In this document: positions 1 through 64,000 of the stretch, one piece after another | How the letters are laid out: each line of letters opens with the position of its first letter | Position numbering within the stretch: position 1 is the stretch's first letter | Source of the DNA: an uncultured Verrucomicrobiota bacterium | GTDB lineage: Bacteria; Verrucomicrobiota; Kiritimatiellia; CAIKKV01; CAITUY01 | NCBI GenBank assembly: GCA_964535015.1 | Contig: CAZHRU010000003.1 | Location: 3,940-67,939, forward strand | Direction: 5' to 3' | Length of the DNA: 64,000 nt | The notes under the pieces: model-generated | What the model saw: only the letters and a program-made list of their open reading frames with translations | What the model was told of the DNA's origin: nothing | Databases searched by the model: none | Program-made: the position numbers and the translations under genes

Positions 1-2162
1 GTGTACTGGAGGAGTTTCAGGCCAGGCGAGGGAAGTTGGGCGGGCAGGCTGCCGGGTTTGAGCAGCACCAGCGCCAACTGCGTATTTTGGGGCACCTGAC
101 GGAAGCGGCGCTGGCCTCATCGTCGTTCGTCGAGGCGTTGCGCGAATTAAGCGACGGTCTGGCTGAATTGCTTTCGTGTGATGTGGCGGGGTTGCTCGGT
201 TTTTCGGAGGGCCAGAAGATCCTGGTCCTGAGCGCGCAGAAGAAGGTGACCGAGGAGTTTCTGCGCCAGGCCGAGAGCGAGGTGATCAGCCGGTACAACT
301 CGCTTAGCGGTCAGCAGTTACAACGAACCGACTTGCGGATTCAATGGGAGGGGGAGCCGGTGACGGCGGACGGGGCCCCGGTCCCCGATCGGATGCTGGT
401 CATTCCGATCCTGGTTGGCAATGAAGTCAAGGGGGTGCTGTTGCTGGCGGCGGCGGCGGCCGAAGCCTTTGCCGAGACGGACATCGCCTTCATGTATCAC
501 ACCGCCAATCTGCTTTCGGCGATTCTTTCGGCGGTCAACCGGATCCGTCAGATGGCGGTACATGATGCGTTGACGGGGTTGCACAACCGGGCGCACCTTG
601 AGGAGCAGTTGGAGCGGGCCTGGTCCCTGGCCCGGCGGCATGGTCACCACATGGCGGTCATGATCATGGATTTGGACTACTTCAAGACCTTCAACGACAG
701 TCACGGGCACATGGTGGGGGACCGGTTGCTGAAGGAGTTTGCCGATATCCTGAAGCGGTCGGCACGAACGACGGATGTGGTGGCCCGGTATGGGGGTGAT
801 GAGTTTGTCATCATGTTGCCGGAGACTGATTTGCCGGCGGGCCTGATGTTGGGGAACCGCGTGTTAAAGCTGGTGAGCGAGCATGTATTCTGTGCCGATT
901 CGCTGGGGTTGAAGTTGACGGCCTCGATCGGGGTGGCCACCAGTCTGGATGTTGACCCGGAGGCGCGCGCGTCCGAGATGTTGCGTCTTGCCGATATTGC
1001 GTTGTATGACGCGAAACGTGAGGGGCGCAACTGTGTCCGGTTGTGGTCGGCGGGGAGGGGGGGGCGGGAAACGCAGGCGCCCGAGGGGGGGGCGGAAGGA
1101 CGGGACAAGCCGGGACAGGGGCGAATTCTTCTGGTGGACGACGACTTGGCGATCCTGGAGGTGGTGTCGAGCATGCTGGGGAGCGCTGGTTACACGGTTG
1201 ATGCGGAATCCTCATCGTCGGAGGCTTTTCGCCGGTTGGAGGAGAGCGTCGGGGTTTATGACGTGGTTTTGACGGACCTGCTGATGCCGGACGTGGATGG
1301 CCTGCAGATTCTGGACCGGGTTCGCATGATTGATACGTTGGCGATGCCGATTGTGATGACGGGGCAGGCCACCAAGGATACAGCGGTGTCCAGTTTGCGG
1401 CACGGGGCGTTTGAGTTCATCGAGAAGCCGATCAGAAAGGGTGAACTACTGGCGGTGGTGGAGCGCGCCCGCGAGTACAGGCGGCTCAGGGTGGAGAACG
1501 ACCGTTACCGGATCAGGCTGGAGGACATGGTTCGCCAGAAGAGCAGTGAGTTGGTTGATGCGCTGGAGCGGGTCAAGCACTCGCATGAGTTCACGTTGCT
1601 GGCGCTGGCCAGTCTGTTGGATGCGCGGGAACAGGCGACGGGGCGGCACAGTCTGCGGGTACGGGACTTGGCGTGTGTGCTGGGGCAGGAGATGGGGATG
1701 ACGGAGCACGAATTGAACACGTTGAGGCAGGGCGCCTTGTTGCACGATATCGGCAAGATCGCCGTGCCCGATGCCATTCTTCTCAAGCCGGGGCCGCTGA
1801 CGGAGGAGGAGTGGAAAGTGATGAAGACGCACTCGGAGGTCGGGTACAACATCCTCAAGATCAGTCCGTACATGCAGGAGGTGGCCGATCTGGTGTACTC
1901 GCATCAGGAGCGGTATGACGGGACGGGGTATCCGCGGGGATTGAAAGGCGATGCCATTGCGCTCACGGCGCGGCTGTTTGCGGTGGTGGATGCGTATGAC
2001 GCGATGCGGTCGCATCGGCCTTACCGCCGGGCCATGACTTCGGTCCGGGCGGTGGAGGAGTTAAAGCGGAATGCCGGGACCCAGTTTGATCCGGCGGTGG
2101 TGGCGGCCTTTCTGCAGTGCGAGCATGCCATTGAAGCGGTGGGCCGCTGGGTGCCGGACTGA
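1..2162 (+). CDS. Multidomain c-di-GMP signalling protein: GAF - GGDEF (diguanylate cyclase) - receiver (REC) - HD-GYP phosphodiesterase. Open at the 5' window edge, so possibly N-terminally truncated.
   Basis: ORF 36..2162, and the frame stays open upstream to nt 3. GGDEF motif RYGGDEFVIM. REC motif ILLVDDDLAILEV...VLTDLLMPDVDG. HD-GYP motifs HDIGKIAVPD and YSHQERYDGTGYPRGL. Confidence 0.8.
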   Translation, partial: VLEEFQARRGKLGGQAAGFEQHQRQLRILGHLTEAALASSSFVEALRELSDGLAELLSCDVAGLLGFSEGQKILVLSAQKKVTEEFLRQAESEVISRYNSLSGQQLQRTDLRIQWEGEPVTADGAPVPDRMLVIPILVGNEVKGVLLLAAAAAEAFAETDIAFMYHTANLLSAILSAVNRIRQMAVHDALTGLHNRAHLEEQLERAWSLARRHGHHMAVMIMDLDYFKTFNDSHGHMVGDRLLKEFADILKRSARTTDVVARYGGDEFVIMLPETDLPAGLMLGNRVLKLVSEHVFCADSLGLKLTASIGVATSLDVDPEARASEMLRLADIALYDAKREGRNCVRLWSAGRGGRETQAPEGGAEGRDKPGQGRILLVDDDLAILEVVSSMLGSAGYTVDAESSSSEAFRRLEESVGVYDVVLTDLLMPDVDGLQILDRVRMIDTLAMPIVMTGQATKDTAVSSLRHGAFEFIEKPIRKGELLAVVERAREYRRLRVENDRYRIRLEDMVRQKSSELVDALERVKHSHEFTLLALASLLDAREQATGRHSLRVRDLACVLGQEMGMTEHELNTLRQGALLHDIGKIAVPDAILLKPGPLTEEEWKVMKTHSEVGYNILKISPYMQEVADLVYSHQERYDGTGYPRGLKGDAIALTARLFAVVDAYDAMRSHRPYRRAMTSVRAVEELKRNAGTQFDPAVVAAFLQCEHAIEAVGRWVPD

Positions 2163-2184
2163 GGCGTTGTGTTGTGTCGGCGGG

Positions 2185-3585
2185 TTATCCGGGTTCACCA
2201 GCCTGTTCCACTTCCGCGGCGCGGATATTCAACAAGCGCATGCGGTAGTTGAGGATTCTCCTTGTGGTACCCAGGAGTTTTGCCGCGCGGGTCTGGACCC
2301 CCTTGGTTTGCCGGAGCGCGTCGAGGACCAGGCGTCGTTCGAAGGCGTTGACGGCATCTTCAAGCGAGGTGCCGGCCGGCACGGACTGGTGAGGGGTGAC
2401 GGGTGTGATGGGGGCGGTCCGCCGCAACGGGTCCGGGAGATCATCGGCGGTGATCTGGGTTTCGCCGGCGTGCAGGACCAGCATCCGTTCTATGAGGTTA
2501 CGCAACTCGCGGACGTTACCCGGCCAGGGGTATTGTTGCAGGATGGCGAGGGCATCGGGGGTAAAGCCGGCGACCTTGACGTGCATGGACCGGCGGAAGG
2601 ATTCCAGGAAATACTTTGCCAACCGGGGAATGTCGTCCTGGCGTTCACGCAGGGGCGGAAGGCGGATGGGGACTACATTCAGCCGATAGAAGAGGTCGTC
2701 GCGGAATTTCCGGAGGCGGACTTCCTCGGTGAGGTCCCGTGCGGTGGCGGCCACGATGCGCGCGTTGGTGCGGATGATCTGGGTGCCGCCGACGCGCATA
2801 TATTCCCGTTCCTGCAACACGCGCAGTAACTTCACCTGGGTTGAGAGGGACATTTCGCCGACTTCATCGAAGAAGATGGTTCCCTGACCGGCGAGATCAA
2901 AGCGACCGGACTTGCGGGTGTCGGCGCCGGTGAAGGCTCCTTTTTCATGTCCGAACAGTTCGCTTTCGAGGAGGGTTTCGGGCAGGGCGGCGCAATGAAC
3001 GGGGATGAAGGGTTCATCGTGCCGGTTGGCGAGTGCATGGAGGCGGCGGGCGATCAACTCCTTGCCGGTACCGCTCTCGCCGGTGATCAGGACGGTGGCA
3101 TCGGTATCGGCGGCCTTGGCGACATCCGCCATGGCGGCCAGGAATGAGGGGGATTCGCCGACGAGGGCGCTGACGGGGAATTCCTGTTCCACCTCTTTCT
3201 GCAGGGTTTCGACACGGCGCCGCAAGGCGCTGGTTTCCAGGACACGGGCCACGATGCGGCGAATCTCGTCCACATCGAAGGGTTTGACCACGAAATCGTA
3301 GGCGCCAGCCTTCATGGCCTCGACCACGGGGCGGACGGAGGCCGAGGCGCTGACCATGACGCAGGGCAATTCCGGGTAGAGGTGCTGGATCTCCTTCAGG
3401 AGCGTGATGCCGTCCTTTTCGGGCATGAGCACATCCAGCAGAACGAGATCGACCGACTGGGTTTCCAGAGTTTTGGAGGCGGCGGCCGCGTGTTCGGCCA
3501 GGGTGAGGTGGTAGGAGCGGGCGAAGACTTGCCGGAGGGATTCACGGCTGCCGCGGTCATCATCGACAATCAGGATGCGTTTCAT
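2185..3585 (-). CDS. Sigma-54-dependent transcriptional response regulator (NtrC/AtoC family: REC - AAA+ sigma-54 interaction - Fis-type HTH).
   Basis: N-terminal REC domain MKRILIVDDDRGSRESL. Walker A GESGTGKELIARRLH. GAFTGA motif (EKGAFTGA). C-terminal HTH AKLLGTTRRILNYRM. The 4-nt ATGA overlap with the upstream kinase indicates an operon. Confidence 0.9.
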   Translation of the reverse strand: MKRILIVDDDRGSRESLRQVFARSYHLTLAEHAAAASKTLETQSVDLVLLDVLMPEKDGITLLKEIQHLYPELPCVMVSASASVRPVVEAMKAGAYDFVVKPFDVDEIRRIVARVLETSALRRRVETLQKEVEQEFPVSALVGESPSFLAAMADVAKAADTDATVLITGESGTGKELIARRLHALANRHDEPFIPVHCAALPETLLESELFGHEKGAFTGADTRKSGRFDLAGQGTIFFDEVGEMSLSTQVKLLRVLQEREYMRVGGTQIIRTNARIVAATARDLTEEVRLRKFRDDLFYRLNVVPIRLPPLRERQDDIPRLAKYFLESFRRSMHVKVAGFTPDALAILQQYPWPGNVRELRNLIERMLVLHAGETQITADDLPDPLRRTAPITPVTPHQSVPAGTSLEDAVNAFERRLVLDALRQTKGVQTRAAKLLGTTRRILNYRMRLLNIRAAEVEQAGEPG

Positions 3586-5588
3586 GGTGGTGGCCCTCCT
3601 CCTTCAATAGCCGGAAGGCGCACGGTGACACAGGTTCCGAGTTCGTTCGAGTGAATGGCGATCTGGCCGTTATGGTCAAGGATGGTGCGTTGTGCGACGG
3701 GGAGGCCGAGGCCGATTCCGCGTGCCTTGGTGGTGTAGAAGGGGGAGAAGACCTTGCTGAGGTGATCGGCGGGGATGCCCGGGCCGTTATCCTTGACGAC
3801 AAGGACCACGGTGGGTTGGAGGGGGTCGTCCTGTTGGGCATGCAGGAGGAGGGACAGTTCGGGACGGGGTTGGTTGGCCAGGGCCTCGATGGCATTGCGG
3901 ATGAGGTGCTGGAAGGCTTCACCAAGGGCGCGGGCGTCGCCGTTCACCTTGGGAATGGGGGTATCGGCTGAGATTCGCGTATGGAGGGCCTCGCGTTGTG
4001 CGGGCGTGAGGAGCGAGGCGAGGGAGGTCTCCACAATGGCGGCGATGTTCAGAGGTGATGGATGGAGGGGTGGGGGGTGCGCGTAGTCGTTGATCTGATT
4101 GATAATGGCGTTCAGGCGGTCCACTTCCAAAGAGACGAGGTCGCTGAACTCGGCCCGGAATTCCTTGTCGTCGTACCGTTCCGGCAGCAATTGGGCAAAG
4201 GTTTTGATGGTGACCAGAGGGTTGCGGACCTCGTGTGACATTCCGGCGGCCAGTTCGGCCCAGAAGGTGGCGCGTTCGAGCCGTTCTGTTTTTTCCAGGA
4301 GGATTGCCTGATCGGTCACGTCCTGGATGATGGCCAGGGCGCCCAGGCAGAGGGCGCGGTTGATCAGGCGTTCTGTCCGGACGATCAGGCTGCGACGGGT
4401 GGATGGATCAATCCAGGACGCATTGCCGGGGACCCCATTTTCGCCCAGGGTGCGCCGGAAGATATCGGCCAGACGACCGTCGACGGCCTCAATGGGGTGG
4501 CCGGTGGCGGATTCGGCGTTGCCGCCGATCATGTCACGGGCGGCTTGATTGCACCAACGGACGATGCCATCGGCGTCCACGGCGATGATGCCGGAGGGGA
4601 GGGCATGGAGGAGGGTTTCGGCCAGTGTTTTCTGAAGTGTGACCTCCTCAAGGAGCAGGGCGTTCTCAAGCGTTGTGGAGACGCAGTCGGCGAGGGCGAT
4701 CAGGTTTTCGACACGGGTATTGTCGAAGGGGGCCCCGGTGGAGAGGTGGCCGACGTGGATCCAGCCGAGGAGTCGGTCGCGGGATTGGAGAGGAACGAGG
4801 GCCTCGGCGCCCAGTTGATCCAGTGTCTGAGCGAGAACGAGGCGGGTGGTGGGGTCCTCGGTGAGGTTCAGGTTGGAACGGGTGATGGCGTGGGCCCGGA
4901 GTTTCAGCCAGCGGACGAGCGGGTGGTTGGCATCGAATTCCAGTCCGGCGGTGTTTTCCATGCAGCGGACATTTGCCCTGAGTCGGTAGTATTCGCCGTC
5001 GCGGGTGCGGCAGAAGATGCCTACGCGCGCCACCTTCAGGGTGCCGGCGGTTTCATCGGCGAGACGGTGCAGGAGGGAGTCCACATTGCTGAACTGACGG
5101 AGTGCGGAGGAGAAATCGCTGACCGTGAGGCAGGCCGGGCGGGTATCGGCGTTGCGGGTGGTGTCGGAGTTTATGATGGCGGACAGGCGGGCGGTATCGG
5201 CCCGCAGGCGGCGATTATCCTCGGCGGTGGACAGATGAGTCAAGGCGCGTTCAACCAGAGAGGAGATTCGGCGGTAGTCCGCCTCGGCGTCCTCCACGGC
5301 ATAGAGTCCCATTCCCTGTGCGGCGAGCATGGGGTCGCTGCCGGGGACGCCAAAGGCGATGATCAGGCCGTGGGGCCAGGAGGCGGTCAGGTGGTGGAGT
5401 TGGTCGAAAACGCCGGGGGACTGGAGATCCATCAGTAGGAGGCAGGCGGGCAGGCGGTCGAGTTCGGCGGACAGTTCATGTGGTGAGGACACGGGTTGCA
5501 CCGAGACGATGCCGTCCAATCCCGCGCACAGGCGTTGAGCCCATGTGTCGGAATTACTGCAAAGCAGACAGGTTAGGGGTGATTTCAT
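3582..5588 (-). CDS. Cytoplasmic sensor histidine kinase (N-terminal REC-like domain, GAF, PAS, HisKA, HATPase_c; NtrB/AtoS type).
   Basis: H-box MSHEVRNPLVTIKTFAQLL. G-box/HATPase DNGPGIPADHLSKVFSPFYTTKARGIGLGL. No predicted TM segments. Start/stop overlaps with neighbouring genes on both sides. Confidence 0.85.
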   Translation of the reverse strand: MKSPLTCLLCSNSDTWAQRLCAGLDGIVSVQPVSSPHELSAELDRLPACLLLMDLQSPGVFDQLHHLTASWPHGLIIAFGVPGSDPMLAAQGMGLYAVEDAEADYRRISSLVERALTHLSTAEDNRRLRADTARLSAIINSDTTRNADTRPACLTVSDFSSALRQFSNVDSLLHRLADETAGTLKVARVGIFCRTRDGEYYRLRANVRCMENTAGLEFDANHPLVRWLKLRAHAITRSNLNLTEDPTTRLVLAQTLDQLGAEALVPLQSRDRLLGWIHVGHLSTGAPFDNTRVENLIALADCVSTTLENALLLEEVTLQKTLAETLLHALPSGIIAVDADGIVRWCNQAARDMIGGNAESATGHPIEAVDGRLADIFRRTLGENGVPGNASWIDPSTRRSLIVRTERLINRALCLGALAIIQDVTDQAILLEKTERLERATFWAELAAGMSHEVRNPLVTIKTFAQLLPERYDDKEFRAEFSDLVSLEVDRLNAIINQINDYAHPPPLHPSPLNIAAIVETSLASLLTPAQREALHTRISADTPIPKVNGDARALGEAFQHLIRNAIEALANQPRPELSLLLHAQQDDPLQPTVVLVVKDNGPGIPADHLSKVFSPFYTTKARGIGLGLPVAQRTILDHNGQIAIHSNELGTCVTVRLPAIEGGGPPP

Positions 5589-8083
5589 GGTGGTGCCGTG
5601 CCGTCGTTGAACAGTGGGAACTGTAGGGTGAATGTGGTTCCCTGCCCGATCGCGCTCTTGACGTCGATGATGCCGCTGTGTTCATGAATGATGCCGTGGG
5701 CGACGGAAAGCCCAAGGCCGGTGCCGTGGCTTTTGGTGGTGAAGAAGGGGTCGAAGATGTGAGTGAGGGCGTCCTGGGCGATGCCTTCGCCGGTGTCCTG
5801 GATGGAGAGGACGATATGGCGTCCGTTGGGGTGATGGTTTGGAGGGGAGAGAGGGTGGTAGTCGGTGGTGGTGATGGTCAGGGTGCCGGAGTCGGGCATG
5901 GCATCGATGGCGTTCAGGAAGAAGTTAATGAGGGCCTGGCCCAACTGATGGGCGTCGGCGTTGATCAGGTCGGAGGTGGCCTCGAAGTGTTGTTCCAGCC
6001 GGATGTCTTTCTGGCGGAGTTGCTGACTCATCAGTTTGGTGGCGTGGTCGAGGACTTCGTGGAGGTGGGAAGGGGCGAGGATGGGGCGGGACGGTCGTGA
6101 GAAGCGCAGGAGTTGGTTAACGATGGTGTCGATGCGTTTGACTTCGGATCCGACCAGGGAGGTGAAGGTGTCGCGGAAGTCGGCGTCGTCGAAGCGTTCG
6201 GGGAGGAGTTGGGTGAAGGTTTTGATGGAGACGAGGGGGTTCTTGATTTCGTGGGCCATGCCCGCGGCGAGGGTGCCGATACTGGCGAGGCGGTCGGTCC
6301 GGCGGACTTGCAGTTCCAGTTGGCGGATGGCGGTGAGGTCGTTGATGACCAGGAACGCGCCCATCATCTGGCCGGTGTGGCTGTAGAACACGGAACTGCT
6401 GACGCGGACGGGGGTTTCGGTGTCGTCGGGCCAAGGGAGGATGATATCCTTGTCGCGGGTGCCCTGGCCTTGAGTGATGGTTTCCGTGAAGACGTCGGCG
6501 AGAGCGGGGGGGATGGCGGCGAGGGTGGTGGGAGCGGAGGCGAGGTGGAGAATGCGTTGAGCCTCGCGATTGAAGACGGTCAGGTTGCTGTTGGTGTCGG
6601 CGGCGATGACGCCGCTGGCGAGGCCATCCACGAGTAGGTCGTTGTAGAGTTTGGCATTTTGGACCTCGGTATAGAGGCGGGCGTTATTCAGGGCGATGGC
6701 CAGTTGGTTGCACAGGAGTTGCAGTCCCTGTTGGTCGGGCGCTCCGTAGATGCGTCCTGACAGTTTGGGTCCAAGGAGGAGAATGCCTTCAAGGCCGTCC
6801 GGGGACCGCATGCCGGCGGCGGCGGAGATCTTGATATTGTCGAGGAACTGGATGGTCTGCGCCATGGTGGGGTTGGGATTGAGGCGTTTTATGATGTCCG
6901 GGACGATGGTCTCGCCGCTCTCCCTGAGCATTTGGGGCAGGATGTCGTGTTGGCTGATTGTCAACGGTGTGGAGCCTGGAGTGAGCGGGTAGCGTTCGAC
7001 ATAGGAATCGTCCTTGGCGAAGAGGATGCGGACTTGATCCGTGCCCGTCGCCTCCGCCACCAGGCGGGCGAATTCAGAAACCAAGGCGTCTATCGTGGTA
7101 ATCGATCGCAGGATATTGGATGTCGATTGCATGGCGGAGGAAACATCCATGGGGGCAAAATGGATAAAGACGCGATTGGCGAACCGTTGCATCCGGCCGT
7201 GAGCCGGGGCGAGTGAGAAGGCGGTTGTCAAGGCGGCAAGAAAATGGGCGATGGGATGGTTGGAAATGTGGAATACCGAGAGTAGCTGGTTTACCGGCCA
7301 CCAGGTGACGAAATAGACGATGGAGAGATAGAAGATCAACAGGCTGTAGGCAATGGCCATTCGGAAGACGTAGGCCATGTCCATGATGCGGCGAGTGGCG
7401 ATGCCATAGGCGATGACGACATCCAGCACGATGACTGACAAGGGGGCAAGTTGAATGGGCGCGGACGTCTCCATAAACAGGGGAACGAGGATGACCAATC
7501 CGAGGGCGGACAACAGGCCAAGGGCGGCCCCCAGAAGGACATAGTTCATTTCCGCGCGGCGGATGCCTTGCAGGTGTTTCAGGGAGCGGGCGAACTCCCA
7601 GATGAGAAGGATCAGGGACCCCGTGAAGAAGACCGGGAAAAGCCAAAAGGCCACACCAAAGACAGGTTCCGGGACCGCCATGGCGGGGTTGGCGGGATTG
7701 GAGGGGGAGTACATGCCTTGCACGATGAGCGGGGTTAGGGAGGCGGTCAGCGACAAGGCAATGGCCGCGCCCAGCCAGACGCGGTTACGGGTGATGATTT
7801 TCCAGCTACTGTCGGCGGGGAAAAGAATGGACTGGCGGAGCCAGTCGAACGTCAGCGGGAAAAGGGCGGCCATGCTGTGACAAAAGCGAATCAAGAACAG
7901 GGTGATGCGATCCGACGGAGCAGAAAAGCCGAGGGCGAGCGCGATGAGCCAACACGCCAGAATGCCGGACAGGACCATGAATAGTTGATTGGTTGGCCGG
8001 CGGGGGTTGGTTCGATAGACGCTGATGCCCAGTCCCACGTCAAACCCGACGGCGATGAGATGGAAAACTGATAAGATGTTCAT
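5585..8083 (-). CDS. Membrane-embedded sensor histidine kinase (about 8-9 TM helices, then GAF/PAS, HisKA, HATPase_c).
   Basis: The N-terminal ~330 aa are highly hydrophobic, with multiple TM segments. H-box AAGMAHEIKNPLVSIKTFTQLLPERFDD. HATPase IQDTGEGIAQDALTHIFDPFFTTKSHGTGLGL. Confidence 0.85.
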   Translation of the reverse strand: MNILSVFHLIAVGFDVGLGISVYRTNPRRPTNQLFMVLSGILACWLIALALGFSAPSDRITLFLIRFCHSMAALFPLTFDWLRQSILFPADSSWKIITRNRVWLGAAIALSLTASLTPLIVQGMYSPSNPANPAMAVPEPVFGVAFWLFPVFFTGSLILLIWEFARSLKHLQGIRRAEMNYVLLGAALGLLSALGLVILVPLFMETSAPIQLAPLSVIVLDVVIAYGIATRRIMDMAYVFRMAIAYSLLIFYLSIVYFVTWWPVNQLLSVFHISNHPIAHFLAALTTAFSLAPAHGRMQRFANRVFIHFAPMDVSSAMQSTSNILRSITTIDALVSEFARLVAEATGTDQVRILFAKDDSYVERYPLTPGSTPLTISQHDILPQMLRESGETIVPDIIKRLNPNPTMAQTIQFLDNIKISAAAGMRSPDGLEGILLLGPKLSGRIYGAPDQQGLQLLCNQLAIALNNARLYTEVQNAKLYNDLLVDGLASGVIAADTNSNLTVFNREAQRILHLASAPTTLAAIPPALADVFTETITQGQGTRDKDIILPWPDDTETPVRVSSSVFYSHTGQMMGAFLVINDLTAIRQLELQVRRTDRLASIGTLAAGMAHEIKNPLVSIKTFTQLLPERFDDADFRDTFTSLVGSEVKRIDTIVNQLLRFSRPSRPILAPSHLHEVLDHATKLMSQQLRQKDIRLEQHFEATSDLINADAHQLGQALINFFLNAIDAMPDSGTLTITTTDYHPLSPPNHHPNGRHIVLSIQDTGEGIAQDALTHIFDPFFTTKSHGTGLGLSVAHGIIHEHSGIIDVKSAIGQGTTFTLQFPLFNDGTAPP

Positions 8084-9324
8084 AGGAACCCCGGGGGCCG
8101 CTCGACAATGAGAGTGCTGTTATTGCCCCCCAGTCCGTGGGAGTTGATCAATACAACCCTGGCGTCAATGCGTCGGGCTTTCCAGGGGACATAGTCGAGG
8201 TCGCAGGCGGGGTCGGGTTTGTCAAGATTGGTTGTTGGGGTAAGAATTCCATTTCGCATGCCCATGGAACTGGCGATGACTTGGAGCGGGCCTGCGACGG
8301 CGAGGGGGCTGCCGATAACGCCTTTGATGGAGGTTACCGGTGTCCGGTAGGCAAGAGGCCCGAAGACTCTCTTGATCATTAACGTCTCGATGCGGTCAAT
8401 AAGGGGATGTCCGGGGCCATGGGCGGAAATATAGTCCACACTTTCTGTTCTTATGCCTGCGTTGGCAAGAGCCATACGCATGGTGTCTTCAAGGCCAGAA
8501 CCGGGTTGAGCGAGGTCGGGATCCACACGGGTAGCAAACCCGGTGATCTCGAGATAAGGCCGTACCCCACGCCTCCGGGCATGTTCAAGGCTTTCCAGAA
8601 TCAGGATTCCCGATCCTTCGGAGAGGACTCCCGAATCCCGGTCAAGGTCAAACGGACGACAGGCTTTCCCCGGGGTGTCGTTGCGCGTCGAGAGCAAACC
8701 GCCTGCTGCCATGGCTGAATAGGTCAAGGTGTTGATGGGGGCATCTGTGGCGCCACACATCCCGATTTCGGCTTTTCCGCGTCGGATCAGATCGGCGGTG
8801 GCGGCAATGGCGTCAATTCCCGCCGTGCAGGCGGAACCTGTTGTTGTGGCCTGGGTGATACGGGGGATGTATTGGGCCAATATACTGGCGGCATGATGGG
8901 GATGCGAGGCTTGAGCCAGATGGGCATGCATGCGTTCAGGCCCGTGGGCCAGCAGGCGGTCATGGATTTGGGCAACGACCTCAATGGCGATCGAACCGAC
9001 TCCCAGTATCAAAGGGAAGGGTTGATTGCCGGTGCGATGTTCCGTAAGGGATGCATCCTTGAGAGCCTCGTAGGCGGCCGCCAGGGCCATCTGGGTTTGG
9101 CGGGCGATTCGCTTGGTGCTGATATGATGCCCCACATGGACTGAGGGATTGAAGTCCTGAACTTCGCCGGCAATTCGACTTGGGTATCCGGTGGTATCAA
9201 ACGACCGGATCGCCTTGATGCCGCTCCGGCACGCAACAAGTGATTCCCAAAAGGCAGTCTTCCCTATTCCATTTGGTGCAACGACGCCCAATCCAGTGAC
9301 AACCACTCTATTGCAAATTGCCAT
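8080..9324 (-). CDS. Beta-ketoacyl-ACP synthase II-like condensing enzyme (FabF/KAS family), first gene of the kinase/NtrC operon.
   Basis: KAS N-terminus MAICNRVVVTGLGVVAPNGIGKTAFWESL...RIAGEV. C-terminal NSHGLGGNNSTLIV motif. The tracked ORF is extended; the real ATG is at 9324. There is a 4-nt overlap with the HK start at 8083. GC is intermediate (~55%). Confidence 0.8.
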   Translation of the reverse strand: MAICNRVVVTGLGVVAPNGIGKTAFWESLVACRSGIKAIRSFDTTGYPSRIAGEVQDFNPSVHVGHHISTKRIARQTQMALAAAYEALKDASLTEHRTGNQPFPLILGVGSIAIEVVAQIHDRLLAHGPERMHAHLAQASHPHHAASILAQYIPRITQATTTGSACTAGIDAIAATADLIRRGKAEIGMCGATDAPINTLTYSAMAAGGLLSTRNDTPGKACRPFDLDRDSGVLSEGSGILILESLEHARRRGVRPYLEITGFATRVDPDLAQPGSGLEDTMRMALANAGIRTESVDYISAHGPGHPLIDRIETLMIKRVFGPLAYRTPVTSIKGVIGSPLAVAGPLQVIASSMGMRNGILTPTTNLDKPDPACDLDYVPWKARRIDARVVLINSHGLGGNNSTLIVERPPGFL

Positions 9325-9559
9325 CTTCTGTTGCCTGGGGAAGGTTTCCTTATTCAAGCACTTGTGCAGAGAGAAACTTTCGTGTTGAGAAAACGCGCAA
9401 AAATAATAACTATTACCTCGCAAATATGGCGCTGAAAGGGTTATGTTCAAAAGTGCGCATCTAATGTTCAAGTTTGTACAAAGACGTCCAGCCAATTGCA
9501 AGGAATAAATCAACGAACTGTGATGGAATTGTTGGTGAGTGCTTAGAAAAGGAGATGCA

Positions 9560-10648
9560 ATGATTCGATTAAGCGGGACGATCAAGAATTGGCTATTGAG
9601 AATGGGAGAGCGAATCTTTCTCGGTGCAAGTCTGCGGCAGGCGTATCTTGTAATGGGAGGGCATATATATTTCCAGACATTGAGTGCTGCCGTCCAATTG
9701 GACTTATTTACATTGCTGGCTCGGAAAGGGCCCCTGCGACGTGAAGAGATCGCGTCAATTCTGGGGATCGATGAAAAGCCGGCACGCATCCTTTTGTTGG
9801 GATGTTCATCATTGGGTCTTGTTCGTCACGTTCGCAGGGGGTGCTATGGGAACACGAGGCTTTCGTCCTTGTTATTGAACGCTGATCATCCTCGTAACAT
9901 CCTTGCCATTATTCGCTGGCAGCATTTCATCAACTACCGAGCCATGTATTATTTCGGTGATGCCATCAAGGTTAATCGGAATGTTGGGCTTGAAGTCTTC
10001 AAGGGCGGGGGTGCAACGCTTTATGAGCGGTTATCAGCAAACCCCGAACTCGAGCAGATATTTCAAGATGCGATGCAAGCCATTTCGGTCCAGGCAAATC
10101 ATCTACTGGCAGGGTCTGTCGATTTTTCACAGTTCAAATACCTATTGGATGTCGGTGGGGGGAATGCCACCAATATCATCGCGTTAGCCAGGTGCTGTCC
10201 AGGCCTTAGAGCTGCCGTCTTTGACTGGCCTTCTGTGTGCGCCATTGCGTCCGAGAATATTCAGAAAGAAGGGTTGGCGCAAAGGCTTCAAGCCGTATCG
10301 GGAAACTGTTTCTCGGATCCGTTTCCCGAGGGAGTGGATTGCGTCCTGTTCTGTCATTTCATGACCATTTGGTCCGAGGCCAAGAATAGAGTTTTATTGA
10401 AGAAGGCCTATGAGGCTCTGCCGACAGGAGGTGCTGCAATAGTGTTCAACATGATGCAGAATGATTGTGAAACTGGGCCTCTTAGCGCCGCCATGGGTTC
10501 GCCTTATTTCCTCACATTGGCAACAGGTGAGGGGATGCTTTACACATGGTCCGAGTATGAGTCATGGATGAAGGAAGCTGGTTTTCGAAAGGTCATTGTC
10601 CAAAGACTCATTCGTGATCATGGCATTATCATCGGCATAAAACAATGA
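9560..10648 (+). CDS. SAM-dependent O-methyltransferase (class I, family-2 OMT with N-terminal dimerisation domain; CrtF/COMT-like).
   Basis: SAM-binding motif LLDVGGGNATNIIALARCCPGL. AAGGAG RBS 7 nt before the ATG at 9560. Gene and flanks are ~48% GC against ~64% for the surroundings. Confidence 0.8.
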   Translation: MIRLSGTIKNWLLRMGERIFLGASLRQAYLVMGGHIYFQTLSAAVQLDLFTLLARKGPLRREEIASILGIDEKPARILLLGCSSLGLVRHVRRGCYGNTRLSSLLLNADHPRNILAIIRWQHFINYRAMYYFGDAIKVNRNVGLEVFKGGGATLYERLSANPELEQIFQDAMQAISVQANHLLAGSVDFSQFKYLLDVGGGNATNIIALARCCPGLRAAVFDWPSVCAIASENIQKEGLAQRLQAVSGNCFSDPFPEGVDCVLFCHFMTIWSEAKNRVLLKKAYEALPTGGAAIVFNMMQNDCETGPLSAAMGSPYFLTLATGEGMLYTWSEYESWMKEAGFRKVIVQRLIRDHGIIIGIKQ

Positions 10649-10900
10649 TGTGTACATATATGTGCGGATTTAAGGTTCTTGTTGGTGTGTAGGCTGGTGA
10701 ATGGCAATGTTGTGCTGAACTTATTAACATGTTTGTACATAGGTGCATTTATGTTAATCTTGATTGTTATTTGCCATACCAGATATTGTGGTGTGAAATA
10801 GAAAATACCATACATATTGATTTTCATGATTTGGCACTGCGATTGCTATAGGACCTTGCTGTTGATGATAGCGGTGGAACAACAATAGCGGAGGTATTGA

Positions 10901-12181
10901 ATGAGCAGGATGATGCAAAAGTGGGGGTTGGTGGTTGTGGCTGTTTGCAGTGTGGCCATGGTGGGTTATGCCAACGGGTTTAGGAATCCGCCGGAGGGTG
11001 CTGCGGCGCTTGGGCGAGTTGGCGGCAAGGTGGCGCTGGCCGATGATGCGGCTGCTGTGGCGCATAATCCTGCGAACCTGACGGAGTTGAAGGGGGCTGA
11101 ACTTGAGGCATCGGTGACTCTGATCAATACCGAGACGAAGTACCGGTCGCCGATGGGCGGTTCCACGACGGATGATCCCTGGAAGTACTTGCCGAATGTG
11201 TTTTATGCGACTCCGATCGAAAATTCCCGGTATGCGGCGGGCATCGGGTTGACCACGCCGTTCGGGCAGTCCACGGTATGGGACAAAGAGAGTGTGTTCC
11301 GCTATACGGCGCCGTATTTTGCGGAGATGAAGACGGTCAACCTGAATCCCACGCTGGCGGCCAAGGTGAGCGACAAGGTGTCGGTGGCGGCGGGGTTGGA
11401 TGTGTACTGGTCAAGCCTGGATCTCAAGCAGGTGTTTCCCTGGGGGATGGTGACGGGCAACCCATTGATCCCGGACGGGGAAGTTCGGATGCAGGGCAGT
11501 GGTGTGGGTGTTGGCGGCAATGCGGCGGTGACCTTCCGTCCCGTTCCCCGGCATATCGTGGCCTTGACCTATCGGTCCGCGGTGAAGGTGGACTACGAGG
11601 GTGACACTGATTTTGCGGGATTTCCTGCGGGCGGGGAAGTTCTCGGGATTTCGCCTGGCAGTGATTTTGACACCTCCATCGAGTTTCCGACGGTGGCCGC
11701 GCTCGGGTATGCGGTGAAGATTACCGACAACGTCCGCGTGGAAGCCGATGTGGAGTGGGTGCAGTTTTCCAAGTATGAAAACCTTGTCCTTGATGCCGGG
11801 CGCAATAATCCGCTGGTGCAGCGGCCGGGCAGTGTAAACCCGATGGCCCCGGTGGCGATTCCCCAGCAATGGGATGACACGTGGACCTATGGTCTGGGCG
11901 CCGAGTGGGATGTGCGGTCCGATCTGACGTTGCGTGCGGGGTATATCTTCCTGGAAAGCCCGGTGCCGGAAACGACGCTGGCGCCGACGCTGCCGGATGC
12001 GGATCGCCATGTGATTTCGGTGGGGGCGGGTCTCCATCGAAACGGACACCGGGTCGACCTTGCCTACGGTTACAGTGTGATCGGTGACCGTGAGGTTTCC
12101 CCGGAAGCGAACCCCGCCTATGCGGGCACGTATGAGACCAGTTCCCATTTGATGAGTGTGACCTATGGCTGCACATTCTGA
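10901..12181 (+). CDS. Outer-membrane transporter of hydrophobic compounds, FadL/TodX/OmpP1 family.
   Basis: Signal peptide. The family-typical N-terminal segment ANGFRNPPEGAAALGRVGGKVALADDAAAVAHNPANLT. C-terminal Phe (…YGCTF). Confidence 0.8.
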   Translation: MSRMMQKWGLVVVAVCSVAMVGYANGFRNPPEGAAALGRVGGKVALADDAAAVAHNPANLTELKGAELEASVTLINTETKYRSPMGGSTTDDPWKYLPNVFYATPIENSRYAAGIGLTTPFGQSTVWDKESVFRYTAPYFAEMKTVNLNPTLAAKVSDKVSVAAGLDVYWSSLDLKQVFPWGMVTGNPLIPDGEVRMQGSGVGVGGNAAVTFRPVPRHIVALTYRSAVKVDYEGDTDFAGFPAGGEVLGISPGSDFDTSIEFPTVAALGYAVKITDNVRVEADVEWVQFSKYENLVLDAGRNNPLVQRPGSVNPMAPVAIPQQWDDTWTYGLGAEWDVRSDLTLRAGYIFLESPVPETTLAPTLPDADRHVISVGAGLHRNGHRVDLAYGYSVIGDREVSPEANPAYAGTYETSSHLMSVTYGCTF

Positions 12182-13361
12182 CGTGGCGGATAAAGCGACC
12201 ACGGAGACTGCGCGTCCCAAGGTTCTGGTTATTGATGATGAACGGGGTCCGCGTGAGAGTCTGCGGATCCTGTTGAAGACGGAATACGACGTGTTGTGCG
12301 CCGAGTCGGTGGATGTCGGGGTTACGATGTTGAAGGAGCATCATCCCGACATGGTGATCATGGACATCCGGATGCCGGGCAAGAGCGGCATTGAGGGGTT
12401 GAAGGCGATCCGCGACCTGGACACGGCGGTGTCCGTGGTGATGTTCACTGGATTCGGGGCGCTGGAAACGGCGCAGGAAGCCATCCGGCTGGGGGCCAAC
12501 GATTATCTCAAGAAGCCGTTCGATGCCTTTGAAATCCGTGAGGTGGTGCACCGGTATGTGCGGCGCACTCAGGTGGAAAGGCGCCGACGGCAGACCGTTG
12601 ATGAACTGGGGCAACTCAATCAGACGCTCAAGGAAGAGTTGGTGCGGAAAGAGCATCTGGCGGTTCTGGGGCGGAAGTCCGCGGAACTGATGCACGACAT
12701 ACGGCAGCCGTTGACGGCGGTCACGGCGTATGTGGACCTGTTGTCCTCCGAGTTGAAGGACGTCCAGACCCATTTTGGGGACCGCTGGCAGGAGACCTCG
12801 GCGTACCTTGATAAAATCGAAAATGGCGCGGAACGGTGCAGGCGACTGGCGGACATGTGGCTGGACATCAGCCGTGGGAAACTGAACCGCGCACCGATTC
12901 GGGTTCAGGAGATTGGTGATGCCGTGGTGCATGACTGTCGTTCGCTGGTTGACGAGAGGAAGGTGGTCCTGATGGTCGAGATGGATGATGGAGCCACTGT
13001 GATCAATGTTGACAGGATGCAGTACACGCGGGCGCTTCAGAATCTCCTGGTGAATGCCGTTGAGGCGGTTCAACCTGGCACTGGACGGGTGAAGGTGTGG
13101 TGCCGGTGTGATGGGGGACAGGTTGAACTGGGTGTTGAGGATAACGGCTGCGGGATGAGTCCGGAGCAAATCAAGCGTTCGGTGGAGCCTTTCTTCAGCA
13201 CCAAACCGGGAACGGGAACGGGTCTTGGGTTGTTCATTGCGCGTCAGGCGGTGGAAGCGCATGGTGGCACGATGCGGATTGAGAGTGAGACTGGCAAGGG
13301 GACGAGGATCACGATAACGGCGCCCTGTGGTGATAATACAAGTAGTCAGAATCCAGAATGA
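12165..13361 (+). CDS. Hybrid two-component protein: receiver domain fused to HisKA/HATPase_c kinase core. Alternative GTG start at 12183.
   Basis: REC domain KVLVIDDERGPRESL...MDIRMPGKSG. H-box LMHDIRQPLTAVTAYVDLL. ATPase EDNGCGMSPEQIKRSVEPFFSTKPGTGTGLGLFIARQ. Confidence 0.8.
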   Translation: MAAHSDVADKATTETARPKVLVIDDERGPRESLRILLKTEYDVLCAESVDVGVTMLKEHHPDMVIMDIRMPGKSGIEGLKAIRDLDTAVSVVMFTGFGALETAQEAIRLGANDYLKKPFDAFEIREVVHRYVRRTQVERRRRQTVDELGQLNQTLKEELVRKEHLAVLGRKSAELMHDIRQPLTAVTAYVDLLSSELKDVQTHFGDRWQETSAYLDKIENGAERCRRLADMWLDISRGKLNRAPIRVQEIGDAVVHDCRSLVDERKVVLMVEMDDGATVINVDRMQYTRALQNLLVNAVEAVQPGTGRVKVWCRCDGGQVELGVEDNGCGMSPEQIKRSVEPFFSTKPGTGTGLGLFIARQAVEAHGGTMRIESETGKGTRITITAPCGDNTSSQNPE

Positions 13362-13393
13362 ATCACCGACGAGCGCAAAGGCTAGTGTGCAAA

Positions 13394-13420
13394 GGGAGTG
13401 AGTTTATTGCTCCCTATTCT
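13394..13420 (+). terminator. Putative bidirectional terminator hairpin between convergent genes.
   Basis: Stem-loop GGGAG-tgagtttattg-CTCCC followed by TATTCT. It is flanked by an imperfect inverted repeat cagaatccagaa / ttctgaattctg (13346-13440). Confidence 0.45.
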
Positions 13421-15117
13421 GAACCCTGACTTCTGAATTCTGAATACCCATCCGGTAATGCCGTATGGTTGATGGAACGGGCGAGATCGCTGATGGTGTC
13501 CGTGTCGCCTGAGAAGAAGGCGCCGAGGGCCGTGTCACGGAAGAGGCCAGCCTCCATGCCGGCCTGAACGCTCATCAGGTAGGTTTCGTCGCTGATGGAG
13601 GTGGGGATTCCGAGGCGACCGACTTTGCGGGCGAATGCGCCTGTCATCCCCAGCACCTTGCGGTAGGAGCGCCCGTCAATTTCGATGGGCATGGAGTTCC
13701 AGAAGCGGGGAGGCAACTGGAGTTTGACTTTCCAGGTCATGGCTACGTTGAGGTACTGGTCGGGGTCGGCGAACCGGATACGGTACTGGTCGGGCGACTG
13801 GAACCAGGCGGTTCGTGGGGCGACGATGGGTGCCTGAAGCATGAGGGAATGGAGTCCGACATTTTGAAGCAAGGTGAGAGTCTCCGCTTCCGACTGAGCG
13901 GTTTCGCCTGGACAGGGGAAGATCACGCTGCCGACGGTGAAGATTCCTGCGGCCTTGCATCGGAGGAGGGCGCGCCGGGTATCCTCGACCCGAATGCCTT
14001 TGCGTAGCGCATCCAGGATGGGTTGGGAGCCGGACTCGATGCCAAAGAAGAGGGAGACGCATCCGGACCGGCGAATGGTTTCAAAATCCGCGTCATCGGC
14101 TTCCCGGATATGGGCGAAGGAGGCGTAGCGCAGGGGGAGTTTTTCGTTCAAGGTGGCCCGTGCGAATTCGTTAAGGAGGGTATAGGGCGTGCAGGAGCCT
14201 GCGAAACGGAAGGCCCGGATCCCGTACCGGTGATCCAAGTCCCTGACTTCCGCCAGGAGGCGGGTAATACTTTTGAGGCGGACGCTCTTGTTGCTTTTCA
14301 CGGGGTGGACGCAGAAGGTGCAGGCGTTGCGGCAACCGCGGCTTTCGTCGATCACCATGATTTTGATTTTCTCGTCGCCCGCCATGGCGGGATAGACGGC
14401 GGGGTCGTAGATGGGGAGGGGAAGGTCGTCCAGATTGGCCACCATGAGTTCGTCGGTAAAGCGGATAGTGCCGCCGGGTTCCATGAAGATCAAATTGGGG
14501 ATTTCGCCCAGGGTCTTGTTTTCGGCGCCGTGGCGAGCGAGCATGACGATGGTGTGTTCGCCCTCGCCGTGGGCGAGGGCGTCGAAGACGGGGTAGCGGC
14601 GCAGGATGCGGTCCATAAAGAGATCCACATGCGGACCGCCGCCGAAGATGCGGAGGTGCGGGTGGCGATGACGCAGGATGGAGGCGAGGCGGGCGGAGCC
14701 CTCGAGGCCATCGCCATTCCAGAGTTTAAAGCCCACGGCATCGATGTGGTGTTCTTCGACGGCATCGGAAAGTTCGGCGCCGATGATCTCAATGGCCTGT
14801 TGCTGGAGGTGGCGGCGTTCGGTTTCGGCGCGTTGCAGAATCGGCAGGGCGACCAGGCGGCGCAGGGCGGTTAGAGGGCCGGGGTCCGGTTGGCGGAGGG
14901 CCTGCCACTCGCGGGCGAGGCGATGGCGGAGATCTGGGGAGGTCATCCGGCGAATCGTTCCGACGGTAGAGAAGTCGAGGATGCGGACGGTGCGACCGTC
15001 CTTGAAGAGGGCGCCGGCCAGGTTGGCCAGGCCGTTGTCGGGCATCAGGCTGTTGGGTGCGAACGGATACCCGGCATAGTTGACGAGCAGCCAGTTCTGG
15101 AGTGGTTTAGTCGGCAT
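13414..15117 (-). CDS. B12-binding-domain radical SAM enzyme (class B radical SAM; methyltransferase or other cobalamin-dependent radical enzyme).
   Basis: CxxxCxxC motif CRNACTFC. Rossmann-like N-terminal cobalamin-binding domain. 3-nt spacing from the upstream paralogue. Confidence 0.8.
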   Translation of the reverse strand: MPTKPLQNWLLVNYAGYPFAPNSLMPDNGLANLAGALFKDGRTVRILDFSTVGTIRRMTSPDLRHRLAREWQALRQPDPGPLTALRRLVALPILQRAETERRHLQQQAIEIIGAELSDAVEEHHIDAVGFKLWNGDGLEGSARLASILRHRHPHLRIFGGGPHVDLFMDRILRRYPVFDALAHGEGEHTIVMLARHGAENKTLGEIPNLIFMEPGGTIRFTDELMVANLDDLPLPIYDPAVYPAMAGDEKIKIMVIDESRGCRNACTFCVHPVKSNKSVRLKSITRLLAEVRDLDHRYGIRAFRFAGSCTPYTLLNEFARATLNEKLPLRYASFAHIREADDADFETIRRSGCVSLFFGIESGSQPILDALRKGIRVEDTRRALLRCKAAGIFTVGSVIFPCPGETAQSEAETLTLLQNVGLHSLMLQAPIVAPRTAWFQSPDQYRIRFADPDQYLNVAMTWKVKLQLPPRFWNSMPIEIDGRSYRKVLGMTGAFARKVGRLGIPTSISDETYLMSVQAGMEAGLFRDTALGAFFSGDTDTISDLARSINHTALPDGYSEFRSQGSE

Positions 15118-15120
15118 ACG

Positions 15121-16800
15121 TTATCCGATCCTGTCCGGTCGTGAAGTCTGTTGATCTGCCTGGCGGACCAGGTTTAGCAAGGCGGCGCCGCCATCATCCG
15201 GAAGTTGTTTCAGGCGGTTTTTCTGGAAGGCGTCGCGAAACTCCATGATGCGTCTGGTTTCGGGGACGGGCCACTCGGGGGGGAAATGTTCCAGGTACAG
15301 GTGGGAGGGTCCGGAGACGCGTTCAAAGATCGTGCGCATTGCCTCGCGGGCCTCGGTCGAATCCATGGTGTTGTGCGACCATGTTTCGCCGGTTCCCTTC
15401 AGGCCGAATTCCTCGCGGCGTTCGGGGGTGGCGGCGGGGCAGAGGGGGACGACTTCGAAACGGAACATGTAGTAGCGATGGATGGCGCGGGCGTTGCCGC
15501 CGGAAGGCATTGAGGAGATGAGATCTGCCGTGTTTTGGATCGAGGCGGCACACTCGCCGGGGAAGCCGACCAGGAATGTGCATTGGGTACCGATGCCGTG
15601 CCGGTCCAGGAGGGTGATGGCGCGCAGGGCCTTTTCGGGGTCAAGGTGTTTTCGCATATTGTGCAACACGGTTGGGTCGCCGGATTCGATGCCGACGAGG
15701 CATTCGCGGCAGCCGGACTCGGCCATGAGTGCGGCGGCTTCCTCATCGATGGCGTCGGCCCGGATGAAAGCACGCCAGGTCAGGCCGAGGTTTGCCTTGA
15801 CGAGAGCGCGCGTGAATTGTGTGATCCGGTTACGGGTGACGGCCAGGTTATCGTCGGTAAAGAAGACGCGGCGCGGCGCCGGCATGGCTGCGGACAAGGT
15901 GCTCAGCTCGCTGAGGAGGCTATCGACTGAGCGCAGGCGGGGTTCATAGAGGCCCATGAAGTCGCAGAACTCACAACGGAACGGGCATCCCATGGCGGTG
16001 CGGATGGGGGCCTCGAAATGCTTGAGACGGTCCGTGTGCTGACGCCAGTCCACGATACTGCCGTCGATATCGCTGGTTTCCGGGACGGTCGAGTTGAAGT
16101 GGTAACCGGAAGGTTTTGGGATGGCGAGGTTGGGGAGATCGCGGAAGTCCCTGTCTTCGGCGAGGCGGCGGGCAATGGCGGCAAGGGTATTTTCGCCACC
16201 TTCGCTGACGATGAGCGCATCCAGGTCGAGATCGCGGGAAGCGTCGACGAGGAAATAGTGTTCGGCGACTTCACCGGGTGACATTCCGCTGAGTCTGCCT
16301 TCCTGCAGCAGTTTGCGGGCGCGCAGGCCTTTGCGGACTCCGACGCCGCCGGCGACGATGGGGATGCCCGGGGCGGCGGCCTTGAGGCGTTGGGCGGCAT
16401 TACGGATGAGGGTGGCGCCGTGCGACCCGGGCAACCAGGTGGTGGACAGGGCGATCAGCCGGACGCCGTTGGCAATGGCCGCATGGACGGTATCCATGCC
16501 GGTTTCGAGGCATGGAATTTCCAGCAGATTCAACCCGAGGCGGGCCATGTGATCCTTCAGGAATGGGCCGGTGAGGACAGGGGAGGTGCCCATGGAGGCC
16601 CGGATGCGTGCCAGGTGTTGGAAGGCGGCCTGCGGATCGGGACTGGCCAAGGCGCGGAGGACTGGGAATGAAGCCACTTGATTGTGGAGTTCGAGGCGCA
16701 AGGGTTTGTAGACGGCGGGATCGCCGGTGTCACGGGGCGCCAAAATCTGTGAGATAAACAGAATGTCAATTGTAGACACTGGTTTCCTCCGCACATCCAA
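15121..16800 (-). CDS. B12-binding-domain radical SAM enzyme (paralogue of the downstream gene).
   Basis: CxxxCxxC motif GCPFRCEFCDF. N-terminal B12-binding domain ...IALSTTWLPG...PIVAGGVG. Own promoter region 16801-16932, which is lower in GC. Confidence 0.8.
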   Translation of the reverse strand: MDVRRKPVSTIDILFISQILAPRDTGDPAVYKPLRLELHNQVASFPVLRALASPDPQAAFQHLARIRASMGTSPVLTGPFLKDHMARLGLNLLEIPCLETGMDTVHAAIANGVRLIALSTTWLPGSHGATLIRNAAQRLKAAAPGIPIVAGGVGVRKGLRARKLLQEGRLSGMSPGEVAEHYFLVDASRDLDLDALIVSEGGENTLAAIARRLAEDRDFRDLPNLAIPKPSGYHFNSTVPETSDIDGSIVDWRQHTDRLKHFEAPIRTAMGCPFRCEFCDFMGLYEPRLRSVDSLLSELSTLSAAMPAPRRVFFTDDNLAVTRNRITQFTRALVKANLGLTWRAFIRADAIDEEAAALMAESGCRECLVGIESGDPTVLHNMRKHLDPEKALRAITLLDRHGIGTQCTFLVGFPGECAASIQNTADLISSMPSGGNARAIHRYYMFRFEVVPLCPAATPERREEFGLKGTGETWSHNTMDSTEAREAMRTIFERVSGPSHLYLEHFPPEWPVPETRRIMEFRDAFQKNRLKQLPDDGGAALLNLVRQADQQTSRPDRIG

Positions 16801-16932
16801 TGATGTTCATATTTCCGCAGAATGTCAACGAGAAGCCCCCGATCTGGTGAGGGGTTATTGTTGAAGTTTGACTGCCATAAGGGGTTAAGACGGCGAGTAT
16901 CTGCAGGATTCTCAACATGGGCGCAGGCGCTT

Positions 16933-17703
16933 TCAGGTCCGGCCGCCCAGGACAGCGGTCACGGCTTTCAACAGGTCGGGGGGGGTGCTGGAGCTTACAA
17001 ACCTGTCCACATTGGTAAACTTGGCGTCGGGGTTGTGGAGCCCGCTGGAGTCATAGACGATGACGGAAATACCGCTGGCATTGGTGAAGGGTGCCAGGCT
17101 GGCGGCGATAGAACTGCCCGCCATTCCGGGCAGCATTTCCTTCAGCAGGATCACATCCGGGGTTCGTGCCTGCAGGGATTCAACCAATGTCGAGTTATCG
17201 TGCAGGATGGTGGTTTCGTAGCCGGCGGCGGTGAAGAAGCTACGCAGGCGCATGGAAAGGCGAGGCTCGTCTTCGATGATCATCAAATGGGGATGGTGGT
17301 GGTGCGCGTTACAATTCCGGCCGGCCTTTTTGTGTTTGAGCAGGATGCGTTCGATCTCCCGTGTCAAGAGCGTTGGATCGCAGGTTTTGGCGAGGAATCC
17401 CTCGACGGCGGTATCGGCGAAGAACTGTTCCATATTGGCACGTGCCGTGAAGACCAGGACGGGGTAGCGGGGTTTCTCGTCGGCGCCGGAAATTCTTTTC
17501 AGGAAGGCGAGGCCGGTCATTCCGGGCATGCTGATATCCAGGATGATCAGGTCGGGGGTGAGCGTCCGCAGGACTTGCAGGGCCTGGTCGCCGGTTTCGG
17601 CGGTGACGACCTCATAGCCGTCCAGGCGGAGTTGGTCGCCGACACTAAGGAGGACAGCGGGGTCGTCGTCCACGAGTAGAATCCGGTCCTGTGTGGTGGT
17701 CAT
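16933..17703 (-). CDS. Response regulator consisting of two tandem receiver domains, with no output domain.
   Basis: REC1 LLVDDDPAVLL...ILDISMPGMTG. His-rich linker HHHHPH. REC2 LMIIEDEPRLS. 4-nt overlap with the upstream hybrid kinase. Confidence 0.8.
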   Translation of the reverse strand: MTTTQDRILLVDDDPAVLLSVGDQLRLDGYEVVTAETGDQALQVLRTLTPDLIILDISMPGMTGLAFLKRISGADEKPRYPVLVFTARANMEQFFADTAVEGFLAKTCDPTLLTREIERILLKHKKAGRNCNAHHHHPHLMIIEDEPRLSMRLRSFFTAAGYETTILHDNSTLVESLQARTPDVILLKEMLPGMAGSSIAASLAPFTNASGISVIVYDSSGLHNPDAKFTNVDRFVSSSTPPDLLKAVTAVLGGRT

Positions 17704-19370
17704 GTGGGTTTCTCCTGTCGTACGGGTTGAAAGGGAGTGATGCCGATCAAGGTGCTTTCGATCAGTTCGTGCAATTCCCTCATGTTCCAGGGTTTGCGGA
17801 GGGAAGGGATGGAAAACCGGTTCAAGAGGTCCTTGGTGTTTTCATCCACTGAAGCCCCGGTGACGGCCACGATGGGGACAAGGCGGGTGGCGGGGGCCTC
17901 CTTGAGTTGGAGGATGACATCGGAGCCGTTCATGTCCTCGAGATGGATATCCATGAGGATCATGCTGGGCGGGGCATTCAGGGCGCGTCGGAGGATGGCC
18001 TCGCCGTCGGTGAGGGAATCCACCCGGTAGCCGCGGGCGATCAACTGGGCGGCCAGCAGGGCTTGGATGGAGAGGTTGCTGGTGGCGATGAGCAGGGAGG
18101 GAGTGGGGGCGACCGGCAGGGAGATGGTGACGCAGGTGCCGTTTGGGGCGTTTGGCGGGGGGCTGGCGATGTCGAGACTGCCGCCGTGGAGGTGCATGAT
18201 CTCCTTGGAGATTGCCAGGCCCAGGCCGGTGCCGGAGATATGGGTCCCCACGCGGAAGTAACGCTCGGTTACACGTTGGAGGGCGGCGGGTGGAATGCCG
18301 ATGCCGTTATCGGCAACGGAAATGGCCGCCAAGCCCGGCGGGTCACTTGCGGGGAAGATGCTGATGGTGATGCGTCCACCGGCGGGGGTGAACTTGATGG
18401 CGTTAGACAGGATGTTCTGCAGGACGCGTTGAACCATGCCGGGGTCGCAGAGGACAAAGTCCAGACCGCGAGTGGCACCGACATTCAGGGTGAGGCGGGC
18501 CGCTTCGATTTGGACGCGCAGGGAATCAGTGGTGCGGGAGATCAGGTAACGGAGGGGCGTGGCGACGGGGTTGATGGTCAGGGCATGGTTATCCAGGCGG
18601 CTGACATCGAGGATGCGGTCAATGGTGCTCACGAGGCGTTCGCACTCTGAGTCGAACATTTTCAGGTAGCGGTTGGCCTGGTCGGGCAGGGGCCCCGCGA
18701 TGCCCTTGAGCAGGTTACGGGTGCCGTACATGATGGACGTCAACGGGGTCTTGAGTTCGTGGGAGACATTGGCGACGAACTCCGATTTTTCCTTGTTGTG
18801 GCGTTCGAGTTTGACGATGGCTTCGCGCAGTTGCTGTTCCGTCCCGATACGGCGCGTGATTTCAGTCTGGAGGGCATCCACGGCCCTGGAGAGTTCGGCG
18901 GCGCGTTGCTGGACCCGTTCCTCAAGTTCGTCGCGGGAGGTGCGGAGTTCGACTTCGATGCGTTTGAGTTCAGCCTGGGCAAAGTGACGTTCGAGGGCGT
19001 GCCGGATGACGCGTTCCAGCATTTCGGGTTCGAAGTGGCCCTTGATGAGGTAGTCGGCGGCGCCGCCATGGATGGCAAGGGTTTCGACGGTGCTGTCCTC
19101 CATGCCGGTCAGGACGACGAAGGGAGCATGGAAGCCTTTGGTTGCGGCGGCGCGCATCAATTCGAGGGCGTCATGACCGATGTCGAGTTTCAGGTCGGTG
19201 AGGCAGAGGTCATAGGTAGTGTTGGTGAGGCGGTCGAGAGCGTCGTCATAGGAGTAGGCGAGATCAGCGACGAAGCGGGAGGACTTGCTGCGGGCCAGCA
19301 TGGCGCTCGTCAGCAGGGCATCCTCCCTGTTGTCATCCACCAGCAGTACTTTAATGGTATCCAGTCTCAT
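17700..19370 (-). CDS. Hybrid sensor histidine kinase: REC - coiled coil - HisKA - HATPase_c - REC.
   Basis: N-terminal REC domain VLLVDDNREDALL. H-box VANVSHELKTPLTSIMYGTRNL. ATPase SVADNGIGIPPAALQRVTERYFRV. C-terminal REC domain ...ILMDIHLEDMNGSDV. Confidence 0.85.
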   Translation of the reverse strand: MRLDTIKVLLVDDNREDALLTSAMLARSKSSRFVADLAYSYDDALDRLTNTTYDLCLTDLKLDIGHDALELMRAAATKGFHAPFVVLTGMEDSTVETLAIHGGAADYLIKGHFEPEMLERVIRHALERHFAQAELKRIEVELRTSRDELEERVQQRAAELSRAVDALQTEITRRIGTEQQLREAIVKLERHNKEKSEFVANVSHELKTPLTSIMYGTRNLLKGIAGPLPDQANRYLKMFDSECERLVSTIDRILDVSRLDNHALTINPVATPLRYLISRTTDSLRVQIEAARLTLNVGATRGLDFVLCDPGMVQRVLQNILSNAIKFTPAGGRITISIFPASDPPGLAAISVADNGIGIPPAALQRVTERYFRVGTHISGTGLGLAISKEIMHLHGGSLDIASPPPNAPNGTCVTISLPVAPTPSLLIATSNLSIQALLAAQLIARGYRVDSLTDGEAILRRALNAPPSMILMDIHLEDMNGSDVILQLKEAPATRLVPIVAVTGASVDENTKDLLNRFSIPSLRKPWNMRELHELIESTLIGITPFQPVRQEKPT

Positions 19371-19451
19371 GGTAGACGTTGGGGAACGACGTCTCGATCA
19401 CTGACTGGAGAGTAACCCGTTTCCAGGGCATCCGGTCAAGTGAAATACACG

Positions 19452-20597
19452 TCAGAAAAGCCAGGAGAGGTCATCGTCGCTGGACGGCGGCCTGGTTTTT
19501 CGGCGGGGTTTGGAGGGTTTACGCGGGGGTGGGGGATGGGTTGCCTGCCATTCCAGTTCGGCTAACAGGGCATCGATGGAATTCAACTCGGTGGCGAGAT
19601 CGTCCGCTTCGTCGGTAAGATCCGCGCGGATTCGCCGGATGAACGCGGGGTTCTTGATGCGGGTCTGGTAATCCCAGGCGGGGTTTGACTTGGCGCGCCG
19701 GATTTCCGAACGGGTGGATTGGAGGGATTGCTTCAGTTTGCGGATCAGAAGATGAATTGTGGAAACGGGGGTATGGGCGCCGAGGCCGGTTTCTTCGTTA
19801 TCACAACGGGCGAGGATGCTCTGGAGGGCCTGGGTATCATGTCGGGAATAGGCCGCCTGTGCCTCGTGCCAGAGGTTCTTACGGGCCTCGGACATGTGGC
19901 CGTGATGATCGGGATGGAGGCGGCGGACGATGGCCCGGTAGAGTTCCTTGATGGTCTTTGTCTCGGCGTGTGATCGATGCGGGGTTCGTGCGGGAGGGCG
20001 GGCACCGAAGAAACTCTCGAAAAAGTCGCTGAAGTCATCGTAGTCGTTATCCGGGATTGATTCGAAGTCCTCGTCATCCAAGCCGAAGATGTCATTCCTG
20101 TCGTCGGCATCCTCCTCTGGGTCGTGGGCGTCGGGGTTCTGTTTGCGGCGTTGTTCCTCCTCCTGGGCCAGGCGGAGGTCTTCTTCTTCGGCCTCCTTGG
20201 GGTGGGCGCGGCGCCACTTGGCCTTGAGGTAGGCCTCGGGTTCGGAGAGGTTGCGGTGGCGGACAAGGAAACCGATTTCGTTGACTAGGGCCTGTTTGTC
20301 GCGGATTTTTTCAACCAGTTCGCGGGAGTTGGTGAGGATCTGGCCGAAGGTTTGATGGAGCCATGAGCGGAAGCCGGGGATATCGCGCTCGTGGTGTTGC
20401 TTCAATTGGGATTTCAGTTGTTCCAGGGAGCGTTCGTGTTTCTGGTAGTCCTTGAGTGCTTTCTTGCGGATGGTATTGGTGTTGAGGGGGATGATGCTTC
20501 GGATGGGGTTGGCGGGAGGGCGGGGAGCCAGCGGGGGGCGGCCGCGGCGGGGGGTGTACGGGACGGACAAGGGGCGGTATTTTCGTGACGGCGGCAT
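19452..20597 (-). CDS. Hypothetical protein with an internal J-domain-like segment (HPD motif) and a highly acidic stretch.
   Basis: J-like segment KELYRAIVRRLHPDHHGHMSEARKNLWHEAQAAYSRHD. Acidic segment EEDADDRNDIFGLDDEDFESIPDNDYDDFSDFFESFF. Start uncertain. Confidence 0.45.
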   Translation of the reverse strand: MPPSRKYRPLSVPYTPRRGRPPLAPRPPANPIRSIIPLNTNTIRKKALKDYQKHERSLEQLKSQLKQHHERDIPGFRSWLHQTFGQILTNSRELVEKIRDKQALVNEIGFLVRHRNLSEPEAYLKAKWRRAHPKEAEEEDLRLAQEEEQRRKQNPDAHDPEEDADDRNDIFGLDDEDFESIPDNDYDDFSDFFESFFGARPPARTPHRSHAETKTIKELYRAIVRRLHPDHHGHMSEARKNLWHEAQAAYSRHDTQALQSILARCDNEETGLGAHTPVSTIHLLIRKLKQSLQSTRSEIRRAKSNPAWDYQTRIKNPAFIRRIRADLTDEADDLATELNSIDALLAELEWQATHPPPPRKPSKPRRKTRPPSSDDDLSWLF

Positions 20598-20639
20598 GAC
20601 GTGTGGCTTAAGAGAAAGTGCGATGGTGAGGGGTGATGT

Positions 20640-21377
20640 TTACGGGGCGGAGTCGATGGCGTAGTCGAGGGTCACGACGGCCTTGGCGGTCTTCTCAATG
20701 GAGGAGGTGTCGTACTCGCCATATCCGGAAGTGTCGGTGGAGTGCCGTTCGGTGATCTGAAAGACGCCCTGTTGCGCGGAGATCAGGGAGCCCACTTTGC
20801 CTTTGCTGCCTTTGGCGAGGGCCAGGGCACGACGGTAACCGTCATCGGTCGCCTGGGCGAGTAACCGGAGTTTCGTATCCTTCAGATCGGTGACCATGAA
20901 CATGGGGGCGGAGGCCCTGATATCCACATCGTCCCGGATCAGGTCCGTGATGCGGGTGGCGGTGTCACGGATGAGGACGACATTGGTGGAGGTGACGGTA
21001 ATGTCCTGGGTTACATCGTAATATTCGGTCTCGTTGGTTTCTTTGCCTTGGAGATCGCGTTTGGCGACTTTGGAGTTGTTGATGGTGTGAAGTACCGTTT
21101 CACTGTCGCGCAGACCCATTTGTTTTATGAGGGCGAGGGTGGCGTTGCGGCTGGACTGCAGTTTGTCGTAGGCGTCTTTCATGCTGTTCCCGCGCGCGGA
21201 ACAGGTGCAGGAGAATTTGCCGACATCGGAGGTGATATCGGCCTCGGCGTAACCTTTCACGGTGATGGCCTGTTCATGGCGGATGCGGAGGAAGAACTTG
21301 GAGAGCATCGAGGCCGACAGGATCATGCCTGCCGCCAGGATGAGGGCGGCGAGGGAGAGTTTCATCAGGTTATTCAT
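20640..21377 (-). CDS. SIMPL-domain (DUF541; YggE / 26 kDa periplasmic immunogenic protein family) protein.
   Basis: Signal peptide MNNLMKLSLAALILAAG. Real start at 21377; the track ORF is 5'-extended. Family-like segments ...ITVKGYAE...VTQDITVTS.... Confidence 0.65.
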   Translation of the reverse strand: MNNLMKLSLAALILAAGMILSASMLSKFFLRIRHEQAITVKGYAEADITSDVGKFSCTCSARGNSMKDAYDKLQSSRNATLALIKQMGLRDSETVLHTINNSKVAKRDLQGKETNETEYYDVTQDITVTSTNVVLIRDTATRITDLIRDDVDIRASAPMFMVTDLKDTKLRLLAQATDDGYRRALALAKGSKGKVGSLISAQQGVFQITERHSTDTSGYGEYDTSSIEKTAKAVVTLDYAIDSAP

Positions 21378-23247
21378 GGGGGGCCTTTGGGTTTGAGGTG
21401 TTTGTGTTATGGAGGCGAAGGATGGTTTCGACCACTTTGGCGGGGGAGAGGATATCGGTGTCGATCTGGTGGGGTATGGATCCGTACAGGGATTTTCGTT
21501 TTTCGAGCAACTCCCGGATACGCTGGAGGCGGTCCTGCTCCTCAAGGAGGGGGCGGTGGTTTGCCTTGGCGGTGCGCTTGAAGATGGTATCGGGCGAGGC
21601 AGTCAGGCAGACCATCAGGCCGGTGCGCTGGTAATCGCGGATGTTGTCGGGGTTAAGGACGACCCCGCCGCCACAACCGATCACCAGTCCCTGGCGGGCG
21701 GATAATTCCTTGGTGAGTTCGCGTTCCATGTTGCGGAAATGGGGTTCGCCCTCCTCGGCAAAGATACGGGTGATGGATTTGCCGGCTCGCGCCTCGATCA
21801 TGTGGTCCATGTCGATGAACTCCATGTTGAGTCGGTTGGCCAGTTGTTTGCCGACGGTGGTTTTTCCGGTTCCCATAAAGCCCATGAGGACGATGTTCTT
21901 TTGGGAAGGATTGATGGTTGATGGTTGATGGTTGATGGAAGAGGAGAAGACCTGGATGCCGTCGCGGAAGGTCATGACGGCGCGTCCCTGGAGGGACCAG
22001 CCTTCGAACGGGGTGTTGCGGGATTTCGAGGCAAAGGAGTCGGCATGGACAGTCCATTCGGTGTTCAGGTCGAGGAGGACCAGGTTGGCGGGTTGGCCCA
22101 GGGCGAGGCTGGGGGGTGGCAGGCCCAGGATGGCGGCGGGGCCGGTGGTCCAGCGGGCCACCCAGTCCGTCAGGGAAAGGAGTCCTTTGCGGACGAGGAG
22201 GGAGAAGGTGACGCCGACGGCGGTTTCGAGGCCGATGACGCCGAAGGGGGCCCCGGTGAAACCGCGGGCCTTGGAAGCGGCGGTGTGGGGCGCGTGATCG
22301 GTGGCGAAGCAGGCGATGGTGCCATCAACGAGGCCATGTATGAGTTCCTCGCGATCGGCGAAGGATCGCAGGGGTGGATTCATCTTGAAGGCATCCGCAC
22401 AGTCGGGGCGGACGTCGTCATCGGTCAGGGCGAGATGATGGGGGGTCAGTTCGGCAGAGACGTGGAGTCCGCGTTGTTGGGCGTTGCGGATCAGTCTGAC
22501 GGATTCACCGGCGGAGAGGTGTTGGATATGGATGGCGCCGCCGGTGGTTTCGGCCAGGCGGATATCGCGGGCGACGATGGCGGTCTCGGCTTCGGAGGGA
22601 ATGCCGGGCAGGTTGAGGGTTTGGGATCGGAGTCCATCATGCATGACGCCGTTGCCGGCGAGGCGCGGGTCGAGGGCGTGATCCATGAGCGGGTGACCGG
22701 TGGCGGCAGAGCGCCGCATGGCTTCCTCCATGAGGGAGGTATTGGTGACGGTGCAACCGTCGTCGGTAAAGGCCACGGCGCCGGCCCGGGCAAGCGCCTC
22801 GATATCGGTGAGGGCGTGGCCGGCGCGGTTGCGGGTGATGCAGGGGGCGGGCAGGACACGGGCGAGGTTGGCGGCGGCGGCGCGGGTGGCGAGGGTGGCG
22901 ATCTCGGCCGGGCAATCCATGGCGGGATTGGTGTTTGGCATGGCGACGATGGTGGTGAAGCCGCCTTGGACAGCGGCCCGGCAGGCGGTTTCGACGGATT
23001 CCGCCGCTTCGTTGCCGGGCTGGCGCAAATGGACATGCAGGTCAATCAGGCCCGGCACGGCCACAAGGTTGGTGCCGTCAATGACGGTACAGTCCGGGGG
23101 AAGGGAGGAATGGTTGATGGTTAATGGTTGATGGAGAATGGGGAGAGGGGCAAAGACGCCGTTTTGGATGAAGAGGTCGCCGATGAAATCCCGGTTTGAG
23201 ACGGGGTCCACGATGCGGGCGTTCTTGATATACCATGAAGGGTTCAT
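21370..23247 (-). CDS. pyrC: Dihydroorotase (class I amidohydrolase, PyrC-like) fused in-frame to a C-terminal shikimate kinase (AroK) domain. Alternatively, two genes whose separation was erased by a repeat insertion.
   Basis: DHOase motifs VPGLIDLHVHLRQPG and ATDHAPH. After ...AVMTFRDGIQVF the linker SSSINHQPSTINPSQK is encoded by (TTGATGG)4. AroK P-loop NIVLMGFMGTGKTTVG with no intervening stop. Real start MNPSWYIKNARIVDP at 23247. Confidence 0.7.
   Translation of the reverse strand: MNPSWYIKNARIVDPVSNRDFIGDLFIQNGVFAPLPILHQPLTINHSSLPPDCTVIDGTNLVAVPGLIDLHVHLRQPGNEAAESVETACRAAVQGGFTTIVAMPNTNPAMDCPAEIATLATRAAAANLARVLPAPCITRNRAGHALTDIEALARAGAVAFTDDGCTVTNTSLMEEAMRRSAATGHPLMDHALDPRLAGNGVMHDGLRSQTLNLPGIPSEAETAIVARDIRLAETTGGAIHIQHLSAGESVRLIRNAQQRGLHVSAELTPHHLALTDDDVRPDCADAFKMNPPLRSFADREELIHGLVDGTIACFATDHAPHTAASKARGFTGAPFGVIGLETAVGVTFSLLVRKGLLSLTDWVARWTTGPAAILGLPPPSLALGQPANLVLLDLNTEWTVHADSFASKSRNTPFEGWSLQGRAVMTFRDGIQVFSSSINHQPSTINPSQKNIVLMGFMGTGKTTVGKQLANRLNMEFIDMDHMIEARAGKSITRIFAEEGEPHFRNMERELTKELSARQGLVIGCGGGVVLNPDNIRDYQRTGLMVCLTASPDTIFKRTAKANHRPLLEEQDRLQRIRELLEKRKSLYGSIPHQIDTDILSPAKVVETILRLHNTNTSNPKAPHE
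21911..21938. repeat. Tandem heptanucleotide repeat (TTGATGG)x4, located in-frame at the PyrC/AroK junction.
   Basis: Direct reading: ttgatggttgatggttgatggttgatgg. Confidence 0.9.
23109..23141. repeat. Degenerate heptamer tract (aatgg ttgatgg ttaatgg ttgatgg agaatgg) inserted in-frame in the N-terminal loop of PyrC.
   Basis: Encodes the extra PILHQPLTINHSS segment between conserved DHOase beta-strands. Same family as the 21911 and 26127 tracts. Confidence 0.85.
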
Positions 23248-23352
23248 ATGTCGGACTTGATGTATACACCAGCGGCGGCTTGACAGAAAAGCGATAAATG
23301 GTAGTTTGAACCCCTTTTCAGTGGGATTGCAGAGGTTAGTGAGGGACAAACG

Positions 23353-23487
23353 ATGAAGATGACGTATCAGCCGAAGAAGAAGAAGCGCCAGCGCAAGTGT
23401 GGTTTCAGGAAACGTATGAAGACGGTTGGAGGCCGCAGGGTGATTGCCAGTCGCCGTCAAAAGGGTCGGAAAAAGCTTTCCGAGTAA
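23353..23487 (+). CDS. rpmH: 50S ribosomal protein L34.
   Basis: Not in the ORF track (44 aa). Translation [44 protein letters not shown] matches the L34 consensus, and rnpA lies downstream. Confidence 0.9.
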
Positions 23488-23658
23488 CAGCGCCTGTTCG
23501 GCCCGAAGGGGCAGGGAACGACGATGAACGCCGTTACCCGCAGGCGTGTGGAGGCAACTCCACGCTGGCGGGTGGCGCTTTGCCCGGGTGGGCAGAGCCG
23601 GCGTTCATTTTGTGTTTCAGGAGGCGGTTCGCGGGAATGGCGGGCATGGAAGAATGCG

Positions 23659-24048
23659 ATGACGACAGACCGGACAGCCGAATCAGGGAAGGTGAAGCGG
23701 CCGGACGTCGGGTTGTGCCGGGCCCAGCGGTTGACCCGGCCTGAGGATTTTACGGCCATCTATGAGCAGGGCCGGTCCATGGCGGGGCGGTGCATGGTGT
23801 TGTGGGTGGGGAAAGGGCCGGGCACGTCGCTGCGTCTGGGCGTGGTGGCCAGTCGTGTGATTGGCGACGCGGTGCGCCGGAACCGGGCGAAGCGGCGGTT
23901 GCGGGAAGTCTGGCGACTGAACCGGCACCGGTGGACGGCGGATGTGGATGTTATTCTGGTGGCCCGGCGGACGATTATTTTGGCGAGCTGGGAGGACGTG
24001 GTGGCTGACCTTCTGAAACTGGCGCGAAAGGCGGGACTGGGGGCATGA
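23659..24048 (+). CDS. rnpA: Ribonuclease P protein component.
   Basis: Family segment RLTRPEDFTAIYEQGRSMAGRCMVLWV...RRNRAKRRLRE. Start ambiguous: track 23524, probable 23659. Sits in the rpmH-rnpA-yidD-yidC order. Confidence 0.8.
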   Translation: MTTDRTAESGKVKRPDVGLCRAQRLTRPEDFTAIYEQGRSMAGRCMVLWVGKGPGTSLRLGVVASRVIGDAVRRNRAKRRLREVWRLNRHRWTADVDVILVARRTIILASWEDVVADLLKLARKAGLGA

Positions 24049-24293
24049 TCCGCAAGGCGTTCATTCTGCTGATCAAAGGGTATCAGCGCAGTCTGGCGTT
24101 GATCCTTGGCGGGCAGTGCCGGTTTTATCCGACCTGTTCGGCGTATGGAATTGAGGCGATTGAGACGCATGGGGTCCTGCGGGGAATCCTGTTGGGGGCC
24201 CGGCGTGTGGTGCGGTGTCATCCCTTTCATCCGGGAGGCGTGGATCCGGTTCCGCCGCGGGTGGAGCGGGGTGGTGTCGTGCGAGAACGATAA
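24045..24293 (+). CDS. yidD: Membrane protein insertion efficiency factor YidD.
   Basis: Family segment LIKGYQRSLALILGGQCRFYPTCSAYGIEAIETHG. 4-nt overlap with rnpA. Confidence 0.85.
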   Translation: MIRKAFILLIKGYQRSLALILGGQCRFYPTCSAYGIEAIETHGVLRGILLGARRVVRCHPFHPGGVDPVPPRVERGGVVRER

Positions 24294-24328
24294 GACGGGC
24301 TGGGAAACAGCCCTTTGGAGTACAGGCG

Positions 24329-26137
24329 ATGAGCAAGCAGAAATTACCGATCAAAGACATCCTGATAATCGCGGCGCTGTTTGGCGCCATGTTGGCCTGG
24401 GGGCCTGTGTACCAGAAGTTCCTGGCACCGCCGCCCGTGGCGGTGACGCCCGGCGTTGTCACGGAGGCCACCACTAATGCGGTGCCGCCGCCAGTCGAGG
24501 TAGTGGCGCCAGTCGTCGTCAAGGCGCAACCGGCGGTGGTGGATGCGCCGGTGTTGCAGGCGGCCACCACTGCGCGGAGGCCCGAGGAAACCTTCGTCAT
24601 CAGCAACCAGTTTATTCATGCGACCCTGACGTCGCGCGGGGGCGGCGTGGTGTCCGTTGAGTTGCCGTCTTTTTCGGTGACCAAGAAGGATCTGCGTCCG
24701 GTGGTGTTGGATTTCAAACGGTTCCCGGCACTGGCGTACGAAGGCTGGGAAGGATTGGATGTCGGCGCTGATTATTCGATCACGGTGCTTTCCAACGGTG
24801 TGGCGGCCCGGTTGGAAGCGACGCGGGCGGACGGGGTCCGGTTGGAGCGCCATATTGCGCTGGGCGAACGTTACCTGCTGACGGTGCAGGATCGTCTGAT
24901 CAACACGGCTGGCGAGGTGCGGGCGGTACCGGCGGTGGCGATGACATTGGGCGACATGGAGATGCTCGAGGGTGAGGAGCGGATGACCGGGGTGGAGTTT
25001 CTGGGGATTGACTCCCTGCCGTCGGCGGGTGGCGGAGGGGTGCGGCACTGGATGAGCAAGCGGTGGTTTTCGGATGATCTGACGGTGGCGGACTATTTTC
25101 AGGAGGAACCGATTCGCGGTCACGGTTGCATTGGCCGGCCGAAGATGACCAAACCGCTGCCACACCGCGTCCGGGAGCGGATCAGCCAGAACATGGATTG
25201 GGTGGCGGCGAGGAACAAGTATTTCGTGCAGATCCTGGCGCCGCAAGGCGGGGCGGTGGGGTGTGATCTGATTGCCGACCGGGAGGTGGATCCCACGGAG
25301 GATCCCGCGCAGAGCCGGTCATGGGCCAGTGTGGCGGTGCCTTTGCGCGTGGCGGGTGCGGTGCGGTTCCCTGAACGGGTGCTGGCGCCGGGCGAGGCGG
25401 CGGTGCGTTCGCTGGAGTACTATGTCGGGCCGAAGGAGCTTTCCACCATCAGGCCGCTGGGTCGTCACATGAAGGAAGTGATGGACTTCGGAACGTTGAA
25501 GTGGGTTTGCGAGATTCTGGTTGTGGCGCTGACCTGGCTATACGCGGTGATTCCCAACTACGGGGTGGCGATCATCCTGTTGACCCTGATCGTGCGGGTG
25601 ATCTTCTGGCCCCTGACGCACAAGGGTACGGAGAGTATGAAGCGGATGCAGGAACTGCAGCCGAAGGTGAAGGCGTTGCAGGATCAATACCGCGACAAGC
25701 CGCAGAAGCTTCAGCAGGAGACCATGGCGTTATACCGGGAAAACAAGGTCAATCCGCTGGGCGGGTGTCTGCCGATGCTGATCCAGATTCCGGTGTTCTT
25801 TGCTTTGTTCAATGTGCTGCGCAGCGGGATTGAGTTGCGTTATGCGGGGTTCCTGTGGATTGGCGACTTGAGCGCCGCGGAGAACCTGTTGGCGGGGGTG
25901 TTGCCTTTCCCGATCAACATCCTGCCGCTCGTGATGGCGGCCACGCAGGCGTGGCAGCAGCATCTGACGCCTTCGGCGGGCGACCCGGCGCAACAGAAGA
26001 TGATGATGTTCATGCCGGTGATCATGTTGCTGTTCCTGTACTCCATGCCGTCAGGGCTGGTGTTGTACTGGACGGCCAACCAGGTGATGATGATCGTCCA
26101 GTTGTTATGGCAGCGGCGGATGAAGAAGAATGGTTAA
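24329..26137 (+). CDS. yidC: Membrane protein insertase YidC.
   Basis: N-terminal TM segment. Conserved C-terminal insertase core YGVAIILLTLIVRVIFWPLT...NPLGGCLPMLIQIPVFFALF. The stop TAA lies inside a heptamer tract. Confidence 0.9.
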   Translation: MSKQKLPIKDILIIAALFGAMLAWGPVYQKFLAPPPVAVTPGVVTEATTNAVPPPVEVVAPVVVKAQPAVVDAPVLQAATTARRPEETFVISNQFIHATLTSRGGGVVSVELPSFSVTKKDLRPVVLDFKRFPALAYEGWEGLDVGADYSITVLSNGVAARLEATRADGVRLERHIALGERYLLTVQDRLINTAGEVRAVPAVAMTLGDMEMLEGEERMTGVEFLGIDSLPSAGGGGVRHWMSKRWFSDDLTVADYFQEEPIRGHGCIGRPKMTKPLPHRVRERISQNMDWVAARNKYFVQILAPQGGAVGCDLIADREVDPTEDPAQSRSWASVAVPLRVAGAVRFPERVLAPGEAAVRSLEYYVGPKELSTIRPLGRHMKEVMDFGTLKWVCEILVVALTWLYAVIPNYGVAIILLTLIVRVIFWPLTHKGTESMKRMQELQPKVKALQDQYRDKPQKLQQETMALYRENKVNPLGGCLPMLIQIPVFFALFNVLRSGIELRYAGFLWIGDLSAAENLLAGVLPFPINILPLVMAATQAWQQHLTPSAGDPAQQKMMMFMPVIMLLFLYSMPSGLVLYWTANQVMMIVQLLWQRRMKKNG

Positions 26138-26154
26138 TGGTTCATGGTTGATGG
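26127..26154. repeat. Heptamer tract agaatgg ttaatgg ttcatgg ttgatgg between yidC and plsY.
   Basis: Same (W)T(N)ATGG heptamer family as the tracts in pyrC. Contains the yidC stop and the first in-frame ATG of the plsY ORF. Confidence 0.85.
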
Positions 26155-26161
26155 GGGAAAT

Positions 26162-26830
26162 ATGAACTGCTTCTGTTGTGGGCAATCGGGGTGGGTGATC
26201 GGGTTTGGCGTGGTGGCGTACCTGGTGGGGGCGATTCCGTTCGGGTTGTTGATTTCGCGGGCGAAGGGTGTGGACATCCGCAAGGTGGGGAGCGGGAACA
26301 TTGGCGCCACGAATGTGTTCCGGGCCGTCAGCAAGCCGCTGGGGATCCTGACGTTTGTGGCAGACGCCCTGAAGGGGTGGGTGCCCGCCTGGGTGTTTCC
26401 GCTGGTGGTGGCGAGGGTCGTGGAGGCGGGGGTTCCCGGAGAACTCGGGTTGGCCTATGGGGCGTTGGCGATCATGGGGCATACCTGGCCGGTGTATCTC
26501 GGGTTCAAGGGGGGGAAGGGCGTGGCCACGAGCGCCGGGGCGCTGATCGGGATTGCTCCGGCGGCGACGGGAGTTGGACTACTCTGCTGGGTGTTGGTGT
26601 TTGCGGTGTCGCGCTATGTGTCCCTGGCATCCATGGTGGCGGCGGCAACGGTGGCGGTGGCCGCCTGGGTTATGTATCGCGGAGCGGGTTTGGGATTGCC
26701 GGTGGCGTTGACGGTGCTGTCGGCATTGATTGTCTGGCGTCACAAGGCGAATATCCGGCGTCTGTTGGATGGCACGGAGCACCGGTTTTCCAAGAAGAAA
26801 TCAGCGGCGGCGGATCCTGCGGCGCAGTGA
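26162..26830 (+). CDS. plsY: Glycerol-3-phosphate acyltransferase PlsY.
   Basis: Family segment GSGNIGATNVFRAVSKPLGILTFVADALKG. Multi-TM protein. Start 26144 or 26162. Confidence 0.85.
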   Translation: MNCFCCGQSGWVIGFGVVAYLVGAIPFGLLISRAKGVDIRKVGSGNIGATNVFRAVSKPLGILTFVADALKGWVPAWVFPLVVARVVEAGVPGELGLAYGALAIMGHTWPVYLGFKGGKGVATSAGALIGIAPAATGVGLLCWVLVFAVSRYVSLASMVAAATVAVAAWVMYRGAGLGLPVALTVLSALIVWRHKANIRRLLDGTEHRFSKKKSAAADPAAQ

Positions 26831-26837
26831 GGATACG

Positions 26838-27836
26838 ATGGCGACAGTGGCAATTCTTGGTGATGGCGGGTGGGGAACAGCGCTGGGGTTGACGCTGCAC
26901 CGTAATGGGCACCGTGTGTGCCTATGGGGCCCCTTTCCCGAGACGATCGCGGCGATCCGGGGGCGCGGTGAAAATGTTGATTATTTGCCGGGCGTTGCGT
27001 TGCCGCCGGAGTTGCGCTGGACGGCGGACCGTGCGGAGGCGGTGGCCGGGGCCGAGGTGGTGGTGCTGGCCAGTCCCACGAAATTCATGCGGACGGTACT
27101 GGGTTCGTTTGCCGGATTGATTCCCCCGTCGGCCTTGTTGGTAAGTGTGGCCAAGGGGTTGGATGCGGGCAGTCACCGGCGGATGACCGAGGTGGCGGAG
27201 GAGGTGCTTGGGATGGGGCCGGTGGCGGCGCTATCGGGGCCGAGTTTTGCGTCCGAGGTGGCGGTGGGGGCTCCCACGGCGGTGGTGATTGCCTGTCGCG
27301 ATCATAAGCGGGCGGTGCAGTTGCAGGCGGTGTTTAATGGTCGGCGTTTCCGTGTCTACACTTCCGACGACGTGGTGGGTGTGGAACTGGGCGGGTGCCT
27401 TAAGAATGTGATCGCCGTGGCGGCGGGGGTATGCGCGGGAATCGGGTTTGGCCATAATGCCCAGGCGGCATTGATCACGCGGGGGTTGGCGGAGATGACG
27501 CGGTTGGGGGTGGCGATGGGGGCGCATCCGGCGACGTTTGCGGGATTGAGCGGGATGGGGGATCTTGTATTGACCTGTACGAGCCGGTTGAGTCGCAATT
27601 ACACGGTGGGCGAGCGGATCGGGCGCGGGGAGGCATTGGCGGCGATTGTGGGAGGCATGAAGCAGGTGGCGGAGGGGATTACGAATGCGGCCACGGCGCG
27701 GGAGTTGGCGGAGATGAAGGGGGTCTCGGCGCCGATCATTGAGGAAGTCCATGCCATGGTGAGCGAGGGTAAGGATCCGCAGGCGGCGGTGGAGTCCCTG
27801 TTGGCGCGCGAGCCGCGTCCGGAGCGGGATGGGTGA
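26838..27836 (+). CDS. gpsA: NAD(P)H-dependent glycerol-3-phosphate dehydrogenase.
   Basis: N-terminal Rossmann motif MATVAILGDGGWGTALG. Family segment ...GVELGGCLKNVIAVAAG.... Adjacent to plsY, as is typical. Confidence 0.9.
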   Translation: MATVAILGDGGWGTALGLTLHRNGHRVCLWGPFPETIAAIRGRGENVDYLPGVALPPELRWTADRAEAVAGAEVVVLASPTKFMRTVLGSFAGLIPPSALLVSVAKGLDAGSHRRMTEVAEEVLGMGPVAALSGPSFASEVAVGAPTAVVIACRDHKRAVQLQAVFNGRRFRVYTSDDVVGVELGGCLKNVIAVAAGVCAGIGFGHNAQAALITRGLAEMTRLGVAMGAHPATFAGLSGMGDLVLTCTSRLSRNYTVGERIGRGEALAAIVGGMKQVAEGITNAATARELAEMKGVSAPIIEEVHAMVSEGKDPQAAVESLLAREPRPERDG

Positions 27837-27876
27837 GCAACTTTCGCTCAGCGGAATCCGACGACTGCCGAAAAGT

Positions 27877-27919
27877 GACACCCCTTAGCCAGAAGGGAGC
27901 AAGTCCGAACCGGCTAAGG
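27877..27919 (+). terminator. Stem-loop (11-bp stem CCCCTTAGCCA.../...GGCTAAGGGG) downstream of gpsA in the convergent intergenic region. Possible intrinsic terminator without a U-tract.
   Basis: Inverted repeat ccccttagccag-aagggagcaagtccgaa-ccggctaagggg. Confidence 0.4.
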
Positions 27920-28135
27920 GGTCATGGCTGGTGAGTTTGCCGGACGCTTCCCGCATCCACCCCCGTTGCTCTACTTATATGATCGCATATTCCTTGAAAA
28001 ACGGATGTCAGGAGTCCGTTAAATCATGCATAAGCCGGGACGGCGAATGCCGCCCCGTAATCCGATTTCAGGCCCAGGCTTCTTCAATGAGAAAAGAACA
28101 CCTTGATCCGGGCCAAGGATTGGGGACATCGCGCT

Positions 28136-29431
28136 TTATCCGGCGAACACGGCGCGGTGGCCATCCGGGCCGGCCTTTTCGGCGGCGCGGGTGATTTCCT
28201 CGCGGGCGATGGCGGCCCAGCGGTCAAAGCGTTCGGGGTGGTTCTCGCAGGTATGGGTGTCCTTCAGAATGAAGTCGAGTCGGCACCCGTTGTCCATGGC
28301 GGCTTCCAGTCCGGCGCGCAATTCCCCGCGGATGAGGGTTTCGTCGAACGATCCGACAAGGTGGGAGGGTTGGGGTTTCCAGCACATGACGAAGTTACCC
28401 TTCAGGCGTTCGGCACAGCGACGCAGGTCGGACCAGGGCGAAATGGAGATGCGGCGCATGCCGGGCAGTGCCGTGACGGCGTCAAGTTTGTGGGTCAGGT
28501 CCTCGCAGCAGCCGTAGCAGTTCAGCGGGAAGGGTTCGAGGAGTTTCCGTTCGTATGAGAGGGCGAACTCCGCGTGCTGCTCGGGGCTGACTTGGGCCAG
28601 TTCTTGCGCTTCGGCGAGTGCCCAGCGGTCGCGGGTACGGACGCGGGCGGGATCGAACCCGGCGGCGGGCAGGCCGTCGACATAGCCATGGGCGCCCTGA
28701 TTGATCGCGGGGCCATCATGGTTGCTGGCGAGGAGGTTTTGTTGCAGGGCCTGGGTGAGAACCTTCTGATGGCCCTCGGTCAGGAAGTGCATGGCCTCAT
28801 GAAGGAAACCGGGATTCTCGTACATATCCACCATCACTTGTTCAAGGCCGCGAAGTTGGGTCCATTCTCCCATCAGGTGATAGTAGGGTTTGATGCCGCC
28901 GGTGAGTTTCACGGGGAGCAGGTCGCCGACGAGATCCCGTGTTCGGGCCAAGGCGGCCTCAGTGGCGGTTTCGTCGTAGGTGATCTCGGGGTGGTGCATC
29001 GTCTTGAGGTTTGCGGGTTCCTTGACCACCGGGTCAAAAGCCCATGCTCCTTGGGCCTGGGTGCTGTCGGTGTGTTGGGCTTTCAGGCCCCACCCGGTGG
29101 AGTGGATTCGTTTGGCAACCCTGATGTAGCCATCGGCGACGGCGTCGTCGCGCCAGTGCTGGTGTCCATAGAGGGTGGCGCGCAGGTCCAATTCCAGCCA
29201 GCGGTCGGGGCCATAGGTGCATTGGAGGGAGGCGTTGGGCAGGATTTCGCGCCAGGATCCTTCGGGGATGATCCGGAAGATCGGGCGGCAGGGCCGCAGG
29301 CTGTTATGGTCACGCCACAAGCGACGGCGTTCCTCCTGGATTGGCAGGTTGGCGATGTCGCGAAGTTGACGGCACAGGTCGCGGATGACGGTGCGGTCTT
29401 CCGGGCGGATGGCTGGAATGGGTGTACTCAT
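28136..29431 (-). CDS. Hypothetical protein, URO-D (uroporphyrinogen decarboxylase / MtaA-CmuA methyltransferase)-like fold suspected.
   Basis: Start MSTPIPAIRPEDR at 29431. Weak family-like segments (…EQVMVDMYENPGFLHEAMHFLTEGH…, …YGCCEDLTHKLDAVTALPGMRRISISPW…). No decisive motif. Confidence 0.45.
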   Translation of the reverse strand: MSTPIPAIRPEDRTVIRDLCRQLRDIANLPIQEERRRLWRDHNSLRPCRPIFRIIPEGSWREILPNASLQCTYGPDRWLELDLRATLYGHQHWRDDAVADGYIRVAKRIHSTGWGLKAQHTDSTQAQGAWAFDPVVKEPANLKTMHHPEITYDETATEAALARTRDLVGDLLPVKLTGGIKPYYHLMGEWTQLRGLEQVMVDMYENPGFLHEAMHFLTEGHQKVLTQALQQNLLASNHDGPAINQGAHGYVDGLPAAGFDPARVRTRDRWALAEAQELAQVSPEQHAEFALSYERKLLEPFPLNCYGCCEDLTHKLDAVTALPGMRRISISPWSDLRRCAERLKGNFVMCWKPQPSHLVGSFDETLIRGELRAGLEAAMDNGCRLDFILKDTHTCENHPERFDRWAAIAREEITRAAEKAGPDGHRAVFAG

Positions 29432-29571
29432 GGCGGGTGAGTGCGCCGAAAAGGCGGTGGTTATTCCAGCAGATTTCCCAAATTCGGAGTTTGTTCCTCT
29501 CATTGAAGTGCACCCGGTTGCATGGTAGTGTTCGCATTCAATGGGGCTTCACAACAAGGCGATGGTGCACA

Positions 29572-32550
29572 ATGAATAGAATAGATGGACTTGCGTCGGC
29601 GGGAAGCGAAACGCCGCTGGAGGGATTGAGCAAGAGTTACGCACTATTGAAACTGGCGGTGGGAGCCCCGGATCGTTTTGTGACATGGGACGCGATTGTA
29701 TTGACGGCGTCGAGCGAGGAGCAGGCGCGGTTGTACCGGCGGCATCTGGAGGAAGTGCGTGTCCGTGGATTGATCGCGGCGGCGACGCGGACGGTGGTGG
29801 TGGCGGATCCGGGCGGGATGCGGATCGGGAGCGGCGGGGCGACGCTGCATGCGTTGCGGGTGCTGGCGCAGGAGTACTCGGCAGAGGCGGTGGGCGGGTG
29901 GCGGGTGCTTTTGGTGCATGCGGGCGGGGATAGCCGGCGAGTGCCGTGGGCGAACGTGTTCGGGAAGTGTTTCATTCCGTTTCCTCTGTTGGCGGATCCC
30001 GACCAGGCGGTGCCGACGCTATTTGATCACCAGTTGGCGGTGGCGGCGCCGTTAGCGGGACGGATGCCGGGTGCGGGATTGGTGTCGCTGGCGGGGGATG
30101 TATTGCCGTTGCTGAACACGAGCCGGGTGGGGTTGGTGGCGGATGGTGCGGTGGTAGTGACGGCGGCGGAATCGCTGGATGTGGCGGGGCGGCACGGGGT
30201 GATCGTGGCGGACGGGGATGGGCGGGTGGTGGATCTTCTGCAGAAGGCGGACCCGGAGACGTTGGCGGCGCGGGGTGCGCTGGTGGGTGGGGGGGCGGCC
30301 TTGCTGGACACGGGGATCTACGCGTTCTGCGGGGAGGTGTACCGGCGGTTGGTGGGGTTGGCAGGCGAGACGCCGGACCCGGTCGTGGAATTGGTGGCGT
30401 CGCGGCGGGAGTGCAGTCTTTACGAGGAGATCGCGTCGGCACTGGTGGCGTCGCGTCGCGAGTGGGTGCAGGGGCGGCCACTGGGGCCCCGGTTGGTTGG
30501 TGCGTTGGGTGAGGGGGTGTTGTGGAACCGGACGGTGCCGGAGTTATATTTTGTCCACTTGGGGACGACGGCGGAGATTCTGAATCACTTTTCGTTGAAT
30601 TGGGAGGGGCGGATCGGGCGGGTGGTTTCGGCGGATGTGGCAGGGGCGTTGGGGTCAGCGGCCGTAGTCTGTGCGACGACGGCGGGGCGCGAGACGACGG
30701 TGGGGGACAACAGTTTTCTTTACGGTTGCCGGCTGACGGGGGAGACGGCGGTCGGGAGTCGGTGTGTGGTCATGGGGGTTCATAGCCGGGGGTTGCTGCG
30801 GGTTCCGCCGAATCTTTGCGTATGGCAGTTGCCGTTGCGGCGGCGGGGGAAAGGGGCGCGCCGGTTTGCGTCGGTCTGTTGCGGGGTGGATGACTGTCCG
30901 AAGGACGAGTGGACGGCGGGGACATTTTGTAACCGCGAGTTTGCCGGCTGGATGCGGTCGCACGGGGTGGAGGCGGATGAGTTGTGGGGGGCGGGGGTGG
31001 CGCGGACGTTGTGGCACGCGCGGTTGTTTGCGCGGGTGGGTGCGGACGACGGGTTGGTTGTGTTGGGGTGGTTGTGGGGTGATGGGACGAAGGGTGGCGA
31101 GGGGGCGGCGTTATGGCGGGGGGCGGAACGGTTGAGTCTGGCCGAGTTGCATGCGGAGGTGGATTTCGGGGAGGTGGCGGAACGGTTGGCTCGGGTGCAG
31201 GATGGATTGATTTTGGACATTATGGAAAGGACAGTCCGGCACGGGATGAACCGGAATGTGCGGGCGTTGATGGGGCAGGCGTCGCCTGCGGTGCGACGCA
31301 CGAAGGCGTGGCGTGGTGTGGTCTCGGCGGCGGAGGGATGCGTCGAAGGCGGGGGGAGCCGGTCGTTGCAGGTTGCGGCAGATTTGTTTTTGGCGGATGG
31401 CAGGGCGGATGAGGCAGCGGCGGCGGAGCGCAAGGCGTTTGAGGCGATTGGGCGGGAGGTCGGGCGGTATGTGAAGTCGTACGAGGCGGTCAGGGTGTCG
31501 GACCTGGTGCCCGGGACGGTGGAGGAGACGTGTTTGCCGGTGCGGTTCGATTTGGCGGGAGGGTGGAGCGATACGCCGCCGTATTGTCTGGAGAATCCGG
31601 CGCGGGTTTTGAATATGGCCGTGGAGTTCGGGGGGCGTCGTCCGGTCATGGCGCGGGTGACGGCGTTGGCGGAGCGGGAATGGCGTTTTTACCAGGAGGA
31701 TACGGGTTTGGTCGAGGTGGTGCGGCCGGGGGAAGGGACGGGGGTGACCAGTTCGCTATCGGATCCGTTTGTGTTGTTGAAAGCGGCCTTGCAGTTGACG
31801 GGGTATGGGGCGGGACGGGGGATTCATCAGGGGGTGGAGGTGCGGACGCACACGGGAGTCCCGAAAGGGAGTGGGTTGGGTACGAGTTCAATCCTGGGTG
31901 CGGCGCTGGTGAGTGCGTTGCAGAAGTTGGCAGGCCGCAGGTGTGATGCGGAACCTGTGAGTGAACTGGTGTTGGTGCTGGAGCAGCGGATCACGACTGG
32001 CGGCGGGTGGCAGGATCAGGTTGGCGGATTGATGCCGGGCGTGAAGTGCATCACGTCGGCGCCGGTGCAGCCGATGCGGCTGGTGATCGAGCCGGTGCCG
32101 TTGTTACGGGAGACGGCGGTGGAGTTGGAGTCGCGTCTGGTGATCGCGTACACGGGATTGGACCGGTTGGCGAAGAACGTATTGCAGATCGTGGTGGGGC
32201 GGTATTTGAGGCGGGAGCGACGGGCGTTGAATGCGGTCCGGCGGTTGGTGGAGTTGGCGGATGAGGGGCGTGAGGCGCTGGTGCTGGGGCGGTTGGATGA
32301 CGTGGGGCGGGTGATGGAGGAAGTGTGGCGGGTACACCAGGAGTTGGATCCGCACTGCAGCAATGCGGGCGTGGACGCGATGTTCGACAAGGTTGCGGAT
32401 CTGGCGTCGGGCTGGAAGTTGGCCGGTGCGGGTGGAGGCGGGTTCATGGGGGTGTTGGGCAAGGACCCGGAGGCGGCGGAGCGGATCCGGCGGACCCTGG
32501 CGGGGTTGGGCGCCGGCGTCAAGGTGTATGATTGGCGGCTGGCCACCTGA
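29572..32550 (+). CDS. Bifunctional L-fucokinase / fucose-1-phosphate guanylyltransferase-like protein (FKP-like): N-terminal nucleotidyltransferase-type domain plus C-terminal GHMP kinase.
   Basis: N-terminal segment GSGGATLHAL...LLVHAGGDSRR. C-terminal GHMP motif THTGVPKGSGLGTSSILGAALVSAL. ~990 aa as for Bacteroides FKP. Start MNRIDGL at 29572. Confidence 0.65.
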   Translation: MNRIDGLASAGSETPLEGLSKSYALLKLAVGAPDRFVTWDAIVLTASSEEQARLYRRHLEEVRVRGLIAAATRTVVVADPGGMRIGSGGATLHALRVLAQEYSAEAVGGWRVLLVHAGGDSRRVPWANVFGKCFIPFPLLADPDQAVPTLFDHQLAVAAPLAGRMPGAGLVSLAGDVLPLLNTSRVGLVADGAVVVTAAESLDVAGRHGVIVADGDGRVVDLLQKADPETLAARGALVGGGAALLDTGIYAFCGEVYRRLVGLAGETPDPVVELVASRRECSLYEEIASALVASRREWVQGRPLGPRLVGALGEGVLWNRTVPELYFVHLGTTAEILNHFSLNWEGRIGRVVSADVAGALGSAAVVCATTAGRETTVGDNSFLYGCRLTGETAVGSRCVVMGVHSRGLLRVPPNLCVWQLPLRRRGKGARRFASVCCGVDDCPKDEWTAGTFCNREFAGWMRSHGVEADELWGAGVARTLWHARLFARVGADDGLVVLGWLWGDGTKGGEGAALWRGAERLSLAELHAEVDFGEVAERLARVQDGLILDIMERTVRHGMNRNVRALMGQASPAVRRTKAWRGVVSAAEGCVEGGGSRSLQVAADLFLADGRADEAAAAERKAFEAIGREVGRYVKSYEAVRVSDLVPGTVEETCLPVRFDLAGGWSDTPPYCLENPARVLNMAVEFGGRRPVMARVTALAEREWRFYQEDTGLVEVVRPGEGTGVTSSLSDPFVLLKAALQLTGYGAGRGIHQGVEVRTHTGVPKGSGLGTSSILGAALVSALQKLAGRRCDAEPVSELVLVLEQRITTGGGWQDQVGGLMPGVKCITSAPVQPMRLVIEPVPLLRETAVELESRLVIAYTGLDRLAKNVLQIVVGRYLRRERRALNAVRRLVELADEGREALVLGRLDDVGRVMEEVWRVHQELDPHCSNAGVDAMFDKVADLASGWKLAGAGGGGFMGVLGKDPEAAERIRRTLAGLGAGVKVYDWRLAT

Positions 32551-32612
32551 ATCACGCATTCTGGTTTCGATGATCGTTGACTCCGGCCTCTGTTCGGGTA
32601 TCCTTTTCCGTC

Positions 32613-33890
32613 ATGAATATTCTTGTTGTGGGCGGAGGGGGTCGCGAACATACCCTCGTGTGGAAACTGGTGAATGACAGCCGCCGGCCGAAGGTGTTTT
32701 GCGCGCCCGGTAATGCCGGCACGGCGGAACTTGCCACGAATCTGGATATCGGCGCCGAGGATATTCCGGCGCTCATGAGCTGGGCCCGGGAGCACCGGCC
32801 CGACCTGACGGTGGTGGGCCCCGAAGCGCCGTTGTGCGCGGGATTGGTGGACCTTCTGGAAAAGGAAGGATTGAAGGCCTTTGGTCCGTCACGGGCCGCG
32901 GCCCAGATCGAGGGTAGCAAGGTCTTTGCCAAGGACATCATGGTGGCTGCCGGGGTGCCGACAGCGAAGGCGAGTTTCTTTACCGATGCCGCGCTGGCGC
33001 TGGACTTCGTTCGTTCCATTGGTGCGCCGCTGGTGATCAAGGCCGAGGGGTTGGCGGCGGGTAAAGGGGTGACGGTCTGCGCCACGGTGGAGGAGGCCGA
33101 ACGTGCGGTACGGGAGTCGCTTGTGGATGGCGCCTTTGGCGAAGCCGGCAAGCGGATTCTGGTGGAGGAGTTCCTGGAAGGGGAGGAGGCGTCCATTCTG
33201 GCGCTGACCGACGGGAAGCGGGTGGTGTTGCTGGCCACGGCACAGGATCACAAGCGGGTTTTCGATAACGATCAGGGGCCCAATACGGGAGGCATGGGCG
33301 CCTATTCGCCGGCGCCGGTGGTTACGGCGGAGATGTTCCCCGCCATCGAGCGCGACGTGTTCGGACCGACGCTGGCGGAACTTGAGTTGCGCGGCATTCA
33401 CTACAAGGGCGTGCTCTATGCGGGACTGATGATGACCAAGAAGGGGCCCAAGGTTCTGGAGTTCAACTGCCGGTTCGGCGATCCCGAGACGCAGGTGATT
33501 ATTCCGCGCCTTGCCGGCGACCTGATACCCGCGCTGGAGGCGTGCATTGATGGGACCCTGCGGCCGGAACTGGTGACCTGGCGGGCGGAGTCCTGCGTGT
33601 GTGTGGTGATGGCGGCGGGTGGATACCCGGGGACCTACCGGAAGGGCGACGAAATCCGGGGCCTCAAGGAGGCGGCGAAGGTCAAGCAGGCCGTGGTATT
33701 CCATGCGGGAACGGCGTTGAGCAAGGGGCGCGTGGTGACGGCCGGCGGGCGGGTGCTGGGGGTGACGGCGCTGGGCAGCGGGTTGAAGGAGGCGGTGGAC
33801 CAAGCCTATGAGGCGGTGACCCGGATTGATTTCGACGGGGCCATCTACCGCACGGATATTGCGGCGAAGGCGTTCGGAAGGAAACAGTAA
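32613..33890 (+). CDS. purD: Phosphoribosylamine--glycine ligase.
   Basis: N-terminal motif MNILVVGGGGREHTLVWKL. ATP-grasp core. Family segment ...GGMGAYSPAP.... Confidence 0.9.
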   Translation: MNILVVGGGGREHTLVWKLVNDSRRPKVFCAPGNAGTAELATNLDIGAEDIPALMSWAREHRPDLTVVGPEAPLCAGLVDLLEKEGLKAFGPSRAAAQIEGSKVFAKDIMVAAGVPTAKASFFTDAALALDFVRSIGAPLVIKAEGLAAGKGVTVCATVEEAERAVRESLVDGAFGEAGKRILVEEFLEGEEASILALTDGKRVVLLATAQDHKRVFDNDQGPNTGGMGAYSPAPVVTAEMFPAIERDVFGPTLAELELRGIHYKGVLYAGLMMTKKGPKVLEFNCRFGDPETQVIIPRLAGDLIPALEACIDGTLRPELVTWRAESCVCVVMAAGGYPGTYRKGDEIRGLKEAAKVKQAVVFHAGTALSKGRVVTAGGRVLGVTALGSGLKEAVDQAYEAVTRIDFDGAIYRTDIAAKAFGRKQ

Positions 33891-33918
33891 AGGGATTAAC
33901 CTTTAGAGAAAGGGACTT

Positions 33919-34434
33919 ATGAGTACAGCAGAAGTGGCGTTGGTGATGGGGAGTGATTCGGATTGGCCACTATTGGAGGACGCCGTCGGTGTTCTGGCCA
34001 AGTTTGAGGTGGAGAGTGAAGTACGCGTCATGTCGGCGCACCGGACGCCTGATTTGGCGGCGACGTTTTCCAAGCAGGCGGCGGGGCGCGGGCTTAAGGT
34101 AATCATTGCCGCGGCGGGCGGGGCGGCGCATCTGGCGGGCGTCATCGCGGCGCATACGACCCTTCCGGTTATCGGGATTCCGGTGGCCAGCAATCTCATG
34201 GGAGGCATGGATTCGCTGTTGTCCACGGTGCAGATGCCGGCGGGGATTCCCGTGGCGACGGTGGCGGTGGGGAAGAGCGGGGCCACGAATGCGGCGCTAC
34301 TGGCTGTTCAGATTCTGGCGCTGGGAAACCCGGCGTTGACGCGCAAGTTGGTTCAATACAAGAAGTCACTCGGGGAGAAAGTAAAGGCCGGCAACGCGCG
34401 GATCCAGATTGAGGCGGCGAAGAAGAAGGGGTGA
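33919..34434 (+). CDS. purE: N5-carboxyaminoimidazole ribonucleotide mutase.
   Basis: Family segment [18 protein letters not shown]...VMSAHRTPD...[23 protein letters not shown]. Confidence 0.9.
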
Positions 34435-34529
34435 GGGCTGGGGGTGTGAGTTGTGAATGGTGAATCGTGACAAGAATCCGGAGTTCAGAATCCAGAACGG
34501 ATAGTGAGACCATCCGTGCCGTCGGACGT

Positions 34530-35495
34530 GTGACGCGGGCGCGGGTGTTCGTTCTCGGGTTGTCCCTGCTGGTGTCCGCTTCGTATGCGCGGGCGGCCTT
34601 GAGTATCGGGGAGATGATACAGTTTCTGGAGGATCGCGGGTTGCCGGGCGTGTCGACCACGGCGGTGGAAAGTGCGATTACCGGGTTGATCCGATCGATA
34701 GATTCCGAGGCCAGGATCTGCACACCGGAGGAGGCCGCGTCTATCCGCACCGAATGGACCGGCGTGGGGCAGAGCGGGGCAACCAACGGCGGGTGGTCAG
34801 GGTCGGTGGACATGTTCGAGTCCTGGCCGGAGGGTCTTGCCTATCTGAAGATCAAGGGGCTTTACCGCGGTGGTGGAGTGGAGATCATGGGGCACTTGCG
34901 GACATTGTCGAAGAGGGCGGGGGTGATCATGGATCTCCGGGGGACCGACGGGGCCGACTTGGATGCCGTGGTGGCGTTGGCGAGTCCGTTCTATTGTTCC
35001 GGGGATGTGCTTTTCCGTGTGGAGACCCGGGCGGGGGCGCCGGTGGAAACCCGTGTGGCCGGCGAGGGGACCGCGTTGAAGACGCCGTTGCTGGTGTTGA
35101 TTGATCATGACACGCGTTGTGCGGCGGAAACCCTGGTGGCGTTATGGAACGGCAAACCGGGTGTCATGTTGATTGGCGAGTCCACGCGGGGGGATACCGG
35201 GGTGCGTGATCTGTTGCCGTTGCCGGATGGGCGTTTCCTGTATATGGCCACGAAAAGGCTGGTTCCGGTGGCGACGGCGTATGGGGCGAAGGGGGTGTGT
35301 CCCGACGTGGCGGTGGATACGAAGGGCGGGAGTGTAACACCCCTGGTGCATGCGCCCGGCCACGGCCGCCCGCTCAGTGCGAAGTCGCTGGAAGACCGGG
35401 ACTTGATGATGCGGGTGGATTCCGATCCGGTGTTGAGGCGGGGAACCGACATTCTCCTGGCGTTGCGGGCAATTGACAACCATGGCAATCCCTGA
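34530..35495 (+). CDS. S41-family peptidase (C-terminal processing peptidase-like), secreted. Start uncertain (GTG 34467 / 34530).
   Basis: Signal peptide RARVFVLGLSLLVSASYA. S41 core segments GVIMDLRGTDGADLD and PLLVLIDHDTRCAAETLVALWN...LIGESTRGDTG. Confidence 0.6.
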   Translation: MTRARVFVLGLSLLVSASYARAALSIGEMIQFLEDRGLPGVSTTAVESAITGLIRSIDSEARICTPEEAASIRTEWTGVGQSGATNGGWSGSVDMFESWPEGLAYLKIKGLYRGGGVEIMGHLRTLSKRAGVIMDLRGTDGADLDAVVALASPFYCSGDVLFRVETRAGAPVETRVAGEGTALKTPLLVLIDHDTRCAAETLVALWNGKPGVMLIGESTRGDTGVRDLLPLPDGRFLYMATKRLVPVATAYGAKGVCPDVAVDTKGGSVTPLVHAPGHGRPLSAKSLEDRDLMMRVDSDPVLRRGTDILLALRAIDNHGNP

Positions 35496-36543
35496 CTCCA
35501 TCATTATTCCCGTGGATGCCAGGCGGCCCGACCCCGCGGCGGTTCGGCGTGCCGTCAAGGTGTTGCGAGCCGGGGGGCTCGTGATTGTTCCGACGGAGAC
35601 GGTGTACGGGTTGGCGGCGGACCCCGGGGTGGACGGGGCGGAGGATCGTATCTACGAGGCCAAGGCGCGGGATCGGGGGAAGCCGATTCCCCTACTGGCG
35701 ACCAGCCAGGAGGCGGTGGCGCGATGGGGGGGCACATTGTCGTGTGCGGCGCGGCGGTTGGCGCGGCGATACTGGCCGGGGCCCCTGACCCTGGTGTTGC
35801 CCTGTGGCGACCGGGCGGAGGGTTTCAGGGTGCCGGACCATGCGGTGACTCAGGCGTTGCTCAAGGCGGCGGGAGGGGTATTGCGGGTGACCAGTGCCAA
35901 CGTGAGTGGAGATCCGGCGGCGAGGAATGCCCAGGAGGCGCTGGCGGCACTGGGTGACCGCGTGGGACTGGTGTTGGACGCCGGGCCGGCGGCGCTGGGC
36001 CGGGAGAGTACGGTGGTGGATGCCACCGGCGAGGTTGTGAAGGTCCTGCGTGAGGGGGCGATTCCGTCGGGCCGGATTCTGGCCAGGCCCCTGGTTTTGT
36101 TTGTTTGCACCGGCAATATCTGCCGGAGTCCGATGGCCGAGTATCTCCTGCGCCGGTGGCTGGGGCCGGAGAGTTCCTGGGAGGTGGGTTCCGCCGGCGT
36201 TTCGACGGCGGATGGGTTGGAGGCCAGCGAGGCGGCGGTAATGGCGATGGAGGACGCGGGGCTGGATGCGTCGGGGCACCGGAGCCGGCGCCTGACCCCG
36301 GCGCTGGTTGACGCCGCCGACCTGGTTGTGGTAATGACCGATGCGCACCGTCGGATCGTCCTCGGTCAGTTTCCCGGAGCCCGCCACAAGGTGGTCCTGT
36401 TGAATGCATTCAACAGTGTCCGGCGGAACGAGGATGTGGAGGATCCCATCGGGATGTCGCTCGATGTCTACCGGCAGACGCGGGATGAGATGAATGCGGC
36501 CATGCCGGATCTGGTGTTGCATTTGCACGAATTGCTTCAATAA
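35473..36543 (+). CDS. Fusion protein: L-threonylcarbamoyladenylate synthase (TsaC/YrdC/Sua5 domain) plus low-molecular-weight protein tyrosine/arginine phosphatase (LMW-PTP).
   Basis: YrdC segment LVIVPTETVYGLAADP...LTLVLPCGD...RVTSANVSGDP. P-loop LFVCTGNICRSPMAEY, with DP catalytic Asp later. Single ORF, no stop between domains. Confidence 0.8.
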   Translation: MTTMAIPDSIIIPVDARRPDPAAVRRAVKVLRAGGLVIVPTETVYGLAADPGVDGAEDRIYEAKARDRGKPIPLLATSQEAVARWGGTLSCAARRLARRYWPGPLTLVLPCGDRAEGFRVPDHAVTQALLKAAGGVLRVTSANVSGDPAARNAQEALAALGDRVGLVLDAGPAALGRESTVVDATGEVVKVLREGAIPSGRILARPLVLFVCTGNICRSPMAEYLLRRWLGPESSWEVGSAGVSTADGLEASEAAVMAMEDAGLDASGHRSRRLTPALVDAADLVVVMTDAHRRIVLGQFPGARHKVVLLNAFNSVRRNEDVEDPIGMSLDVYRQTRDEMNAAMPDLVLHLHELLQ

Positions 36544-36558
36544 CTCGCAAGGAAGAAC

Positions 36559-38241
36559 ATGAAAATAGCGATTGGCGCGGACCACGGCGGTTTTGAGTTG
36601 AAAACCCACCTGCTCGGATGGCTCCGGGAGCGCGGGATTACGGTGGAGGACGTGGGTTGCTACAGTAACGAAGCGGCGGACTATCCCGACTATGCCCGTC
36701 TGGTGTCGGTGATGGTGTCCGAAGGGTTGGTTGACCAGGGCATCCTGATTTGCCGGACCGGGCTGGGGATGAGCATGGCGGCCAACAAGTTTCCGCGCGT
36801 ACGTGCGGCGTTATGCCTGACGCCGGACATGGGGCGGGTGGCCCGGGTTCATAACAACGCCAATGTGTTGGTGCTGGGAAGCGACAACAATTCCCATGAC
36901 AAGATTGGGGCCATCGTCAAGGCGTGGTGCGAGGCCCGGTTTGAAGGGGATGAACGGCACCAGCGGCGCGTGAACAAGATTGGCGCGATGGGGGGATCGG
37001 CTGTGGAGATGGCGGCGGTTGGCCTGGTGGATCCCGAGATTTACGATGCGATCAAGGGCGAGGAGGATCGCGAACAGAAGACGCTGGATTTGATCGCCTC
37101 CGAGAATTATGCCAGCCGGGCGGTGCGCGAGGCGCAGGGGTCGCTGATGACCAACAAGTATGCGGAAGGCTATCCTGGCAAGCGGTACTACAACGGGTGC
37201 GAGTTTGTTGACGTGGCCGAGCGTCTGGCGATTGAGCGGGCCAAGGCCCTGTTCGGCGCCGAGCATGCGAATGTCCAGCCGCATTGCGGGAGTTCGGCCA
37301 ATATGGCGGTTTACTTCGCGATGTTGCAGCCGGGCGATACGATTCTGGCCATGAGTCTGGCGCATGGGGGGCACCTGACACACGGGCACAAGGTCAACTT
37401 TTCCGGGCGTCTTTTCAACATCGTCTCCTACGGGGTCAACAAGGGGACGGAGTTGATTGATTACGACGAGGTGGAGGGACTGGCAAAACAGCACAAGCCC
37501 AAGTTGATTGTTGCCGGCGCCAGTGCCTATCCGCGGGTGCTCGAGTTTGCGCGGTTGCGCCAGATTGCCGACCGTGTCGGTGCCCTGCTGATGGTGGACA
37601 TGGCGCACATTGCCGGTCTGATCGCCGCCGGAGTGCATCCCAACCCCGTGCCTTACAGCGACTTTGTGACGACCACCACGCATAAGACGTTGCGCGGTCC
37701 GCGTAGCGGCATGATCCTGTGCCGTGCGGTCTACGCCCAGGAAATCGACAAGACGGTATTCCCGGGATTGCAGGGCGGTCCGCTGATGCATACGATTGCC
37801 GCCAAGGCCGTGTGCTTCAAGGAAGCCGCGTTGCCGGACTTCAAGGCCTACCAGCGGCAGGTGGTGACGAATGCACGGTTATTGGCGGACTATCTTTCCA
37901 AGCACGGGATGCGGATTGTGTCGGGCGGCACGGATAACCACCTGATGCTGGTGGATCTGACGGGTATTGGCAGTACCGGCAAGGATGCGGCGGTGGCCTT
38001 GGAGAAGGCGGGAATCGTGGTCAACAAGAACGCGATCCCGTTCGATGCCAAGCCGCCGGCGGTGACCTCCGGTATCCGCATCGGGACTCCGGCGGTGACC
38101 ACGCGGGGTCTCAAGGACGCCGAGATGACGCTGTTGGGGCAATGGATTGTGGATGCGGTCAAGCATCAGGGGGATGGGAAACGGTTGGAGAAGATCCGGG
38201 GCGAGGTCCAGGCGCTGGCACTGCGATTTCCGATACCGTAG
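36559..38241 (+). CDS. glyA: Fusion protein: ribose-5-phosphate isomerase B (RpiB/LacAB) plus serine hydroxymethyltransferase (GlyA).
   Basis: RpiB segment [15 protein letters not shown]...[21 protein letters not shown] segments [55 protein letters not shown] and PLP-Lys region [14 protein letters not shown]. 560 aa = 145 + 415. Confidence 0.85.
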
Positions 38242-38264
38242 AGTCTGGAAGAAGGAGGACGGTT

Positions 38265-38798
38265 GTGATTCTTCGCGATTTGACCAAAGACGAGATGGCC
38301 ATGGTGGAACAGGTGGGCCATCAGCAGGAGGTGGCCCGCGGGGACTGGATCGTGAGGGAAGGCGATGTGGGTCAGTCGTTTTTCCTGGTGATCAGCGGGC
38401 GAGTGGAAGTGCGCAAGAACCTTGGCATGGACAAGTACAAGCGGTTGGTCGAACTGGGGCCGTTGGATGTTTTCGGCGAGGTGTGTTTTCTTGGGGTGGC
38501 ATCCCGGTCGGCGGGGGTGGTGGCGCTGGAGCCGACGGTGGTGATGGAGTTCAGACAGGATGACTTCGAAAAATTGATCGCCGTGCATCCGTTGATCGGA
38601 CTCAAGTTATACCGCGGGATCGCCCGCGAGTTGGCGCAACGCCTGGCCTGTGTGGATAGCGATCTGAGGGATGCGCTGTTGTGGGCGCTGGGCGACAAAC
38701 GGATGGCGGCGGACCCCGTGGTGCTTTCCCAGCGCAAGTTGACGCTGGCGCCGCTGTCCTCCCGTGTCGGCGGCAACGCCAGGATTGTCGTCGAGTAA
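38265..38798 (+). CDS. Cyclic-nucleotide-binding (cNMP/CAP effector) domain protein without a DNA-binding domain.
   Basis: cNMP-binding segment IVREGDVGQSFFLVISGRVEVRKN...FGEVCFLG. GGAGG RBS 7 nt before the GTG at 38265; the track ORF is 5'-extended into glyA. Confidence 0.65.
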   Translation: MILRDLTKDEMAMVEQVGHQQEVARGDWIVREGDVGQSFFLVISGRVEVRKNLGMDKYKRLVELGPLDVFGEVCFLGVASRSAGVVALEPTVVMEFRQDDFEKLIAVHPLIGLKLYRGIARELAQRLACVDSDLRDALLWALGDKRMAADPVVLSQRKLTLAPLSSRVGGNARIVVE

Positions 38799-38800
38799 AG

Positions 38801-39454
38801 ATGAAGCCGCGTGACATTCCCTTTGTCCATCGGCGTTTGAAAGCGCATTTCGAATCCACACGGAGTCCGGTGGCGGCCTTCATGGCAACGCGGACGAATG
38901 ATCCCTACCGTGTCCTGGTGGCCACGATCCTCAGTTCACGGACCAAGGACCAGACGACAGAGGTTGTGTCGCAACGCCTGTTTGAGGCGGCGCCGAGGGC
39001 GGCGGCGCTTCGCGGAATACCCGTGGCGCGCTTGGAAACCCTGCTACGTCCTGTCGGGTTCTTCCGGACCAAAGCGCGCATGCTGAAGCAGTTGCCGGAT
39101 GCGCTGGATGAACGGTTTGGCGGCCGTATTCCGGAGGCGGTGGAGGATCTGGTGCGTCTGCCGGGGGTGGGGCGTAAGACGGCCAACCTGGTGGTGTCGG
39201 AGGCGTTTGACCGGCCGGGCATTTGTGTGGATGTGCATGTACACCGGATCTGCAACCGGTTGGGGTTGATCAAGACCGGGACGCCTGAAGCGACGGAAAT
39301 GACGTTGCGGCGGCTGTTGCCTGTCCGTTATTGGAAGACGTGGAACCGTTATCTGGTGGCGTTCGGACAAACCTTATGTACGCCGCGGAATCCCAAGTGT
39401 GCGGTTTGCCCGGTGCAAGCGCGGTGTGATACAGGGGCGGGGACGGTTCGGTAA
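38801..39454 (+). CDS. nth: Endonuclease III (HhH-GPD DNA glycosylase with [4Fe-4S] cluster).
   Basis: HhH segment LVRLPGVGRKTANLV. Cluster motif CTPRNPKCAVCPVQARC. Start MKPRDIP at 38801, 2 nt after the preceding stop. Confidence 0.9.
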   Translation: MKPRDIPFVHRRLKAHFESTRSPVAAFMATRTNDPYRVLVATILSSRTKDQTTEVVSQRLFEAAPRAAALRGIPVARLETLLRPVGFFRTKARMLKQLPDALDERFGGRIPEAVEDLVRLPGVGRKTANLVVSEAFDRPGICVDVHVHRICNRLGLIKTGTPEATEMTLRRLLPVRYWKTWNRYLVAFGQTLCTPRNPKCAVCPVQARCDTGAGTVR

Positions 39455-39484
39455 AGTATGGGTAATCCATGGAGGGTGGAGGTT

Positions 39485-39898
39485 ATGAAGAACATTTGCA
39501 ATACGTTGGCGGTGCTGGCGGTGATGACCGTTCTGGTGATGTGTTTTGCCTGTGCTAAACGGGAACCGGTGAGTCATTTCGTTATTGTGCCGCGGAGCGG
39601 GCAGACTGAAATTGCCGCGGCGGATATTGAGAAATTGCGGGTAACATTGGACGCGGTCGGCGAACATTACAAGATGACGAAAAAGCAGTCCGGGCAGGCG
39701 GGGATCATCCGTTACTATGCACCCAACGACGACTACGAGATCGGGTTCTATGCCAAACGCGAGGCGTCGTACCTGAAGGTGTATGCGATTCCGATGACGC
39801 CGTCGGTTGCCGGTTCGAAGAACTTTGTGGCCTTCCGGCAGAACCTGGCGAATGTACTGTCGGGGGCGTTTCCGGGCCGGGTCTCCGTGGTGAAGTAG
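39485..39898 (+). CDS. Hypothetical lipoprotein.
   Basis: Signal/lipobox MKNICNTLAVLAVMTVLVMCFAC. Lower GC than the surroundings. No recognisable domain. Confidence 0.5.
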   Translation: MKNICNTLAVLAVMTVLVMCFACAKREPVSHFVIVPRSGQTEIAAADIEKLRVTLDAVGEHYKMTKKQSGQAGIIRYYAPNDDYEIGFYAKREASYLKVYAIPMTPSVAGSKNFVAFRQNLANVLSGAFPGRVSVVK

Positions 39899-39933
39899 CA
39901 GGCGAAGACGGTGGTGATGGGCAGGTCCGTTGC

Positions 39934-39980
39934 GGACGTTCAACGTTTGCCTCCACCGGGGCGAGCCCGGTGGCCGGCTG
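39934..39980. repeat. Hairpin-containing intergenic repeat (GACGTTCAACGTTTGCCTCCACCGG-loop-CCGGTGG), related to the 48474-48658 array.
   Basis: 25 of 26 nt identical to 48609-48634. Perfect 8-bp stem CCACCGGG/CCCGGTGG. Confidence 0.8.
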
Positions 39981-40063
39981 CCGTCATGTCGCCAAGACTC
40001 AGAGATGCGCCCCCGGGAATCATCCTGTTGACGGATGCCTGCAAATGTGCGTATTAATGATCT

Positions 40064-42904
40064 ATGAAGCATGGCCTATTTGTCGCGGGTTGTTGTGCGC
40101 TAGTGATGGTCGCCCTACTGGCCGGGGGATGCGCCTCGACGGCGATCAAAGGGACTCCGTTCTACACAGCCGTGGATGAGAAGCCGGCGGGGCCGCCGGA
40201 GGATCGTATCTGGGCCTGGCCCTTGGTCTACTATCGCGATCCGGCGCTTTCGATCCTGTGGCCCATCTTCGAGAAGAACGACCAATGGCTTGCCGTAAGG
40301 CCGGTTTTCTCGATCTACGGGCTGGACCGTGGCAAGCATCAGTACAATGTGCTGTGGCCGATCGCCCAGTGGGATTGGGAGACGGGCAACCATCGCGTCT
40401 TTCCCTATTTCTGGGGGGCTAATTACCGGGCGTTGTTCCCCTTGTATTGGCACTTCAATCACCCGTTGAACGGGTACGGAACCGATACGCTTTTCCCGTT
40501 GTGGTATTACACCCGGAACGCGGGGCAGTACAGTTTCTGGGCGGTGGGTCCGGTGTTCCACTCCAAGAATCGCGGGGGTGAAACCGGCTGGCACGTGTGG
40601 CCGGTGACGGGGCATTACGCGGGTTCGGATCACAGTTACCGGTTCTTTGCCTGGCCGCTGGCCCACCAGTGGCGCGGGCACGGGGACCGGGGTGCGGATA
40701 CGATCATTCCGTTATTCTATCGTGGATGGGGCCCAGACAGCCGCACGTTTATCAGTCCGTTGTGGATGACGCGCTCCAATGAAGGGGAAACGTGGCGATG
40801 TCTGCCACCCCTGTTCTACGAGCAATCCGGCAAAGGGGCGTCGCGGTTCCTTTCCCTGCCCTGGTCCTATGGTGCCGAGCGGGACGGCAGTGCGTGGCAT
40901 CTCGCTTTTCCTTTCTACTTCGATAAAGTTGCTTCCAATCGCGTCACCCGTCTGACGCCTTTGGGCGGGTCGAGGACGGTGGGTGAACGAACGGAGTGGG
41001 GTGTTGTGCCGGTGCTTTCGTGGGGGACAACGACACCCACGAGCCATTCCACCTGGGTCGCGGCGGGCCTGGCCCATCATTCGCAGGATGGCGCCAGTCG
41101 GTCACACCATGTATTGCCCCTGTACTACTCCAGCAGTGATTCGGATAGTTCCACCTTCATTTCCATTCCCTATAGTCAGCGGCGGACCGTTAGTGGCGCC
41201 CAATGGGATCTGGCGTTCCCATTGGTGTACCGGTACCGGTCGCCGGAGGCGAACCGGTGGATAACTCCGTTGGCGGCGGGCGGCGGGACGACCGATGGGC
41301 GCGAACGCTGGCATGCCATTCTGCCCCTGTACTATAGTCAGCAAGACGGGCAGGGGAGTTCGCTGGTCACCCTGGCGGGGGGATATCACCGCGATCCATC
41401 CGGGACGCGGTGGAATGCGTGGCCGTTGCTGACCTGGCGGACGGAGGACAAGGAGGGTTCCGATTTCTGGGCACTGGCACCCCTGATTCATGCCCGGCAC
41501 GAAGCGGGATATTCCACACACCATGTGTTACCCGTTTACTACTGGAACAGTCGTACGGACAGTCTTGTTTCCCTGCTGGCCGCGCGTTGGCAGACAGCGG
41601 CATCCAATACGGTGACGTTGGTCCCGCCGGCGTTGAGTTGGAAGGTGACGTCGACAAACCGGTCGGATCTCTGGTTGGCTGGCGGACTGGCCAGGGCCAG
41701 TTGGGGGGCGAAGCCGGGGCCCCATCATGTCGTTCCCTTGTATTACCGTGACCGGGAACGCGACACCTTCATTTCGCCGGTTTTTGCTCAATGGGAGGCC
41801 AGTGATGAGTCGCGGGTTACTGTGATTCCGCCCCTATTGGGTGCGGGAAGTTCATCACCGCAGAACAGGGATCTGTGGTTTCTGGCGGGATTGGGCAAGG
41901 CCAGTTGGGGTGAACATCCGGGGGCCCGCTATCTGGTTCCCCTTTTCTATGAGAACCCGCAGACGGGCTCGTTTATTTCGCCGTTCTTTACCCGGTCCAC
42001 TGCCGGAACGCGCGACACCCGTTTCTACCCGCCGCTCCTGTCTCTTGACATCACCGACGGATCGCAGCGCGACATCTGGGGGTTGGCCGGCCTCGCGCAT
42101 TACTCCGGCGATTCAGTGACCCGCACCAGCAGTGGCTACCTTCTGCCGCTTTTCTATTATGACTCCACCAACACGCTTCTCACTCCGCTCTTCGGACGTC
42201 ATCGCCAAAATGAGAACGGGTTCTTCTATCCGCTCACGCCGCTGGCTGGTGTCCGCACGGGGCAACGGTCGGGGGGGTGGTTGTTTCCGCTTTTTTCGCA
42301 CACGCGCCAGCGGGAAAGTGGTGACATCAACGGCATGGTTCTTTGGGGTCCGTACTGGCGTGATCATGTCCGCAAGGGGGCGTTTCTGTTTCCGTTCTTC
42401 TATCACCAACGTGATCTTGCGCCACTGAACAGCAAAGAGAGCGTCAATCGCAAGACGTATGTCTTTCCGACGTTCTGGAAGCGGACGTTGGCCTACACGG
42501 AGGTCGGGTCCAATTCAAGAAAGCGGATTCTGGATACGAAGAATATGTTTGTGCCGTTTTGGGCGCACACGGAGACAGGGGTTTTGGGGAAGGCGCCTGA
42601 TGTGGCTGAGACGTCCGTCCTGCTGGGGGCCTGGAACAGCCGGAAAGAGAAAGTGGCGGCGCCGGGTTCAGATCAGACCGTTACGCAATGCCGGAAGCGG
42701 CTCCTGTGGTGGCTCTGGCGATATGACCGGAACGGCGCGGATATGGCGATGGATATATTTCCGGGGATCAGCATTGACCGGAAGGGCGACGGATTCAAGA
42801 AGACGGCCTTCTTCTACCGCCTCTACCGCAACGAGGTAACGCCCGACGGCAAGCGCAAGATGGATATCCTGTTCATTCCGATCCTGCGCCCCCGCCAGGG
42901 GTAG
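40064..42904 (+). CDS. Large repeat lipoprotein (946 aa) built of ~15-18 tandem W/Y/P-rich modules; function unknown.
   Basis: Lipobox LLAGGCAS. Recurrent module ...DLW.LAGL[AG]+ASWG..PG.[HRY][HY]+VPL[FY]Y......[ST]FISP.F... (HHVLPLYY, HHVVPLYY, RYLVPLFY, GYLLPLFY, AILPLYY ...). Confidence 0.6.
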   Translation: MKHGLFVAGCCALVMVALLAGGCASTAIKGTPFYTAVDEKPAGPPEDRIWAWPLVYYRDPALSILWPIFEKNDQWLAVRPVFSIYGLDRGKHQYNVLWPIAQWDWETGNHRVFPYFWGANYRALFPLYWHFNHPLNGYGTDTLFPLWYYTRNAGQYSFWAVGPVFHSKNRGGETGWHVWPVTGHYAGSDHSYRFFAWPLAHQWRGHGDRGADTIIPLFYRGWGPDSRTFISPLWMTRSNEGETWRCLPPLFYEQSGKGASRFLSLPWSYGAERDGSAWHLAFPFYFDKVASNRVTRLTPLGGSRTVGERTEWGVVPVLSWGTTTPTSHSTWVAAGLAHHSQDGASRSHHVLPLYYSSSDSDSSTFISIPYSQRRTVSGAQWDLAFPLVYRYRSPEANRWITPLAAGGGTTDGRERWHAILPLYYSQQDGQGSSLVTLAGGYHRDPSGTRWNAWPLLTWRTEDKEGSDFWALAPLIHARHEAGYSTHHVLPVYYWNSRTDSLVSLLAARWQTAASNTVTLVPPALSWKVTSTNRSDLWLAGGLARASWGAKPGPHHVVPLYYRDRERDTFISPVFAQWEASDESRVTVIPPLLGAGSSSPQNRDLWFLAGLGKASWGEHPGARYLVPLFYENPQTGSFISPFFTRSTAGTRDTRFYPPLLSLDITDGSQRDIWGLAGLAHYSGDSVTRTSSGYLLPLFYYDSTNTLLTPLFGRHRQNENGFFYPLTPLAGVRTGQRSGGWLFPLFSHTRQRESGDINGMVLWGPYWRDHVRKGAFLFPFFYHQRDLAPLNSKESVNRKTYVFPTFWKRTLAYTEVGSNSRKRILDTKNMFVPFWAHTETGVLGKAPDVAETSVLLGAWNSRKEKVAAPGSDQTVTQCRKRLLWWLWRYDRNGADMAMDIFPGISIDRKGDGFKKTAFFYRLYRNEVTPDGKRKMDILFIPILRPRQG

Positions 42905-42926
42905 CGGTCTGATGCAGGCCACAGGC

Positions 42927-42984
42927 GGCATTCGAAAGAATGCCGCTACCGACCTTGACGTAACGGAATCCTTTCGGATTCCGC
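42927..42984. repeat. Double-hairpin intergenic element, copy 1 (GGCATTC-GAAA-GAATGCC ... GCTACCGA ... CGGAATCC-TTTC-GGATTCCG).
   Basis: Two perfect stem-loops with GAAA/TTTC tetraloops, sitting between convergent gene ends. Near-identical copy at 45465-45527. Confidence 0.8.
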
Positions 42985-43089
42985 CTGCAGTTTGGTTTCC
43001 CCCAGGGACAGTTTCCCCCAGGGATAGTCCCTGTTGAACTGAATTGGCAAACCGGGCCAAACTACAGGGTTCGCCCTCAGGCGAGCCGA

Positions 43090-44172
43090 TCACAAGCGGT
43101 TGAGGATGGTGCTGCCGCGTTCGAAGAACCACTGGAGTGTATCGTGTTCGACCTCGGGCGGGATCGAGTGGTCGGAAGCGACGATCACGCCGCTTCCCCC
43201 CTTCAACACGGGAATGATTTTCCGGTTGAGTTCCTCGTCAATCAGTGCTCGATCGTTGCTCGCGAGAATCCGGATGTCAATGTTGCCGCAGAAGGTGATG
43301 CGGTCCCCGTACTGTTTTGCCAGTCGCGGCATATCCATACCCGCCTTGACCTCCATGGCCTGCAGGCAGTCCATGCCTGCAGAGATCAGGCCGGGCACCA
43401 GGGGTTCGACGAACCCGCAGGAATGAACGACGACCTTCAATCCCTTGGAGTGTGCGTAGTCGAAGAGAAGTTTGTGGCCGGGCATGACCAGTTCCTCGTA
43501 CATCGCGGGCGACATGAAGGGTTTCTCCTTGAACCCCATGTCCTCGAAGAACCAGATGAAATCGGGAGTTCCTTCTTCGGCGAAGAGGACCTCCAGATGC
43601 ATGATGGTCATGCGGGCATAGGTCATGACCATGTCCAGGACCCAGTCGGGGTCCAGGCCCATGCCCATGAGCATGTACTCATGACCGCAGACCGGGTGCA
43701 TTTGCTCGAAGGGCGCCACACCGTGCCAGCAGAATGCGCGGCCTTCTGCCGCGGCCAAGGCCTTTTGGTTCCGGTACCCTTCAAAGGGGATGCGGCGGCG
43801 ATCCACCTTCAGGAGGTGCGGTTTGATCATGGATTCCCAGGGGCCCCGTTCCTGGACGGCGAAGTCCACATGTTCCGGTGTTCCGGAGCGTGCCTTCCAC
43901 CAGCGCAAGGTGGCGCCGTTGCCGTTAAGCACCAGTTTGGTTTCGGCGGTTTCCTCCAGAAGTTTGTCAGTGAAGTCCAGGTCGGCAGTGCTGTTCAGCC
44001 AGCCGCCGGAACGCCAACTCATGTTGAAATGGGTGACGGCATCTTCGTTGGTCCGTAGTTTGCCTTGGGCCGCGTACTTCACCCGGGTCTCTCCCCACAA
44101 TGAATCCCCGTAGGGCAACGCATCCACGGGTTTGCGGTTCAACGTATTCAACAAGCGCGTTTTGTGTGTCAT
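43090..44172 (-). CDS. Uroporphyrinogen decarboxylase (URO-D) family protein (MtaA/CmuA-like methyltransferase or decarboxylase homologue).
   Basis: Start MTHKTRLLNTLNRKPVDALPYGDSLWGE at 44172. URO-D-like core, and the family-like segment ...HSCGFVEPLVPGLISAGMDCLQ.... Confidence 0.55.
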   Translation of the reverse strand: MTHKTRLLNTLNRKPVDALPYGDSLWGETRVKYAAQGKLRTNEDAVTHFNMSWRSGGWLNSTADLDFTDKLLEETAETKLVLNGNGATLRWWKARSGTPEHVDFAVQERGPWESMIKPHLLKVDRRRIPFEGYRNQKALAAAEGRAFCWHGVAPFEQMHPVCGHEYMLMGMGLDPDWVLDMVMTYARMTIMHLEVLFAEEGTPDFIWFFEDMGFKEKPFMSPAMYEELVMPGHKLLFDYAHSKGLKVVVHSCGFVEPLVPGLISAGMDCLQAMEVKAGMDMPRLAKQYGDRITFCGNIDIRILASNDRALIDEELNRKIIPVLKGGSGVIVASDHSIPPEVEHDTLQWFFERGSTILNRL

Positions 44173-44290
44173 GGGTATTTTCCTGCTGATGACAATTTCG
44201 ACAGGGGGTAAATGGTGCAAGTTGCCGGCATCATTTGCAAGTCCTGACATCATTCCCGGAGCATGTTTGGGTTTTGGCATCCACAGTGTT

Positions 44291-44388
44291 TGGCGTCACG
44301 CCGTGACGTCCTACAGAATCCAGAATGTGTAGGACCGCACGGTGTGCGGTCGCAATCCAGAAGGGGTGGGGCCGCACGGTGTGCGGTC
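44291..44388. promoter_or_regulatory. Divergent promoter region carrying three palindromes: GTCACG-c-CGTGAC and two copies of CCGCACGG-T-GTGCGG(TC).
   Basis: Palindromes at 44293-44309, 44333-44351 and 44371-44388, ~40 bp apart. CAGAATCCAGAATG motif at 44314-44327. Confidence 0.5.
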
Positions 44389-44513
44389 GGAGTTTGCGTA
44401 TGGCCGCGCTGAGACGTGGAGAGGCGCGTGGGGGATTCGTGAAAAGTCGTGACTAATCCTGCGGAAACCGTTAAACAACCCGCGCTACACATCATGGAAA
44501 GGGTAGAATTCAC

Positions 44514-45320
44514 ATGCTGACGTTGCTTATATCGTTGTTGGCGATGGTGGGGGTATGGGTTGGGTTGCGGCATGGGGTCGCGATGGTGAATGGGTGGAGT
44601 ATTGTGGTGGCGGTTACCGTGGGGGTGGGGATCTACATCGGGACCATGTTGTTGCTTCGGCGCAAAGTCGGGGCCCTGATGACAGCCGTGCAGAACCGCA
44701 TCACCAGCCGGAATGCCATCCTCATGCGGAAGTACCAGCAACTGGGCAGTCGGGGCGGGGACCCCAAGCGGCTGATGGACCAGGCGCGCCGGGAGCAGGA
44801 ATCCATTTTGGCCGAGGCCCTGGAGGCGACCCGCCAGTTGGATCCCTACTGCAAATGGAGCCCGTTGCTTGACCGGCAGATCAATTCCATCCGCGTCCAG
44901 TTCCTGTTCCAGTTGAAGAAGTACGACGAGGTTGACCGGCTTCTACCGAAGGCCCTGCTGACCGAGCCCGTTCTGGTATGCATGAAGATGTGCCGACAAT
45001 ACCAGCGCGGCGCCGAGGCCGACCTCGAGAAGACGTACAACAAGTATCGAAAGAAATTCAAACTGGATGCCGCCATCATCTATGCGACGTATGCGTGGAT
45101 GTTGCTCAGGAAGAAGCAAGGCGACAAGGCCCGGCAAGTCCTGCTGGATGGCAAGACGGCGACGGAGAACGACATTCTGGAGAAGAACTGGGAACACTTG
45201 TCCAACGACAGGCCGAGTCATTTCTCCAATGCCGGGTTTGGCGAGTCCTGGTATGCCCTGTATCTGGAAGAGCCCAAGCAACCCAAGCCGAGGGTGGAGC
45301 GGCGTATCCGGAGGTGGTAG
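44514..45320 (+). CDS. Hypothetical membrane protein (two N-terminal TM helices plus a helical cytoplasmic domain).
   Basis: N-terminal TM-like segment MLTLLISLLAMVGVWVGL...IVVAVTVGVGIYIGTMLLL. No known catalytic motif. Confidence 0.45.
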   Translation: MLTLLISLLAMVGVWVGLRHGVAMVNGWSIVVAVTVGVGIYIGTMLLLRRKVGALMTAVQNRITSRNAILMRKYQQLGSRGGDPKRLMDQARREQESILAEALEATRQLDPYCKWSPLLDRQINSIRVQFLFQLKKYDEVDRLLPKALLTEPVLVCMKMCRQYQRGAEADLEKTYNKYRKKFKLDAAIIYATYAWMLLRKKQGDKARQVLLDGKTATENDILEKNWEHLSNDRPSHFSNAGFGESWYALYLEEPKQPKPRVERRIRRW

Positions 45321-45464
45321 GGGGGGGGCTGTTCCCTGGGTGAAAGGTCCATCAGGATTTTTCTCCGGGGACAGACCCTGTTGAACCCGCTGTTCGCGGC
45401 GTCGCAGGAGCTCCGCCCTCCAGAAGGCGTGTTTGGATTTCTCCCGGGGGCACGGCACTGGTGC

Positions 45465-45527
45465 GGCATTCGAAAGAATGCCGCTACCGAACCTGACATA
45501 GCGGAATCTGAAAGGATTCCGCTACCG
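45465..45527. repeat. Double-hairpin intergenic element, copy 2.
   Basis: ggcattcgaaagaatgccgctaccgaacctgacatagcggaatctgaaaggattccgctaccga. Again located between convergent gene ends. Confidence 0.8.
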
Positions 45528-45556
45528 ATTGTGCTTTATTACGGGTTCCCCGGGTA

Positions 45557-46345
45557 TTACGGGAAGTTGATATCCAACTGGGTCGTGAACATGTTGGAAC
45601 CCGCGAGACTGGGTTCTTCCCACATGTCGTACCCGAAGATCACGGAGACGTTCTTGGAGAAGGCCCAGGCCGCGCCGAAACTCAGGCCGCTCAGGGCGTT
45701 GTTCCCGCCCTGATAATCCACGGCGACCCACAGTTTGTCCGAGATCTCGCTCACGGTGCGGTCCCACGACAGAAGGATGCCGTCGGCGGCTTCGTTGCCG
45801 TTCTTATCCAGCAACACATCGCCGTTCCCGCTGTAGTAGCCGGCCGAAAAGCGGCCGAGGGACGGAATGGCACCGAAGGCCGGCATTGTCTTGGCCGCGA
45901 GACCATAGACGATGTTCTGGTCAGTTCGCGTGGGGCTGTTCTCCTTCGAATGGGTGCCGAAGTTGAACCCGCCTACCGCGAGGGCCGGTGAGTAGGGGCA
46001 CAAGGCATCCTCGGCCACGCCCACCTTGGCGTTGAAATAGAACGGGTGGTCGTCATAGGCCGTTCCATTCACCAGATAGTCGGCGCCGACTTCCGCCTTG
46101 ATGGTTTCGAACGGAAGGACGCCGACGGTGATGCCGACATCATAGACGTTGGGGTCCCGCTCGCCCGCGGTGAACCGTCCGTTGTCCGAGGACCGGACGT
46201 AGTTGTCCAATCCGAGATGCCAGACGTTAAACGGTTGAATGTCCGTGGAGGGAATCCAGATCTGGGTTGAAGGGGTTGCCATGCCCAGATTGGCCGAGCC
46301 TGAACACAGTACGCCTGCGATGAGTCCTGCGATTGTCTTTTTCAT
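45557..46345 (-). CDS. Outer-membrane beta-barrel (porin-like) protein, downstream of glnK.
   Basis: Signal peptide MKKTIAGLIAGVLCSGSA. Alternating-hydrophobic beta-strands. C-terminal ...QLDINFP. Start at 46345. Confidence 0.5.
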   Translation of the reverse strand: MKKTIAGLIAGVLCSGSANLGMATPSTQIWIPSTDIQPFNVWHLGLDNYVRSSDNGRFTAGERDPNVYDVGITVGVLPFETIKAEVGADYLVNGTAYDDHPFYFNAKVGVAEDALCPYSPALAVGGFNFGTHSKENSPTRTDQNIVYGLAAKTMPAFGAIPSLGRFSAGYYSGNGDVLLDKNGNEAADGILLSWDRTVSEISDKLWVAVDYQGGNNALSGLSFGAAWAFSKNVSVIFGYDMWEEPSLAGSNMFTTQLDINFP

Positions 46346-46434
46346 AGTACACTTACCTTTCTTTTGTTTGTTTTGTCTGGTTATGAGTTGCGGGATGGCG
46401 CACCACCCGGGGCGCCATCCCATCCGGGGAATGA

Positions 46435-46776
46435 TTATCCGATGGCGGGACCTCCTGTTTCTCCGGTCCGGATGCGGATGCATTCGGCAAGGTCCAGGAC
46501 GAAGATCTTTCCGTCCCCGACTTTCCCTGTTCGGGCCGCTCCGGTGATGGCCTCGATTGTCGGCTTCACGAAGTCGTCGTTCACCGCGATCTCCAGTTTC
46601 ACTTTCTTCAGCAAGGTCCCGGCCTCCTTATGACTACGGTAGACTTGGGCGATACCGCCCTGCCGGCCGCGTCCCATGACGCTGGTCACGGTGACCAGAT
46701 GGATCTGGTTGGCGGTCAACTGTTCCAGGACTTCTTCCATCCGGTCCGGTTGAATAATGGCTACGATGTATTTCAT
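46435..46776 (-). CDS. glnK: Nitrogen regulatory protein P-II (GlnK/GlnB).
   Basis: Family segment MKYIVAIIQPDRMEEV...TGAARTGKVGDGKIFV...IRIRTGE. Start 46776; the track ORF is extended. Confidence 0.9.
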   Translation of the reverse strand: MKYIVAIIQPDRMEEVLEQLTANQIHLVTVTSVMGRGRQGGIAQVYRSHKEAGTLLKKVKLEIAVNDDFVKPTIEAITGAARTGKVGDGKIFVLDLAECIRIRTGETGGPAIG

Positions 46777-46819
46777 GTTATTTTGTTCCTTCCGTTCTTT
46801 GTTGTATTCATTAGGGGAC

Positions 46820-48184
46820 TCAATCCAGCATTGTGTAACCGGTTTCACGGTGATCCGTGAGATCCAGGCCGATCCGCTCGGATTGTTCGGTGGCGCGCAG
46901 GCCGATCGTCTTATCCACGAGTTTCAGCAGGACAAAACTGGCCACGGCGGAATATGCCACGGTGACGGCGACGGCCTTGAGTTGGATCAGGAACTGGCCG
47001 GGGTTTCCGTAGAACAGGCCGTTGGCGCCCGCGCTATTGACGGTGGTGGTTGCCCACAACCCGGTGGCTAGGGCGCCCCAGATTCCGCCCACGCAGTGGA
47101 CGCCGAAGGCATCCAGGGCGTCATCGTATCCGAGTTTCTCCTTCAGGACGCTGACGAACAGGTAGCAGATGACGCCTGCGCCGATGCCGATGCCGATGGC
47201 ACCGCCGACGTTGACGAAGCCCGCGGCGGGGGTAATGGCAACCAGGCCGGCCACCGCGCCGGAGATCATGCCCAGCATGGTCATGCGCCGGTTGAACGCC
47301 ACATCCATCAGTGCCCAGGCCAGACCCGCCACGGCGGAAGCCACATGCGTCACCACGAAGGCATTGCCCGCCAAGCCATTGGCGCCGAGCGCGCTTCCGG
47401 CGTTGAACCCGTACCAGCCGAACCACAGCAGGGATGCGCCCATGACGGCGAACGGCAGGTTATGGGGCGGCGAGATTTTGTGGGGGTGCCCCAGGCGGCG
47501 TCCCAGCACCAGGGCGGCGACCAGGGCCGCGATACCGGCGTTGATATGGACCACGGTGCCGCCGGCAAAGTCCAGTGCGCCCATTTTACGGAGGAATCCG
47601 CCGACGCCCCACACCCAGTGGCACACGGGGTCATAGACGAGGGTGGACCAGAGCACCATGAAGACGGCGAAGGCGGCGAACTTCATACGTTCGGCAAAGG
47701 CGCCGATGATCAGGCCGGGAGTGATGACGGCAAACATCATTTGAAAGACCATGAAGACCTGGTGCGGTATGGTGCCGGCGTAGTCGGCATTGGGTTCCAT
47801 TCCCACCATCTTCAGCATCGCCCAATCCAGATTGCCGATTACTCCCTTGATGTCAGGGCCGAACGAGAGACTATACCCGAACAGTACCCATTGCAGGCTG
47901 ACGGCGCACATCAGGAAGAAGCACTGCATCAGGATCGAGAGCACGTTCTTCTTTCTAACCAGGCCCCCGTAGAACAGGGCGAGGCCCGGGATGGTCATCA
48001 GCATCACCAGAGCGGTGCTGACGAGGACCCAGGCGGTATCGCCCGAGTTCACGGCGGAGGCGACAACTGCAACCGGCGCCGCCGTTGTTGCGGCGGTCTC
48101 ATCCGCCAGAGCGGCGCTTGTGCCCGCCAGTGCCAATCCCGTTCCCATTAGTAACGTCATCCATCCTCTCGTTTTCACCTTCAT
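46820..48184 (-). CDS. amt: Ammonium transporter (Amt/MEP family).
   Basis: GGAGGA RBS, then MKVKTRGW... at 48184. Signal peptide plus ~11 TM helices. Family segments ...GGTVVHINAGIAALV... and ...DDALDAFGVHCVGGIWG.... glnK lies immediately downstream. Confidence 0.9.
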   Translation of the reverse strand: MKVKTRGWMTLLMGTGLALAGTSAALADETAATTAAPVAVVASAVNSGDTAWVLVSTALVMLMTIPGLALFYGGLVRKKNVLSILMQCFFLMCAVSLQWVLFGYSLSFGPDIKGVIGNLDWAMLKMVGMEPNADYAGTIPHQVFMVFQMMFAVITPGLIIGAFAERMKFAAFAVFMVLWSTLVYDPVCHWVWGVGGFLRKMGALDFAGGTVVHINAGIAALVAALVLGRRLGHPHKISPPHNLPFAVMGASLLWFGWYGFNAGSALGANGLAGNAFVVTHVASAVAGLAWALMDVAFNRRMTMLGMISGAVAGLVAITPAAGFVNVGGAIGIGIGAGVICYLFVSVLKEKLGYDDALDAFGVHCVGGIWGALATGLWATTTVNSAGANGLFYGNPGQFLIQLKAVAVTVAYSAVASFVLLKLVDKTIGLRATEQSERIGLDLTDHRETGYTMLD

Positions 48185-48473
48185 TCCTCCTTCTTCTGTT
48201 GAGCTTCTCATTGTGTGACTCCAACCATTGTTGTCTGGGTCTATATCATGATGTGTGCCAACCCTTGTCCTGTGCAGGTGTCGCAAGTCGCAAGTGGCTT
48301 GTGAGAAATGACATACAGATAATATTATTGTGGGGCGCCAGGCGGGTCGCTTGAATTACTATGATTCAATTATGTAGGTGAGATTGGCAAACATACAGAA
48401 CTGTAACTCATTTACCTGTATCGAACACGGTGAAGGTTTGCATGGATTTCTCTCCTGGGGCAGACCGTGCTGA

Positions 48474-48658
48474 ACATGTCAGGGATGCCGTGGATGTTCA
48501 CCGTTTGCCTCCACCGGCGCAAGGCCGGTGGGCGGCGAAGTCACGGGGATGCCGGTGGGCGGCGAAGTCACGGGGATGCCGGTGGGCGGCGAAGTCACGG
48601 GGATGCCGTGGACGTTCAACGTTTGCCTCCACCGGCGCAAGGCCGGTGGGCGGCGAAG
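48474..48658. repeat. Complex tandem repeat: 27-bp unit GGTGGGCGGCGAAGTCACGGGGATGCC x3 (plus partial copies) interleaved with two 37-bp hairpin units (...GTTTGCCTCCACCGGC-GCAAG-GCCGGTGG...).
   Basis: Direct reading of 48482-48658. 8-bp perfect stems with GCAAG loops. Intergenic, between the amt and tetR promoters. The overlapping track ORFs 48430..48726 and 48467..48733 are repeat artefacts. Confidence 0.85.
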
Positions 48659-48766
48659 GCATCTGGGCAGGTGTGGGGTGGTTTGGATTGCAAAGAGGTG
48701 TTGACGGGCATGGCGAAAAAGATTAATGAGTAAGCACTTACTTATTCAGGAGAGAGGGGTTTCAGA

Positions 48767-49423
48767 GTGGCCAGGCCGATTTCCATCCAGACCGACGTGA
48801 TCCTGAGAGCCGCCCGCACGATGTTCATGCGGGATGGATACCGGGCCAGTACCGCCCGGATTGCCCGGGAGGCCGGGGTTTCGGAGGGGTCGGTCTTCAA
48901 GCATTTCAAAAGCAAGGCCAACCTGTTCCTGACGGCGATGGAAGTGGAGGCGGGTGATCCGGCGTGGGAGACGCATCTGCTGGAGGGCGCCGGGCGTGTG
49001 GACCCGCAGGAGGCGCTTGAATCGGCCGGGTTGCAGCTTCTCAAGCAATTGCGGCTGACGTTGCCGCGGTTGATGATGGTCAACGCGAGCGGGGTGACGA
49101 TCCCGAATCACCATGTGCCCGGTGAGCGACCCTGTCCGCTCCAGAAGATGGATGTGTTGCGCCGGTATTTCACGGCCGAAGTCCGTTGCGGGCGGCTGGC
49201 GATGGACTCTCCCCAGATCCAGGCGCATTTGTTTATCGGGGCGTTGGCGCATTACGCCTGGTGCGAGACGTTGTTCGGGCACCGGTCGGGTTCCCCGGCG
49301 TCGTATGTGCGGGGGCTCGTGGATACGATTTTGAGGGCGACTCGGGCGCCGTTGAGCGGGCGCAAGGGGCCGCGGTTGTCCTGTGGAACGATGCAAGGAA
49401 AGAAGACAAGAGGGATCAAGTGA
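48767..49423 (+). CDS. TetR/AcrR-family transcriptional regulator.
   Basis: N-terminal HTH ILRAARTMFMRDGYRASTARIAREAGVSEGSVFKHFKSK. Confidence 0.85.
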   Translation: MARPISIQTDVILRAARTMFMRDGYRASTARIAREAGVSEGSVFKHFKSKANLFLTAMEVEAGDPAWETHLLEGAGRVDPQEALESAGLQLLKQLRLTLPRLMMVNASGVTIPNHHVPGERPCPLQKMDVLRRYFTAEVRCGRLAMDSPQIQAHLFIGALAHYAWCETLFGHRSGSPASYVRGLVDTILRATRAPLSGRKGPRLSCGTMQGKKTRGIK

Positions 49424-50871
49424 TGAAAGCAACTCGTGTTCATATCCTGTTGGCGTCCAGTCTGGCCTTCTGGGTGGCCGGGTGTGTGCAGGTGCCGCCG
49501 CCTGCCTCGCGGGTCGAGGTTTGGACGCCGCCGGACGACGCGCGCCAATCGGACGTGTCGTGGCGTGAAGTCCGCGCCCAGGCGGTTCCCGATCTGGACA
49601 AGCCGCTGTCGCTGTACAGTCTGGCCGCTCTTGCCTTGGAGAACAACCCGGCCACCCGCAAGGCGTGGAATGAGGCGCGGGCGGCTTCCGAGCAGGTCCG
49701 TTATGCCGAGGGCTACTTCATGCCTAGCGTGACCGCAGTGGCCGGGCTCACGCGGGTGAATGTTGCCGCCCATCCGGAGAGTTATGATGAGAACAAGATG
49801 ACCTATGGGCCGGGGCTTCAGTTAAATTACCTGGTCTGCAACTTCGGGGGCGGGCGGAATGCCGCCGTGGAGCAGGCGTTGCAGACGGTCTATGCCGCCA
49901 ACTTCGCCTTCAATCGCGCCATCCAGGACACGTTGTTGGGGGTGGAGATCGCCTATTACGGTGTGATCAGTGCGCAGGCGGGGGTGGAGGCGGCGGCCAC
50001 GAATGCCTTGGATGCCAAGGCGATCCTGGCGGCGGCCACCGACCGGCGTGATGCGGGGTTGGGAATTGATCTGGAGGTTCTGCAGGCGCAAGCGGTGTAC
50101 GACCAAGCGCTCTATGCCCTGGTAGCGGCAGAGGGGCAGAGGAAGATTGCGCAGGGACTGTTGGCGCAGGCCGTGCACCTGCCGGCCGATACGTCAATCC
50201 CGCTCGCCCCGCCTGAGGGGGACATGCCGGCCTCGCTCTCCGGGCGTGATATTCGGGGGCTGATTGACGCGGCGCTGGCGCGCCGGCCGGACCTGGCGGC
50301 GTTGCGGGCGACCCTGGCGTCGCGGGAGGCCTCCGTCCGGGTGGGCCGCGCATCGCGGTGGCCGTCGCTTTATCTCAACGGGGCGGTGATGCGTGACTAC
50401 TATGAACTTTACGGGGCGAGCAACCGTGGTGTGGCCTCGGATGATTGGTCGTACACGGGCGGGGCAAGTTTGAAGTGGAATCTCTTTGACGGGTTCCAGA
50501 CCCTGAGTTCCGTGCGCACAGCCGAGGCGCAGGCCGAGGCCGCGCGGGCACAACTCCGGCAGGCGGAACTGGCGGCTGGCTCCGAGGTGTGGGCCAGGTT
50601 CCACAACTACGAGACGGCCCTCCGCAAGTATGAATCCAGTCTCGTCGTCCTGAAGAGTGCGATGGCGGCGCGGGAATTGTCCCTTGAGAGTTACAAGTCC
50701 GGTGTCAAGACACTGCTCGATCTGCTGAATGCCGAGACCCAGTTATCGCAAGCCCGCAGTCAGCAGGTGGCGGTGCGGCAGGAGGTCTTCTCGGCCTTGG
50801 CCTATTTGACCCATGTGACGGGACTCACGGAAAAGGGTCATCACGGGATTGCTCAACCGCAACAACAGTGA
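49423..50871 (+). CDS. Outer-membrane efflux protein (OMF; TolC/NodT family lipoprotein).
   Basis: Lipobox MKATRVHILLASSLAFWVAGC. Two TolC-like repeat halves. TGATG overlap with tetR. Confidence 0.8.
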   Translation: MKATRVHILLASSLAFWVAGCVQVPPPASRVEVWTPPDDARQSDVSWREVRAQAVPDLDKPLSLYSLAALALENNPATRKAWNEARAASEQVRYAEGYFMPSVTAVAGLTRVNVAAHPESYDENKMTYGPGLQLNYLVCNFGGGRNAAVEQALQTVYAANFAFNRAIQDTLLGVEIAYYGVISAQAGVEAAATNALDAKAILAAATDRRDAGLGIDLEVLQAQAVYDQALYALVAAEGQRKIAQGLLAQAVHLPADTSIPLAPPEGDMPASLSGRDIRGLIDAALARRPDLAALRATLASREASVRVGRASRWPSLYLNGAVMRDYYELYGASNRGVASDDWSYTGGASLKWNLFDGFQTLSSVRTAEAQAEAARAQLRQAELAAGSEVWARFHNYETALRKYESSLVVLKSAMAARELSLESYKSGVKTLLDLLNAETQLSQARSQQVAVRQEVFSALAYLTHVTGLTEKGHHGIAQPQQQ

Positions 50872-50897
50872 CTTTGCAGAGAAAGGGAAATCAAAGG

Positions 50898-52031
50898 ATG
50901 AAAACCAAACTTCACGGATCGGTAGTTGTAGTCGCCGCCACGGTGTTGGCGATGGCACTGTGTGCCTGTGGTAAGAAACAAGCCGCCGCTTTCCAGCCGC
51001 CGCCGGCGATGGTGAGTATGGCGACAGCGGTCCAGGCGGATACTCCTGTTGTCATCGCGGCCTATGGAACGATCCAGGATCGGGAAAGCGTGGACGTGGT
51101 CCCCCAGGTGTCGGGGATTCTGCTGTCCATCCTGGTACAGGAAGGGGCGGTGGTGACCAACGGTCAGCCGCTTTTCCAGATTGATCCGCGCGACTATCAG
51201 GTTCGAGTGGAGCAGGCGGAAAGCATGGTGGCGATTGACCGGGCGAACCTTGACCAGGGGCGTGCCACGTTACAGCGCAACCAAGGACTGCTGGAGAAGC
51301 GTCTGATTGCGCCGGACACCTTTGACAACATCAAGACCAAGGTGGCGGCGTTGGAGTCGCAACTGAGGATGGATGAGGCGGGGTTGGCGCAGGCCCGGCT
51401 CAATCTCGCCCGCTGCACCATTTCCGCCCCAATCGGCGGTGTCTGTTCCAAGCGGTATGTTGACGCGGGGAATCTGGTGGCCGCCGGAATGTCCCGTCTG
51501 ATCAACGTCCGCAGTTACGATCCCCTGCGCCTCGAGTGTTCGGTCTCCGAGCAGTACTTGCCGGCGCTTCGGAGTGCCTTGTCAGCGGGGGCGCTGGCCG
51601 TATCGGTGACGGCCCGTGGCGATACCAATGTCTACTGGGGCACGGTGTCGTTCATGGACAATGCGGTGAATCCGGTGGCTGGAACCATCCTGTTGCGGGG
51701 CGAGATTCCGAATCCGGCCCTGAACCTATGGGCCAACCAGTTTGTGAACGTTCAGATTACGGTGGCGTCCGTTCCAGGCGCCATCCTGGTCCCGGAGAGC
51801 GCTGTGCAACTGGGCAAGCGGGGCCCCTATCTCTATGTGGTGGGCGCGGATCAAAAGGCTGTAATACGACCGGTCAAGACCGGGGTTCGGCGGAACGACT
51901 GGATTCAGATCACCGAGGGAGTGGCTGCTGGCGAAACGGTGGTTTCGCTGGGGCAGATCAAGTTGTATCCGGGGGTGACGGTTGTGGATCCGGCCAAGAT
52001 GCCGCCGGCGGCTGGTCTTAAGCCCCATTGA
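50898..52031 (+). CDS. RND efflux periplasmic adaptor (membrane fusion protein, AcrA/HlyD family).
   Basis: Lipobox ...AMALCACGKK. Biotinyl/lipoyl-like and beta-barrel domains. Family segment ...RLNLARCTISAPIGGV.... Confidence 0.85.
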   Translation: MKTKLHGSVVVVAATVLAMALCACGKKQAAAFQPPPAMVSMATAVQADTPVVIAAYGTIQDRESVDVVPQVSGILLSILVQEGAVVTNGQPLFQIDPRDYQVRVEQAESMVAIDRANLDQGRATLQRNQGLLEKRLIAPDTFDNIKTKVAALESQLRMDEAGLAQARLNLARCTISAPIGGVCSKRYVDAGNLVAAGMSRLINVRSYDPLRLECSVSEQYLPALRSALSAGALAVSVTARGDTNVYWGTVSFMDNAVNPVAGTILLRGEIPNPALNLWANQFVNVQITVASVPGAILVPESAVQLGKRGPYLYVVGADQKAVIRPVKTGVRRNDWIQITEGVAAGETVVSLGQIKLYPGVTVVDPAKMPPAAGLKPH

Positions 52032-52057
52032 AGTACGAGGGAATCACGGAGGTTGCA

Positions 52058-55000
52058 ATGACGTTTTCAGAAGTATTCATCCGGCGGCCAGTCATGACAA
52101 TTCTGGTCACCGTTCTCATGGTGGTTGGCGGGGTCTGGGCTTATTTACGGCTTCCAGTCAACAGTCTGCCGACGGTGGACTATCCCGTGATTCAGGTGAC
52201 GGTTGCCTATCCTGGTGCCAGTCCGGCCACGATGGCCTCGGCGGTGGCCACGCCGCTTGAAAATGAATTCACGCAGATCAACGGGCTACAGTTCATGTAT
52301 TCGGACAACAAGCAGGGGGTCAGCACCATTACGCTGACCTTCAGTTTGAGCCGCAACGTGGATCTGGTGGCGCCGGATGTCCAGGCGGCTATCACGCGGG
52401 CGGCGCGTAACCTGCCCACCGATCTGCCGAGTCCGCCCATCTACAAGAAGTTCAACCCGTCGGATTCGCCGATTTTCTACCTGATGGTCTATTCCGAGAC
52501 CATGCCCCACGGCGAACTCTATGACTACGCCAACCAGGTGGTGGCGCGGAAACTCAGTATGGTCGAAGGGGTGTCGAAGGTGGAGGTGTTTGGTTCCAAG
52601 CGTGCCGTGCGCATCCAGTTCAGTCCCGAGAAACTGGCCGCCTACCAGATTGGCGTGGACGAGTTGGCCCTGGCGCTCCAGGCGGGGACGGTCAACATTC
52701 CCGGCGGCAGTTTGAACGGCGCGTCGCGCACCTACACCATCGAGCCGCAGGGGCAACTCCGCACCGCCCGCGAATTTGAAAACCTGGTCGTTGCCTCGCG
52801 TCTGGGCGCGCCGGTCCGGTTGCGGGATGTCGCCACGTGCGTTGACAGCATTGGCAACGAGTTGGTGAACATCCGGTTCAGTCCGCCGGGCCGCCCGGAC
52901 TATGAAAAATGCGTGGTAATGCCTGTGTCGCGCGTGAGCGGGGCGAATACGGTGGCGGTGGCGGACCGGGTGGTCAAGGCGCTGGAAGAGGCCAGGCGAG
53001 AACTGCCTTCCATGGTTCAACTGGAGATCATGTTCAACGGCGCCGATCCCATCCGTGAATCACTCCATGATGTTCAGGTCACGGTTATCATCGCGCTGGT
53101 CATGGTGGTGCTGGTGATCTTCTTCTTCCTGGGGCGTGTTCGCGAGACCATCATTCCGGCTATTGTCCTGCCGATTTCCCTGTTGGGAACCTTTGCCATG
53201 ATGCTGCCGGTGGGGTTCAATCTTGATACCCTTTCGCTGATGGGCATCATCCTGGCCGTGGGGTTCCTGGTGGATGACGCCATTGTGGTGCTGGAGAACA
53301 CGGTGCGCCATCTTGAGGAAGGCCTGAAGCCCATCCCCGCGGCGCTGAAGAGCATGAAGGAAATCTCGTTCACCGTGATTTCCACGAGTGCGGCGCTGGT
53401 CATTGTGTTCCTGCCGCTGGTGTTCATGACGGGGGCGGTGGGGCGGAACCTGAGGGAATTCGCCTTGACGGTCATTTTCGCTGTCATTGTTTCCACCGTT
53501 CTGGCGCTGACGTTGTCGCCCATGATGTGTGCGCGTATCCTGCACCGCGCCAAGGATCCGAACCGGATCCAGCGTTCCATCACCGGGTTTATTGCGGGGA
53601 TGGTGCGGATATACGGGCGTGCGCTCCATTTCCAACTGCGGCACAAGTGGTTGGCCCTGGTGGCCTGGTTGCTTTGCATCGTGGGGGCCGTCGTGTTGTA
53701 CTTCAAGATACCCGGGGACTTCCTGCCGCCGGGGGATAGCAGTTTCATCATGGGTCCGATGCTCATGCCCCAGGGTGCTTCCACTGAGCAGATGCAAGCC
53801 TACCAGGCCAAGGTGACGGCGCTGATCAAGCAGGATCCCAACGTCACTAAACTCGGGAGCGTCACGGGATTCATGCCCGGGTCGGACCAGAGTCTGGGGT
53901 TTGTGTTCATCCGGCTGAAACCCCCGAAGGGTCGGCCGCCGATTGATCAGATTGCCATGAAACTCATGATGCAGTTGATGGCGATTCCGGATGGTTTCTG
54001 TGCCCTGCGTCCGGCGCCGGTGCTCAAGATCAGTTCGGGAGGCGATCCGACGGCGGTTGGCAGTGACTACGCGTACTTGCTCAAGGGGTTGGACCGCGAG
54101 ACGGTCTATTCGACGGCCCTGCAGTTGCAGAGGGAGATGAGTACCATAGGCCTTTTGAATCCGATGACCATCCAGAACAGTGTCAAGTTGGGGATGCCGA
54201 TGCTCAACGTCGCGCTTGACCGGGACCGGGCCTCGGCGTTGGGGATCACGGCCGGTTCCATTGAGCGGGCACTGGCGCTGGCGTTTGCGGGGGGGTATGT
54301 GGCCCAGTTCACGACCGACCAGGACCAGTACCAGGTCATACCGGAAATCCAGAAGTCCAGCCAGCGGTTGCCGGATGATTTGGCGTTGCTCTATTTGCGG
54401 TCCGCCCAGGGGGGATTGGTTCCCATGAAGTCCATTATTCAGTGGCGTGAGACGGCGGGGCCCCAGAGTGTTCCGCATGCGCAGCAGCATGATGCCGCTG
54501 TTATTTCGTTCAGTGCGTGGCCGGGGATTCCGCTGGGGGTGGTGCTCGGGGAAGTGGAGAAGAAGATAGCGTCCGTTCTGCCGCCGACGGTACACGGGGA
54601 GTTCATTGGCGACGCCCTGGAATTCCGGAAATCCATTGCGAGTCTGGGGTTGTTGCTGTTGATCGCCATCTTCCTCAAATACATCATTCTCGGGATTCTC
54701 TATGAGAGTTACATTCATCCTATCACGATTCTCACGACCCTGCCGGTGGCTCTATTTGGCGGGTTCCTGACGCTTTTCATCTTTGGCAGTACGTTGTCGC
54801 TCTATGCCTACATCGGGGTATTCGTGCTGTTGGGGTTGATCACCAAGAACGGGATTCTGATGGTGGACTTTGCGTTGCAGAGGAAGGCCGAGGGCATGAA
54901 CAGTTACGACGCCATTCACAGTGCCTGTGTGGTCCGGTTCCGTCCGATTCTCATGACGGGGTTATGCGCCATTCTGGGGGCGGTGCCGATTGCCTTCGGG

Positions 55001-55159
55001 TATGGGGCGGATGCGTCCAGCCGGGTTCCGCTTGGACTGGTGGTGATGGGCGGGATGATTTTCGCGCAGGTGATTACGTTGTTTGTAACGCCCGGGATTT
55101 ATCTCTACATGGAGAAAATCCAGGAACGCCTGTTCAAGGCGAGGACGGATCTGGAGTAG
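52058..55159 (+). CDS. RND efflux permease (AcrB/HAE1 family, 12-TM).
   Basis: N-terminal segment MTFSEVFIRRPVMTILVTVLMVVGG...LPTVDYPVIQVTVAYPGASP. ~1030 aa. ACGGAGG RBS. Confidence 0.9.
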   Translation: MTFSEVFIRRPVMTILVTVLMVVGGVWAYLRLPVNSLPTVDYPVIQVTVAYPGASPATMASAVATPLENEFTQINGLQFMYSDNKQGVSTITLTFSLSRNVDLVAPDVQAAITRAARNLPTDLPSPPIYKKFNPSDSPIFYLMVYSETMPHGELYDYANQVVARKLSMVEGVSKVEVFGSKRAVRIQFSPEKLAAYQIGVDELALALQAGTVNIPGGSLNGASRTYTIEPQGQLRTAREFENLVVASRLGAPVRLRDVATCVDSIGNELVNIRFSPPGRPDYEKCVVMPVSRVSGANTVAVADRVVKALEEARRELPSMVQLEIMFNGADPIRESLHDVQVTVIIALVMVVLVIFFFLGRVRETIIPAIVLPISLLGTFAMMLPVGFNLDTLSLMGIILAVGFLVDDAIVVLENTVRHLEEGLKPIPAALKSMKEISFTVISTSAALVIVFLPLVFMTGAVGRNLREFALTVIFAVIVSTVLALTLSPMMCARILHRAKDPNRIQRSITGFIAGMVRIYGRALHFQLRHKWLALVAWLLCIVGAVVLYFKIPGDFLPPGDSSFIMGPMLMPQGASTEQMQAYQAKVTALIKQDPNVTKLGSVTGFMPGSDQSLGFVFIRLKPPKGRPPIDQIAMKLMMQLMAIPDGFCALRPAPVLKISSGGDPTAVGSDYAYLLKGLDRETVYSTALQLQREMSTIGLLNPMTIQNSVKLGMPMLNVALDRDRASALGITAGSIERALALAFAGGYVAQFTTDQDQYQVIPEIQKSSQRLPDDLALLYLRSAQGGLVPMKSIIQWRETAGPQSVPHAQQHDAAVISFSAWPGIPLGVVLGEVEKKIASVLPPTVHGEFIGDALEFRKSIASLGLLLLIAIFLKYIILGILYESYIHPITILTTLPVALFGGFLTLFIFGSTLSLYAYIGVFVLLGLITKNGILMVDFALQRKAEGMNSYDAIHSACVVRFRPILMTGLCAILGAVPIAFGYGADASSRVPLGLVVMGGMIFAQVITLFVTPGIYLYMEKIQERLFKARTDLE

Positions 55160-56645
55160 CCCCGAGGTAGATCACTGCACTGAGAAGAACCAGATATCCG
55201 GCGCAATAGACGATGGTGGTTCTCAGGATTTCGTTTTGGCGGGATTCCACGCCGGCGATTGAGGCGCCCACCGAGATGCTTTGCGGGGAGATCATCTTGC
55301 CGGCGGTGGCACCCGAGGTGTTGGCGGCGGAAAGCCATGCGGGGTCGTAGCCTGTGTTGATGGCGGTTTGCTTCTGTAATGACCCCAGCAGGATGTTGGA
55401 CGAGGTGTCGCTGCCGGTCACAAAGGTTCCGATGGCGCCGAGCCACGGTGAGAGGAGGGGGAAATACCCGCCCACGGTGGATGCGAGCATTTTGGCGACG
55501 GAGGCGATCATGCCCGAGGCGGTCATGATCTTGGCCAGGATCAGGATCGAGATGACGACCACGGCGGTGCGCCGGAGTTTTGCGGCGGCCTGACCGACAA
55601 GGTGCAGGGATCGTTTGAAGGTCAGGCCGCCCGCAAGGGTGCCGATGAAGCCGGAAAGCATCAGGAGCGTTCCCGGCGAGGTGAGCAGATCCAGGGGGAC
55701 AGTGTGGCCGTTGCCGCCCAGTGACAGGACGAAAGGGGGCTTTTGGAGGATTTTGAGGGGGGTGAGGCGGGTGGCCAGGACCATAACGAGAAGGCAGATG
55801 AAGGGGAGAGAGGCGGTGAACAGGGAAGGTTCGCCGGGTTCGCGCGGAGTAACGGGCGTATTCTGCCTGAGGCAGTGACTGTAGGCGACATAAGCGAACA
55901 GGGAGATGAGGGATCCGCCGACGGCCACCAGTTCGGGGCCGGAGAACCAGGCGATGAGCAGTTGTGTTGTTGAGAAGACAACGCCGATAAACAGGGCTTC
56001 GAGCAGGGAGCGACGGGATCCGCGCCAGCCGCCGTTCGCCATGAGGACCAGGACGGATGGGATCAGGACGGCGAAGAGTGCCAATTGAACGGCCGTATGC
56101 CGGGTCAGGGTGGTGATGTCCAGTCCAGTTGCGTTGGCCAGGGCGAACATCGGGATGCCCAGGCCGCCAAAGGCGACGGGGACGGAATTGGCCACGAGGC
56201 AGATCACGGTGGCCCGAACGGGTTTGATGCCAAGGACAATCAGCATGCCAGCGGGGACGGCGACGGCGGAACCGAAGCCAGCCACGGATTCGAGGAATCC
56301 GCCCAGGCAGAAGGCGATCAGGACGACTTGGACGGGTCGGTCGGGTGTGACGGCCGTGATGAAGCGGCGGAACGTGTTGATGGCCTTGGTTTCCGTGCAG
56401 GCCAGGAAGACGAAGATGGCGGCGAGGATCACCCACAGGATGGGAACCACGGCGGTGACGGTTCCTTCGAAAGCGGCCCAACCGAGGAGGGGGAGGGAGG
56501 CGTTCCAACCGGACCAGGCGAGCAGGGCGGTCGCGGTGGCGGCCAACAGGGCGACAGCGTGGGCGGGACGTCTCGTGAAGCCCAGTCCGATGAAGAGCAA
56601 GACCAACGGGACCAACCCAACGAATCCTGAAGATAGATCAGTCAT
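55134..56645 (-). CDS. L-lactate permease (LctP family).
   Basis: Multi-TM protein with LctP-like segments ...ESVAGFGSAVAVPAGMLIVLGIKP... and GGLGIPMFALANATGLD. Start MTDLSSGF at 56645. 26-nt convergent overlap with the RND permease gene. Confidence 0.8.
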   Translation of the reverse strand: MTDLSSGFVGLVPLVLLFIGLGFTRRPAHAVALLAATATALLAWSGWNASLPLLGWAAFEGTVTAVVPILWVILAAIFVFLACTETKAINTFRRFITAVTPDRPVQVVLIAFCLGGFLESVAGFGSAVAVPAGMLIVLGIKPVRATVICLVANSVPVAFGGLGIPMFALANATGLDITTLTRHTAVQLALFAVLIPSVLVLMANGGWRGSRRSLLEALFIGVVFSTTQLLIAWFSGPELVAVGGSLISLFAYVAYSHCLRQNTPVTPREPGEPSLFTASLPFICLLVMVLATRLTPLKILQKPPFVLSLGGNGHTVPLDLLTSPGTLLMLSGFIGTLAGGLTFKRSLHLVGQAAAKLRRTAVVVISILILAKIMTASGMIASVAKMLASTVGGYFPLLSPWLGAIGTFVTGSDTSSNILLGSLQKQTAINTGYDPAWLSAANTSGATAGKMISPQSISVGASIAGVESRQNEILRTTIVYCAGYLVLLSAVIYLGATPDPSSP

Positions 56646-56808
56646 TTCGGCGTCCAAAAAGAGCGCAAGAATGTGACAGGGCGTGATGGAACGCAAGCCG
56701 CAACTGTGCGTGGATTATGGGTTGACTCAATTCGCCGCCTGCCTCATTGTTTTGGGCAAAGGGAAATTTGGATAATTGGCTGTTTCGCGGGGGAAAGGAA
56801 AAGTCACC

Positions 56809-57246
56809 ATGCCGTTGCCGTTGTATCCTGGATCCGAGGGGCTTTCGCTAATGGAATTGACGAGGCTGACGGCCATGGCGGCGGGGGCCGTGACGGGGGC
56901 GGCTGCAGGGTGGCTCTGCAAGCGCAGCATCGGACTTTCCCTGATTGCTTTCATGATTGGCATTATGGGGGGGCTGTTGATTGGGACCGGGATGGGGCGG
57001 TGGCTTTATGTGGCCGAGAACGGGATTGATTGTTACATCACGGCCGGTTTCGGGTGCCTGGTGTCAGCCGCTTTGTCCGCGCTGGCCGGATCTATTCCCA
57101 CGGCGCTGGTGATTTCAGCGGTGATTACCTTTTTGACGTTGCGGCACATGCATCCGCGGCCGCCGCGAATCCGAACGGGGCTGATGGCGGTGTGGTGCGG
57201 CGTGATCGGCGGGCTACTGACGGCGGTGTTCGTGGCGCTGGTGTAG
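56809..57246 (+). CDS. Small hypothetical integral membrane protein (4 TM).
   Basis: Gly/Ala-rich TM helices. Start uncertain (56776 / 56809). Confidence 0.4.
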   Translation: MPLPLYPGSEGLSLMELTRLTAMAAGAVTGAAAGWLCKRSIGLSLIAFMIGIMGGLLIGTGMGRWLYVAENGIDCYITAGFGCLVSAALSALAGSIPTALVISAVITFLTLRHMHPRPPRIRTGLMAVWCGVIGGLLTAVFVALV

Positions 57247-57250
57247 AGGC

Positions 57251-58561
57251 TCAGGCCTTGACGATGTTGCGGGCGGGTTTGGAATAGACGCCCCGCGTAT
57301 CCACGATCAACTTCGCGTGCCTTTTCAGCATCTTGTAGTCGAACGCCGAATGGTGTGTGGCCAGCAGGATGGCATCGTAGGAGGCGATGGTTCGCGGGGT
57401 CAGGGGCACGCTTTTCAGAGTGAAATGATGTTCCCGCATTTTTGGGAAGACCGGGAAGTAAGGGTCGGAGTAGGCGTACCGGGCTCCCCGTTTGCGCAGG
57501 AGTTCCAGCAGGATCATGGAGGGAGACTCGCGAGGGTCGTCCACGTCCTTCTTGTAGGAGAGGCCGAGGAGGAGGATGCGGCTGTTCTTGACTGATTTGC
57601 CGCGCTCGTTAAGGGCCTCGGCCAGTTTGCCGATGACCCATTCCGGCATGCCGCTGTTCACTTCGCCGGCCAGTTCGATGAAGCGGGTATGGACGCCGTA
57701 TTCCCGGGCCTTCCACGTCAGGTAGAAGGGGTCGATGGGGATGCAGTGGCCGCCGAGGCCGGGGCCGGGTTGGTAAGGGACGAAGCCGAACGGTTTGGTG
57801 GAGGCCGCCTCGATGACCTCGTGGATATCAATGCCCATGCGGTCGGCCACGATCTTCATTTCGTTTACCAATCCGATATTGACGGAGCGGTGGATGTTTT
57901 CCAGGAGTTTGGTCATCTCGGCCACGCGGGTGGAACTGACGGGGACGACCCGGTCAATGGCCTTGCCGTAGAGGGCTAAGCCGGCGGCGAGGCAGGCGGG
58001 GGTGACGCCGCCGCAGACCTTGGGGATGGAACGGGTATTGAACTTCGGGTTGCCGGGGTCCTCGCGTTCGGGCGAGAAGACCACGAAGTAGTCCTCACCG
58101 ATGGTGAAGCCGCGCGCGGCGATACGCGGGACGAGTTCCTCGTCGGTGGTGCCGGGATAGGTGGTGCTTTCCAGCGACATGATCTGGCCGGCGCGGATAT
58201 GGGGGACGAGTGACTCGACGGTGCCGACGACGAAACTCAGGTCCGGTTCGCGGTGTTCATCGAGTGGGGTGGGGACGCAGATGATGAGGGCGTCGGTCTT
58301 GCGGGCGCGGGCGAAGTCGGTGGTGGCCTCGAAGCCGGATTTGCGGGCGCGGCGGAGCGCCTGGGCGGGAATATGTTTGATGTAACTTTTCCCGGCGGTG
58401 AGCAGTTTGACCTTATGTGGGTCAATATCGATGCCGAGGACCTTGTAGCCTTCCTCGATAAAGCGCAGGACGAGCGGGAGGCCGACATAGCCCAATCCCA
58501 CGATGCCGATGACGGCGGACTTGCGATCGAGTTTGCGGATCAGTTTGGTTTTGTAGTCCAT
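57251..58561 (-). CDS. Nucleotide-sugar dehydrogenase (UDP-glucose / UDP-N-acetyl-D-mannosamine dehydrogenase family, WecC/TviB-like).
   Basis: N-terminal Rossmann motif [14 protein letters not shown]. Catalytic Cys region ...[10 protein letters not shown].... Start MDYKTKL at 58561. Confidence 0.85.
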
Positions 58562-58731
58562 GGTGTTTGCCTCCCCCTGAGTCAATGTAGAACCGACTGT
58601 CTGGTATTTAACCACGAAGGGTGCGAAGGACACAAAGGAAATAGTGACCCGCCATTTGGCGAAGTCGGCAAACAAAGATTGCCGATCGATTTCCTGTCCG
58701 GATTTGCCTTCTGCTGCAGCATACTAGTAGA

Positions 58732-60870
58732 ATGAGCGATGTCATGAACGACAGGGAATTGTTGCAGGCGTTTGCCCGGCAGAAGTCGGGATCGGCGTTC
58801 GCGGAACTGGTGCGCCGCCACGGCAAACTGGTCTATTCCTGTGCCCGGCAACGTGTGGGCGACCCCCACGCCGCCGAGGACATTACCCAGTCGGTCTTCC
58901 TCGCTCTGGCCATCAAAGCCCCCAAACTGCCGGCCGACGTTGTCTTGCCGGGATGGTTGTATCGGGCCACCCGGTTTGCGGCGGCCGAATACCACAGGCG
59001 GGAACAACACCGCCGGGAGAGGGAAATGCGAGCCAGCGAACACCAACAGATCCATGGGGCCACCGACGACACAGTCGCGCTTTGGGAGGCAATCCGCCCC
59101 CACCTGGCCGAGGCGCTCGACGGGTTGTCATCCGCCGACCGTGATGCGGTTTTGCTGCGGTTCTACGAACAGGCGAGTTACCCGCAGATCGCAGAGACGT
59201 TGCGGATGTCGCACGATTCCGCCCGCAAGCGGGTGGATCGGGCGCTGGACAAACTGCGCCGATTCTTCACCAAGAAAGGCATCGGAATCGGCACGGGTGC
59301 ACTGGCGGCCTTGCTTTCCGCGGAAGCCGGAGCCGTAACTCTCCCGGCAACATTTGTGTCCGCCACGGTCAAGGGAGCGACCTTGGTTGCGGGTGGAAAA
59401 TTGGCGGCAGGCGTTGGTGTCGGCATGGTGTCGGCCCACGTTGCCGCGTTAACGAAAGGAGCCCTGAAGATGATATTCATTGCCAAAGTAAAAACCGCCG
59501 CCCTGATTGCTGCCGCCTGTGTCGTCGTGGCCGGTAGCGGGGTGGTTGTCGCCAAACAACTCGTTGTGTCTTCGACACCAGTGCCATCTGAAACGAAAGT
59601 TGCGGTGCCGGTAGCCACACCTGTTCTGGTCGCACCCGCACCCGCCCCAGTCACGCCCGATCAACCGCCGACTGTGACACCGGCCCCGGCTTCCTCCAAG
59701 GTCGCCGACCAGTCAGTCCATTTCACCGAGGCAGACAACGGCAAGACGGTGACGGTCACAGTGGGGCAGACCTTCGAAATCGTACTCCGCAGTAGCCAGA
59801 AACTGACGGGTTGGGAAGGTGGACGGCCTGATGGCGAGAACGTCGTGCGGTTGAGTGAGGAAAAAGGGTTCCAGTACCGTGCGGTAAAGGTCGGCCGGTG
59901 CTTGATCCAGTTGGATCTCGTTTATCCGAGCGGTCCGGAGGTGACAACGCGCAGGAAAGCCGAGTTGAGGGGCCGTTTCAAATTGACGGTGCAGGTGCGG
60001 GCGGCGGACGAGACGTCGGCCACGACGCAGCCGATCCGGCTGGCCAACGGTTTGGAGTTGGTGGCATTTGGCCCAAGTCAGGCCGACGCGCCGACGCGAA
60101 CGCGGGCGACGCCGTTGACGCTGGGCGTGCGGGTCACCAACCCGACCGCGCAACCGCAGGAGTTCTGGCCGCACAAAGTTCAGATCCTGCTTCGCTGGGG
60201 CCGCGGCGAACTGCGGACGGTTGGCATTAATGTGGATGTTACGGCGCGTGCGCGTGCCATCAGCATCCCGGCGGGTGGCACCCAGTCGTTCCCGTTGACC
60301 GATGCTCGGTTCAGTTACGGCGGCAAGCCGCCGTACCTGGCGTTTTACAGTGCCTCGTTGCACCCGGGCGCGTACTATGAGCAGGAGGTGAAGGGCGAAG
60401 CAGGCCAAGTCGGGTTCGCGTTTGAGTACCAAGAGGACAACGCCAGCCCGCGCACCGTCGAGATTATCTGCCGGCTGGTCGCTGCGCCTGCGGCGGCAGC
60501 CCCTGCCGTCAACGAGTACGTCGCCCAGCAGATCGCGCAACTTTGGGTCACCGCACTGTTGCAGGGCCGTGTCGAGCAAGTCGTGGCGGTCTCGGACGTG
60601 CCGTTCGTCTGGGACGAACGCGAGGTGGTGAAGACCGCTGAGGAACTCAAAACCAAGATTGAGGGCGTGATCAAGACGAAGGGCGTACGCAACCTGCAAG
60701 CCGGGGAGGCCACATTCCTCAAGGATGCGGAAGTCGCGCAGGCGGCGGATCGGTTCAACATGCTCGACGTTGCCGGGTTGGCCTTCGTGTTGGTGAAGAT
60801 CGATACGGAAGGTGTGCTTCTGGCCATCAAGTCCGGCAACCAATTGAAGGTGGGCGGTTTCAGTGATTGA
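58732..60870 (+). CDS. ECF (group 4) sigma-70 factor fused to a transmembrane segment and a ~430-aa extracytoplasmic domain (one-component sigma/anti-sigma-like protein).
   Basis: Sigma region 2 ELVRRHGKLVYSCARQRVGDPHAAEDITQSVFL. Region 4 DRDAVLLRFYEQASYPQIAETLRMSHDSARKRVDRAL. Conserved hydrophobic block ...GKLAAGVGVGMVSAHVAALTKGALKMIFIAKVKTAALIAAACVVVAG. Confidence 0.7.
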   Translation: MSDVMNDRELLQAFARQKSGSAFAELVRRHGKLVYSCARQRVGDPHAAEDITQSVFLALAIKAPKLPADVVLPGWLYRATRFAAAEYHRREQHRREREMRASEHQQIHGATDDTVALWEAIRPHLAEALDGLSSADRDAVLLRFYEQASYPQIAETLRMSHDSARKRVDRALDKLRRFFTKKGIGIGTGALAALLSAEAGAVTLPATFVSATVKGATLVAGGKLAAGVGVGMVSAHVAALTKGALKMIFIAKVKTAALIAAACVVVAGSGVVVAKQLVVSSTPVPSETKVAVPVATPVLVAPAPAPVTPDQPPTVTPAPASSKVADQSVHFTEADNGKTVTVTVGQTFEIVLRSSQKLTGWEGGRPDGENVVRLSEEKGFQYRAVKVGRCLIQLDLVYPSGPEVTTRRKAELRGRFKLTVQVRAADETSATTQPIRLANGLELVAFGPSQADAPTRTRATPLTLGVRVTNPTAQPQEFWPHKVQILLRWGRGELRTVGINVDVTARARAISIPAGGTQSFPLTDARFSYGGKPPYLAFYSASLHPGAYYEQEVKGEAGQVGFAFEYQEDNASPRTVEIICRLVAAPAAAAPAVNEYVAQQIAQLWVTALLQGRVEQVVAVSDVPFVWDEREVVKTAEELKTKIEGVIKTKGVRNLQAGEATFLKDAEVAQAADRFNMLDVAGLAFVLVKIDTEGVLLAIKSGNQLKVGGFSD

Positions 60871-61153
60871 CGTGGGCCGATCTTGATACGTCCGCCATTT
60901 CGGTCTGTTGGTGTACCGGCGCTTCTGCGACGACTAAGACCGCACAATCTATTGAGACTGCGGAGATTGGCGAGGGGCGACTAGGTTCGCTGCCGAGGCA
61001 TAACTCGTTGAGTGGAAAAGTATAACATGCAAAACGACTCCCTGTCGGAATAAAGTGATAGATTGTGTGTCCCTAAGCGACTTAGTCAGTCTTCGAAGAT
61101 TTATGATATTTATTGTCACAGTGAGGGAACGAGATACGGATAGGTTGGTAAGA

Positions 61154-62449
61154 ATGCAGAATGGAATTCAACAGAACCAGGCGAGGACCGACGGCGAAAT
61201 GCTGGCGGCCTTTGTGTCCGGCGGGGATGAACAGGCGTTTGCCACAGTCATCCAGCGACACGGACGAATGGTTGCGGGTGTAGCGCACGGTATTCTTGGG
61301 GACTGGCACGAAGCGCAGGACGTTGCCCAGGCGGTGTTTCTAGTGTTGGCCCGTAAAGCGGGTCGGCTCCAGGCATCCCTGAGCGTCGCTCCATGGTTGC
61401 ATCGTGTAGCCCATGATGTTGCTGTGGACGCCCTGCGACGCCGGCAGAGCCGGAGTCGCCATGAAAGAGATGGGGACCTAATGAACTTGCCGTATACTTC
61501 CGTGAAGTCGCTGGAGTCCATGAGTGGTGATCAGCGTCGGCAACTGCAGGAGCAGTTGGGTCGTCTGCCTGACAGGTATCGTGCACCGTTGGTGCTATGT
61601 TACCTGGAGGGTCAGACCTCTGAACAGGCGGCGCAGATGCTGGGGTTGGAGGCCGGCACATTACGCAAGCGACTGGAAAGGGGTAGGGACCGGTTACGGC
61701 AACGACTGGCACGGGCCGGTTGGGTGGTTACGACTGGGACGTTGATGACATTGCTTTCTGCGGAAACCGGGGCCGCTGTCCTCCCGGCGTCATACATCTC
61801 CGCCACGGTTAAGGCTTGTAGCCTGGTTGCGACGGGGAAATTTGCGGCTGGAGTGGGGGTGGGAATAATCTCGCCCAACGTGGCCGCGCTTACGAAAGGG
61901 ACCCTGCATATGTTGTTTATCAGCAAACTCAAAACTGCCATTGTAGTCGCCACCGCCTCTGTTGCCGTTGTTGGCACTGGCATTGTGACCGCGACGCAAC
62001 AAGGTCAGTCGCCAATGGCGGCTCCTGTTGCCGTAACGAAAGGTCAGTCCTCGATCAGTCAAACACCGGCCCGACAGACGCAAGTGCAAAGCGTTGCGGT
62101 CCCTGCGAAGGCGCTGGTGCCGAGTTCGGCGCCAGATGGCATCTGGGTTCCCATTGACCCCGGGGCTGCAAGAGTGAACGCGGGTACGGGGACACAAGGC
62201 CAGTCGCCGGCAGTATCTGTGCATAGTGTAAAAGGTCAAATTGTGTCAATCAACGAAAGTCGCCTGACGCTCCGCGTATCTGGGGGGCAAAGTAGTGATA
62301 TGCTTTGCAGTGTCGGCCCGGGCACCACGGTCATACTGATGGGCGGGAAGCAGGGGGCGCTGACCGATCTCAATGCGAGTCAGATGGTGAAAGCGACCTT
62401 GGACTCGCAATGGAAGCAGGTAATAAAAATTGAAATCGTCGAGCGGTGA
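61154..62449 (+). CDS. Paralogous ECF sigma factor fused to a TM segment and a C-terminal extracytoplasmic domain.
   Basis: Sigma region 2 ATVIQRHGRMVAGVAHGILGDWHEAQDVAQAVFL. Region 4 PLVLCYLEGQTSEQAAQMLGLEAGTLRKRLERGRDRL. TM block GKFAAGVGVGIISPNVAALTKGTLHMLFISKLKTAIVVATASVAVVG is nearly identical to the preceding gene. Confidence 0.7.
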   Translation: MQNGIQQNQARTDGEMLAAFVSGGDEQAFATVIQRHGRMVAGVAHGILGDWHEAQDVAQAVFLVLARKAGRLQASLSVAPWLHRVAHDVAVDALRRRQSRSRHERDGDLMNLPYTSVKSLESMSGDQRRQLQEQLGRLPDRYRAPLVLCYLEGQTSEQAAQMLGLEAGTLRKRLERGRDRLRQRLARAGWVVTTGTLMTLLSAETGAAVLPASYISATVKACSLVATGKFAAGVGVGIISPNVAALTKGTLHMLFISKLKTAIVVATASVAVVGTGIVTATQQGQSPMAAPVAVTKGQSSISQTPARQTQVQSVAVPAKALVPSSAPDGIWVPIDPGAARVNAGTGTQGQSPAVSVHSVKGQIVSINESRLTLRVSGGQSSDMLCSVGPGTTVILMGGKQGALTDLNASQMVKATLDSQWKQVIKIEIVER

Positions 62450-62469
62450 GATGATGGAATCGTAATTGA

Positions 62470-62506
62470 AGACCGGATAGTCTGGCGGACTATCCGGTCT
62501 TATTGA
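62470..62506 (+). terminator. Rho-independent terminator of the ECF-fusion gene.
   Basis: Perfect 13-bp stem AGACCGGATAGTC-tggcg-GACTATCCGGTCT followed by TATTGA. Confidence 0.7.
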
Positions 62507-62771
62507 GGGGACTAGGGCAAGAGGAGTAATCCAAGAGGAATGGTTCGGGGTGATGTTGGGTTATGACAATTTGCATGTCCCTAGTGTCCTGAACCGGATA
62601 ATGTGCCTAATCATCTCGCCGAGACCATAGGCCACCGTCATTTCCTGGCTTTCAACGTTCGTGCCCTTAACGGGGCGGTCTTGCCCCTCCTAAAAAAGGC
62701 TAAACTGCTACTAGTTTCTAGGCCTGATCCTAACGTCCCTCGGGGATCGACACCAAAACTCGGAGATGCGT

Positions 62772-63887
62772 CTATTGCGCGAAGAACTCCTTGATGTTTT
62801 GGACGACCCAGTCCGCCTGGGCATCGGAAAGTTCGGGGTAGATGGGAAGGGCGAGGGTTTCGAGGGCGGCGCGTTCGCTTTCGGGGAAGTCGCCTTTCTT
62901 GTGGCCGAGGTAGGCGAAGCAGTCCTGCAGGTGCAGAGGGAGCGGGTAGTAGACCTCGACGCCGATGTCCCGTTTCTGGAGGAAGGCGCGCAGGTCGTCC
63001 CGGCGGGGTGTGCGGATGATGTACTGGTTGAAGACATGGCGCGACATGACGGTGGGCGGCAGGCGGAGGGGGTTGTTTGCGAGTCCGGCGGCGGCGAAGA
63101 GGCGGTCATAGCGGGCCGCGTTGGCCTGCCGCTGGCGGGTCCAGGCGTCCAGGTGGTTGAGTTTCACGTTGACCACGGCGGCCTGCAGGGCATCGAGGCG
63201 GAAGTTGCCGCCGAGGAGGTGGTGGAAGTACTTGGGTTCCATGCCGTGGACACGCAGGACGGCCAGGCGGGTGGCACGGTCCTTGTCCAGGCAGGTGATG
63301 GCGCCGCCATCGCCTGCGCCGCCGAGGTTCTTGGAGGGGAAGAACGAGAAGCAGCCGTAGGTGCCGATGGTGCCGGCGCGCCGTCCTTTGTATTCCGCGC
63401 CGATGGACTGGCAGGCGTCCTCGATGACGGCGAGTTTGCGGCGGTTGGCGATGGCCATGATGGGGTCCATGTCGGCCATCTGGCCATAGAGATGGACGGG
63501 CATGATGGCGCGGGTCTTTGGGGTGATGGCGGCTTCGATTGTGGTGACATTGATGTTGAAGGTGGCCGGTTCGATATCCACGAAGACGGGGCGGGCGCCG
63601 AGGCGTGCGATGGAACCGGCGGTGGCGAAGAAGGTGTAGGGGGTGGTGATGACTTCGTCGCCGGGGCCGACGCCTTCGGCCATGAGGGCGAGGAGCAGGG
63701 CGTCGGTTCCGGAGGAGACGCCGATGGCGTGGGGGCAGTGGCAGTAGGCGGCGAGGGACTCCTCGCAGGCCTTGACGTTGGGGCCCATGATGAAGTACTG
63801 GGATTCGAATACCTGCGCCACGGCGGCGTCAATCTCGCTACGGATGCTTTGGTACTGCGCTTTCAGATCCAACAACGGTACGTTCAT
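62772..63887 (-). CDS. DegT/DnrJ/EryC1/StrS-family PLP-dependent sugar aminotransferase.
   Basis: N-terminal segment [23 protein letters not shown]...[17 protein letters not shown]. Family segment ...[17 protein letters not shown].... Start at 63887. Confidence 0.85.
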
Positions 63888-64000
63888 TGCATATTCTCCT
63901 GGAAGGGATTCAACCACAACGGGGACGAGAAGGGGGCGGGAGTATTAACATGGATAGGCAGGATGGACAGGATGGGGAGAGGGGAAGGTGCGGGGAGGAT

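Follow-up and report, generated by a model that had tools for sequence, protein, structure and literature searches.

A FabF paralog encoded with sensor kinases may be the input component of a signalling module conserved in Verrucomicrobia and Lentisphaerae

Introduction

To our knowledge, only a few systems are known by which bacteria monitor their fatty-acid supply and the lipid state of their membranes, and we know of almost nothing on signalling in the Verrucomicrobia, the Lentisphaerae and the uncultured bacteria related to them, which abound in soil and water. The locus studied here raises a question that touches on both: what does a protein resembling the condensing enzyme FabF do as the first product of an operon that otherwise encodes two sensor kinases and a sigma-54 activator? 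A preliminary description of this DNA had called the combination of a KAS gene with signalling genes unusual, and we find that it is, and that it is conserved across a large family; no paper describing the arrangement was found in a search of an incomplete literature collection for ketosynthase/kinase operons, HisKA_7TM and Cys-His-Asn FabFs.

Results

Structure of the operon

The locus lies in a 64-kb window, the whole stretch of DNA analysed here, on whose minus strand four genes follow one another:

8080-9324, minus strand: KAS-like gene, 414 aa, with the N- and C-terminal ketoacyl-synthase domains of Pfam (PF00109, 117 bits; PF02801, 76 bits)
5585-8083, minus strand: sensor kinase 1, 832 aa, with a polytopic N-terminus, a GAF-like region, PAS, HisKA (HEIKNPL) and HATPase (Pfam and hydropathy)
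3582-5588, minus strand: kinase 2, 668 aa, with a REC-like domain, GAF, PAS, HisKA and HATPase and no TM segment
2185-3585, minus strand: NtrC-type sigma-54 activator, 466 aa, with REC, Sigma54_activat, AAA_lid and HTH_8, a Fis-type HTH (Pfam)

This order, with overlaps of 4 nt as first described, is borne out by the ORF coordinates, the junction sequences and the gene calls of Logan contigs: at all three junctions the start ATG shares 4 nt (ATGA) with the preceding TGA, the coding strand reading CTATGAAC between the KAS-like gene and kinase 1 and CCATGAAA both between kinases 1 and 2 and between kinase 2 and the activator. We took ATG 9324 as the start of the KAS-like gene (the mechanical ORF extends to 9789), and independent gene calls on identical Logan contigs also gave products of 414, 832 and 668 aa. 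The domain assignments of the four proteins likewise hold, by Pfam and, for the REC domain of kinase 2, by a profile of orthologs. Between positions 1900 and 13500, sigma-70-like promoters (6 compared to 4.2 expected) and terminator-like sites (8 compared to 9.9) occur at chance level and none falls on a junction, so that they do not refute the operon; Rfam gave no match over the 64 kb. The KAS-like gene is, as had been noted, of intermediate GC (57.8%; GC3 of 61% compared to 76-78% in the kinases and activator), and identity rankings, which we examined for a gene replacement behind this low GC3, were only weakly discordant.

Active site of the KAS-like protein

The first protein has the two-domain KAS fold (PF00109 followed by PF02801), is 33-38% identical to solved FabFs and of the same length, and its AlphaFold model (pLDDT 89.7) reaches a TM score of 0.94 to Bacillus subtilis FabF (4ls8), with residues 100-150 being both divergent from FabF and modelled with low confidence. 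The likeness to FabF/KAS II (TIGR03150) covers the thiolase fold, the length, the Cys, the first His, the equivalent of Lys335 and the Asp/Glu network, and the alignment to solved FabFs places these residues at Cys166, His302, Lys334, Asp310 and Glu313. The preliminary description had taken the product for a fatty-acid condensing enzyme and had proposed to look for its Cys-His-His triad. It is no such enzyme in the way that FabF is, and the alignment does not show the triad: the position of FabF His340 (aligned to the GH of STKSMxGH) is Ser339, which makes the triad Cys-His-Ser; the gate Phe of the GFGG loop is His396 (NSHGLGG); and the HGTST motif reads HGPGHP (AHGPGHP), with Pro and His in place of the two HGTxT threonines that, according to the literature, hold the phosphopantetheine arm in FabF and FabB as well as in complexes of a ketosynthase with a chain-length factor. 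The protein also scores below the cut-offs of fabF TIGR03150 (338.5 bits compared to 493.75) and PRK07314 (319.3 compared to 387). With its second His and gate Phe replaced, and both threonines that contact phosphopantetheine as well, the protein is not the housekeeping elongating synthase, a candidate that we rejected on its triad, gate residue, Thr motif, sub-cut-off score and genomic context, the gene lying outside any fab cluster.

The same positions have changed throughout a family of relatives. Cys166 is invariant in more than 200 family sequences, as are Lys334, Asp310 and Glu313 within the family; among the best 120 homologs listed, in which Cys and Lys do not vary, the column of the second His holds Asn in 102, Ser in 18 and His in none, and the gate column holds His in 92 and Arg in 28. 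The relatives thus carry Cys-His-Asn or Cys-Tyr-Asn triads, compared to Cys-His-Ser in the window, and positions 302 and 396 are strictly paired among the matches listed (Tyr302 with Arg396 in 28 of 28, His302 with His396 in 90 of 90). This strict pairing points to an active site that has been remodelled under selection rather than one that has decayed. The canonical Cys-His-Lys-His-Phe FabFs of PVC MAGs are only 36-41% identical to the KAS-like protein.

In KAS III and chalcone-synthase enzymes, decarboxylative condensation runs on a Cys-His-Asn triad. The family could accordingly be read as ordinary paralogs with a triad that is in effect FabH-like, that is, as working condensing enzymes in which Asn or Ser together with His396 replaces the second His and which make a special fatty acid or polyketide, the link to kinases being one of convenience. 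The invariant Cys, Lys334, Asp310 and Glu313 would suit such an enzyme, and a B12 radical SAM protein and an O-methyltransferase, which recur in several loci, could tailor its product. Yet in a Tyr/Asn/Arg clade, which has neither of the histidines, the operon is the same, the protein in the window has Ser instead of Asn and has exchanged both HGTxT threonines, and no gene for an acyl carrier protein, ligase, ketoreductase, dehydratase or other biosynthetic partner is conserved beside the KAS-like gene. We consider this explanation distinctly unlikely.

Genes of chain-length factors adjoin those of their ketosynthase and ACP, not those of kinases. A FabF fold with a mutated triad in PVC-group bacteria nonetheless brings such a factor to mind, that is, an inactive or semi-active partner that forms a heterodimer with the housekeeping FabF or another ketosynthase and alters chain length, as in type II PKSs, and that the two-component system only regulates: a 2026 preprint describes a FabF homolog of this kind from anammox bacteria (amxFabFmut) as a chain-length-factor-like subunit and argues that replacing both histidines would severely hinder catalysis, even if the Cys is kept. 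PDB 9s5h (chains B and C, a 3-oxoacyl-ACP synthase pair) was, moreover, among our better profile matches. However, chain-length factors and amxFabFmut have lost the Cys according to the literature and are encoded beside a ketosynthase and ACP in a lipid cluster, whereas the KAS-like family keeps the Cys and is encoded beside kinases; no partner ketosynthase gene adjoins it in any locus, and neither the window nor the related loci hold a second KAS. Such a role is very improbable.

Conservation of the KAS-like/kinase linkage

A metagenome census, which finds only genes carrying the chosen motif, yielded at least 120 loci (68 clusters at 90% identity, 26 at 70%; individual loci are given below by their L numbers). 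A scan of a genome collection fetched 80 further loci (L003-L082), of which 78 were canonical Cys-His-Lys-His-Phe FabFs because the patterns were generic, and L006 and L007 were informative. Among the matches listed, and counting metagenomic loci with enough downstream sequence, 68 of 69 encode a homolog of the kinase-1 N-terminus immediately downstream of the KAS-like gene (58 of 58 in the Tyr/Arg clade and 10 of 11 in the window's clade); kinase 2 comes next in 27 of 28 and 5 of 6 of the listed loci of these clades, respectively. The distance from the KAS stop to the kinase start is -4 in 49 of 85 related loci and lies between -20 and +4 in 81 of them. Overlaps of 4 nt are common in operons and mean little by themselves; the one at the KAS-like/kinase junction matters because it is conserved across these loci. 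The full KAS-HK-HK-NtrC order, which the preliminary description had suggested looking for in related genomes, recurs with its overlaps in L085/L086, L087 and L089 (57-61% identity) and in L007 (a MAG labelled Lentisphaerae, 40% identity), and L091 (a MAG labelled Chthoniobacterales, 49% identity) has the same order without the activator. For the RpiB-SHMT protein, too, the one relative with a name is a Lentisphaerae MAG (67% identity).

The genes on the output side differ between clades. Among the matches listed, the activator follows in 5 of 6 loci of the window's clade compared to 0 of 17 in the Tyr/Arg clade, near whose genes we found no DNA-binding output gene, and a FadL gene is confined to the window's clade. 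Since the KAS-like gene stays with the kinases and it is the outputs that change, we place its protein on the input side, and on balance we lean towards a signalling module conserved in the PVC group (Verrucomicrobia/Lentisphaerae) in which the KAS-like protein would be an input component, either as synthase of a lipid signal or as acyl sensor. As predicted from these gene orders and domains, the core of the module is a remodelled FabF paralog translationally coupled to a 7TM kinase, followed by a REC-GAF-PAS kinase and joined by a divergent REC-kinase hybrid.

The KAS-like protein could instead be an effector. DesK is a kinase that senses the membrane state on its own; the 7TM kinase would do likewise, and the KAS-like protein would be a lipid enzyme under its control that is co-transcribed with its regulators, the other targets being FadL and, in some lineages, a desaturase. 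Certain family members do look like ordinary regulated lipid enzymes: in L090 the gene stands alone, with a sigma-54-like promoter directly upstream and a desaturase gene in the vicinity, and another sigma-54-like element precedes a REC-kinase and fatty-acid desaturase; in the Trp clade, none of three loci has a kinase and the gene lies in an operon with a desaturase and a FAD enzyme, which in L134 is a desaturase/FAD_binding_4 operon with a LuxR-type regulator. But what varies in loci of this kind is usually the effector genes, and here it is the outputs that change from clade to clade while the tightly overlapped KAS-like, kinase 1 and kinase 2 genes stay fixed. Overall, we regard an effector role as unlikely.

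Sensor kinases and activator

Kinase 1 begins with a hydrophobic N-terminus of ∼330 aa, in which hydropathy delimits about eight hydrophobic segments (residues 3-262) joined by loops of at most 23 aa, the layout expected of an intramembrane sensor and thus one that an effector role of the KAS-like protein would also predict. This topology is compatible with the proposal that the polytopic N-terminus senses the membrane or lipid state. No Pfam model, HisKA_7TM (PF16927) included, matched the N-terminus of the window protein even at E=5, but HisKA_7TM matches the orthologs in L087, L091 (weakly) and L007 (37.9 bits), to which this N-terminus is 27-44% identical across about 320-340 aligned aa; GAF was also found in orthologs. 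A protein-collection search with the N-terminus returned none above threshold, hydrophobic words having probably swamped the candidates.

Over its C-terminal 430 aa, kinase 2 is paralogous to kinase 1 at 31% identity. Its REC domain has no Pfam match, and a profile of 12 orthologs, with an invariant Asp54, matches NtrC1-type receivers in the PDB (1zy2, E=1.4e-7); hhalign likewise indicates a REC-like domain. With H-boxes and G-boxes intact, the kinases look active. The activator combines PF00072, PF00158 (227 bits) and PF02954, as NtrC-type enhancer-binding proteins do, and its translation contains GAFTGA and an acceptor Asp in LVLLDV.

Divergent operon, promoter and neighbouring genes

Upstream of the KAS-like gene, the following features lie on the opposite strand:

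9465-9480, plus strand: second copy of the upstream motif, TGTTCAAGTTTGTACA, beginning 141 nt upstream of the KAS-like ATG and separated from the copy at 10651-10666 by the O-methyltransferase gene
9539-10648, plus strand: O-methyltransferase, with Methyltransf_2 and a dimerisation domain (Pfam), 48.9% GC
10651-10666, plus strand: candidate activator-binding site, TGTACATATATGTGCG, 181 nt upstream of the -24 element, fitting TGTNCR-N4-5-TGKNCR
10832-10847, plus strand: predicted sigma-54 -24/-12 promoter, TGGCACTGCGATTGCT, with 53 nt between its 3' end and the FadL ATG
10901-12181, plus strand: FadL/TodX-family outer-membrane channel for hydrophobic compounds (Pfam Toluene_X, 206 bits), first gene of the divergent sigma-54 operon
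12165-13361, plus strand: REC-HisKA-HATPase hybrid (Pfam), here kinase 3, overlapping the FadL gene by 17 nt

The divergent neighbour had been given as the low-GC O-methyltransferase. Its low GC stands, but the conserved partner is the operon of FadL/TodX and REC-kinase: in the window's clade, 7 of 7 loci that extend far enough upstream have FadL as divergent neighbour, and its 17-nt overlap with kinase 3 is also found in L083 and L089. In the Tyr/Arg clade, 32 of 33 loci have kinase 3, which occurs in the window's clade too, in divergent orientation next to the KAS-like gene. The O-methyltransferase gene is in the same place in L170, elsewhere in L089 and missing at this position in L083 and L087, and the protein is 78% identical to the L089 copy, compared to 50-65% for flanking proteins. 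We rejected it as a core partner on its variable position, its low GC and this similar copy elsewhere; it is a positionally variable insertion, possibly an accessory gene. Lipid-related genes recur around the family, in favour of an input component concerned with lipids, with FadL in the window's clade and a fatty-acid desaturase beside the members in L090 and L134.

The suggested search for GG-N10-GC promoters, carried out as TGGCAC-N5-TTGCW, was productive: the site at 10832-10847 is the sole zero-mismatch match in the 64-kb window (0.03 expected) and lies before the FadL/REC-kinase operon. A second candidate, at 38216, was set aside for its broken -12 GC. Such an element precedes FadL in 15 of 17 FadL-bearing relatives, compared to a background of 3.1%, and is found in 1 of 45 loci of the clade without the activator, so that, from locus to locus, the element before FadL goes with the activator. 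Pattern, upstream position and conservation thus agree in predicting a sigma-54 promoter here.

The motif TGTNCR-N4-5-TGKNCR, derived post hoc and by eye from the same sequences as were scored, is present in 13 of 15 FadL promoter regions, frequently as a pair spaced 33 nt apart, compared to a background of 1.4%, and the whole window holds only 4 matches. As copies lie within the shared divergent region, the KAS-like operon could be a further target of the activator, as it would if the KAS-like protein were an effector; against that role, the KAS-like gene has no sigma-54 element directed towards it in L083, L087, L089 or the window.

Two more genes flank the locus:

1-2162, plus strand: GAF-GGDEF-REC-HD-GYP protein (Pfam), its gene truncated at the edge of the window and convergent with that of the activator
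13414-15117, minus strand: B12-binding radical SAM protein (Pfam), a conserved neighbour in the window's clade

The ORF of the former is open to base 3 with the GGDEF, HD and GYP motifs intact; its orthologs, of ∼845 aa, have an additional N-terminal REC, and the gene is at the same position in L085, L087, L089 and L169. Orthologs of the radical SAM protein (58-61% identity) are at the same relative place in L083, L087, L089, L130, L170 and L181, and in L007 a radical SAM gene is directly divergent from the KAS-like gene; the link of the radical SAM protein to the signalling module is uncertain.

Discussion

We propose that the KAS-like protein would take an acyl chain from a thioester onto Cys166, after which two routes to the kinases can be envisaged. 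It might make from this chain a lipid ligand that is soluble in the membrane and is received by the loop-less 7TM domain of kinase 1, the two proteins forming a synthase/receptor pair, which we hold to be plausible at somewhat under an even chance; or it might be a co-sensor that signals to the kinases directly whether it is acylated, which is possible but doubtful. Kinase 1 would then phosphorylate REC Asp54 of kinase 2, and kinase 2 the activator, although, with three kinases and as many as four receiver domains, this order of phosphotransfer is a guess. The activator would bind the TGTNCR-N4-TGKNCR repeats and open the sigma-54 promoter at 10832, inducing the channel for hydrophobic molecules and the third kinase, and the convergent GGDEF/HD-GYP response regulator may tie the system to c-di-GMP.

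Several known systems resemble parts of this scheme. In the Rpf/DSF system of Xanthomonas, which consists of the synthase RpfF, the multi-TM kinase RpfC and the REC-HD-GYP protein RpfG, an enzyme with a fatty-acid-pathway fold is likewise encoded beside a polytopic kinase, with a REC-HD-GYP protein in the locus; this likeness is one of layout, RpfF being a crotonase and its operon not being known to include a sigma-54 activator, second kinase or FadL. The Phc system of Ralstonia (the methyltransferase PhcB, the kinase PhcS and the REC-kinase-like PhcR) is also a lipid-signal operon with a sensor kinase and a receiver-kinase hybrid, and some loci here have a methyltransferase as well, but there it is the synthase and here it is dispensable and variable in position. 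In Vibrio, where kinases of the CqsS/LuxN type detect a hydrophobic autoinducer, CqsA/CqsS and LuxM/LuxN share with our locus a synthase gene beside that of a loop-poor polytopic kinase and, through LuxO, a sigma-54 activator as output. By gene position, the KAS-like protein and kinase 1 are adjacent as an autoinducer synthase and its receptor kinase would be; the Vibrio synthases, however, have other folds and work through hybrid kinases and an Hpt relay, in contrast to two or three separate kinases with N-terminal receivers, and the activator matches LuxO in NCBIfam at 339.7 bits, below the cut-off of 800. The best NCBIfam matches of the kinase cores and the activator are AtoS and AtoC (NF008469), the latter a sigma-54 activator of short-chain fatty-acid catabolism, with scores far below the cut-offs (323 compared to 646 and 479 compared to 714), and that pair has neither a KAS-like partner nor a 7TM input. 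The same absence distinguishes TodS/TodT, which controls an operon starting with the FadL/TodX-family channel.

The conserved gene order suggests that a group of uncultured soil and water bacteria makes or senses a lipid signal in a manner hitherto undescribed. We rate at about even the chance that the family represents a new kind of kinase input device, namely a ketosynthase-derived synthase of a lipid autoinducer or a trigger enzyme that reports the acyl-thioester pool through Cys acylation. Were either form correct, the FabF fold would have been rewired and recruited for signalling across a whole bacterial group; were it the autoinducer synthase, this would be the first such signal system in Verrucomicrobia/Lentisphaerae. 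The module is in any case a concrete, widespread and testable candidate, with a nucleophile (Cys166), a partner kinase, a predicted promoter target and an operator motif, and nature offers two versions of its active site, His/Asn-or-Ser/His and Tyr/Asn/Arg. A practical point concerns annotation: such genes carry the public label 3-oxoacyl-ACP synthase II, yet they fail the tests that define FabF.

Operon structure and gene calls

The KAS-like gene heads a run of four minus-strand genes and faces a divergent set on the plus strand:

Window edge, cut by it: GAF-GGDEF-REC-HD-GYP gene, convergent with the activator gene, motifs intact
2185-3585, minus strand: sigma-54 activator (Pfam REC-Sigma54_activat-AAA_lid-HTH_8)
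3582-5588, minus strand: kinase 2, 668 aa (Pfam GAF-PAS-HisKA-HATPase)
5585-8083, minus strand: kinase 1, 832 aa (Pfam PAS-HisKA-HATPase)
8080-9324, minus strand: KAS-like protein, 414 aa (Pfam ketoacyl-synt, N- and C-terminal domains)
9539-10648, plus strand: O-methyltransferase
10901-12181, plus strand: FadL/TodX-family porin, with a 17-nt overlap with the next gene
12165-13361, plus strand: kinase 3 (REC-HisKA-HATPase), overlapping the FadL gene

Open reading frames and junction reads bore out the preliminary description of four genes joined by 4-nt overlaps, and Pfam agreed with its domain assignments for all four proteins. The coding-strand sequence is CTATGAAC at the first junction and CCATGAAA at the second and third, each downstream start overlapping the preceding TGA by 4 nt. 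The KAS-like frame is mechanically open to 9789, with KAS homology beginning at the ATG at 9324, and gene calls on identical Logan contigs agree on the 414-aa, then the 832-aa and 668-aa products. A promoter or terminator between the KAS-like and kinase genes had been named as the observation that would speak against such an operon; across 1900-13500, sigma-70-like promoters and terminator-like hairpins occur at the rate of shuffled sequence, and none lies at any junction. The remarks on base composition also stood: GC content is 57.8% (GC3 61%) in the KAS-like gene and 48.9% in the O-methyltransferase gene, and GC3 is 76-78% in the kinases and activator. The GC3 deficit of the KAS-like gene relative to its three coupled genes is the largest among 49 related loci (mean −0.04). 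Its nearest relatives (loci L083 and L130) belong to genomes of lower GC content, so the gene, and possibly the methyltransferase with it, could conceivably have been exchanged by homologous replacement.

A remodelled active site in a separate paralog family

End-to-end alignments to solved FabFs, to which the KAS-like protein is 33-38% identical, showed that Cys166 (ACTAG) and His302 (AHG) are retained, that the STKSMxGH histidine is replaced by Ser339 and the NSFGFGG phenylalanine by His396, and that HGTST has become HGPGHP. The Cys-His-His triad, proposed earlier as a check, thus lacks its second histidine, and the assignment of the first gene to a FabF-type condensing enzyme did not survive: triad, gate phenylalanine and threonines are all affected, and the fabF equivalog score is 338.5 bits against a cut-off of 493.75. 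According to a structural preprint on FabF homologs, the two histidines form the oxyanion hole, in FabF, FabB and ketosynthase/chain-length-factor complexes the two threonines make hydrogen bonds to the phosphopantetheine arm, and histidine replacement would severely hinder catalysis even with the cysteine kept. The AlphaFold model (pLDDT 89.7) superposes on Bacillus subtilis FabF with a TM score of 0.94; no solved structure with the window variant was found, the best profile matches all being canonical FabFs. Alignments and model together indicate a protein with a predicted FabF fold and a conserved nucleophile, in which the residues for decarboxylation and phosphopantetheine binding have been replaced.

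The best 120 homologs (48-100% identity) all share Cys and Lys334; at the second-His position they have Asn (102) or Ser (18) and in no case His, and at the gate position His (92) or Arg (28). His302 pairs with His396 (90/90) and Tyr302 with Arg396 (28/28). This covariation of residues 302 and 396, which has no exception, points to an alternative active site kept by selection rather than to decay. A chain-length-factor role is unlikely, since the cysteine is invariant and a partner ketosynthase is absent nearby, with no second KAS gene within the 64-kb window. The loss of the threonines and the existence of a clade carrying Tyr/Asn/Arg at the variable positions are difficult to reconcile with an ordinary condensing enzyme that uses a Cys-His-Asn triad of the FabH kind.

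In a representative library at 50% identity, the Cys-x-Lys-Asn-His type tops the match list, followed by the canonical Cys-His-Lys-His-Phe type. Identity between the KAS-like protein and canonical FabFs from MAGs of Kiritimatiellales, Spartobacteria, Opitutus and Verrucomicrobiales reaches only 36-41%; given this distance and the distinct variant block, the KAS-like family is a paralog separate from canonical FabF. A housekeeping FabF identity was rejected on the rewired active site, the sub-cut-off score and the genomic context. In locus L134 (1122-6776), a fatty-acid desaturase/FAD_binding_4/KAS-like operon ends in a Trp variant (Cys-Trp-Lys-Asn-His), and a LuxR-type regulator and a resolvase-like gene adjoin it; this operon context hints at acyl chains as the substrates of the wider family.

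Conservation of the link to the kinases

The search of related genomes for the KAS-kinase-kinase-NtrC order, suggested earlier, was successful: the full overlapping order (KAS-like protein, polytopic kinase, second kinase, sigma-54 activator) recurs in L085/L086, L087 and L089, with KAS-like proteins 57-61% identical, and in the Lentisphaerae MAG L007 (40%). On L091, a contig labelled Chthoniobacterales (49% KAS identity), the KAS-like gene and kinases occur without the activator. We extended this comparison to a census of at least 120 further metagenome loci, pulled by a back-translated family motif and reaching the genes that carry it; the matches listed fall into 68 clusters when grouped at 90% identity and into 26 clusters at 70%.

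Where at least 1 kb of downstream sequence was present, a homolog of the kinase 1 membrane N-terminus follows on the same strand, among the loci listed, in 58/58 cases in the Tyr/Asn/Arg clade and 10/11 in the window's clade (His/Asn or Ser/His), and the second kinase comes next in 27/28 and 5/6, respectively. Between the stop of the KAS-like gene and the kinase start, taken as the start codon nearest that stop, the spacing is −4 in 49 of the 85 loci listed and between −20 and +4 in 81. These arrangements indicate that the KAS-like gene is obligately coupled, by predicted translational coupling, ahead of a loop-less kinase of putative 7TM type; in the small Trp clade, a kinase is found in 0/3 loci listed. 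The outputs differ by clade, again among the loci listed: the activator lies downstream in 5/6 loci of the window's clade versus 0/17 of the Tyr/Asn/Arg clade, FadL is divergent in 7/7 of the former, and the divergent neighbour in the latter is a REC-kinase hybrid alone (32/33). Because the kinases keep their place next to the gene although the outputs differ, we infer that the KAS-like protein would belong to the input side of the module.

In two loci of the Tyr/Asn/Arg clade (L006, 5022-8385; L091, 3662-6609), the gene after the divergent REC-kinase encodes a 720-800-aa protein with a weak lantibiotic-dehydratase N-terminal match; next come a ParA/CbiA-like ATPase in L091 and a 265-aa ORF at the corresponding place in L006. 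In L133, FBP aldolase, LpxD and a single-domain receiver lie 3' of kinase 2.

Kinases, activator and the predicted divergent promoter

Residues 3-262 of kinase 1 contain about eight hydrophobic segments, and every other loop between them carries basic residues; because no loop exceeds 23 aa, it is predicted to be without a sizeable periplasmic domain. Its orthologs match Pfam HisKA_7TM and GAF, models that the window protein itself does not match. The first 130 residues of kinase 2 have no Pfam match; a 12-ortholog profile of this N-terminus matches NtrC1-type receivers (1zy2, E=1.4e-7), and its invariant Asp54 falls opposite the acceptor Asp when aligned to the activator of the same operon. 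Kinases 1 and 2 are paralogous over their C-terminal 430 residues (31% identity), with H-, N- and G-boxes intact in both, and the activator carries the acceptor Asp and GAFTGA. Of the named models, AtoS and AtoC come closest, at scores far below their cut-offs.

TGGCAC-N5-TTGCW has a single match in the 64 kb (10832-10847, plus strand; 0.03 expected), whose 3' end lies 53 nt upstream of the FadL ATG. A sigma-54 element (at least 9/11 consensus positions; background 3.1% per 200-nt window) lies 54-111 nt upstream of FadL in 15 of 17 FadL-bearing related loci, compared to 1 of 45 regions upstream of the REC-kinase in the activator-less clade. On these counts the activator and the putative sigma-54 promoter of the divergent FadL operon co-occur across loci. 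A repeat, TGTNCR-N4-5-TGKNCR, lies upstream of the promoters in 13/15 regions versus a 1.4% background, a count that is no independent test because the motif was defined from the same sequences. The repeat often occurs twice, near −109 and −76 as counted from the −24 element and with a spacing of 33 nt, and it is the natural candidate for the site that the activator binds. Two of its four matches in the window (10651-10666 and 9465-9480) flank the O-methyltransferase gene.

Elsewhere, 38216-38231 (plus strand) reads TGGCACTGCGATTTCC; its first 13 bases are identical to those of the FadL promoter. A GTG at 38265 (GGAGGA ribosome-binding site), 33 nt downstream of its 3' end, would start a 177-aa cNMP-binding protein. 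With TC for the −12 GC, this element is at most a possible second sigma-54 promoter.

Proposed mechanism and comparison with known systems

In the scheme we propose, an acyl chain would probably be accepted on Cys166 of the KAS-like protein, phosphoryl groups would pass from kinase 1 to Asp54 of kinase 2 and from kinase 2 to the activator, and the activator would switch on FadL and kinase 3, with the GGDEF/HD-GYP regulator as a putative c-di-GMP branch. The KAS-like protein could release a lipid read by the 7TM domain, a synthase/receptor pairing that we put forward tentatively; that it instead acts as a co-sensor, signaling its own acylation state to the kinases, is a more doubtful possibility. 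The main rival, that it is simply a regulated lipid enzyme, would fit a stand-alone family member behind a sigma-54-like element (L090) and the Trp-clade desaturase operon, and seems to us improbable.

All parts of the module are known families. Their combination recalls the RpfF-RpfC-RpfG lipid-signal system, PhcB-PhcS-PhcR, CqsA-CqsS-LuxO, FadL-assisted long-chain signal uptake and TodST-TodX, a likeness in layout for which we claim no homology to the components; to our knowledge, none of these uses a ketosynthase fold. In the literature searched, no published description of the KAS-like/kinase arrangement was found. We count the module among the two-component systems, as one whose accessory or synthase component derives from an enzyme.

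Neighbouring genes

The O-methyltransferase gene is missing from its position in L083 and L087, lies elsewhere in L089 and keeps the same place in L170. It was rejected as a conserved partner on this variable position, its low GC content and its 78% identity to the L089 copy versus 50-65% for flanking proteins, and we read it as a putatively mobile, possibly accessory gene inserted in the regulatory region. In relatives with as little as 57% KAS identity, the GAF-GGDEF-REC-HD-GYP gene still occupies the same place. A B12-binding radical SAM gene regularly lies nearby in the window's clade, and LpxC or LpxD is close by in several related loci. The minus-strand region 13414-19370 is unusually dense in signaling genes: next to tandem radical SAM genes (13414-15117, with the B12-binding domain, and 15121-16800) come genes for a REC-REC protein (16933-17703) and for a hybrid kinase with HisKA-HATPase-REC domains (17700-19370).

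For a housekeeping protein of the window, the only named relative is a Lentisphaerae MAG homolog (67% identity). At 36559-38241 (plus strand), a 560-aa fusion joins ribose-5-phosphate isomerase B (LacAB_rpiB) to serine hydroxymethyltransferase; it is kept in more than 100 relatives, some in 650-736-aa versions with a low-molecular-weight phosphatase domain (PF01451). Plus-strand GC skew is strongly positive across 1-64000 (0.13-0.32 per 4 kb; about 0.06 at 40-48 kb), its sign is independent of gene strand, and it is large for a bacterial chromosome.

Follow-up and report, generated by a model that had tools for sequence, protein, structure and literature searches.

Genes 2185-16779 of the window, a 64-kb stretch of DNA from a Kiritimatiellia MAG, are best explained as one conserved module, with the kinase/receiver pair at 16933-19370 as a lineage-specific neighbour. 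The core set consists of a class-B radical-SAM enzyme (rSAM-B), an atypical FabF-fold ketosynthase (KAS), a FadL-family channel, the kinases HK1, HK2 and REC-HK, and a sigma-54 activator; a further radical-SAM enzyme (rSAM-A) and an O-methyltransferase (OMT) are accessory genes (Table 1). The analysis shows directly which genes are present, their synteny and translational coupling, the rewired active site and the promoter; what we infer is the substrate, the chemistry, the direction of phosphorylation among the partners and the role of the product as a signal. We place about even confidence in a module coupled to two-component and sigma-54 regulation that would produce or tailor a hydrophobic molecule of fatty-acyl origin, which may be a signal. 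The wider gene cluster holding rSAM-B is common to many uncultured anaerobic phyla and apparently undescribed: no account of an rSAM/ketosynthase/FadL cluster was found in the literature.

Table 1. Features of the locus, in window coordinates
Feature	Position	Strand	Status	Basis or context
REC-sigma54 AAA+-HTH_8 enhancer-binding response regulator (AtoC/NtrC-like)	2185..3585	-	core	Pfam, NCBIfam
HK2, cytoplasmic GAF-PAS-HisKA-HATPase kinase	3582..5588	-	core, conserved	Pfam
HK1, polytopic (7TM-type)-PAS-HisKA-HATPase sensor kinase	5585..8083	-	core	Pfam
KAS, atypical FabF-fold ketosynthase (Cys-His-Ser, NSHG loop)	8080..9324	-	core	ketoacyl-synt N and C domains
OMT, family-2 O-methyltransferase	9539..10648	+	accessory	Methyltransf_2 and Dimerisation domains
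Sigma-54 promoter TGGCACTGCGATTGCT	10832..10847	+		53 nt upstream of FadL ATG
FadL/TodX-family outer-membrane channel	10901..12181	+	core	Toluene_X, 206 bits
REC-HK, REC-HisKA-HATPase kinase	12165..13361	+	core	Pfam
rSAM-B, class-B (B12-binding) radical-SAM enzyme	13414..15117	-	core	Pfam, motif, fold
rSAM-A, class-B-fold radical-SAM enzyme, PhpK-like core	15121..16779	-	accessory	Pfam, TIGR04479, fold
Sigma-70-like promoter TTGACA-17-CATCAT	16800..16828	-		153-nt gap upstream of rSAM-A
REC + pseudo-receiver protein, His-rich linker	16933..17703	-		Pfam: two Response_reg stretches
Hybrid kinase REC-HisKA-HATPase-REC	17700..19370	-		Pfam: Response_reg x2, HisKA, HATPase_c

The first-pass annotation had placed four minus-strand genes at 13414-19370; all four open reading frames and their Pfam domain layouts were confirmed at these coordinates, and the neighbours it named (FadL, a family-2 O-methyltransferase and a FabF-like KAS) are also real by their Pfam domains. 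Its assignment of both enzymes to the class-B radical-SAM proteins, each with an intact CxxxCxxC, was borne out: the three cysteines of CRNACTFC (rSAM-B) and CPFRCEFC (rSAM-A) are invariant in the family alignments, the Radical_SAM scores are 58 and 67 bits, and the models of both proteins have the class-B fold. Top folds were MgmA, TsrM, AprD4, CysS, TokK and OxsB for the AF2 model of rSAM-B (pLDDT 90.9) and TsrM, MgmA, AprD4 and CysS for that of rSAM-A (pLDDT 91.9), which aligns over its full length with cobalamin rSAMs. The N-terminal cobalamin domain claimed for both holds for rSAM-B (41 bits, cut-off 32.1), while rSAM-A, despite the fold match, stays below the same cut-off with 18.6 bits. 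The best PDB sequence match of rSAM-A is AprD4, which has this fold but no cobalamin, so rSAM-A may have a function other than methylation. The two enzymes had been described as paralogous tandem copies, yet their identity is 28% across 247 residues and they fall into different subfamilies; they are thus not recent paralogues.

In the NCBIfam search, neither enzyme reaches the threshold of any characterised family (rSAM-A scores 221.8 bits against TIGR04479, cut-off 600). rSAM-B has 99 relatives in species-representative genomes, and homologues of rSAM-A fall into about 60 database clusters. The true start of rSAM-A is a GTG after GGAGGA, giving a protein of 552 amino acids in agreement with public gene calls, and rSAM-B starts 3 nt past its stop. 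Among 80 genome loci retrieved with rSAM-B, two have rSAM-A beside it (L008, the closest relative, and L011); the same adjacency is present in L006, L007 and L171, loci retrieved through rSAM-A homologues.

Judged from its sequence, the KAS subfamily is distinct from housekeeping FabF, because the protein scores below the cut-off of TIGR03150 (337 bits, cut-off 494), the second His is replaced within the family (Asn stands there in 21 members, Gln in 10 and Ser in 6; the triad was located by aligning the protein with FabF 1j3n) and the NSFG loop has gained a new conserved His in place of Phe (NSHG, 35/36 members). The HK1 gene and the KAS stop share 4 nt, and HK1 has about 7-8 hydrophobic segments within the first 260 amino acids. 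HK1 orthologues from two other loci, L033 and L056, match HisKA_7TM (56 and 53 bits, cut-off 28.6); the profile search returned no such match for the window's own HK1. HK2 has no predicted trans-membrane segment, and the sigma-54 activator closes its operon as the last gene in 19 loci.

FadL, OMT and REC-HK have their genes on the plus strand, and these converge with the rSAM genes. The start of REC-HK overlaps the stop of FadL and the two are predicted to be co-transcribed; both are constant companions, with the FadL homologue conserved and REC-HK next to rSAM-B in 23/23 closer loci. The sigma-54 promoter ahead of FadL is the sole zero-mismatch match within the 64-kb window, and in 22 other loci the FadL homologue follows such an element with no more than one mismatch (background rate 0.057 per kb, both strands). 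Against the module stands that the search of this window gave no sigma-54 promoter ahead of the rSAM genes. The presence of a sigma-54 activator in the cluster and of this promoter before FadL counts for the proposed module. The OMT differs from its surroundings: it has a GC content of 0.49 and a third-position skew of 0.12 (0.36-0.51 in the neighbours), region 9314-10810 is replaced by 329 bp in L008, and beyond this locus it occurs in four other loci only (L007, L012, L016 and L021). It is a recent insertion; of the lipid-type neighbourhood proposed earlier, the linkage to KAS and FadL stands.

This linkage is strongly conserved: KAS, FadL, REC-HK, HK1 and HK2 accompany rSAM-B in 10/10 closer loci with full flanks (at least 5 kb on each side), and KAS and HK1 do so in 13 of 25 distant loci. 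Among the phyla with the cluster are Kiritimatiellia, Lentisphaerae, Chlamydiota, Omnitrophota, Ratteibacteria, Zipacnadia and Armatimonadota. A single operon with translational coupling joins rSAM-B, KAS, HK1, HK2 and the activator in Chlamydiota, Omnitrophota and Ratteibacteria (gene order rSAM-B, KAS, HK1, HK2, RR in L033, L056 and L068; junctions of -20 to +1 nt, except for one interrupted HK1/HK2 junction in L068). In seven loci that lack KAS (five archaeal, Phycisphaerae L041 and the unclassified L053), a FeeM-like N-acyltransferase is encoded directly downstream of the rSAM-B homologue, and rSAM-A homologues pair with FeeM in L001 and L002. The first-pass annotation had preferred a lipid or hydrophobic substrate to an antibiotic or cofactor pathway, and would have abandoned this had the enzymes matched a characterised family tightly and the linkage to KAS, OMT and FadL been lost in relatives. 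No family cut-off is reached and the linkage to KAS and FadL is kept; with KAS and FadL so conserved, an acyl or hydrophobic substrate is therefore the best inference, and this part of the claim survives.

In the mechanism we propose, the ketosynthase would take acyl-ACP from fatty-acid synthesis and build a fatty-acyl-derived scaffold, of which an unactivated carbon would be modified by the cobalamin/radical-SAM chemistry of rSAM-B, most likely by C-methylation. In this genome, a further radical reaction may be contributed by rSAM-A and a cap by the O-methyltransferase. The hydrophobic product would cross the outer membrane through FadL and be sensed in the membrane by the 7TM kinase HK1; phosphoryl flow among HK1, HK2 and REC-HK would then reach the sigma-54 activator and switch on the FadL/REC-HK operon. 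Such activation would constitute positive feedback and make the module a lipid-type signalling cassette. Against this reading, the cluster contains no ACP, thioesterase or exporter genes.

That the hybrid kinase and the double receiver lying upstream are instead a phosphorelay dedicated to the tandem rSAMs, all in one operon, as had been proposed, is unlikely. The genes are adjacent on the same strand, double-receiver gene and kinase stop overlap by 4 nt, L008 (95% identical) shows the identical arrangement, and a kinase of the same REC-HK-REC architecture occurs in related clusters of other phyla. However, L008 is the only relative with the pair beside the rSAMs; it is absent from L006, L007 and L011, which carry the rSAM-A/rSAM-B pair, and the REC-HK-REC protein conserved in Zipacnadia-type loci has its orthologue in REC-HK (E 9e-55) and not in the hybrid kinase (E 7e-25). 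A Pfam search found no HPt domain in the pair, and there is no DNA-binding output. The N-terminal receiver of the hybrid kinase is canonical and the C-terminal one lacks the acidic pair; the double-receiver architecture with its His-rich linker (NAHHHHPH) is real, but domain 2 is a pseudo-receiver with Lys at the position of the phospho-acceptor Asp and without the conserved Thr and Lys. The four minus-strand genes are probably not one operon, since the 153-nt gap carries its own sigma-70-like site and nucleotide identity to L008 falls from 95.4% to 86.6% exactly there. The site matches 10/12 consensus positions; as such sites are no commoner in the region than in shuffled sequence, it is weak evidence. 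The regulators singled out earlier are not the conserved ones; those are REC-HK, HK1, HK2 and the sigma-54 activator, with the sigma-54 promoter before FadL, all beyond rSAM-B as seen from the kinase/receiver pair.

A possible, if doubtful, reading is regulated remodelling of envelope lipids, in which KAS and rSAM(s) supply a fatty acid, branched or modified in another way, for membrane or outer-membrane lipids, a structural product and no signal, and the 7TM HK1, like DesK, monitors the membrane's physical state to tune the pathway. For specialised fatty acids one would expect a KAS together with a class-B rSAM, HK1 is polytopic, and Brocadiia have rSAM-B homologues in exopolysaccharide/PrsT-like loci behind a sigma-54 promoter; an LpxC-like paralogue immediately precedes rSAM-B in 11 Kiritimatiellia/Verrucomicrobiota loci, a hint of an envelope glycolipid and not of a signal. 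The match to TIGR04072 ('lipid biosynthesis B12-binding/radical SAM') is weak, with 68 bits far from the cut-off of 360, the cluster lacks glycerolipid, ether-lipid and lipid A acyltransferase genes, the sole promoter linkable to the activator serves the genes of an uptake channel and of a kinase but of no enzyme, and FeeM-type partners would, by family annotation, yield free N-acyl amino acids. Conversion of an exogenous hydrophobic compound, imported by FadL, sensed by the kinases, inducing the channel through sigma-54 (as TodX/TbuX/XylN) and converted by rSAM and KAS, is rather improbable. FadL channels are classically importers, a role just as compatible with the uptake of a foreign compound; a sigma-54-driven FadL-family gene is the classic layout of hydrocarbon-uptake operons, and AtoS and AtoC are the best-scoring models for the kinase/regulator pair. 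Yet enzymes of the KAS I/II fold carry out biosynthetic condensations, catabolic genes such as those for CoA ligases, beta-oxidation or ring cleavage are missing from the conserved core, and the same rSAM family joins FeeM-type synthases where KAS is missing. We consider it very improbable that the rSAMs C-methylate a ribosomal precursor peptide in RiPP maturation, like ApyD, PoyC and TIGR03975 enzymes: ApyD (132 bits) and rSAM_ocin_1 (99.5 bits) are the top NCBIfam matches of rSAM-B, but far under their cut-offs of 750 and 282, and the constant partners are KAS and FadL. No conserved small ORF was found at distances of up to 2.5 kb from rSAM-B across 80 loci, where recurrent ones are all frame shadows of conserved genes; the ORF of 50 aa that lies in the gap before rSAM-A is unconserved even in L008, and protease and ABC exporter genes are absent from the core.

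Against the signal reading that we favour, pairs of KAS and B12-dependent rSAM are also known from membrane-lipid pathways (ladderane-type clusters). In its favour, FadL is described as modulating long-chain AHL signals in Sinorhizobium (PMC9938287). Both partner types of the rSAMs, KAS and the FeeM-type N-acyltransferase, use acyl thioesters, and the solved complexes of TokK and CysS, structural neighbours of the rSAMs, hold pantetheine-linked substrates.

Relatives of rSAM-B, one of the two class-B-type radical-SAM enzymes, were collected with the rSAM-B alignment in a scan that took a single genome of each species. The scan returned 99 relatives, from which 80 loci were retained, and the proteins of the window were run by tblastn against these and against loci fetched via homologues of the second enzyme, rSAM-A (L-numbers denote such homologous loci from other genomes or metagenomes). 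The window is from a Kiritimatiellia genome; among species representatives, contig JBIJCW010000004.1 (L008) is nearest to it, and the two rSAM-B proteins are 95% identical in amino acids. The constant companions of rSAM-B are the ketosynthase (KAS), the FadL-family protein, the REC-kinase and the histidine kinases HK1 and HK2: KAS, FadL and HK1 are all present in 10 of the 10 closer loci (at least 45% identity and at least 5 kb on both sides), and KAS and HK1 in 13 of 25 more distant ones. The linkage to KAS and FadL, which the first-pass annotation had noted in the window, thus holds across genomes. Of the 80 genome loci, only L008 and L011 have rSAM-A adjacent to rSAM-B; the two are also adjacent in L006, L007 and L171, and in L169 and L170 rSAM-A is found in similar clusters with a different second radical-SAM enzyme.

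The cluster is carried by Kiritimatiellia, Lentisphaerae, Chlamydiota, Omnitrophota, Ratteibacteria, Zipacnadia and Armatimonadota, and all 80 genome loci stem from MAGs or assemblies of uncultured organisms. Paper searches combining the cluster components found no description of this cluster, a silence that is probably accounted for by the carriers all being uncultured. The system seen by the first-pass annotation is real and apparently undescribed; its borders had been misplaced. The conserved module comprises rSAM-B, the atypical KAS, the FadL channel, three kinases and the sigma-54 activator. As tailoring extras, the lineage of the window also has rSAM-A and the family-2 O-methyltransferase (OMT).

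Genes and sites of the cluster and its surroundings (window positions)
Feature	Position	Strand	Remarks
GAF-GGDEF-REC-HD-GYP protein	3-2162	+	convergent with the sigma-54 regulator
REC-sigma54-HTH regulator, AtoC/NtrC type	2185-3585	-	Sigma54_activat 227 bits, plus REC and HTH_8
HK2	3582-5588	-	
HK1	5585-8083	-	about seven or eight hydrophobic segments within the first 260 residues
KAS	8080-9324	-	
OMT	9539-10648	+	49% GC
Predicted sigma-54 promoter	10832-10847		TGGCACTGCGATTGCT; 53 nt upstream of the FadL start
FadL	10901-12181	+	hydrophobic N-terminus
REC-kinase	12165-13361	+	start overlaps the FadL stop
rSAM-B	13414-15117	-	start three nucleotides past the rSAM-A stop
rSAM-A	15121-16779	-	552 aa; GTG start behind GGAGGA; agrees with public gene calls
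Two-receiver protein	16933-17703	-	linker NAHHHHPH; 4-nt overlap with the kinase stop
REC-HisKA-HATPase-REC hybrid kinase	17700-19370	-	domains from Pfam
Highly charged, Pro/Arg/Asp-rich protein	19452-20597	-	381 aa; sub-threshold DnaJ match (18 bits); 80% conserved in L008
Apparent fusion gene	21370-23460	-	start codon as predicted
Apparent fusion gene	29422-32550	+	start codon as predicted
Apparent fusion gene	35473-36543	+	start codon as predicted
Apparent fusion gene	36559-38241	+	start codon as predicted

Neighbouring ORFs were clustered de novo and then scanned with Pfam and NCBIfam, which placed KAS, HK1 and HK2 in one tightly packed minus-strand operon with the sigma-54 regulator as its last gene. 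The order rSAM-B, KAS, HK1, HK2, regulator is found on one strand in L033 (Chlamydiota), L056 (Omnitrophota), L068 (Ratteibacteria) and others; the junctions in these three loci are between -20 and +1 nt, with the one exception of a small ORF between HK1 and HK2 of L068, indicating that enzyme and signalling genes are co-translated units in those loci. The HK1 orthologues of L033 and L056 match HisKA_7TM above threshold. Assignment of the signalling genes to a PEP-CTERM system was rejected: the regulator scores 382 with PrsR (cut-off 503) and the kinases 79-101 with PrsK (cut-off 300).

The FadL protein matches Toluene_X (PF03349) from profile position 3 to the last one, 421, with 206.5 bits and belongs to the FadL/TodX family; with the E. 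coli FadL equivalog model it reaches 93.6 bits, below the cut-off of 585. Its upstream element is the sole perfect TGGCAC-N5-TTGCW match in the 64-kb window. In 22 further loci, which come from several phyla, the FadL homologue too is preceded by this element (at most one mismatch, GG/GC intact); from a background of 0.057 sites per kb (both strands, all loci), about 0.4 chance matches are expected in all these regions combined. Because of this promoter and the overlap of the two genes, FadL and REC-kinase are likely to be a sigma-54 operon, and the most evident candidate for its regulator is the sigma-54 activator that the cluster itself encodes. A REC-AAA+-HTH regulator and a predicted -24/-12 promoter at FadL, both recognised from sequence, are what is expected of a sigma-54-dependent two-component regulon.

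Both radical-SAM enzymes, publicly annotated as 'hypothetical protein', contain a Radical_SAM domain (PF04055; 58 bits and motif CRNACTFC in rSAM-B, 67 bits and motif CPFRCEFC in rSAM-A), and the three cysteines of CxxxCxxC are invariant in the alignments of both families, consistent with the cores first described for them. The N-terminal B12-binding domain assigned to both was recovered above the Pfam threshold for rSAM-B only: PF02310 scores 41.3 bits there, above the gathering score of 32.1, and is present in all rSAM-B homologues listed; rSAM-A stays at 18.6 bits, under the threshold, and only some of its homologues have the domain. AlphaFold models built from the family alignments reached pLDDT values of 90.9 (rSAM-B) and 91.9 (rSAM-A). 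The fold matches of the rSAM-B model are MgmA, TsrM, AprD4, CysS, TokK and OxsB, all of which bind cobalamin except AprD4. The rSAM-A model aligns with TsrM, MgmA and OxsB across most of its length; the best PDB sequence match of rSAM-A is the cobalamin-free AprD4. The best structural matches of both models have 13-18% identity and Foldseek E-values of 1e-16 to 1e-19. The two enzymes share 28% identity across 247 core residues and differ in their best family models, so they are distant members of one superfamily and not, as had been proposed, tandem copies.

None of 18,950 NCBIfam models reached its cut-off for either enzyme. The best model is the PhpK family TIGR04479 for rSAM-A (221.8 bits, cut-off 600; rSAM-B 95.5 bits) and ApyD for rSAM-B (131.8 bits, cut-off 750). 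A model comparison with known families, of the kind that the first-pass annotation had suggested, stayed far below the cut-offs: rSAM-B and rSAM-A score 28 and 22 bits with HpnR (cut-off 650), 97 and 87 with HpnJ (578), 69 and 56 with BchE (481) and 68 and 65 with the ladderane-type model TIGR04072 (360). No chain described as tetraether synthase is among the PDB sequence matches (E up to 1e-3) or the 50 Foldseek matches listed, and the copy searched may lack such an entry. A metagenome scan with the rSAM-A alignment, whose back-translated patterns were too generic, returned only generic radical-SAM enzymes at 21-33% identity. The whole window has no Rfam match, so that neither a cobalamin riboswitch nor any other known RNA lies close to the genes. 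A role in RiPP maturation is unlikely: in addition to the low ApyD score, TIGR03975 reaches 99.5 bits (cut-off 282) and no conserved small ORF was found near rSAM-B; the gap before rSAM-A has a 50-aa ORF, which is not conserved either.

The ketosynthase aligns end-to-end with FabF structures (E 3e-75). It has kept the Cys and the Lys as well as the first catalytic His, but has Ser in place of the second, which results in a Cys-His-Ser triad. At this position, the 37 full-length cluster-linked copies have Asn (21), Gln (10) or Ser (6), and His is found only in KAS copies outside the cluster; in addition, 35 of 36 copies have His in place of the Phe of the NSFGFGG loop. With the FabF model TIGR03150 the protein scores 336.9 bits (cut-off 493.75). 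The cluster KAS forms a subfamily of its own, distinct and constrained, and is not a housekeeping FabF located nearby by chance; the loop His may be a relocated catalytic His. For enzymology, the combination of Cys-His-Asn/Gln/Ser with the NSHG signature is interesting by itself.

The strongest comparative argument on the substrates comes from loci that have no KAS. There are seven of these (two Woesearchaeota, one Aenigmatarchaeota, two Methanosarcinales, the Phycisphaerae L041 and the unclassified L053), and in all seven a gene for a FeeM/OlsB-type N-acyltransferase directly follows the rSAM-B homologue. Distant rSAM-A homologues are found beside FeeM genes too, in one Planctomycetota and one Spirochaetales MAG. 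As KAS and FeeM both act on acyl thioesters, this swap of partners suggests that the radical-SAM substrates are fatty-acyl-derived. The rSAM-B homologues paired with FeeM/OlsB-like genes (L035, L037, L041, L044, L047, L053 and L061) have 37-40% identity, and the archaeal FeeM-paired loci may encode an archaeal N-acyl amino acid pathway.

Neighbourhoods of the radical-SAM homologues vary further. An LpxC-like paralogue (72 bits, cut-off 187) is a recurrent accessory neighbour in 11 loci, and Zipacnadia and Armatimonadota-type loci have a URO-D/MtaA-like protein as another such neighbour. In L044 and L061 (Methanosarcinales) and L053, the rSAM-B homologue adjoins a KaiC-like ATPase and another protein, whose V4R match is sub-threshold; at 20.8 bits (threshold 31) this domain was not accepted and is a lead only. 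Five Brocadiia loci (L057, L060, L076, L081 and L084) have the rSAM-B homologue right after a PrsT-like TPR protein (278 bits, cut-off 312), within exopolysaccharide loci with a sugar phosphotransferase and a nucleotide-sugar dehydrogenase; three of these (L076, L081 and L084) have a sigma-54 promoter 63-79 nt upstream of the radical-SAM gene. In L004 / L072 (CAZUFC010000041.1), rSAM-A and rSAM-B homologues flank a 1950-aa Ser/Thr-kinase/GAF/PAS/histidine-kinase protein and a protein of about 750-910 aa with a sub-threshold PilZ match (22.3 bits, threshold 22.5); a similar giant kinase adjoins another rSAM-A homologue, and on another metagenome contig a REC-HD protein and an HPt protein do.

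The upstream pair of hybrid kinase and two-receiver protein had been described as a phosphorelay dedicated to the radical-SAM enzymes. All four minus-strand genes are at the positions first assigned to them, with a 153-nt gap between the receiver gene and rSAM-A. When the receivers were aligned to CheY, receiver 1 of the two-receiver protein was canonical, and receiver 2 had Lys at the phospho-acceptor position and lacked the conserved Thr and Lys, which makes it a pseudo-receiver. The C-terminal receiver of the hybrid kinase has kept Asp, Thr and Lys and has no acidic pair; the H-box of its HisKA domain is present (SHELKTP) and N-terminal receivers are canonical. Pfam detects no HPt domain in either protein. 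With receiver 2 lacking the Asp and no HPt domain, a multi-step His-Asp phosphorelay was rejected for this pair. By tblastn, the pair is found next to the radical-SAM genes in L008 only and is missing from L006, L007 and L011, despite the presence of the rSAM-A/rSAM-B pair; the contig of a 76% rSAM-A relative begins 130 nt upstream of the gene. Nucleotide identity between window and L008 is 95.1% over 4092-9313, 95.4% over 10811-16828 and just 86.6% over 16903-20599, and the break is exactly in the gap upstream of rSAM-A. The claim of a dedicated phosphorelay is thus not sustained: it is uncertain whether the neighbouring kinase and receiver matter to the module. The gap contains a TTGACA-17-CATCAT site, which is weak evidence as such sites are not enriched in the region. 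A sigma-54 promoter was rejected there, as the sole TGGCA-containing site lacks the invariant -12 GC and no match with up to two mismatches was found.

The OMT is present in four other loci (L007, L012, L016 and L021) and absent from L008, where 329 bp replace window positions 9314-10810, the 1.5-kb OMT segment. Its base composition and weak third-position skew are unlike those of the neighbouring genes. This patchy presence, the replacement in L008 and the deviant composition indicate a recently inserted accessory gene. Identity to the four other copies is 72-78%, exceeding the similarity of the flanking genes, which suggests, from sequence comparison, that the OMT moves between clusters. The plus strand of the whole window (1-64000) has a very strong excess of G over C, with a GC skew of 0.2-0.43 in 2-kb windows that is strongest over 1-40000 and weaker after about 40 kb. 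Third codon positions account for the skew (+0.36 to +0.62 on the plus strand) irrespective of the strand of the gene, which suggests a replication-type mutational bias that greatly exceeds the usual bacterial level. The apparent fusion genes in the window (in the order 21370-23460, 35473-36543, 36559-38241 and 29422-32550) combine a dihydroorotase-like amidohydrolase with shikimate kinase, Sua5/YrdC with low-molecular-weight phosphotyrosine phosphatase, RpiB with serine hydroxymethyltransferase, and fucose pyrophosphorylase with GHMP kinase.

In the most economical mechanism, which we consider about as likely as not, KAS and the radical-SAM enzyme(s) would together produce a modified, fatty-acyl-derived hydrophobic molecule; its traffic through FadL and its detection by the 7TM kinase HK1 would feed back via the sigma-54 activator. 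This product could be a signal, an envelope lipid or an exogenous compound that is processed, and the signal is the reading we prefer, tentatively. For a signal, the acyl scaffold would be provided by KAS or, in archaea and some bacteria, by a FeeM/LuxI-like N-acyltransferase; a cobalamin radical-SAM mark at an unactivated carbon would give specificity, and the molecule would re-enter through the sigma-54-induced FadL channel and be sensed by the 7TM kinase. It is conceivable, if rather doubtful, that the cluster represents an unrecognised class of lipid-derived cell-cell signalling, with a radical-SAM-marked acyl scaffold, FadL re-entry and readout by a 7TM kinase. If true, there would be radical-SAM-tailored autoinducers across many uncultured anaerobic phyla, possibly also in DPANN and methanogen-related archaea.

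Class-B radical-SAM enzymes are known mostly from antibiotic, cofactor and archaeal pathways, and the cluster joins one subfamily to a rewired ketosynthase, a FadL channel and a four-protein sigma-54 signalling set. It would place class-B radical-SAM chemistry in a fatty-acyl context, and the fusion of this chemistry to a two-component/sigma-54 circuit is unprecedented. The biology of the carrier lineages is almost unknown; the cluster allows the question of lipid signals versus active envelope-lipid remodelling to be asked in uncultured anaerobes, and KAS with rSAM-B (with or without rSAM-A and OMT) is a small clonable set for finding a new modified fatty-acyl metabolite.

Among known enzymes, the cobalamin-dependent (class B) radical-SAM methylases TokK/ThnK, CysS, MgmA and TsrM have the same fold and domain order as the cluster enzymes (N-terminal Rossmann/B12 domain, with B12 binding putative in rSAM-A, then CxxxCxxC radical-SAM barrel and C-terminal helical domain); the partners differ, being KAS, FadL and two-component/sigma-54 proteins here and not antibiotic or methanogenesis genes. 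The solved complexes of TokK and CysS contain pantetheine-linked substrates, which would suit an acyl-carrier-bound substrate of the cluster enzymes. The match of rSAM-A to the PhpK/BcpD P-methyltransferases (TIGR04479) covers residues 191-501, the radical-SAM core and C-terminal domain; unlike these enzymes, rSAM-A does not match the N-terminal 168 model positions and has no phosphonate or phosphinate genes nearby. From FabF/KAS II the cluster KAS differs in the second His, in the Phe of NSFGFGG and in its translational coupling to sensor kinases. Anammox ladderane-type clusters (TIGR04072) likewise combine a FabF-like gene and a B12-binding radical-SAM enzyme; they are not known to be organised around kinases, a sigma-54 activator and FadL.

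The hydrocarbon operons of TodX, TbuX and XylN resemble the cluster in having a -24/-12 promoter directly before a FadL-family gene and a cognate enhancer-binding regulator. However, the cluster has no catabolic enzymes, and its regulator is of the phosphorylated NtrC/AtoC type and not of the ligand-binding XylR type with a V4R domain. Lipid-type quorum-sensing circuits differ in their synthases: CqsA, PhcB, RpfF and LuxI are absent from the cluster, no family cut-off is reached, and signalling is inferred. What CqsA/CqsS-LuxO, PhcBSR and RpfF/RpfC have in common with the cluster is that synthase genes are beside genes of membrane sensor kinases. The REC-kinase recalls PhcR. LuxO is a sigma-54 enhancer-binding response regulator, and the LuxO model gives 340 bits with the cluster regulator. 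One paper ties FadL to the traffic of hydrophobic signals, in the perception of long-chain AHLs (PMC9938287).

Follow-up and report, generated by a model that had tools for sequence, protein, structure and literature searches.

Tandem repeats with a unit of seven nucleotides, including the STRR sequences of cyanobacteria, have been described for various bacteria (Mazel 1990 and Mrazek 2007, as cited in PMC4679880 and PMC4692102). Among the long simple repeats of bacteria, those with heptamer units are the most common (PMC4679880), and their length varies between close relatives (PMC4692102). Polymerase slippage is named as their proposed origin in the passages on this topic in PMC4679880 and PMC4692102. 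"Forward" copies contain stop codons in all frames and are located at the starts and stops of genes; "reverse" copies are translated at the peripheries of proteins (PMC4679880). The repeats analyzed here resemble these heptanucleotide and STRR repeats in the length of the unit, the short tandem arrays, their over-representation, their location at gene boundaries and their variability between close relatives. They differ in the units, which are CCATCAA/TTGATGG, TCAGAAT and ATCTCAA, and in the host, a Kiritimatiellia-like PVC bacterium. Moreover, a tract has here been permanently built into a coding sequence that is conserved.

Two described families were compared more closely. The GGGAATC and GGGGA(T/C)T repeats of Xanthomonas and Nostoc (Rehm 2015, PMC4692102) occupy the same intergenic sites in related genomes with varying length and sequence, and form inverted pairs in convergent intergenic regions, comparable to the pair at 13346/13431 in the present DNA. 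However, they form G-quadruplexes, whereas TTGATGG lacks runs of three G. The TAACTGA repeats of marine Beggiatoaceae, Cyanobacteria and Bacteroidetes carry stop codons in three frames in the forward orientation (MacGregor 2015, PMC4679880). Their forward copies lie on the upstream stop codon or just before the downstream start codon, like the yidC/plsY tract described below; their reverse strand is translatable and found at protein peripheries (PMC4679880). In both cases the same unit recurs in distant phyla. The text of MacGregor 2015 reports no repeat that joins two enzymes, and the word "fusion" is absent from it (PMC4679880). Only the behaviour is shared, with stops in the forward copies and translatable reverse copies, since the units found here are TTGATGG, AATGGTT, ATTCTGA and GTGAATG, and the reverse tract is here an interdomain linker kept across a clade. 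A literature search for tandem repeats in Kiritimatiellaeota returned nothing relevant.

Dihydroorotase or shikimate kinase is covalently tied to another enzyme by a flexible linker in CAD (carbamoyl-phosphate synthetase-ATCase-DHOase), in AROM and in bacterial AroK-AroB. These multi-enzyme fusions join steps of one pathway. In contrast, the PyrC-AroK protein described here joins pyrimidine and aromatic amino-acid synthesis: PyrC catalyzes step 3 of the pyrimidine pathway and AroK step 5 of the shikimate pathway, and there is no shared intermediate. No paper describing a dihydroorotase-shikimate kinase fusion was found in a literature search.

The window, which is the whole 64-kb stretch of DNA analyzed, contains on its minus strand an ORF of 625 amino acids that is open throughout (Table 1). 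A first-pass annotation had proposed that dihydroorotase and shikimate kinase are joined in this ORF through a (TTGATGG)4 tract. This was borne out, as the ORF is open, both domain profiles are matched over their full length and the tract is exact. Pfam and NCBIfam profile searches placed a full-length dihydroorotase at residues 6-435. The TIGR00857 score of 384.3 bits for residues 44-432, against a cutoff of 279, assigns the domain to the class I dihydroorotases. The PRK09357 models span residues 6-435 and reach positions 421/422 and 423/428 of the profiles, with scores below the equivalog cutoffs. The domain matches the PDB dihydroorotases 3mpg, 3gri and 3d6n with E values of 1e-94 to 1e-100; the DHOase structures of CAD were also among the PDB matches. 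The motifs DLHVHLR, FTDDG, HIQHLS, TPHH and ATDHAPH align with 3mpg, and the residues of these motifs presumably have the metal-binding and catalytic roles of the amidohydrolase fold. Across 38 fused homologs H71, H73, D162/D163, H243, H270/H271, D317 and H318 are invariant, and the motifs HxH, FTDDG and ATDHAPH are unchanged.

The C-terminal part (residues 450-613) is a full-length shikimate kinase that covers positions 1-156 of 159 of PF01202 (E 4e-45) and matches the PDB shikimate kinases 4y0a, 3vaa and 1kag. Its PRK13947 score of 187.6 bits is below the curated equivalog cutoff of 204. Invariant in the same 38 homologs are G456-K462 (Walker A), D479/D481 (DxD) and G526-G528 (GGG). A molecular mass of about 68-69 kDa was calculated from the ORF, which is lower than the ~75 kDa assumed earlier; the gene would thus encode a single 68-kDa chain. 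The protein P0122 from the NCBI-derived collection is identical, and P0001 from an independent Logan assembly is 98% identical with an equal linker. Downstream, the stop codon of aroK overlaps the start of a SIMPL/DUF541 gene, which is the same type of coupled junction as that between pyrC and aroK in unfused relatives (compare L168, 8 nt).

Table 1. Coordinates of the PyrC-AroK gene, its parts and the heptamer tracts in the 64-kb window.
Feature	Positions	Strand	Remarks
PyrC-AroK fusion ORF	21370..23247	-	ATG at 23247, stop 21370-21372
Dihydroorotase (class I PyrC) domain, aa 1-436	21940..23247	-	Profile and PDB matches, motifs
Interdomain linker, aa 437-450 (SSSINHQPSTINPSQK)	21898..21939	-	Between PyrC profile end and AroK profile start
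Shikimate kinase (AroK) domain, aa 451-625	21373..21897	-	Beta-1 NIVLM, then P-loop GFMGTGKT
8-nt overlap ATGAATAA, aroK stop/start of downstream SIMPL/DUF541 gene	21370..21377	-	
Exact (TTGATGG)4 simple repeat	21911..21938	+	(CCATCAA)4 in minus-strand reading
Degenerate heptamer tract, CCATTCT CCATCAA CCATTAA CCATCAA CCATTCC on the minus strand	23108..23141	-	TRF
Third tract of the same family, AATGGTT AATGGTT CATGGTT GATGG	26128..26154	+	Forward orientation
Heptamer tract of a second family (ATTCTGA/TCAGAAT)	13416..13447	+	Inverted partner at 13346-13366
Heptamer tract GTGAGTT GTGAATG GTGAAT	34445..34465	+	Forward orientation

The tract at the junction was detected by TRF with 4.0 copies and 100% match and encodes ...VFSSSINHQPSTINPSQKNIVLMGFMGTGKTT. 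Read on the minus strand, (CCATCAA)4 contains a stop codon in none of the frames; the plus-strand reading contains TGA and ATG in all three. In the structure model the linker is a coil with pLDDT below 50 at residues 439-447, and the repeat-encoded peptide is predicted to be a disordered linker. A programmed ribosomal frameshift was considered and ruled out, since both domains lie in one continuous frame in the window and in ~45 homolog clusters.

These ~45 protein clusters, at 61-78% identity, carry both the PyrC and the AroK domain. Both halves are under purifying selection, with dN/dS values of 0.18-0.21 for PyrC and 0.14-0.17 for AroK, and rpmH lies divergent from pyrC-aroK with this synteny kept in all loci compared. 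The architecture shared by the clusters and the dN/dS values of 0.14-0.21 argue against the recent disruption that had been proposed as one option. As part of the explanation developed below, which we consider very likely as a whole, the gene is a genuine conserved bifunctional PyrC-AroK gene of a Kiritimatiellia-like lineage (PVC group). Entries of ~600 residues annotated as "dihydroorotase" in these genomes should consequently be read as bifunctional.

Errors are frequent in repeats, and among the metagenome contigs of relatives some stop within the tract or close to it. The real genome might therefore contain separate pyrC and aroK genes with a stop codon or frame change hidden in the tract. 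This artefact is barely credible and largely refuted: the same in-frame architecture was found in independent NCBI, JGI, ENA and Logan assemblies of ~45 clusters, the tract of 28 nt is well under read length, and upstream of beta-1 there is no ATG, GTG or TTG for a separate AroK. It is also highly improbable that AroK is made separately by internal initiation and that the fused ORF is merely formal. Two in-frame ATG codons at the start of the kinase (L-M-G-F-M-G; Met455 and Met458) would allow this, but initiation at either loses most of beta-1 (residues 451-455 in the structure model), no purine-rich ribosome-binding site precedes them, and in unfused orthologs the start codon is found 2-6 codons upstream of NI[VI]LMGF. 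The related proposal of a lost stop codon with a reinitiating aroK found no support, because the tract itself contains no ATG, GTG or TTG, no ribosome-binding site was obvious by eye and use of the internal ATG (MGFMGTGK) would cost beta-1.

The linker is the hypervariable position of the fusion protein, with about 6-40 residues in 39 fused homologs. Usually, the linkers of the clade are the translation of the stop-free strand of a heptamer repeat, and many can be recognized as such, for example DLKSEISNLRSHQN, DLTSHILHLTPQN and SINHQPLISSS. At the DNA level ATCTCAA, ACCAACA and CCATCAA tracts were found in the linkers of fused relatives, and CTCACAT is also among the heptamers of the clade. 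Even within one 90% cluster, P0123 and P0002 are 13 residues apart in the linker. Some fused relatives contain short linkers (SAPLPN, PLSASN) without a trace of heptamers, and the linker of L131 contains a 123-nt insert that is not heptameric. According to the first-pass annotation, the same fusion without repeats in close relatives would point to an ancient, stable fusion. When the orthologous loci were compared, the fusion was indeed shared; repeat-free loci were not the rule, since the relatives mostly contain repeats of changing sequence.

Unfused relatives offered a view of the presumed starting point. In L005/L006, L168 and L169 pyrC and aroK overlap by 4, 8 and 20 nt, respectively, aroK lies in a different frame and the junction contains no repeats. 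The AroK proteins of the unfused relatives begin 2-6 codons upstream of NI[VI]LMGF. Exactly where these genes overlap, the fused relatives contain a heptamer tract or its remains. Consequently, repeat-mediated fusion, one of the options named in the first-pass annotation, fits best: unfused relatives overlap out of frame without repeats, whereas fused ones have a heptamer tract or remains at the junction. A neighbour-joining tree of one domain, PyrC, with 82-94% bootstrap at the key nodes, suggests at least two fusion or fission events at pyrC/aroK.

We propose that the ancestral state was a pair of adjacent pyrC and aroK genes, read in different frames, whose stop and start overlapped by 4-20 nt. 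A heptanucleotide simple repeat would have taken the place of the overlap in the lineages with the fusion, in the orientation whose coding strand lacks stops. As a CCATCAA-type tract has no stop in any coding-strand frame, the ribosome would run from PyrC into AroK. The junction tract and the PyrC-loop tract would still be changing, most likely by replication slippage in 7- or 14-nt units, and AroK would stay in frame only when the change in tract length is divisible by 3. For the mutational mechanism as such, slippage is what we infer. PyrC and AroK would have been joined because they were operon neighbours and not because their pathways are linked; the adjacency in unfused relatives is a sufficient explanation for the pairing.

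Whether the repeat caused the fusion or colonised an existing linker appears about evenly balanced. An ordinary small indel may have removed the stop and aligned the frames, and heptamers may then have repeatedly entered the linker and grown there, as any sequence free of stops can be accommodated in a disordered linker. The very short linkers without heptamer signature in several fused homologs and the insert of another kind in L131 speak for this sequence of events. Furthermore, the same tracts occur in tolerant loops and linkers of unrelated proteins and in the N-terminal loop of PyrC; tracts therefore clearly can enter existing coding sequence. (CCATCAA)n was found within other long ORFs of other genomes, which by eye resemble EpmA, DNA polymerase I, IleRS and a two-domain glycosyltransferase. 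On the other hand, a 7- or 14-nt insertion is precisely the sort of event that brings pyrC into frame with an overlapping aroK that lay out of frame, and heptamer linkers occur in both fused clades, with none at the junction in the unfused sister lineages. Taken by itself, we rate late colonisation as possible, at somewhat less than an even chance.

Fusion by a repeat at an overlapping junction would make pyrC/aroK a comparative example of a non-triplet simple repeat that becomes a permanent protein linker and makes or breaks a gene fusion. One locus would bring together overlapping genes in their ancestral state, two or more clades with the fusion, a descendant that is split and a live frameshift allele. 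No new biological principle is involved, and both enzymes are ordinary.

The frameshift allele was found among near-identical contigs. The identity with L001 is 99.7% for L163 over 11.3 kb and 99.5% for L164 over 4.3 kb, and the sole gap is one of 14 nt in the junction tract. In three samples of one lake population the tract was present as a 42-nt allele in frame (two assemblies) and as a 56-nt allele that puts aroK out of frame (one assembly). Otherwise, the AroK frame is intact and identical among the three contigs. As the out-of-frame allele comes from one metagenome assembly, it may be an artefact of the assembly or the consensus. Contingency loci of Haemophilus, Neisseria and Moraxella likewise contain within the ORF a repeat unit that is not divisible by 3, with in-frame and out-of-frame alleles in one population; unlike the present tracts, their arrays are long, belong to surface or virulence genes and have been proven to switch at a high rate (PMC4679880, PMC12721329). 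The arrays analyzed here are short and sit in housekeeping genes, and a single off allele was seen.

Slippage could accordingly act as a phase-variable switch that toggles between the PyrC-AroK fusion and PyrC alone and turns shikimate kinase on and off. The two in-frame contigs and one out-of-frame contig that differ by one 14-nt unit within a lake population would agree with such a switch, as would a repeat unit whose length is no multiple of 3. We nevertheless consider it decidedly unlikely, with one out-of-frame allele among roughly 50 sequences, tracts of 3-6 units for which slippage rates should be low, and housekeeping biosynthetic genes for which switching has no evident advantage. Two apparent calls of a separate shikimate kinase turned out to be contig ends, and the 56-nt allele could be rare and deleterious or stem from an error of assembly. 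P0134, P0147 and P0148, annotated as "shikimate kinase" from MGFMGTGK onward, were rejected as additional frame-broken alleles, since in each case the contig ends within the gene, at the tract or slightly upstream of it. Annotators should bear in mind that frame breaks at heptamer tracts may be real polymorphisms.

The degenerate tract near the start of pyrC was resolved by TRF as a 7-mer with 3.6 copies at 88% or a 14-mer with 2.4 copies at 85%. It encodes PILHQPLTINHSS at residues 36-48 in the N-terminal loop of PyrC, a coil with pLDDT below 50 at residues 39-41 in the structure model. The length of this segment is 37 residues in the outgroups, 40 in L001/L163, 47 in the window and 56 in L002. 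The in-frame insertion noted earlier was thereby confirmed, with 10 additional residues relative to the outgroups. The window and L001 differ here by exactly 21 nt, which equals three units, at a protein identity of 88-90%. A second tract of the same family as the junction tract would thus have expanded within a tolerant surface loop.

Since two tracts of one family flank most of pyrC, and the junction, PyrC-loop and yidC/plsY tracts share the core CCCCATCAACCAT, pyrC might be a cassette between direct repeats, for instance one left behind by a mobile element or one that serves as a unit of recombination. This was rejected as having next to no probability. The N-terminal tract lies inside the conserved fold and not at its edge, it is absent from the large fused clade and only one unit is present in the 88-90% identical relative L001. 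The third tract is 3 kb away at yidC/plsY, a single copy of the core occurs at 13465, and the synteny of pyrC is stable in all relatives whether tracts are present or not. The claim that the two tracts bracket pyrC as a unit could consequently not be upheld, and the bracketing looks coincidental.

In the window 6 period-7 tracts of at least three copies were found, about 15-fold more than the 0.39 expected from 100 dinucleotide shuffles (sd 0.60, max 2). A double heptamer unit with up to two mismatches occurred 7 times versus 0.97 expected. This survey covered the window and up to ~10 kb of the relatives' flanks, from which genome-wide repeat behaviour is extrapolated. Four of the five A/T-containing tracts, a small sample, are located at gene or domain boundaries (yidC/plsY, purE/S41 peptidase, the radical-SAM tail and pyrC/aroK), and the fifth is the tract in the surface loop of the PyrC N-terminus. 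The yidC/plsY tract, which was missing from the list of the first-pass annotation, includes the TAA stop codon of yidC (26135-26137), and its end lies 7 nt upstream of the plsY start codon (ATG, 26162). The same junction contains a heptamer tract in L001 (CCATTAA) and L002 (ATTCTGA). The purE tract fills the 32-nt spacer between purE (AIRC) and the S41 peptidase gene and ends 1 nt before the start codon. The tract of the second family forms, in its stop-free orientation, the C-terminal tail of a minus-strand B12-binding radical SAM gene. Tandem 7-nt units above chance, a preference for gene ends and polymorphism between close relatives, as known for STRR sequences, were all found for the tracts of the window. 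They are members of the heptanucleotide simple repeats known from bacteria, which gather at gene boundaries. Cyanobacteria, Beggiatoaceae, Xanthomonas and Burkholderia are the groups for which such repeats have mainly been described, and Kiritimatiellia-like bacteria are now added to these.

A more far-reaching proposal is that heptamer repeats act as a recurrent and reversible engine of fusion and fission. With a stop-free C/A-rich strand and a shift of one frame per unit, a tract at an overlapping junction would weld out-of-frame neighbours, and a later slip would separate or silence them. By this account pyrC/aroK would have fused at least twice independently and would still be switching, as seen in the 14-nt allele, and extreme strand asymmetry would decide which genes are exposed, namely those with a C-rich coding strand. 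As a whole, this combination of claims appears unlikely. The preference for CCATCAA as a unit is only mild: in viral contigs (CCATCAA)3 occurred in 39 stretches versus 18, 10 and 1 for three controls of the same composition. Among 123 tracts from many phyla the CCATCAA strand was the C-rich one in 52 (p = 0.10), which gives no general link between tract orientation and GC skew. Such a link holds only in the clade with strong skew.

The open reading frame encoding dihydroorotase (PyrC) and shikimate kinase (AroK) was analyzed by profile searches. These revealed a complete class I dihydroorotase at aa 6–435 (TIGR00857, 384 bits against a cutoff of 279), with the dihydroorotase profiles matched through to the last residues, and a complete shikimate kinase at aa 450–613 (PF01202, positions 1–156 of 159, E 4e-45). 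Solved structures of the respective families match the PyrC half and the AroK half. The first-pass annotation, which had described PyrC and AroK as joined in one ORF by a heptamer repeat with a second tract in the PyrC N-terminus, is correct according to the ORF, the profiles and the tracts (see table). A longer ORF starting at TTG 23460, antisense over rpmH, was rejected because the homolog N-termini (MNPSWYIK, MHSSWYIK) speak against it. On the minus strand the pyrC frame is open upstream (23248–23460), antisense across rpmH, and the database homologs P0009, P0014, P0027 and P0124 carry false N-terminal extensions of 70–130 aa which appear conserved only because rpmH is conserved. At the downstream end, aroK shares 8 nt (21370–21377, ATGAATAA), including its stop, with the start of the following SIMPL/DUF541 gene, the same type of coupled junction as found between pyrC and aroK in unfused relatives.

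Coordinates of the fused ORF and of the heptamer tracts and related repeats in the window
Feature	Position	Strand	Product or location
PyrC-AroK ORF, 625 aa	ATG 23247, stop 21370–21372	minus	open reading frame
(TTGATGG)4, exact	21911–21938		coding strand (CCATCAA)4, translated SSSINHQPSTINPSQK; between PyrC and AroK domains
Degenerate tract, TTGATGG family	23108–23141		encodes PILHQPLTINHSS, aa 36–48
Third TTGATGG-family tract	26128–26154		contains yidC stop codon; ends 7 nt before plsY start
Other-family heptamer tract; TCAGAAT(C/T)CAGAA copy	13416–13447	minus (copy)	C-terminal tail of B12-binding radical SAM gene; inverted partner at 13346
TCAGAAT(C/T)CAGAA copy	13346–13366	plus	
Other-family heptamer tract	34445–34465		fills purE / S41-peptidase spacer
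TCAGAAT(C/T)CAGAA copy	34485–34497	plus	
TCAGAAT(C/T)CAGAA copy	44313–44325	plus	

A search of the protein collection revealed approximately 45 clusters of 61–78% identity with the Amidohydro + SKI architecture; the next matches after these fused clusters were PyrC-only proteins named Kiritimatiellia or Verrucomicrobia. Across an alignment of 38 fused sequences, neither half shows any variation in its catalytic motifs, and dN/dS between the window and two relatives was 0.18–0.21 for PyrC and 0.14–0.17 for AroK. Furthermore, the fused architecture agrees across independent NCBI, JGI, ENA and Logan assemblies, which excludes an assembly artefact as the origin of the fusion. The same agreement, together with the number of fused clusters, the invariant motifs and the low dN/dS, rules out the recent disruption that had initially been considered. 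The ORF is a real, conserved fusion that is old and maintained.

In the unfused relatives L005/L006, L168 and L169 pyrC and aroK are separate but adjacent and, like the fused gene of the window, have a divergent rpmH as neighbour. The two genes overlap by 4 nt (L005/L006), 8 nt (L168) or 20 nt (L169), with aroK in a different frame; in one example the overlap reads CCC ATG ACC and includes the TGA stop. No heptamer repeats were found at the pyrC/aroK junction of these loci. The unfused AroK proteins start with MTTQAPNIILMGF, MRNIVLMGF or MTSKARNIVLMGF, and the kinase part of every fused protein starts at the same N-I-[VI]-L-M-G-F. The fusion derives from overlapping operon neighbours. An insertion of 7 or 14 nt upstream of the pyrC stop would carry the pyrC frame into the overlapping aroK and may have been the fusing step. 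Gene adjacency, rather than a metabolic link, best accounts for the pairing of enzymes from unrelated pathways.

A neighbour-joining tree of the PyrC domain placed the clade of the window (window, P0121/P0004, P0002, P0124) as sister to the unfused proteins P0045–48 and P0051 with 82% bootstrap, and the large fused clade as sister to the unfused P0062 with 94%. Monophyly of all fused sequences was recovered in 0 of 200 bootstrap replicates. Thus, this simple neighbour-joining tree provisionally suggests at least two events, either fusions or fissions. Independent fusions are, again provisionally, somewhat more likely because the unfused lineages have tidy overlaps of 4–8 nt.

Linker length in 39 fused homologs varies between about 6 and about 40 residues, without any conserved sequence. 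Many are translations of heptamer arrays (DLKSEISNLRSHQN, DLTSHILHLTPQN, DLKSQILNIKYQN, SINHQPLISSS, LSDNQQPTTNNPKTN), and the linker DNA of the fetched loci contains ATCTCAA, ACCAACA, CCATCAA or CCCTCAA arrays. Even inside single 90% clusters, linkers diverge by 13 aa (P0123 and P0002) or are built from a different repeat unit (P0128 and P0005). The repeat may either have caused the fusion or have colonised a permissive linker afterwards; both readings are kept since some fused relatives have short linkers with zero trace of a repeat. At a 65% identical locus (L128) PyrC is followed by an in-frame TAA and, 18 nt further in the same frame, by an ATG, resulting in split genes. The locus resembles a split version, or one that was never fused, close to the fused clade. 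The fused locus L131 carries in its linker (approximately 5400–5530) a 123-nt insert without heptamer periodicity. The insert contains an inverted repeat (ATTGGCAGCA...TGCTGCCAAT) and is thus another type of small insertion into this hotspot. Three metagenome contigs of fused relatives (L165, L166, L167) end at the linker tract or at most about 100 nt upstream of it, which fits a tract that breaks assemblies through population heterogeneity.

The closest non-identical relative, L001 (JGI sample 3300044611), shares 88% identity with the PyrC of the window over the aligned part. Its junction tract, (CCCCATCAACCATT)x3.4, spans 56 nt between the conserved flanks versus 42 nt in the window and puts aroK in another frame. 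No usable aroK start codon was found upstream of beta-1 in L001. Two other samples yielded the contigs L163, with 99.7% identity to L001 over 11.3 kb, and L164, with 99.5% over 4.3 kb. The sole gap is 14 nt, corresponding to one unit of the junction tract, and this difference restores the fused frame in L163 and L164 (P0121, 607 aa; full-length identity to the window protein 90%). The AroK frame of L001 is intact and identical to that of the in-frame allele. Near-identical contigs thus differ by one 14-nt unit, which indicates that natural variation of the tract proceeds in whole units and could silence AroK. The 56-nt allele, present in one assembly, may be rare and deleterious, may act as a switch or may be an artefact of the consensus.

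The N-terminal tract varies as well. The segment from FIxNG to PGxID comprises 37 aa both in the large fused clade and in the outgroups. In L001/L163, with one CCCCATCAACCATT unit, it has 40 aa; in the window it has 47 aa, which exceeds L001 by exactly 21 nt, or three units; and in L002 it reaches 56 aa. An AlphaFold model built on 38 homologs (mean pLDDT 82.7) showed coil at aa 34–45 and 436–450, with pLDDT below 50 at 39–41 and 439–447, and kinase beta-1 at aa 451–455. Coil and low pLDDT at both tract peptides thus predict loop or linker material.

Three further heptamer tracts of the window, at yidC|plsY, in the radical SAM gene and in the purE spacer, were absent from the first-pass annotation. 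The yidC|plsY junction also bears a heptamer tract in L001 (CCATTAA) and, with a different unit, in L002 (ATTCTGA). In the window the double unit with at most 2 mismatches occurs 7 times versus 0.97 expected, and 6 period-7 tracts of at least 3 copies were found versus 0.39 in dinucleotide shuffles. Heptamer repeats therefore exceed chance. TTGATGG on the plus strand contains TGA and ATG across all three frames, whereas CCATCAA on the minus strand has zero stops in any frame. Consequently, read-through is possible only for genes with the C/A-rich version on their coding strand, as is the case for pyrC-aroK. The core CCCCATCAACCAT, common to all three local TTGATGG-family tracts, hints at local copying between sites. 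The second repeat family, TCAGAAT(C/T)CAGAA, occurs 4 times versus 0.12 expected. Its inverted pair at 13346/13431, approximately 70 nt apart and flanked by convergent genes, is a potential long hairpin.

As a class, heptanucleotide repeats have been described before but are little understood (PMC4679880, PMC4692102). As summarised in these papers, in most bacterial genomes no other long simple repeats are as abundant (Mrazek 2007), polymerase slippage has been proposed as their origin, and the cyanobacterial STRR sequences are members. The TAACTGA repeats known from Beggiatoaceae, cyanobacteria and Bacteroidetes resemble the tracts of the window in their behaviour: forward copies contain stops in all frames and are found either on the stop of the upstream gene or immediately ahead of a start, and translated reverse copies occur at the periphery of proteins (PMC4679880). 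Xanthomonas GGGAATC repeats have constant gene neighbours and variable length (PMC4692102). When one genome per species was scanned, (CCATCAA)3 appeared in at least 120 places; the matches listed include Bacteroidota, Cyanobacteria, Planctomycetota, Verrucomicrobiota, Lentisphaerae, Kiritimatiellia, Acidobacteriota and others, and among them the usual flanks are sister units such as CTATCAA, CCATTAA and CCAACAA. In other genomes (L077 2286–2306, L116, L016, L014) the tract lies inside long ORFs. Tract-bearing ORFs resemble, by eye only, EpmA (Kiritimatiellia), DNA polymerase I, IleRS (Kuenenia) and a two-domain glycosyltransferase (Verrucomicrobiota), and the tract apparently occupies a loop or interdomain linker. 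In viral contigs, a crude control, the CCATCAA unit formed 39 stretches versus 18, 10 and 1 for heptamers of the same composition, a mild preference only. The linker and one surface loop of the fusion consist of a known kind of heptanucleotide simple repeat, read in its stop-free orientation. This repeat keeps changing the linker and is able to disrupt the reading frame. Our literature search found no published description of a dihydroorotase-shikimate kinase fusion or of such repeats in Kiritimatiellaeota.

The GC skew, (G-C)/(G+C), is positive throughout 1–64000, strongest at 28000–34000 and +0.2 to +0.35 over the first approximately 40 kb in either gene direction, which is very high for a genome of 61% GC. 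It is shared by L001, L002 and L077 (|skew| 0.23), the last a genome-scan match titled Kiritimatiellia bacterium from the same sample as L001, versus 0.04–0.08 in the large fused clade. No skew switch was found within the 64-kb window despite the rpmH-rnpA-yidC cluster, and thus no origin lies in the window. All CCATCAA-type copies of the window are on the C-rich strand; across phyla the orientation of the genome-scan tracts does not follow the skew. Between 40000 and 50000 the skew is 0.05–0.08, versus 0.2–0.3 in the first approximately 40 kb and 0.10–0.20 beyond, and this segment may be recently acquired or inverted. Two other tandem repeats were observed, a 37-nt repeat x2 with a GC-rich hairpin at 44317–44389 (GGACCGCACGGTGTGCGGTC) and a perfect 27-nt repeat x3.1 at 48524–48608 (GCCGGTGGGCGGCGAAGTCACGGGGAT).
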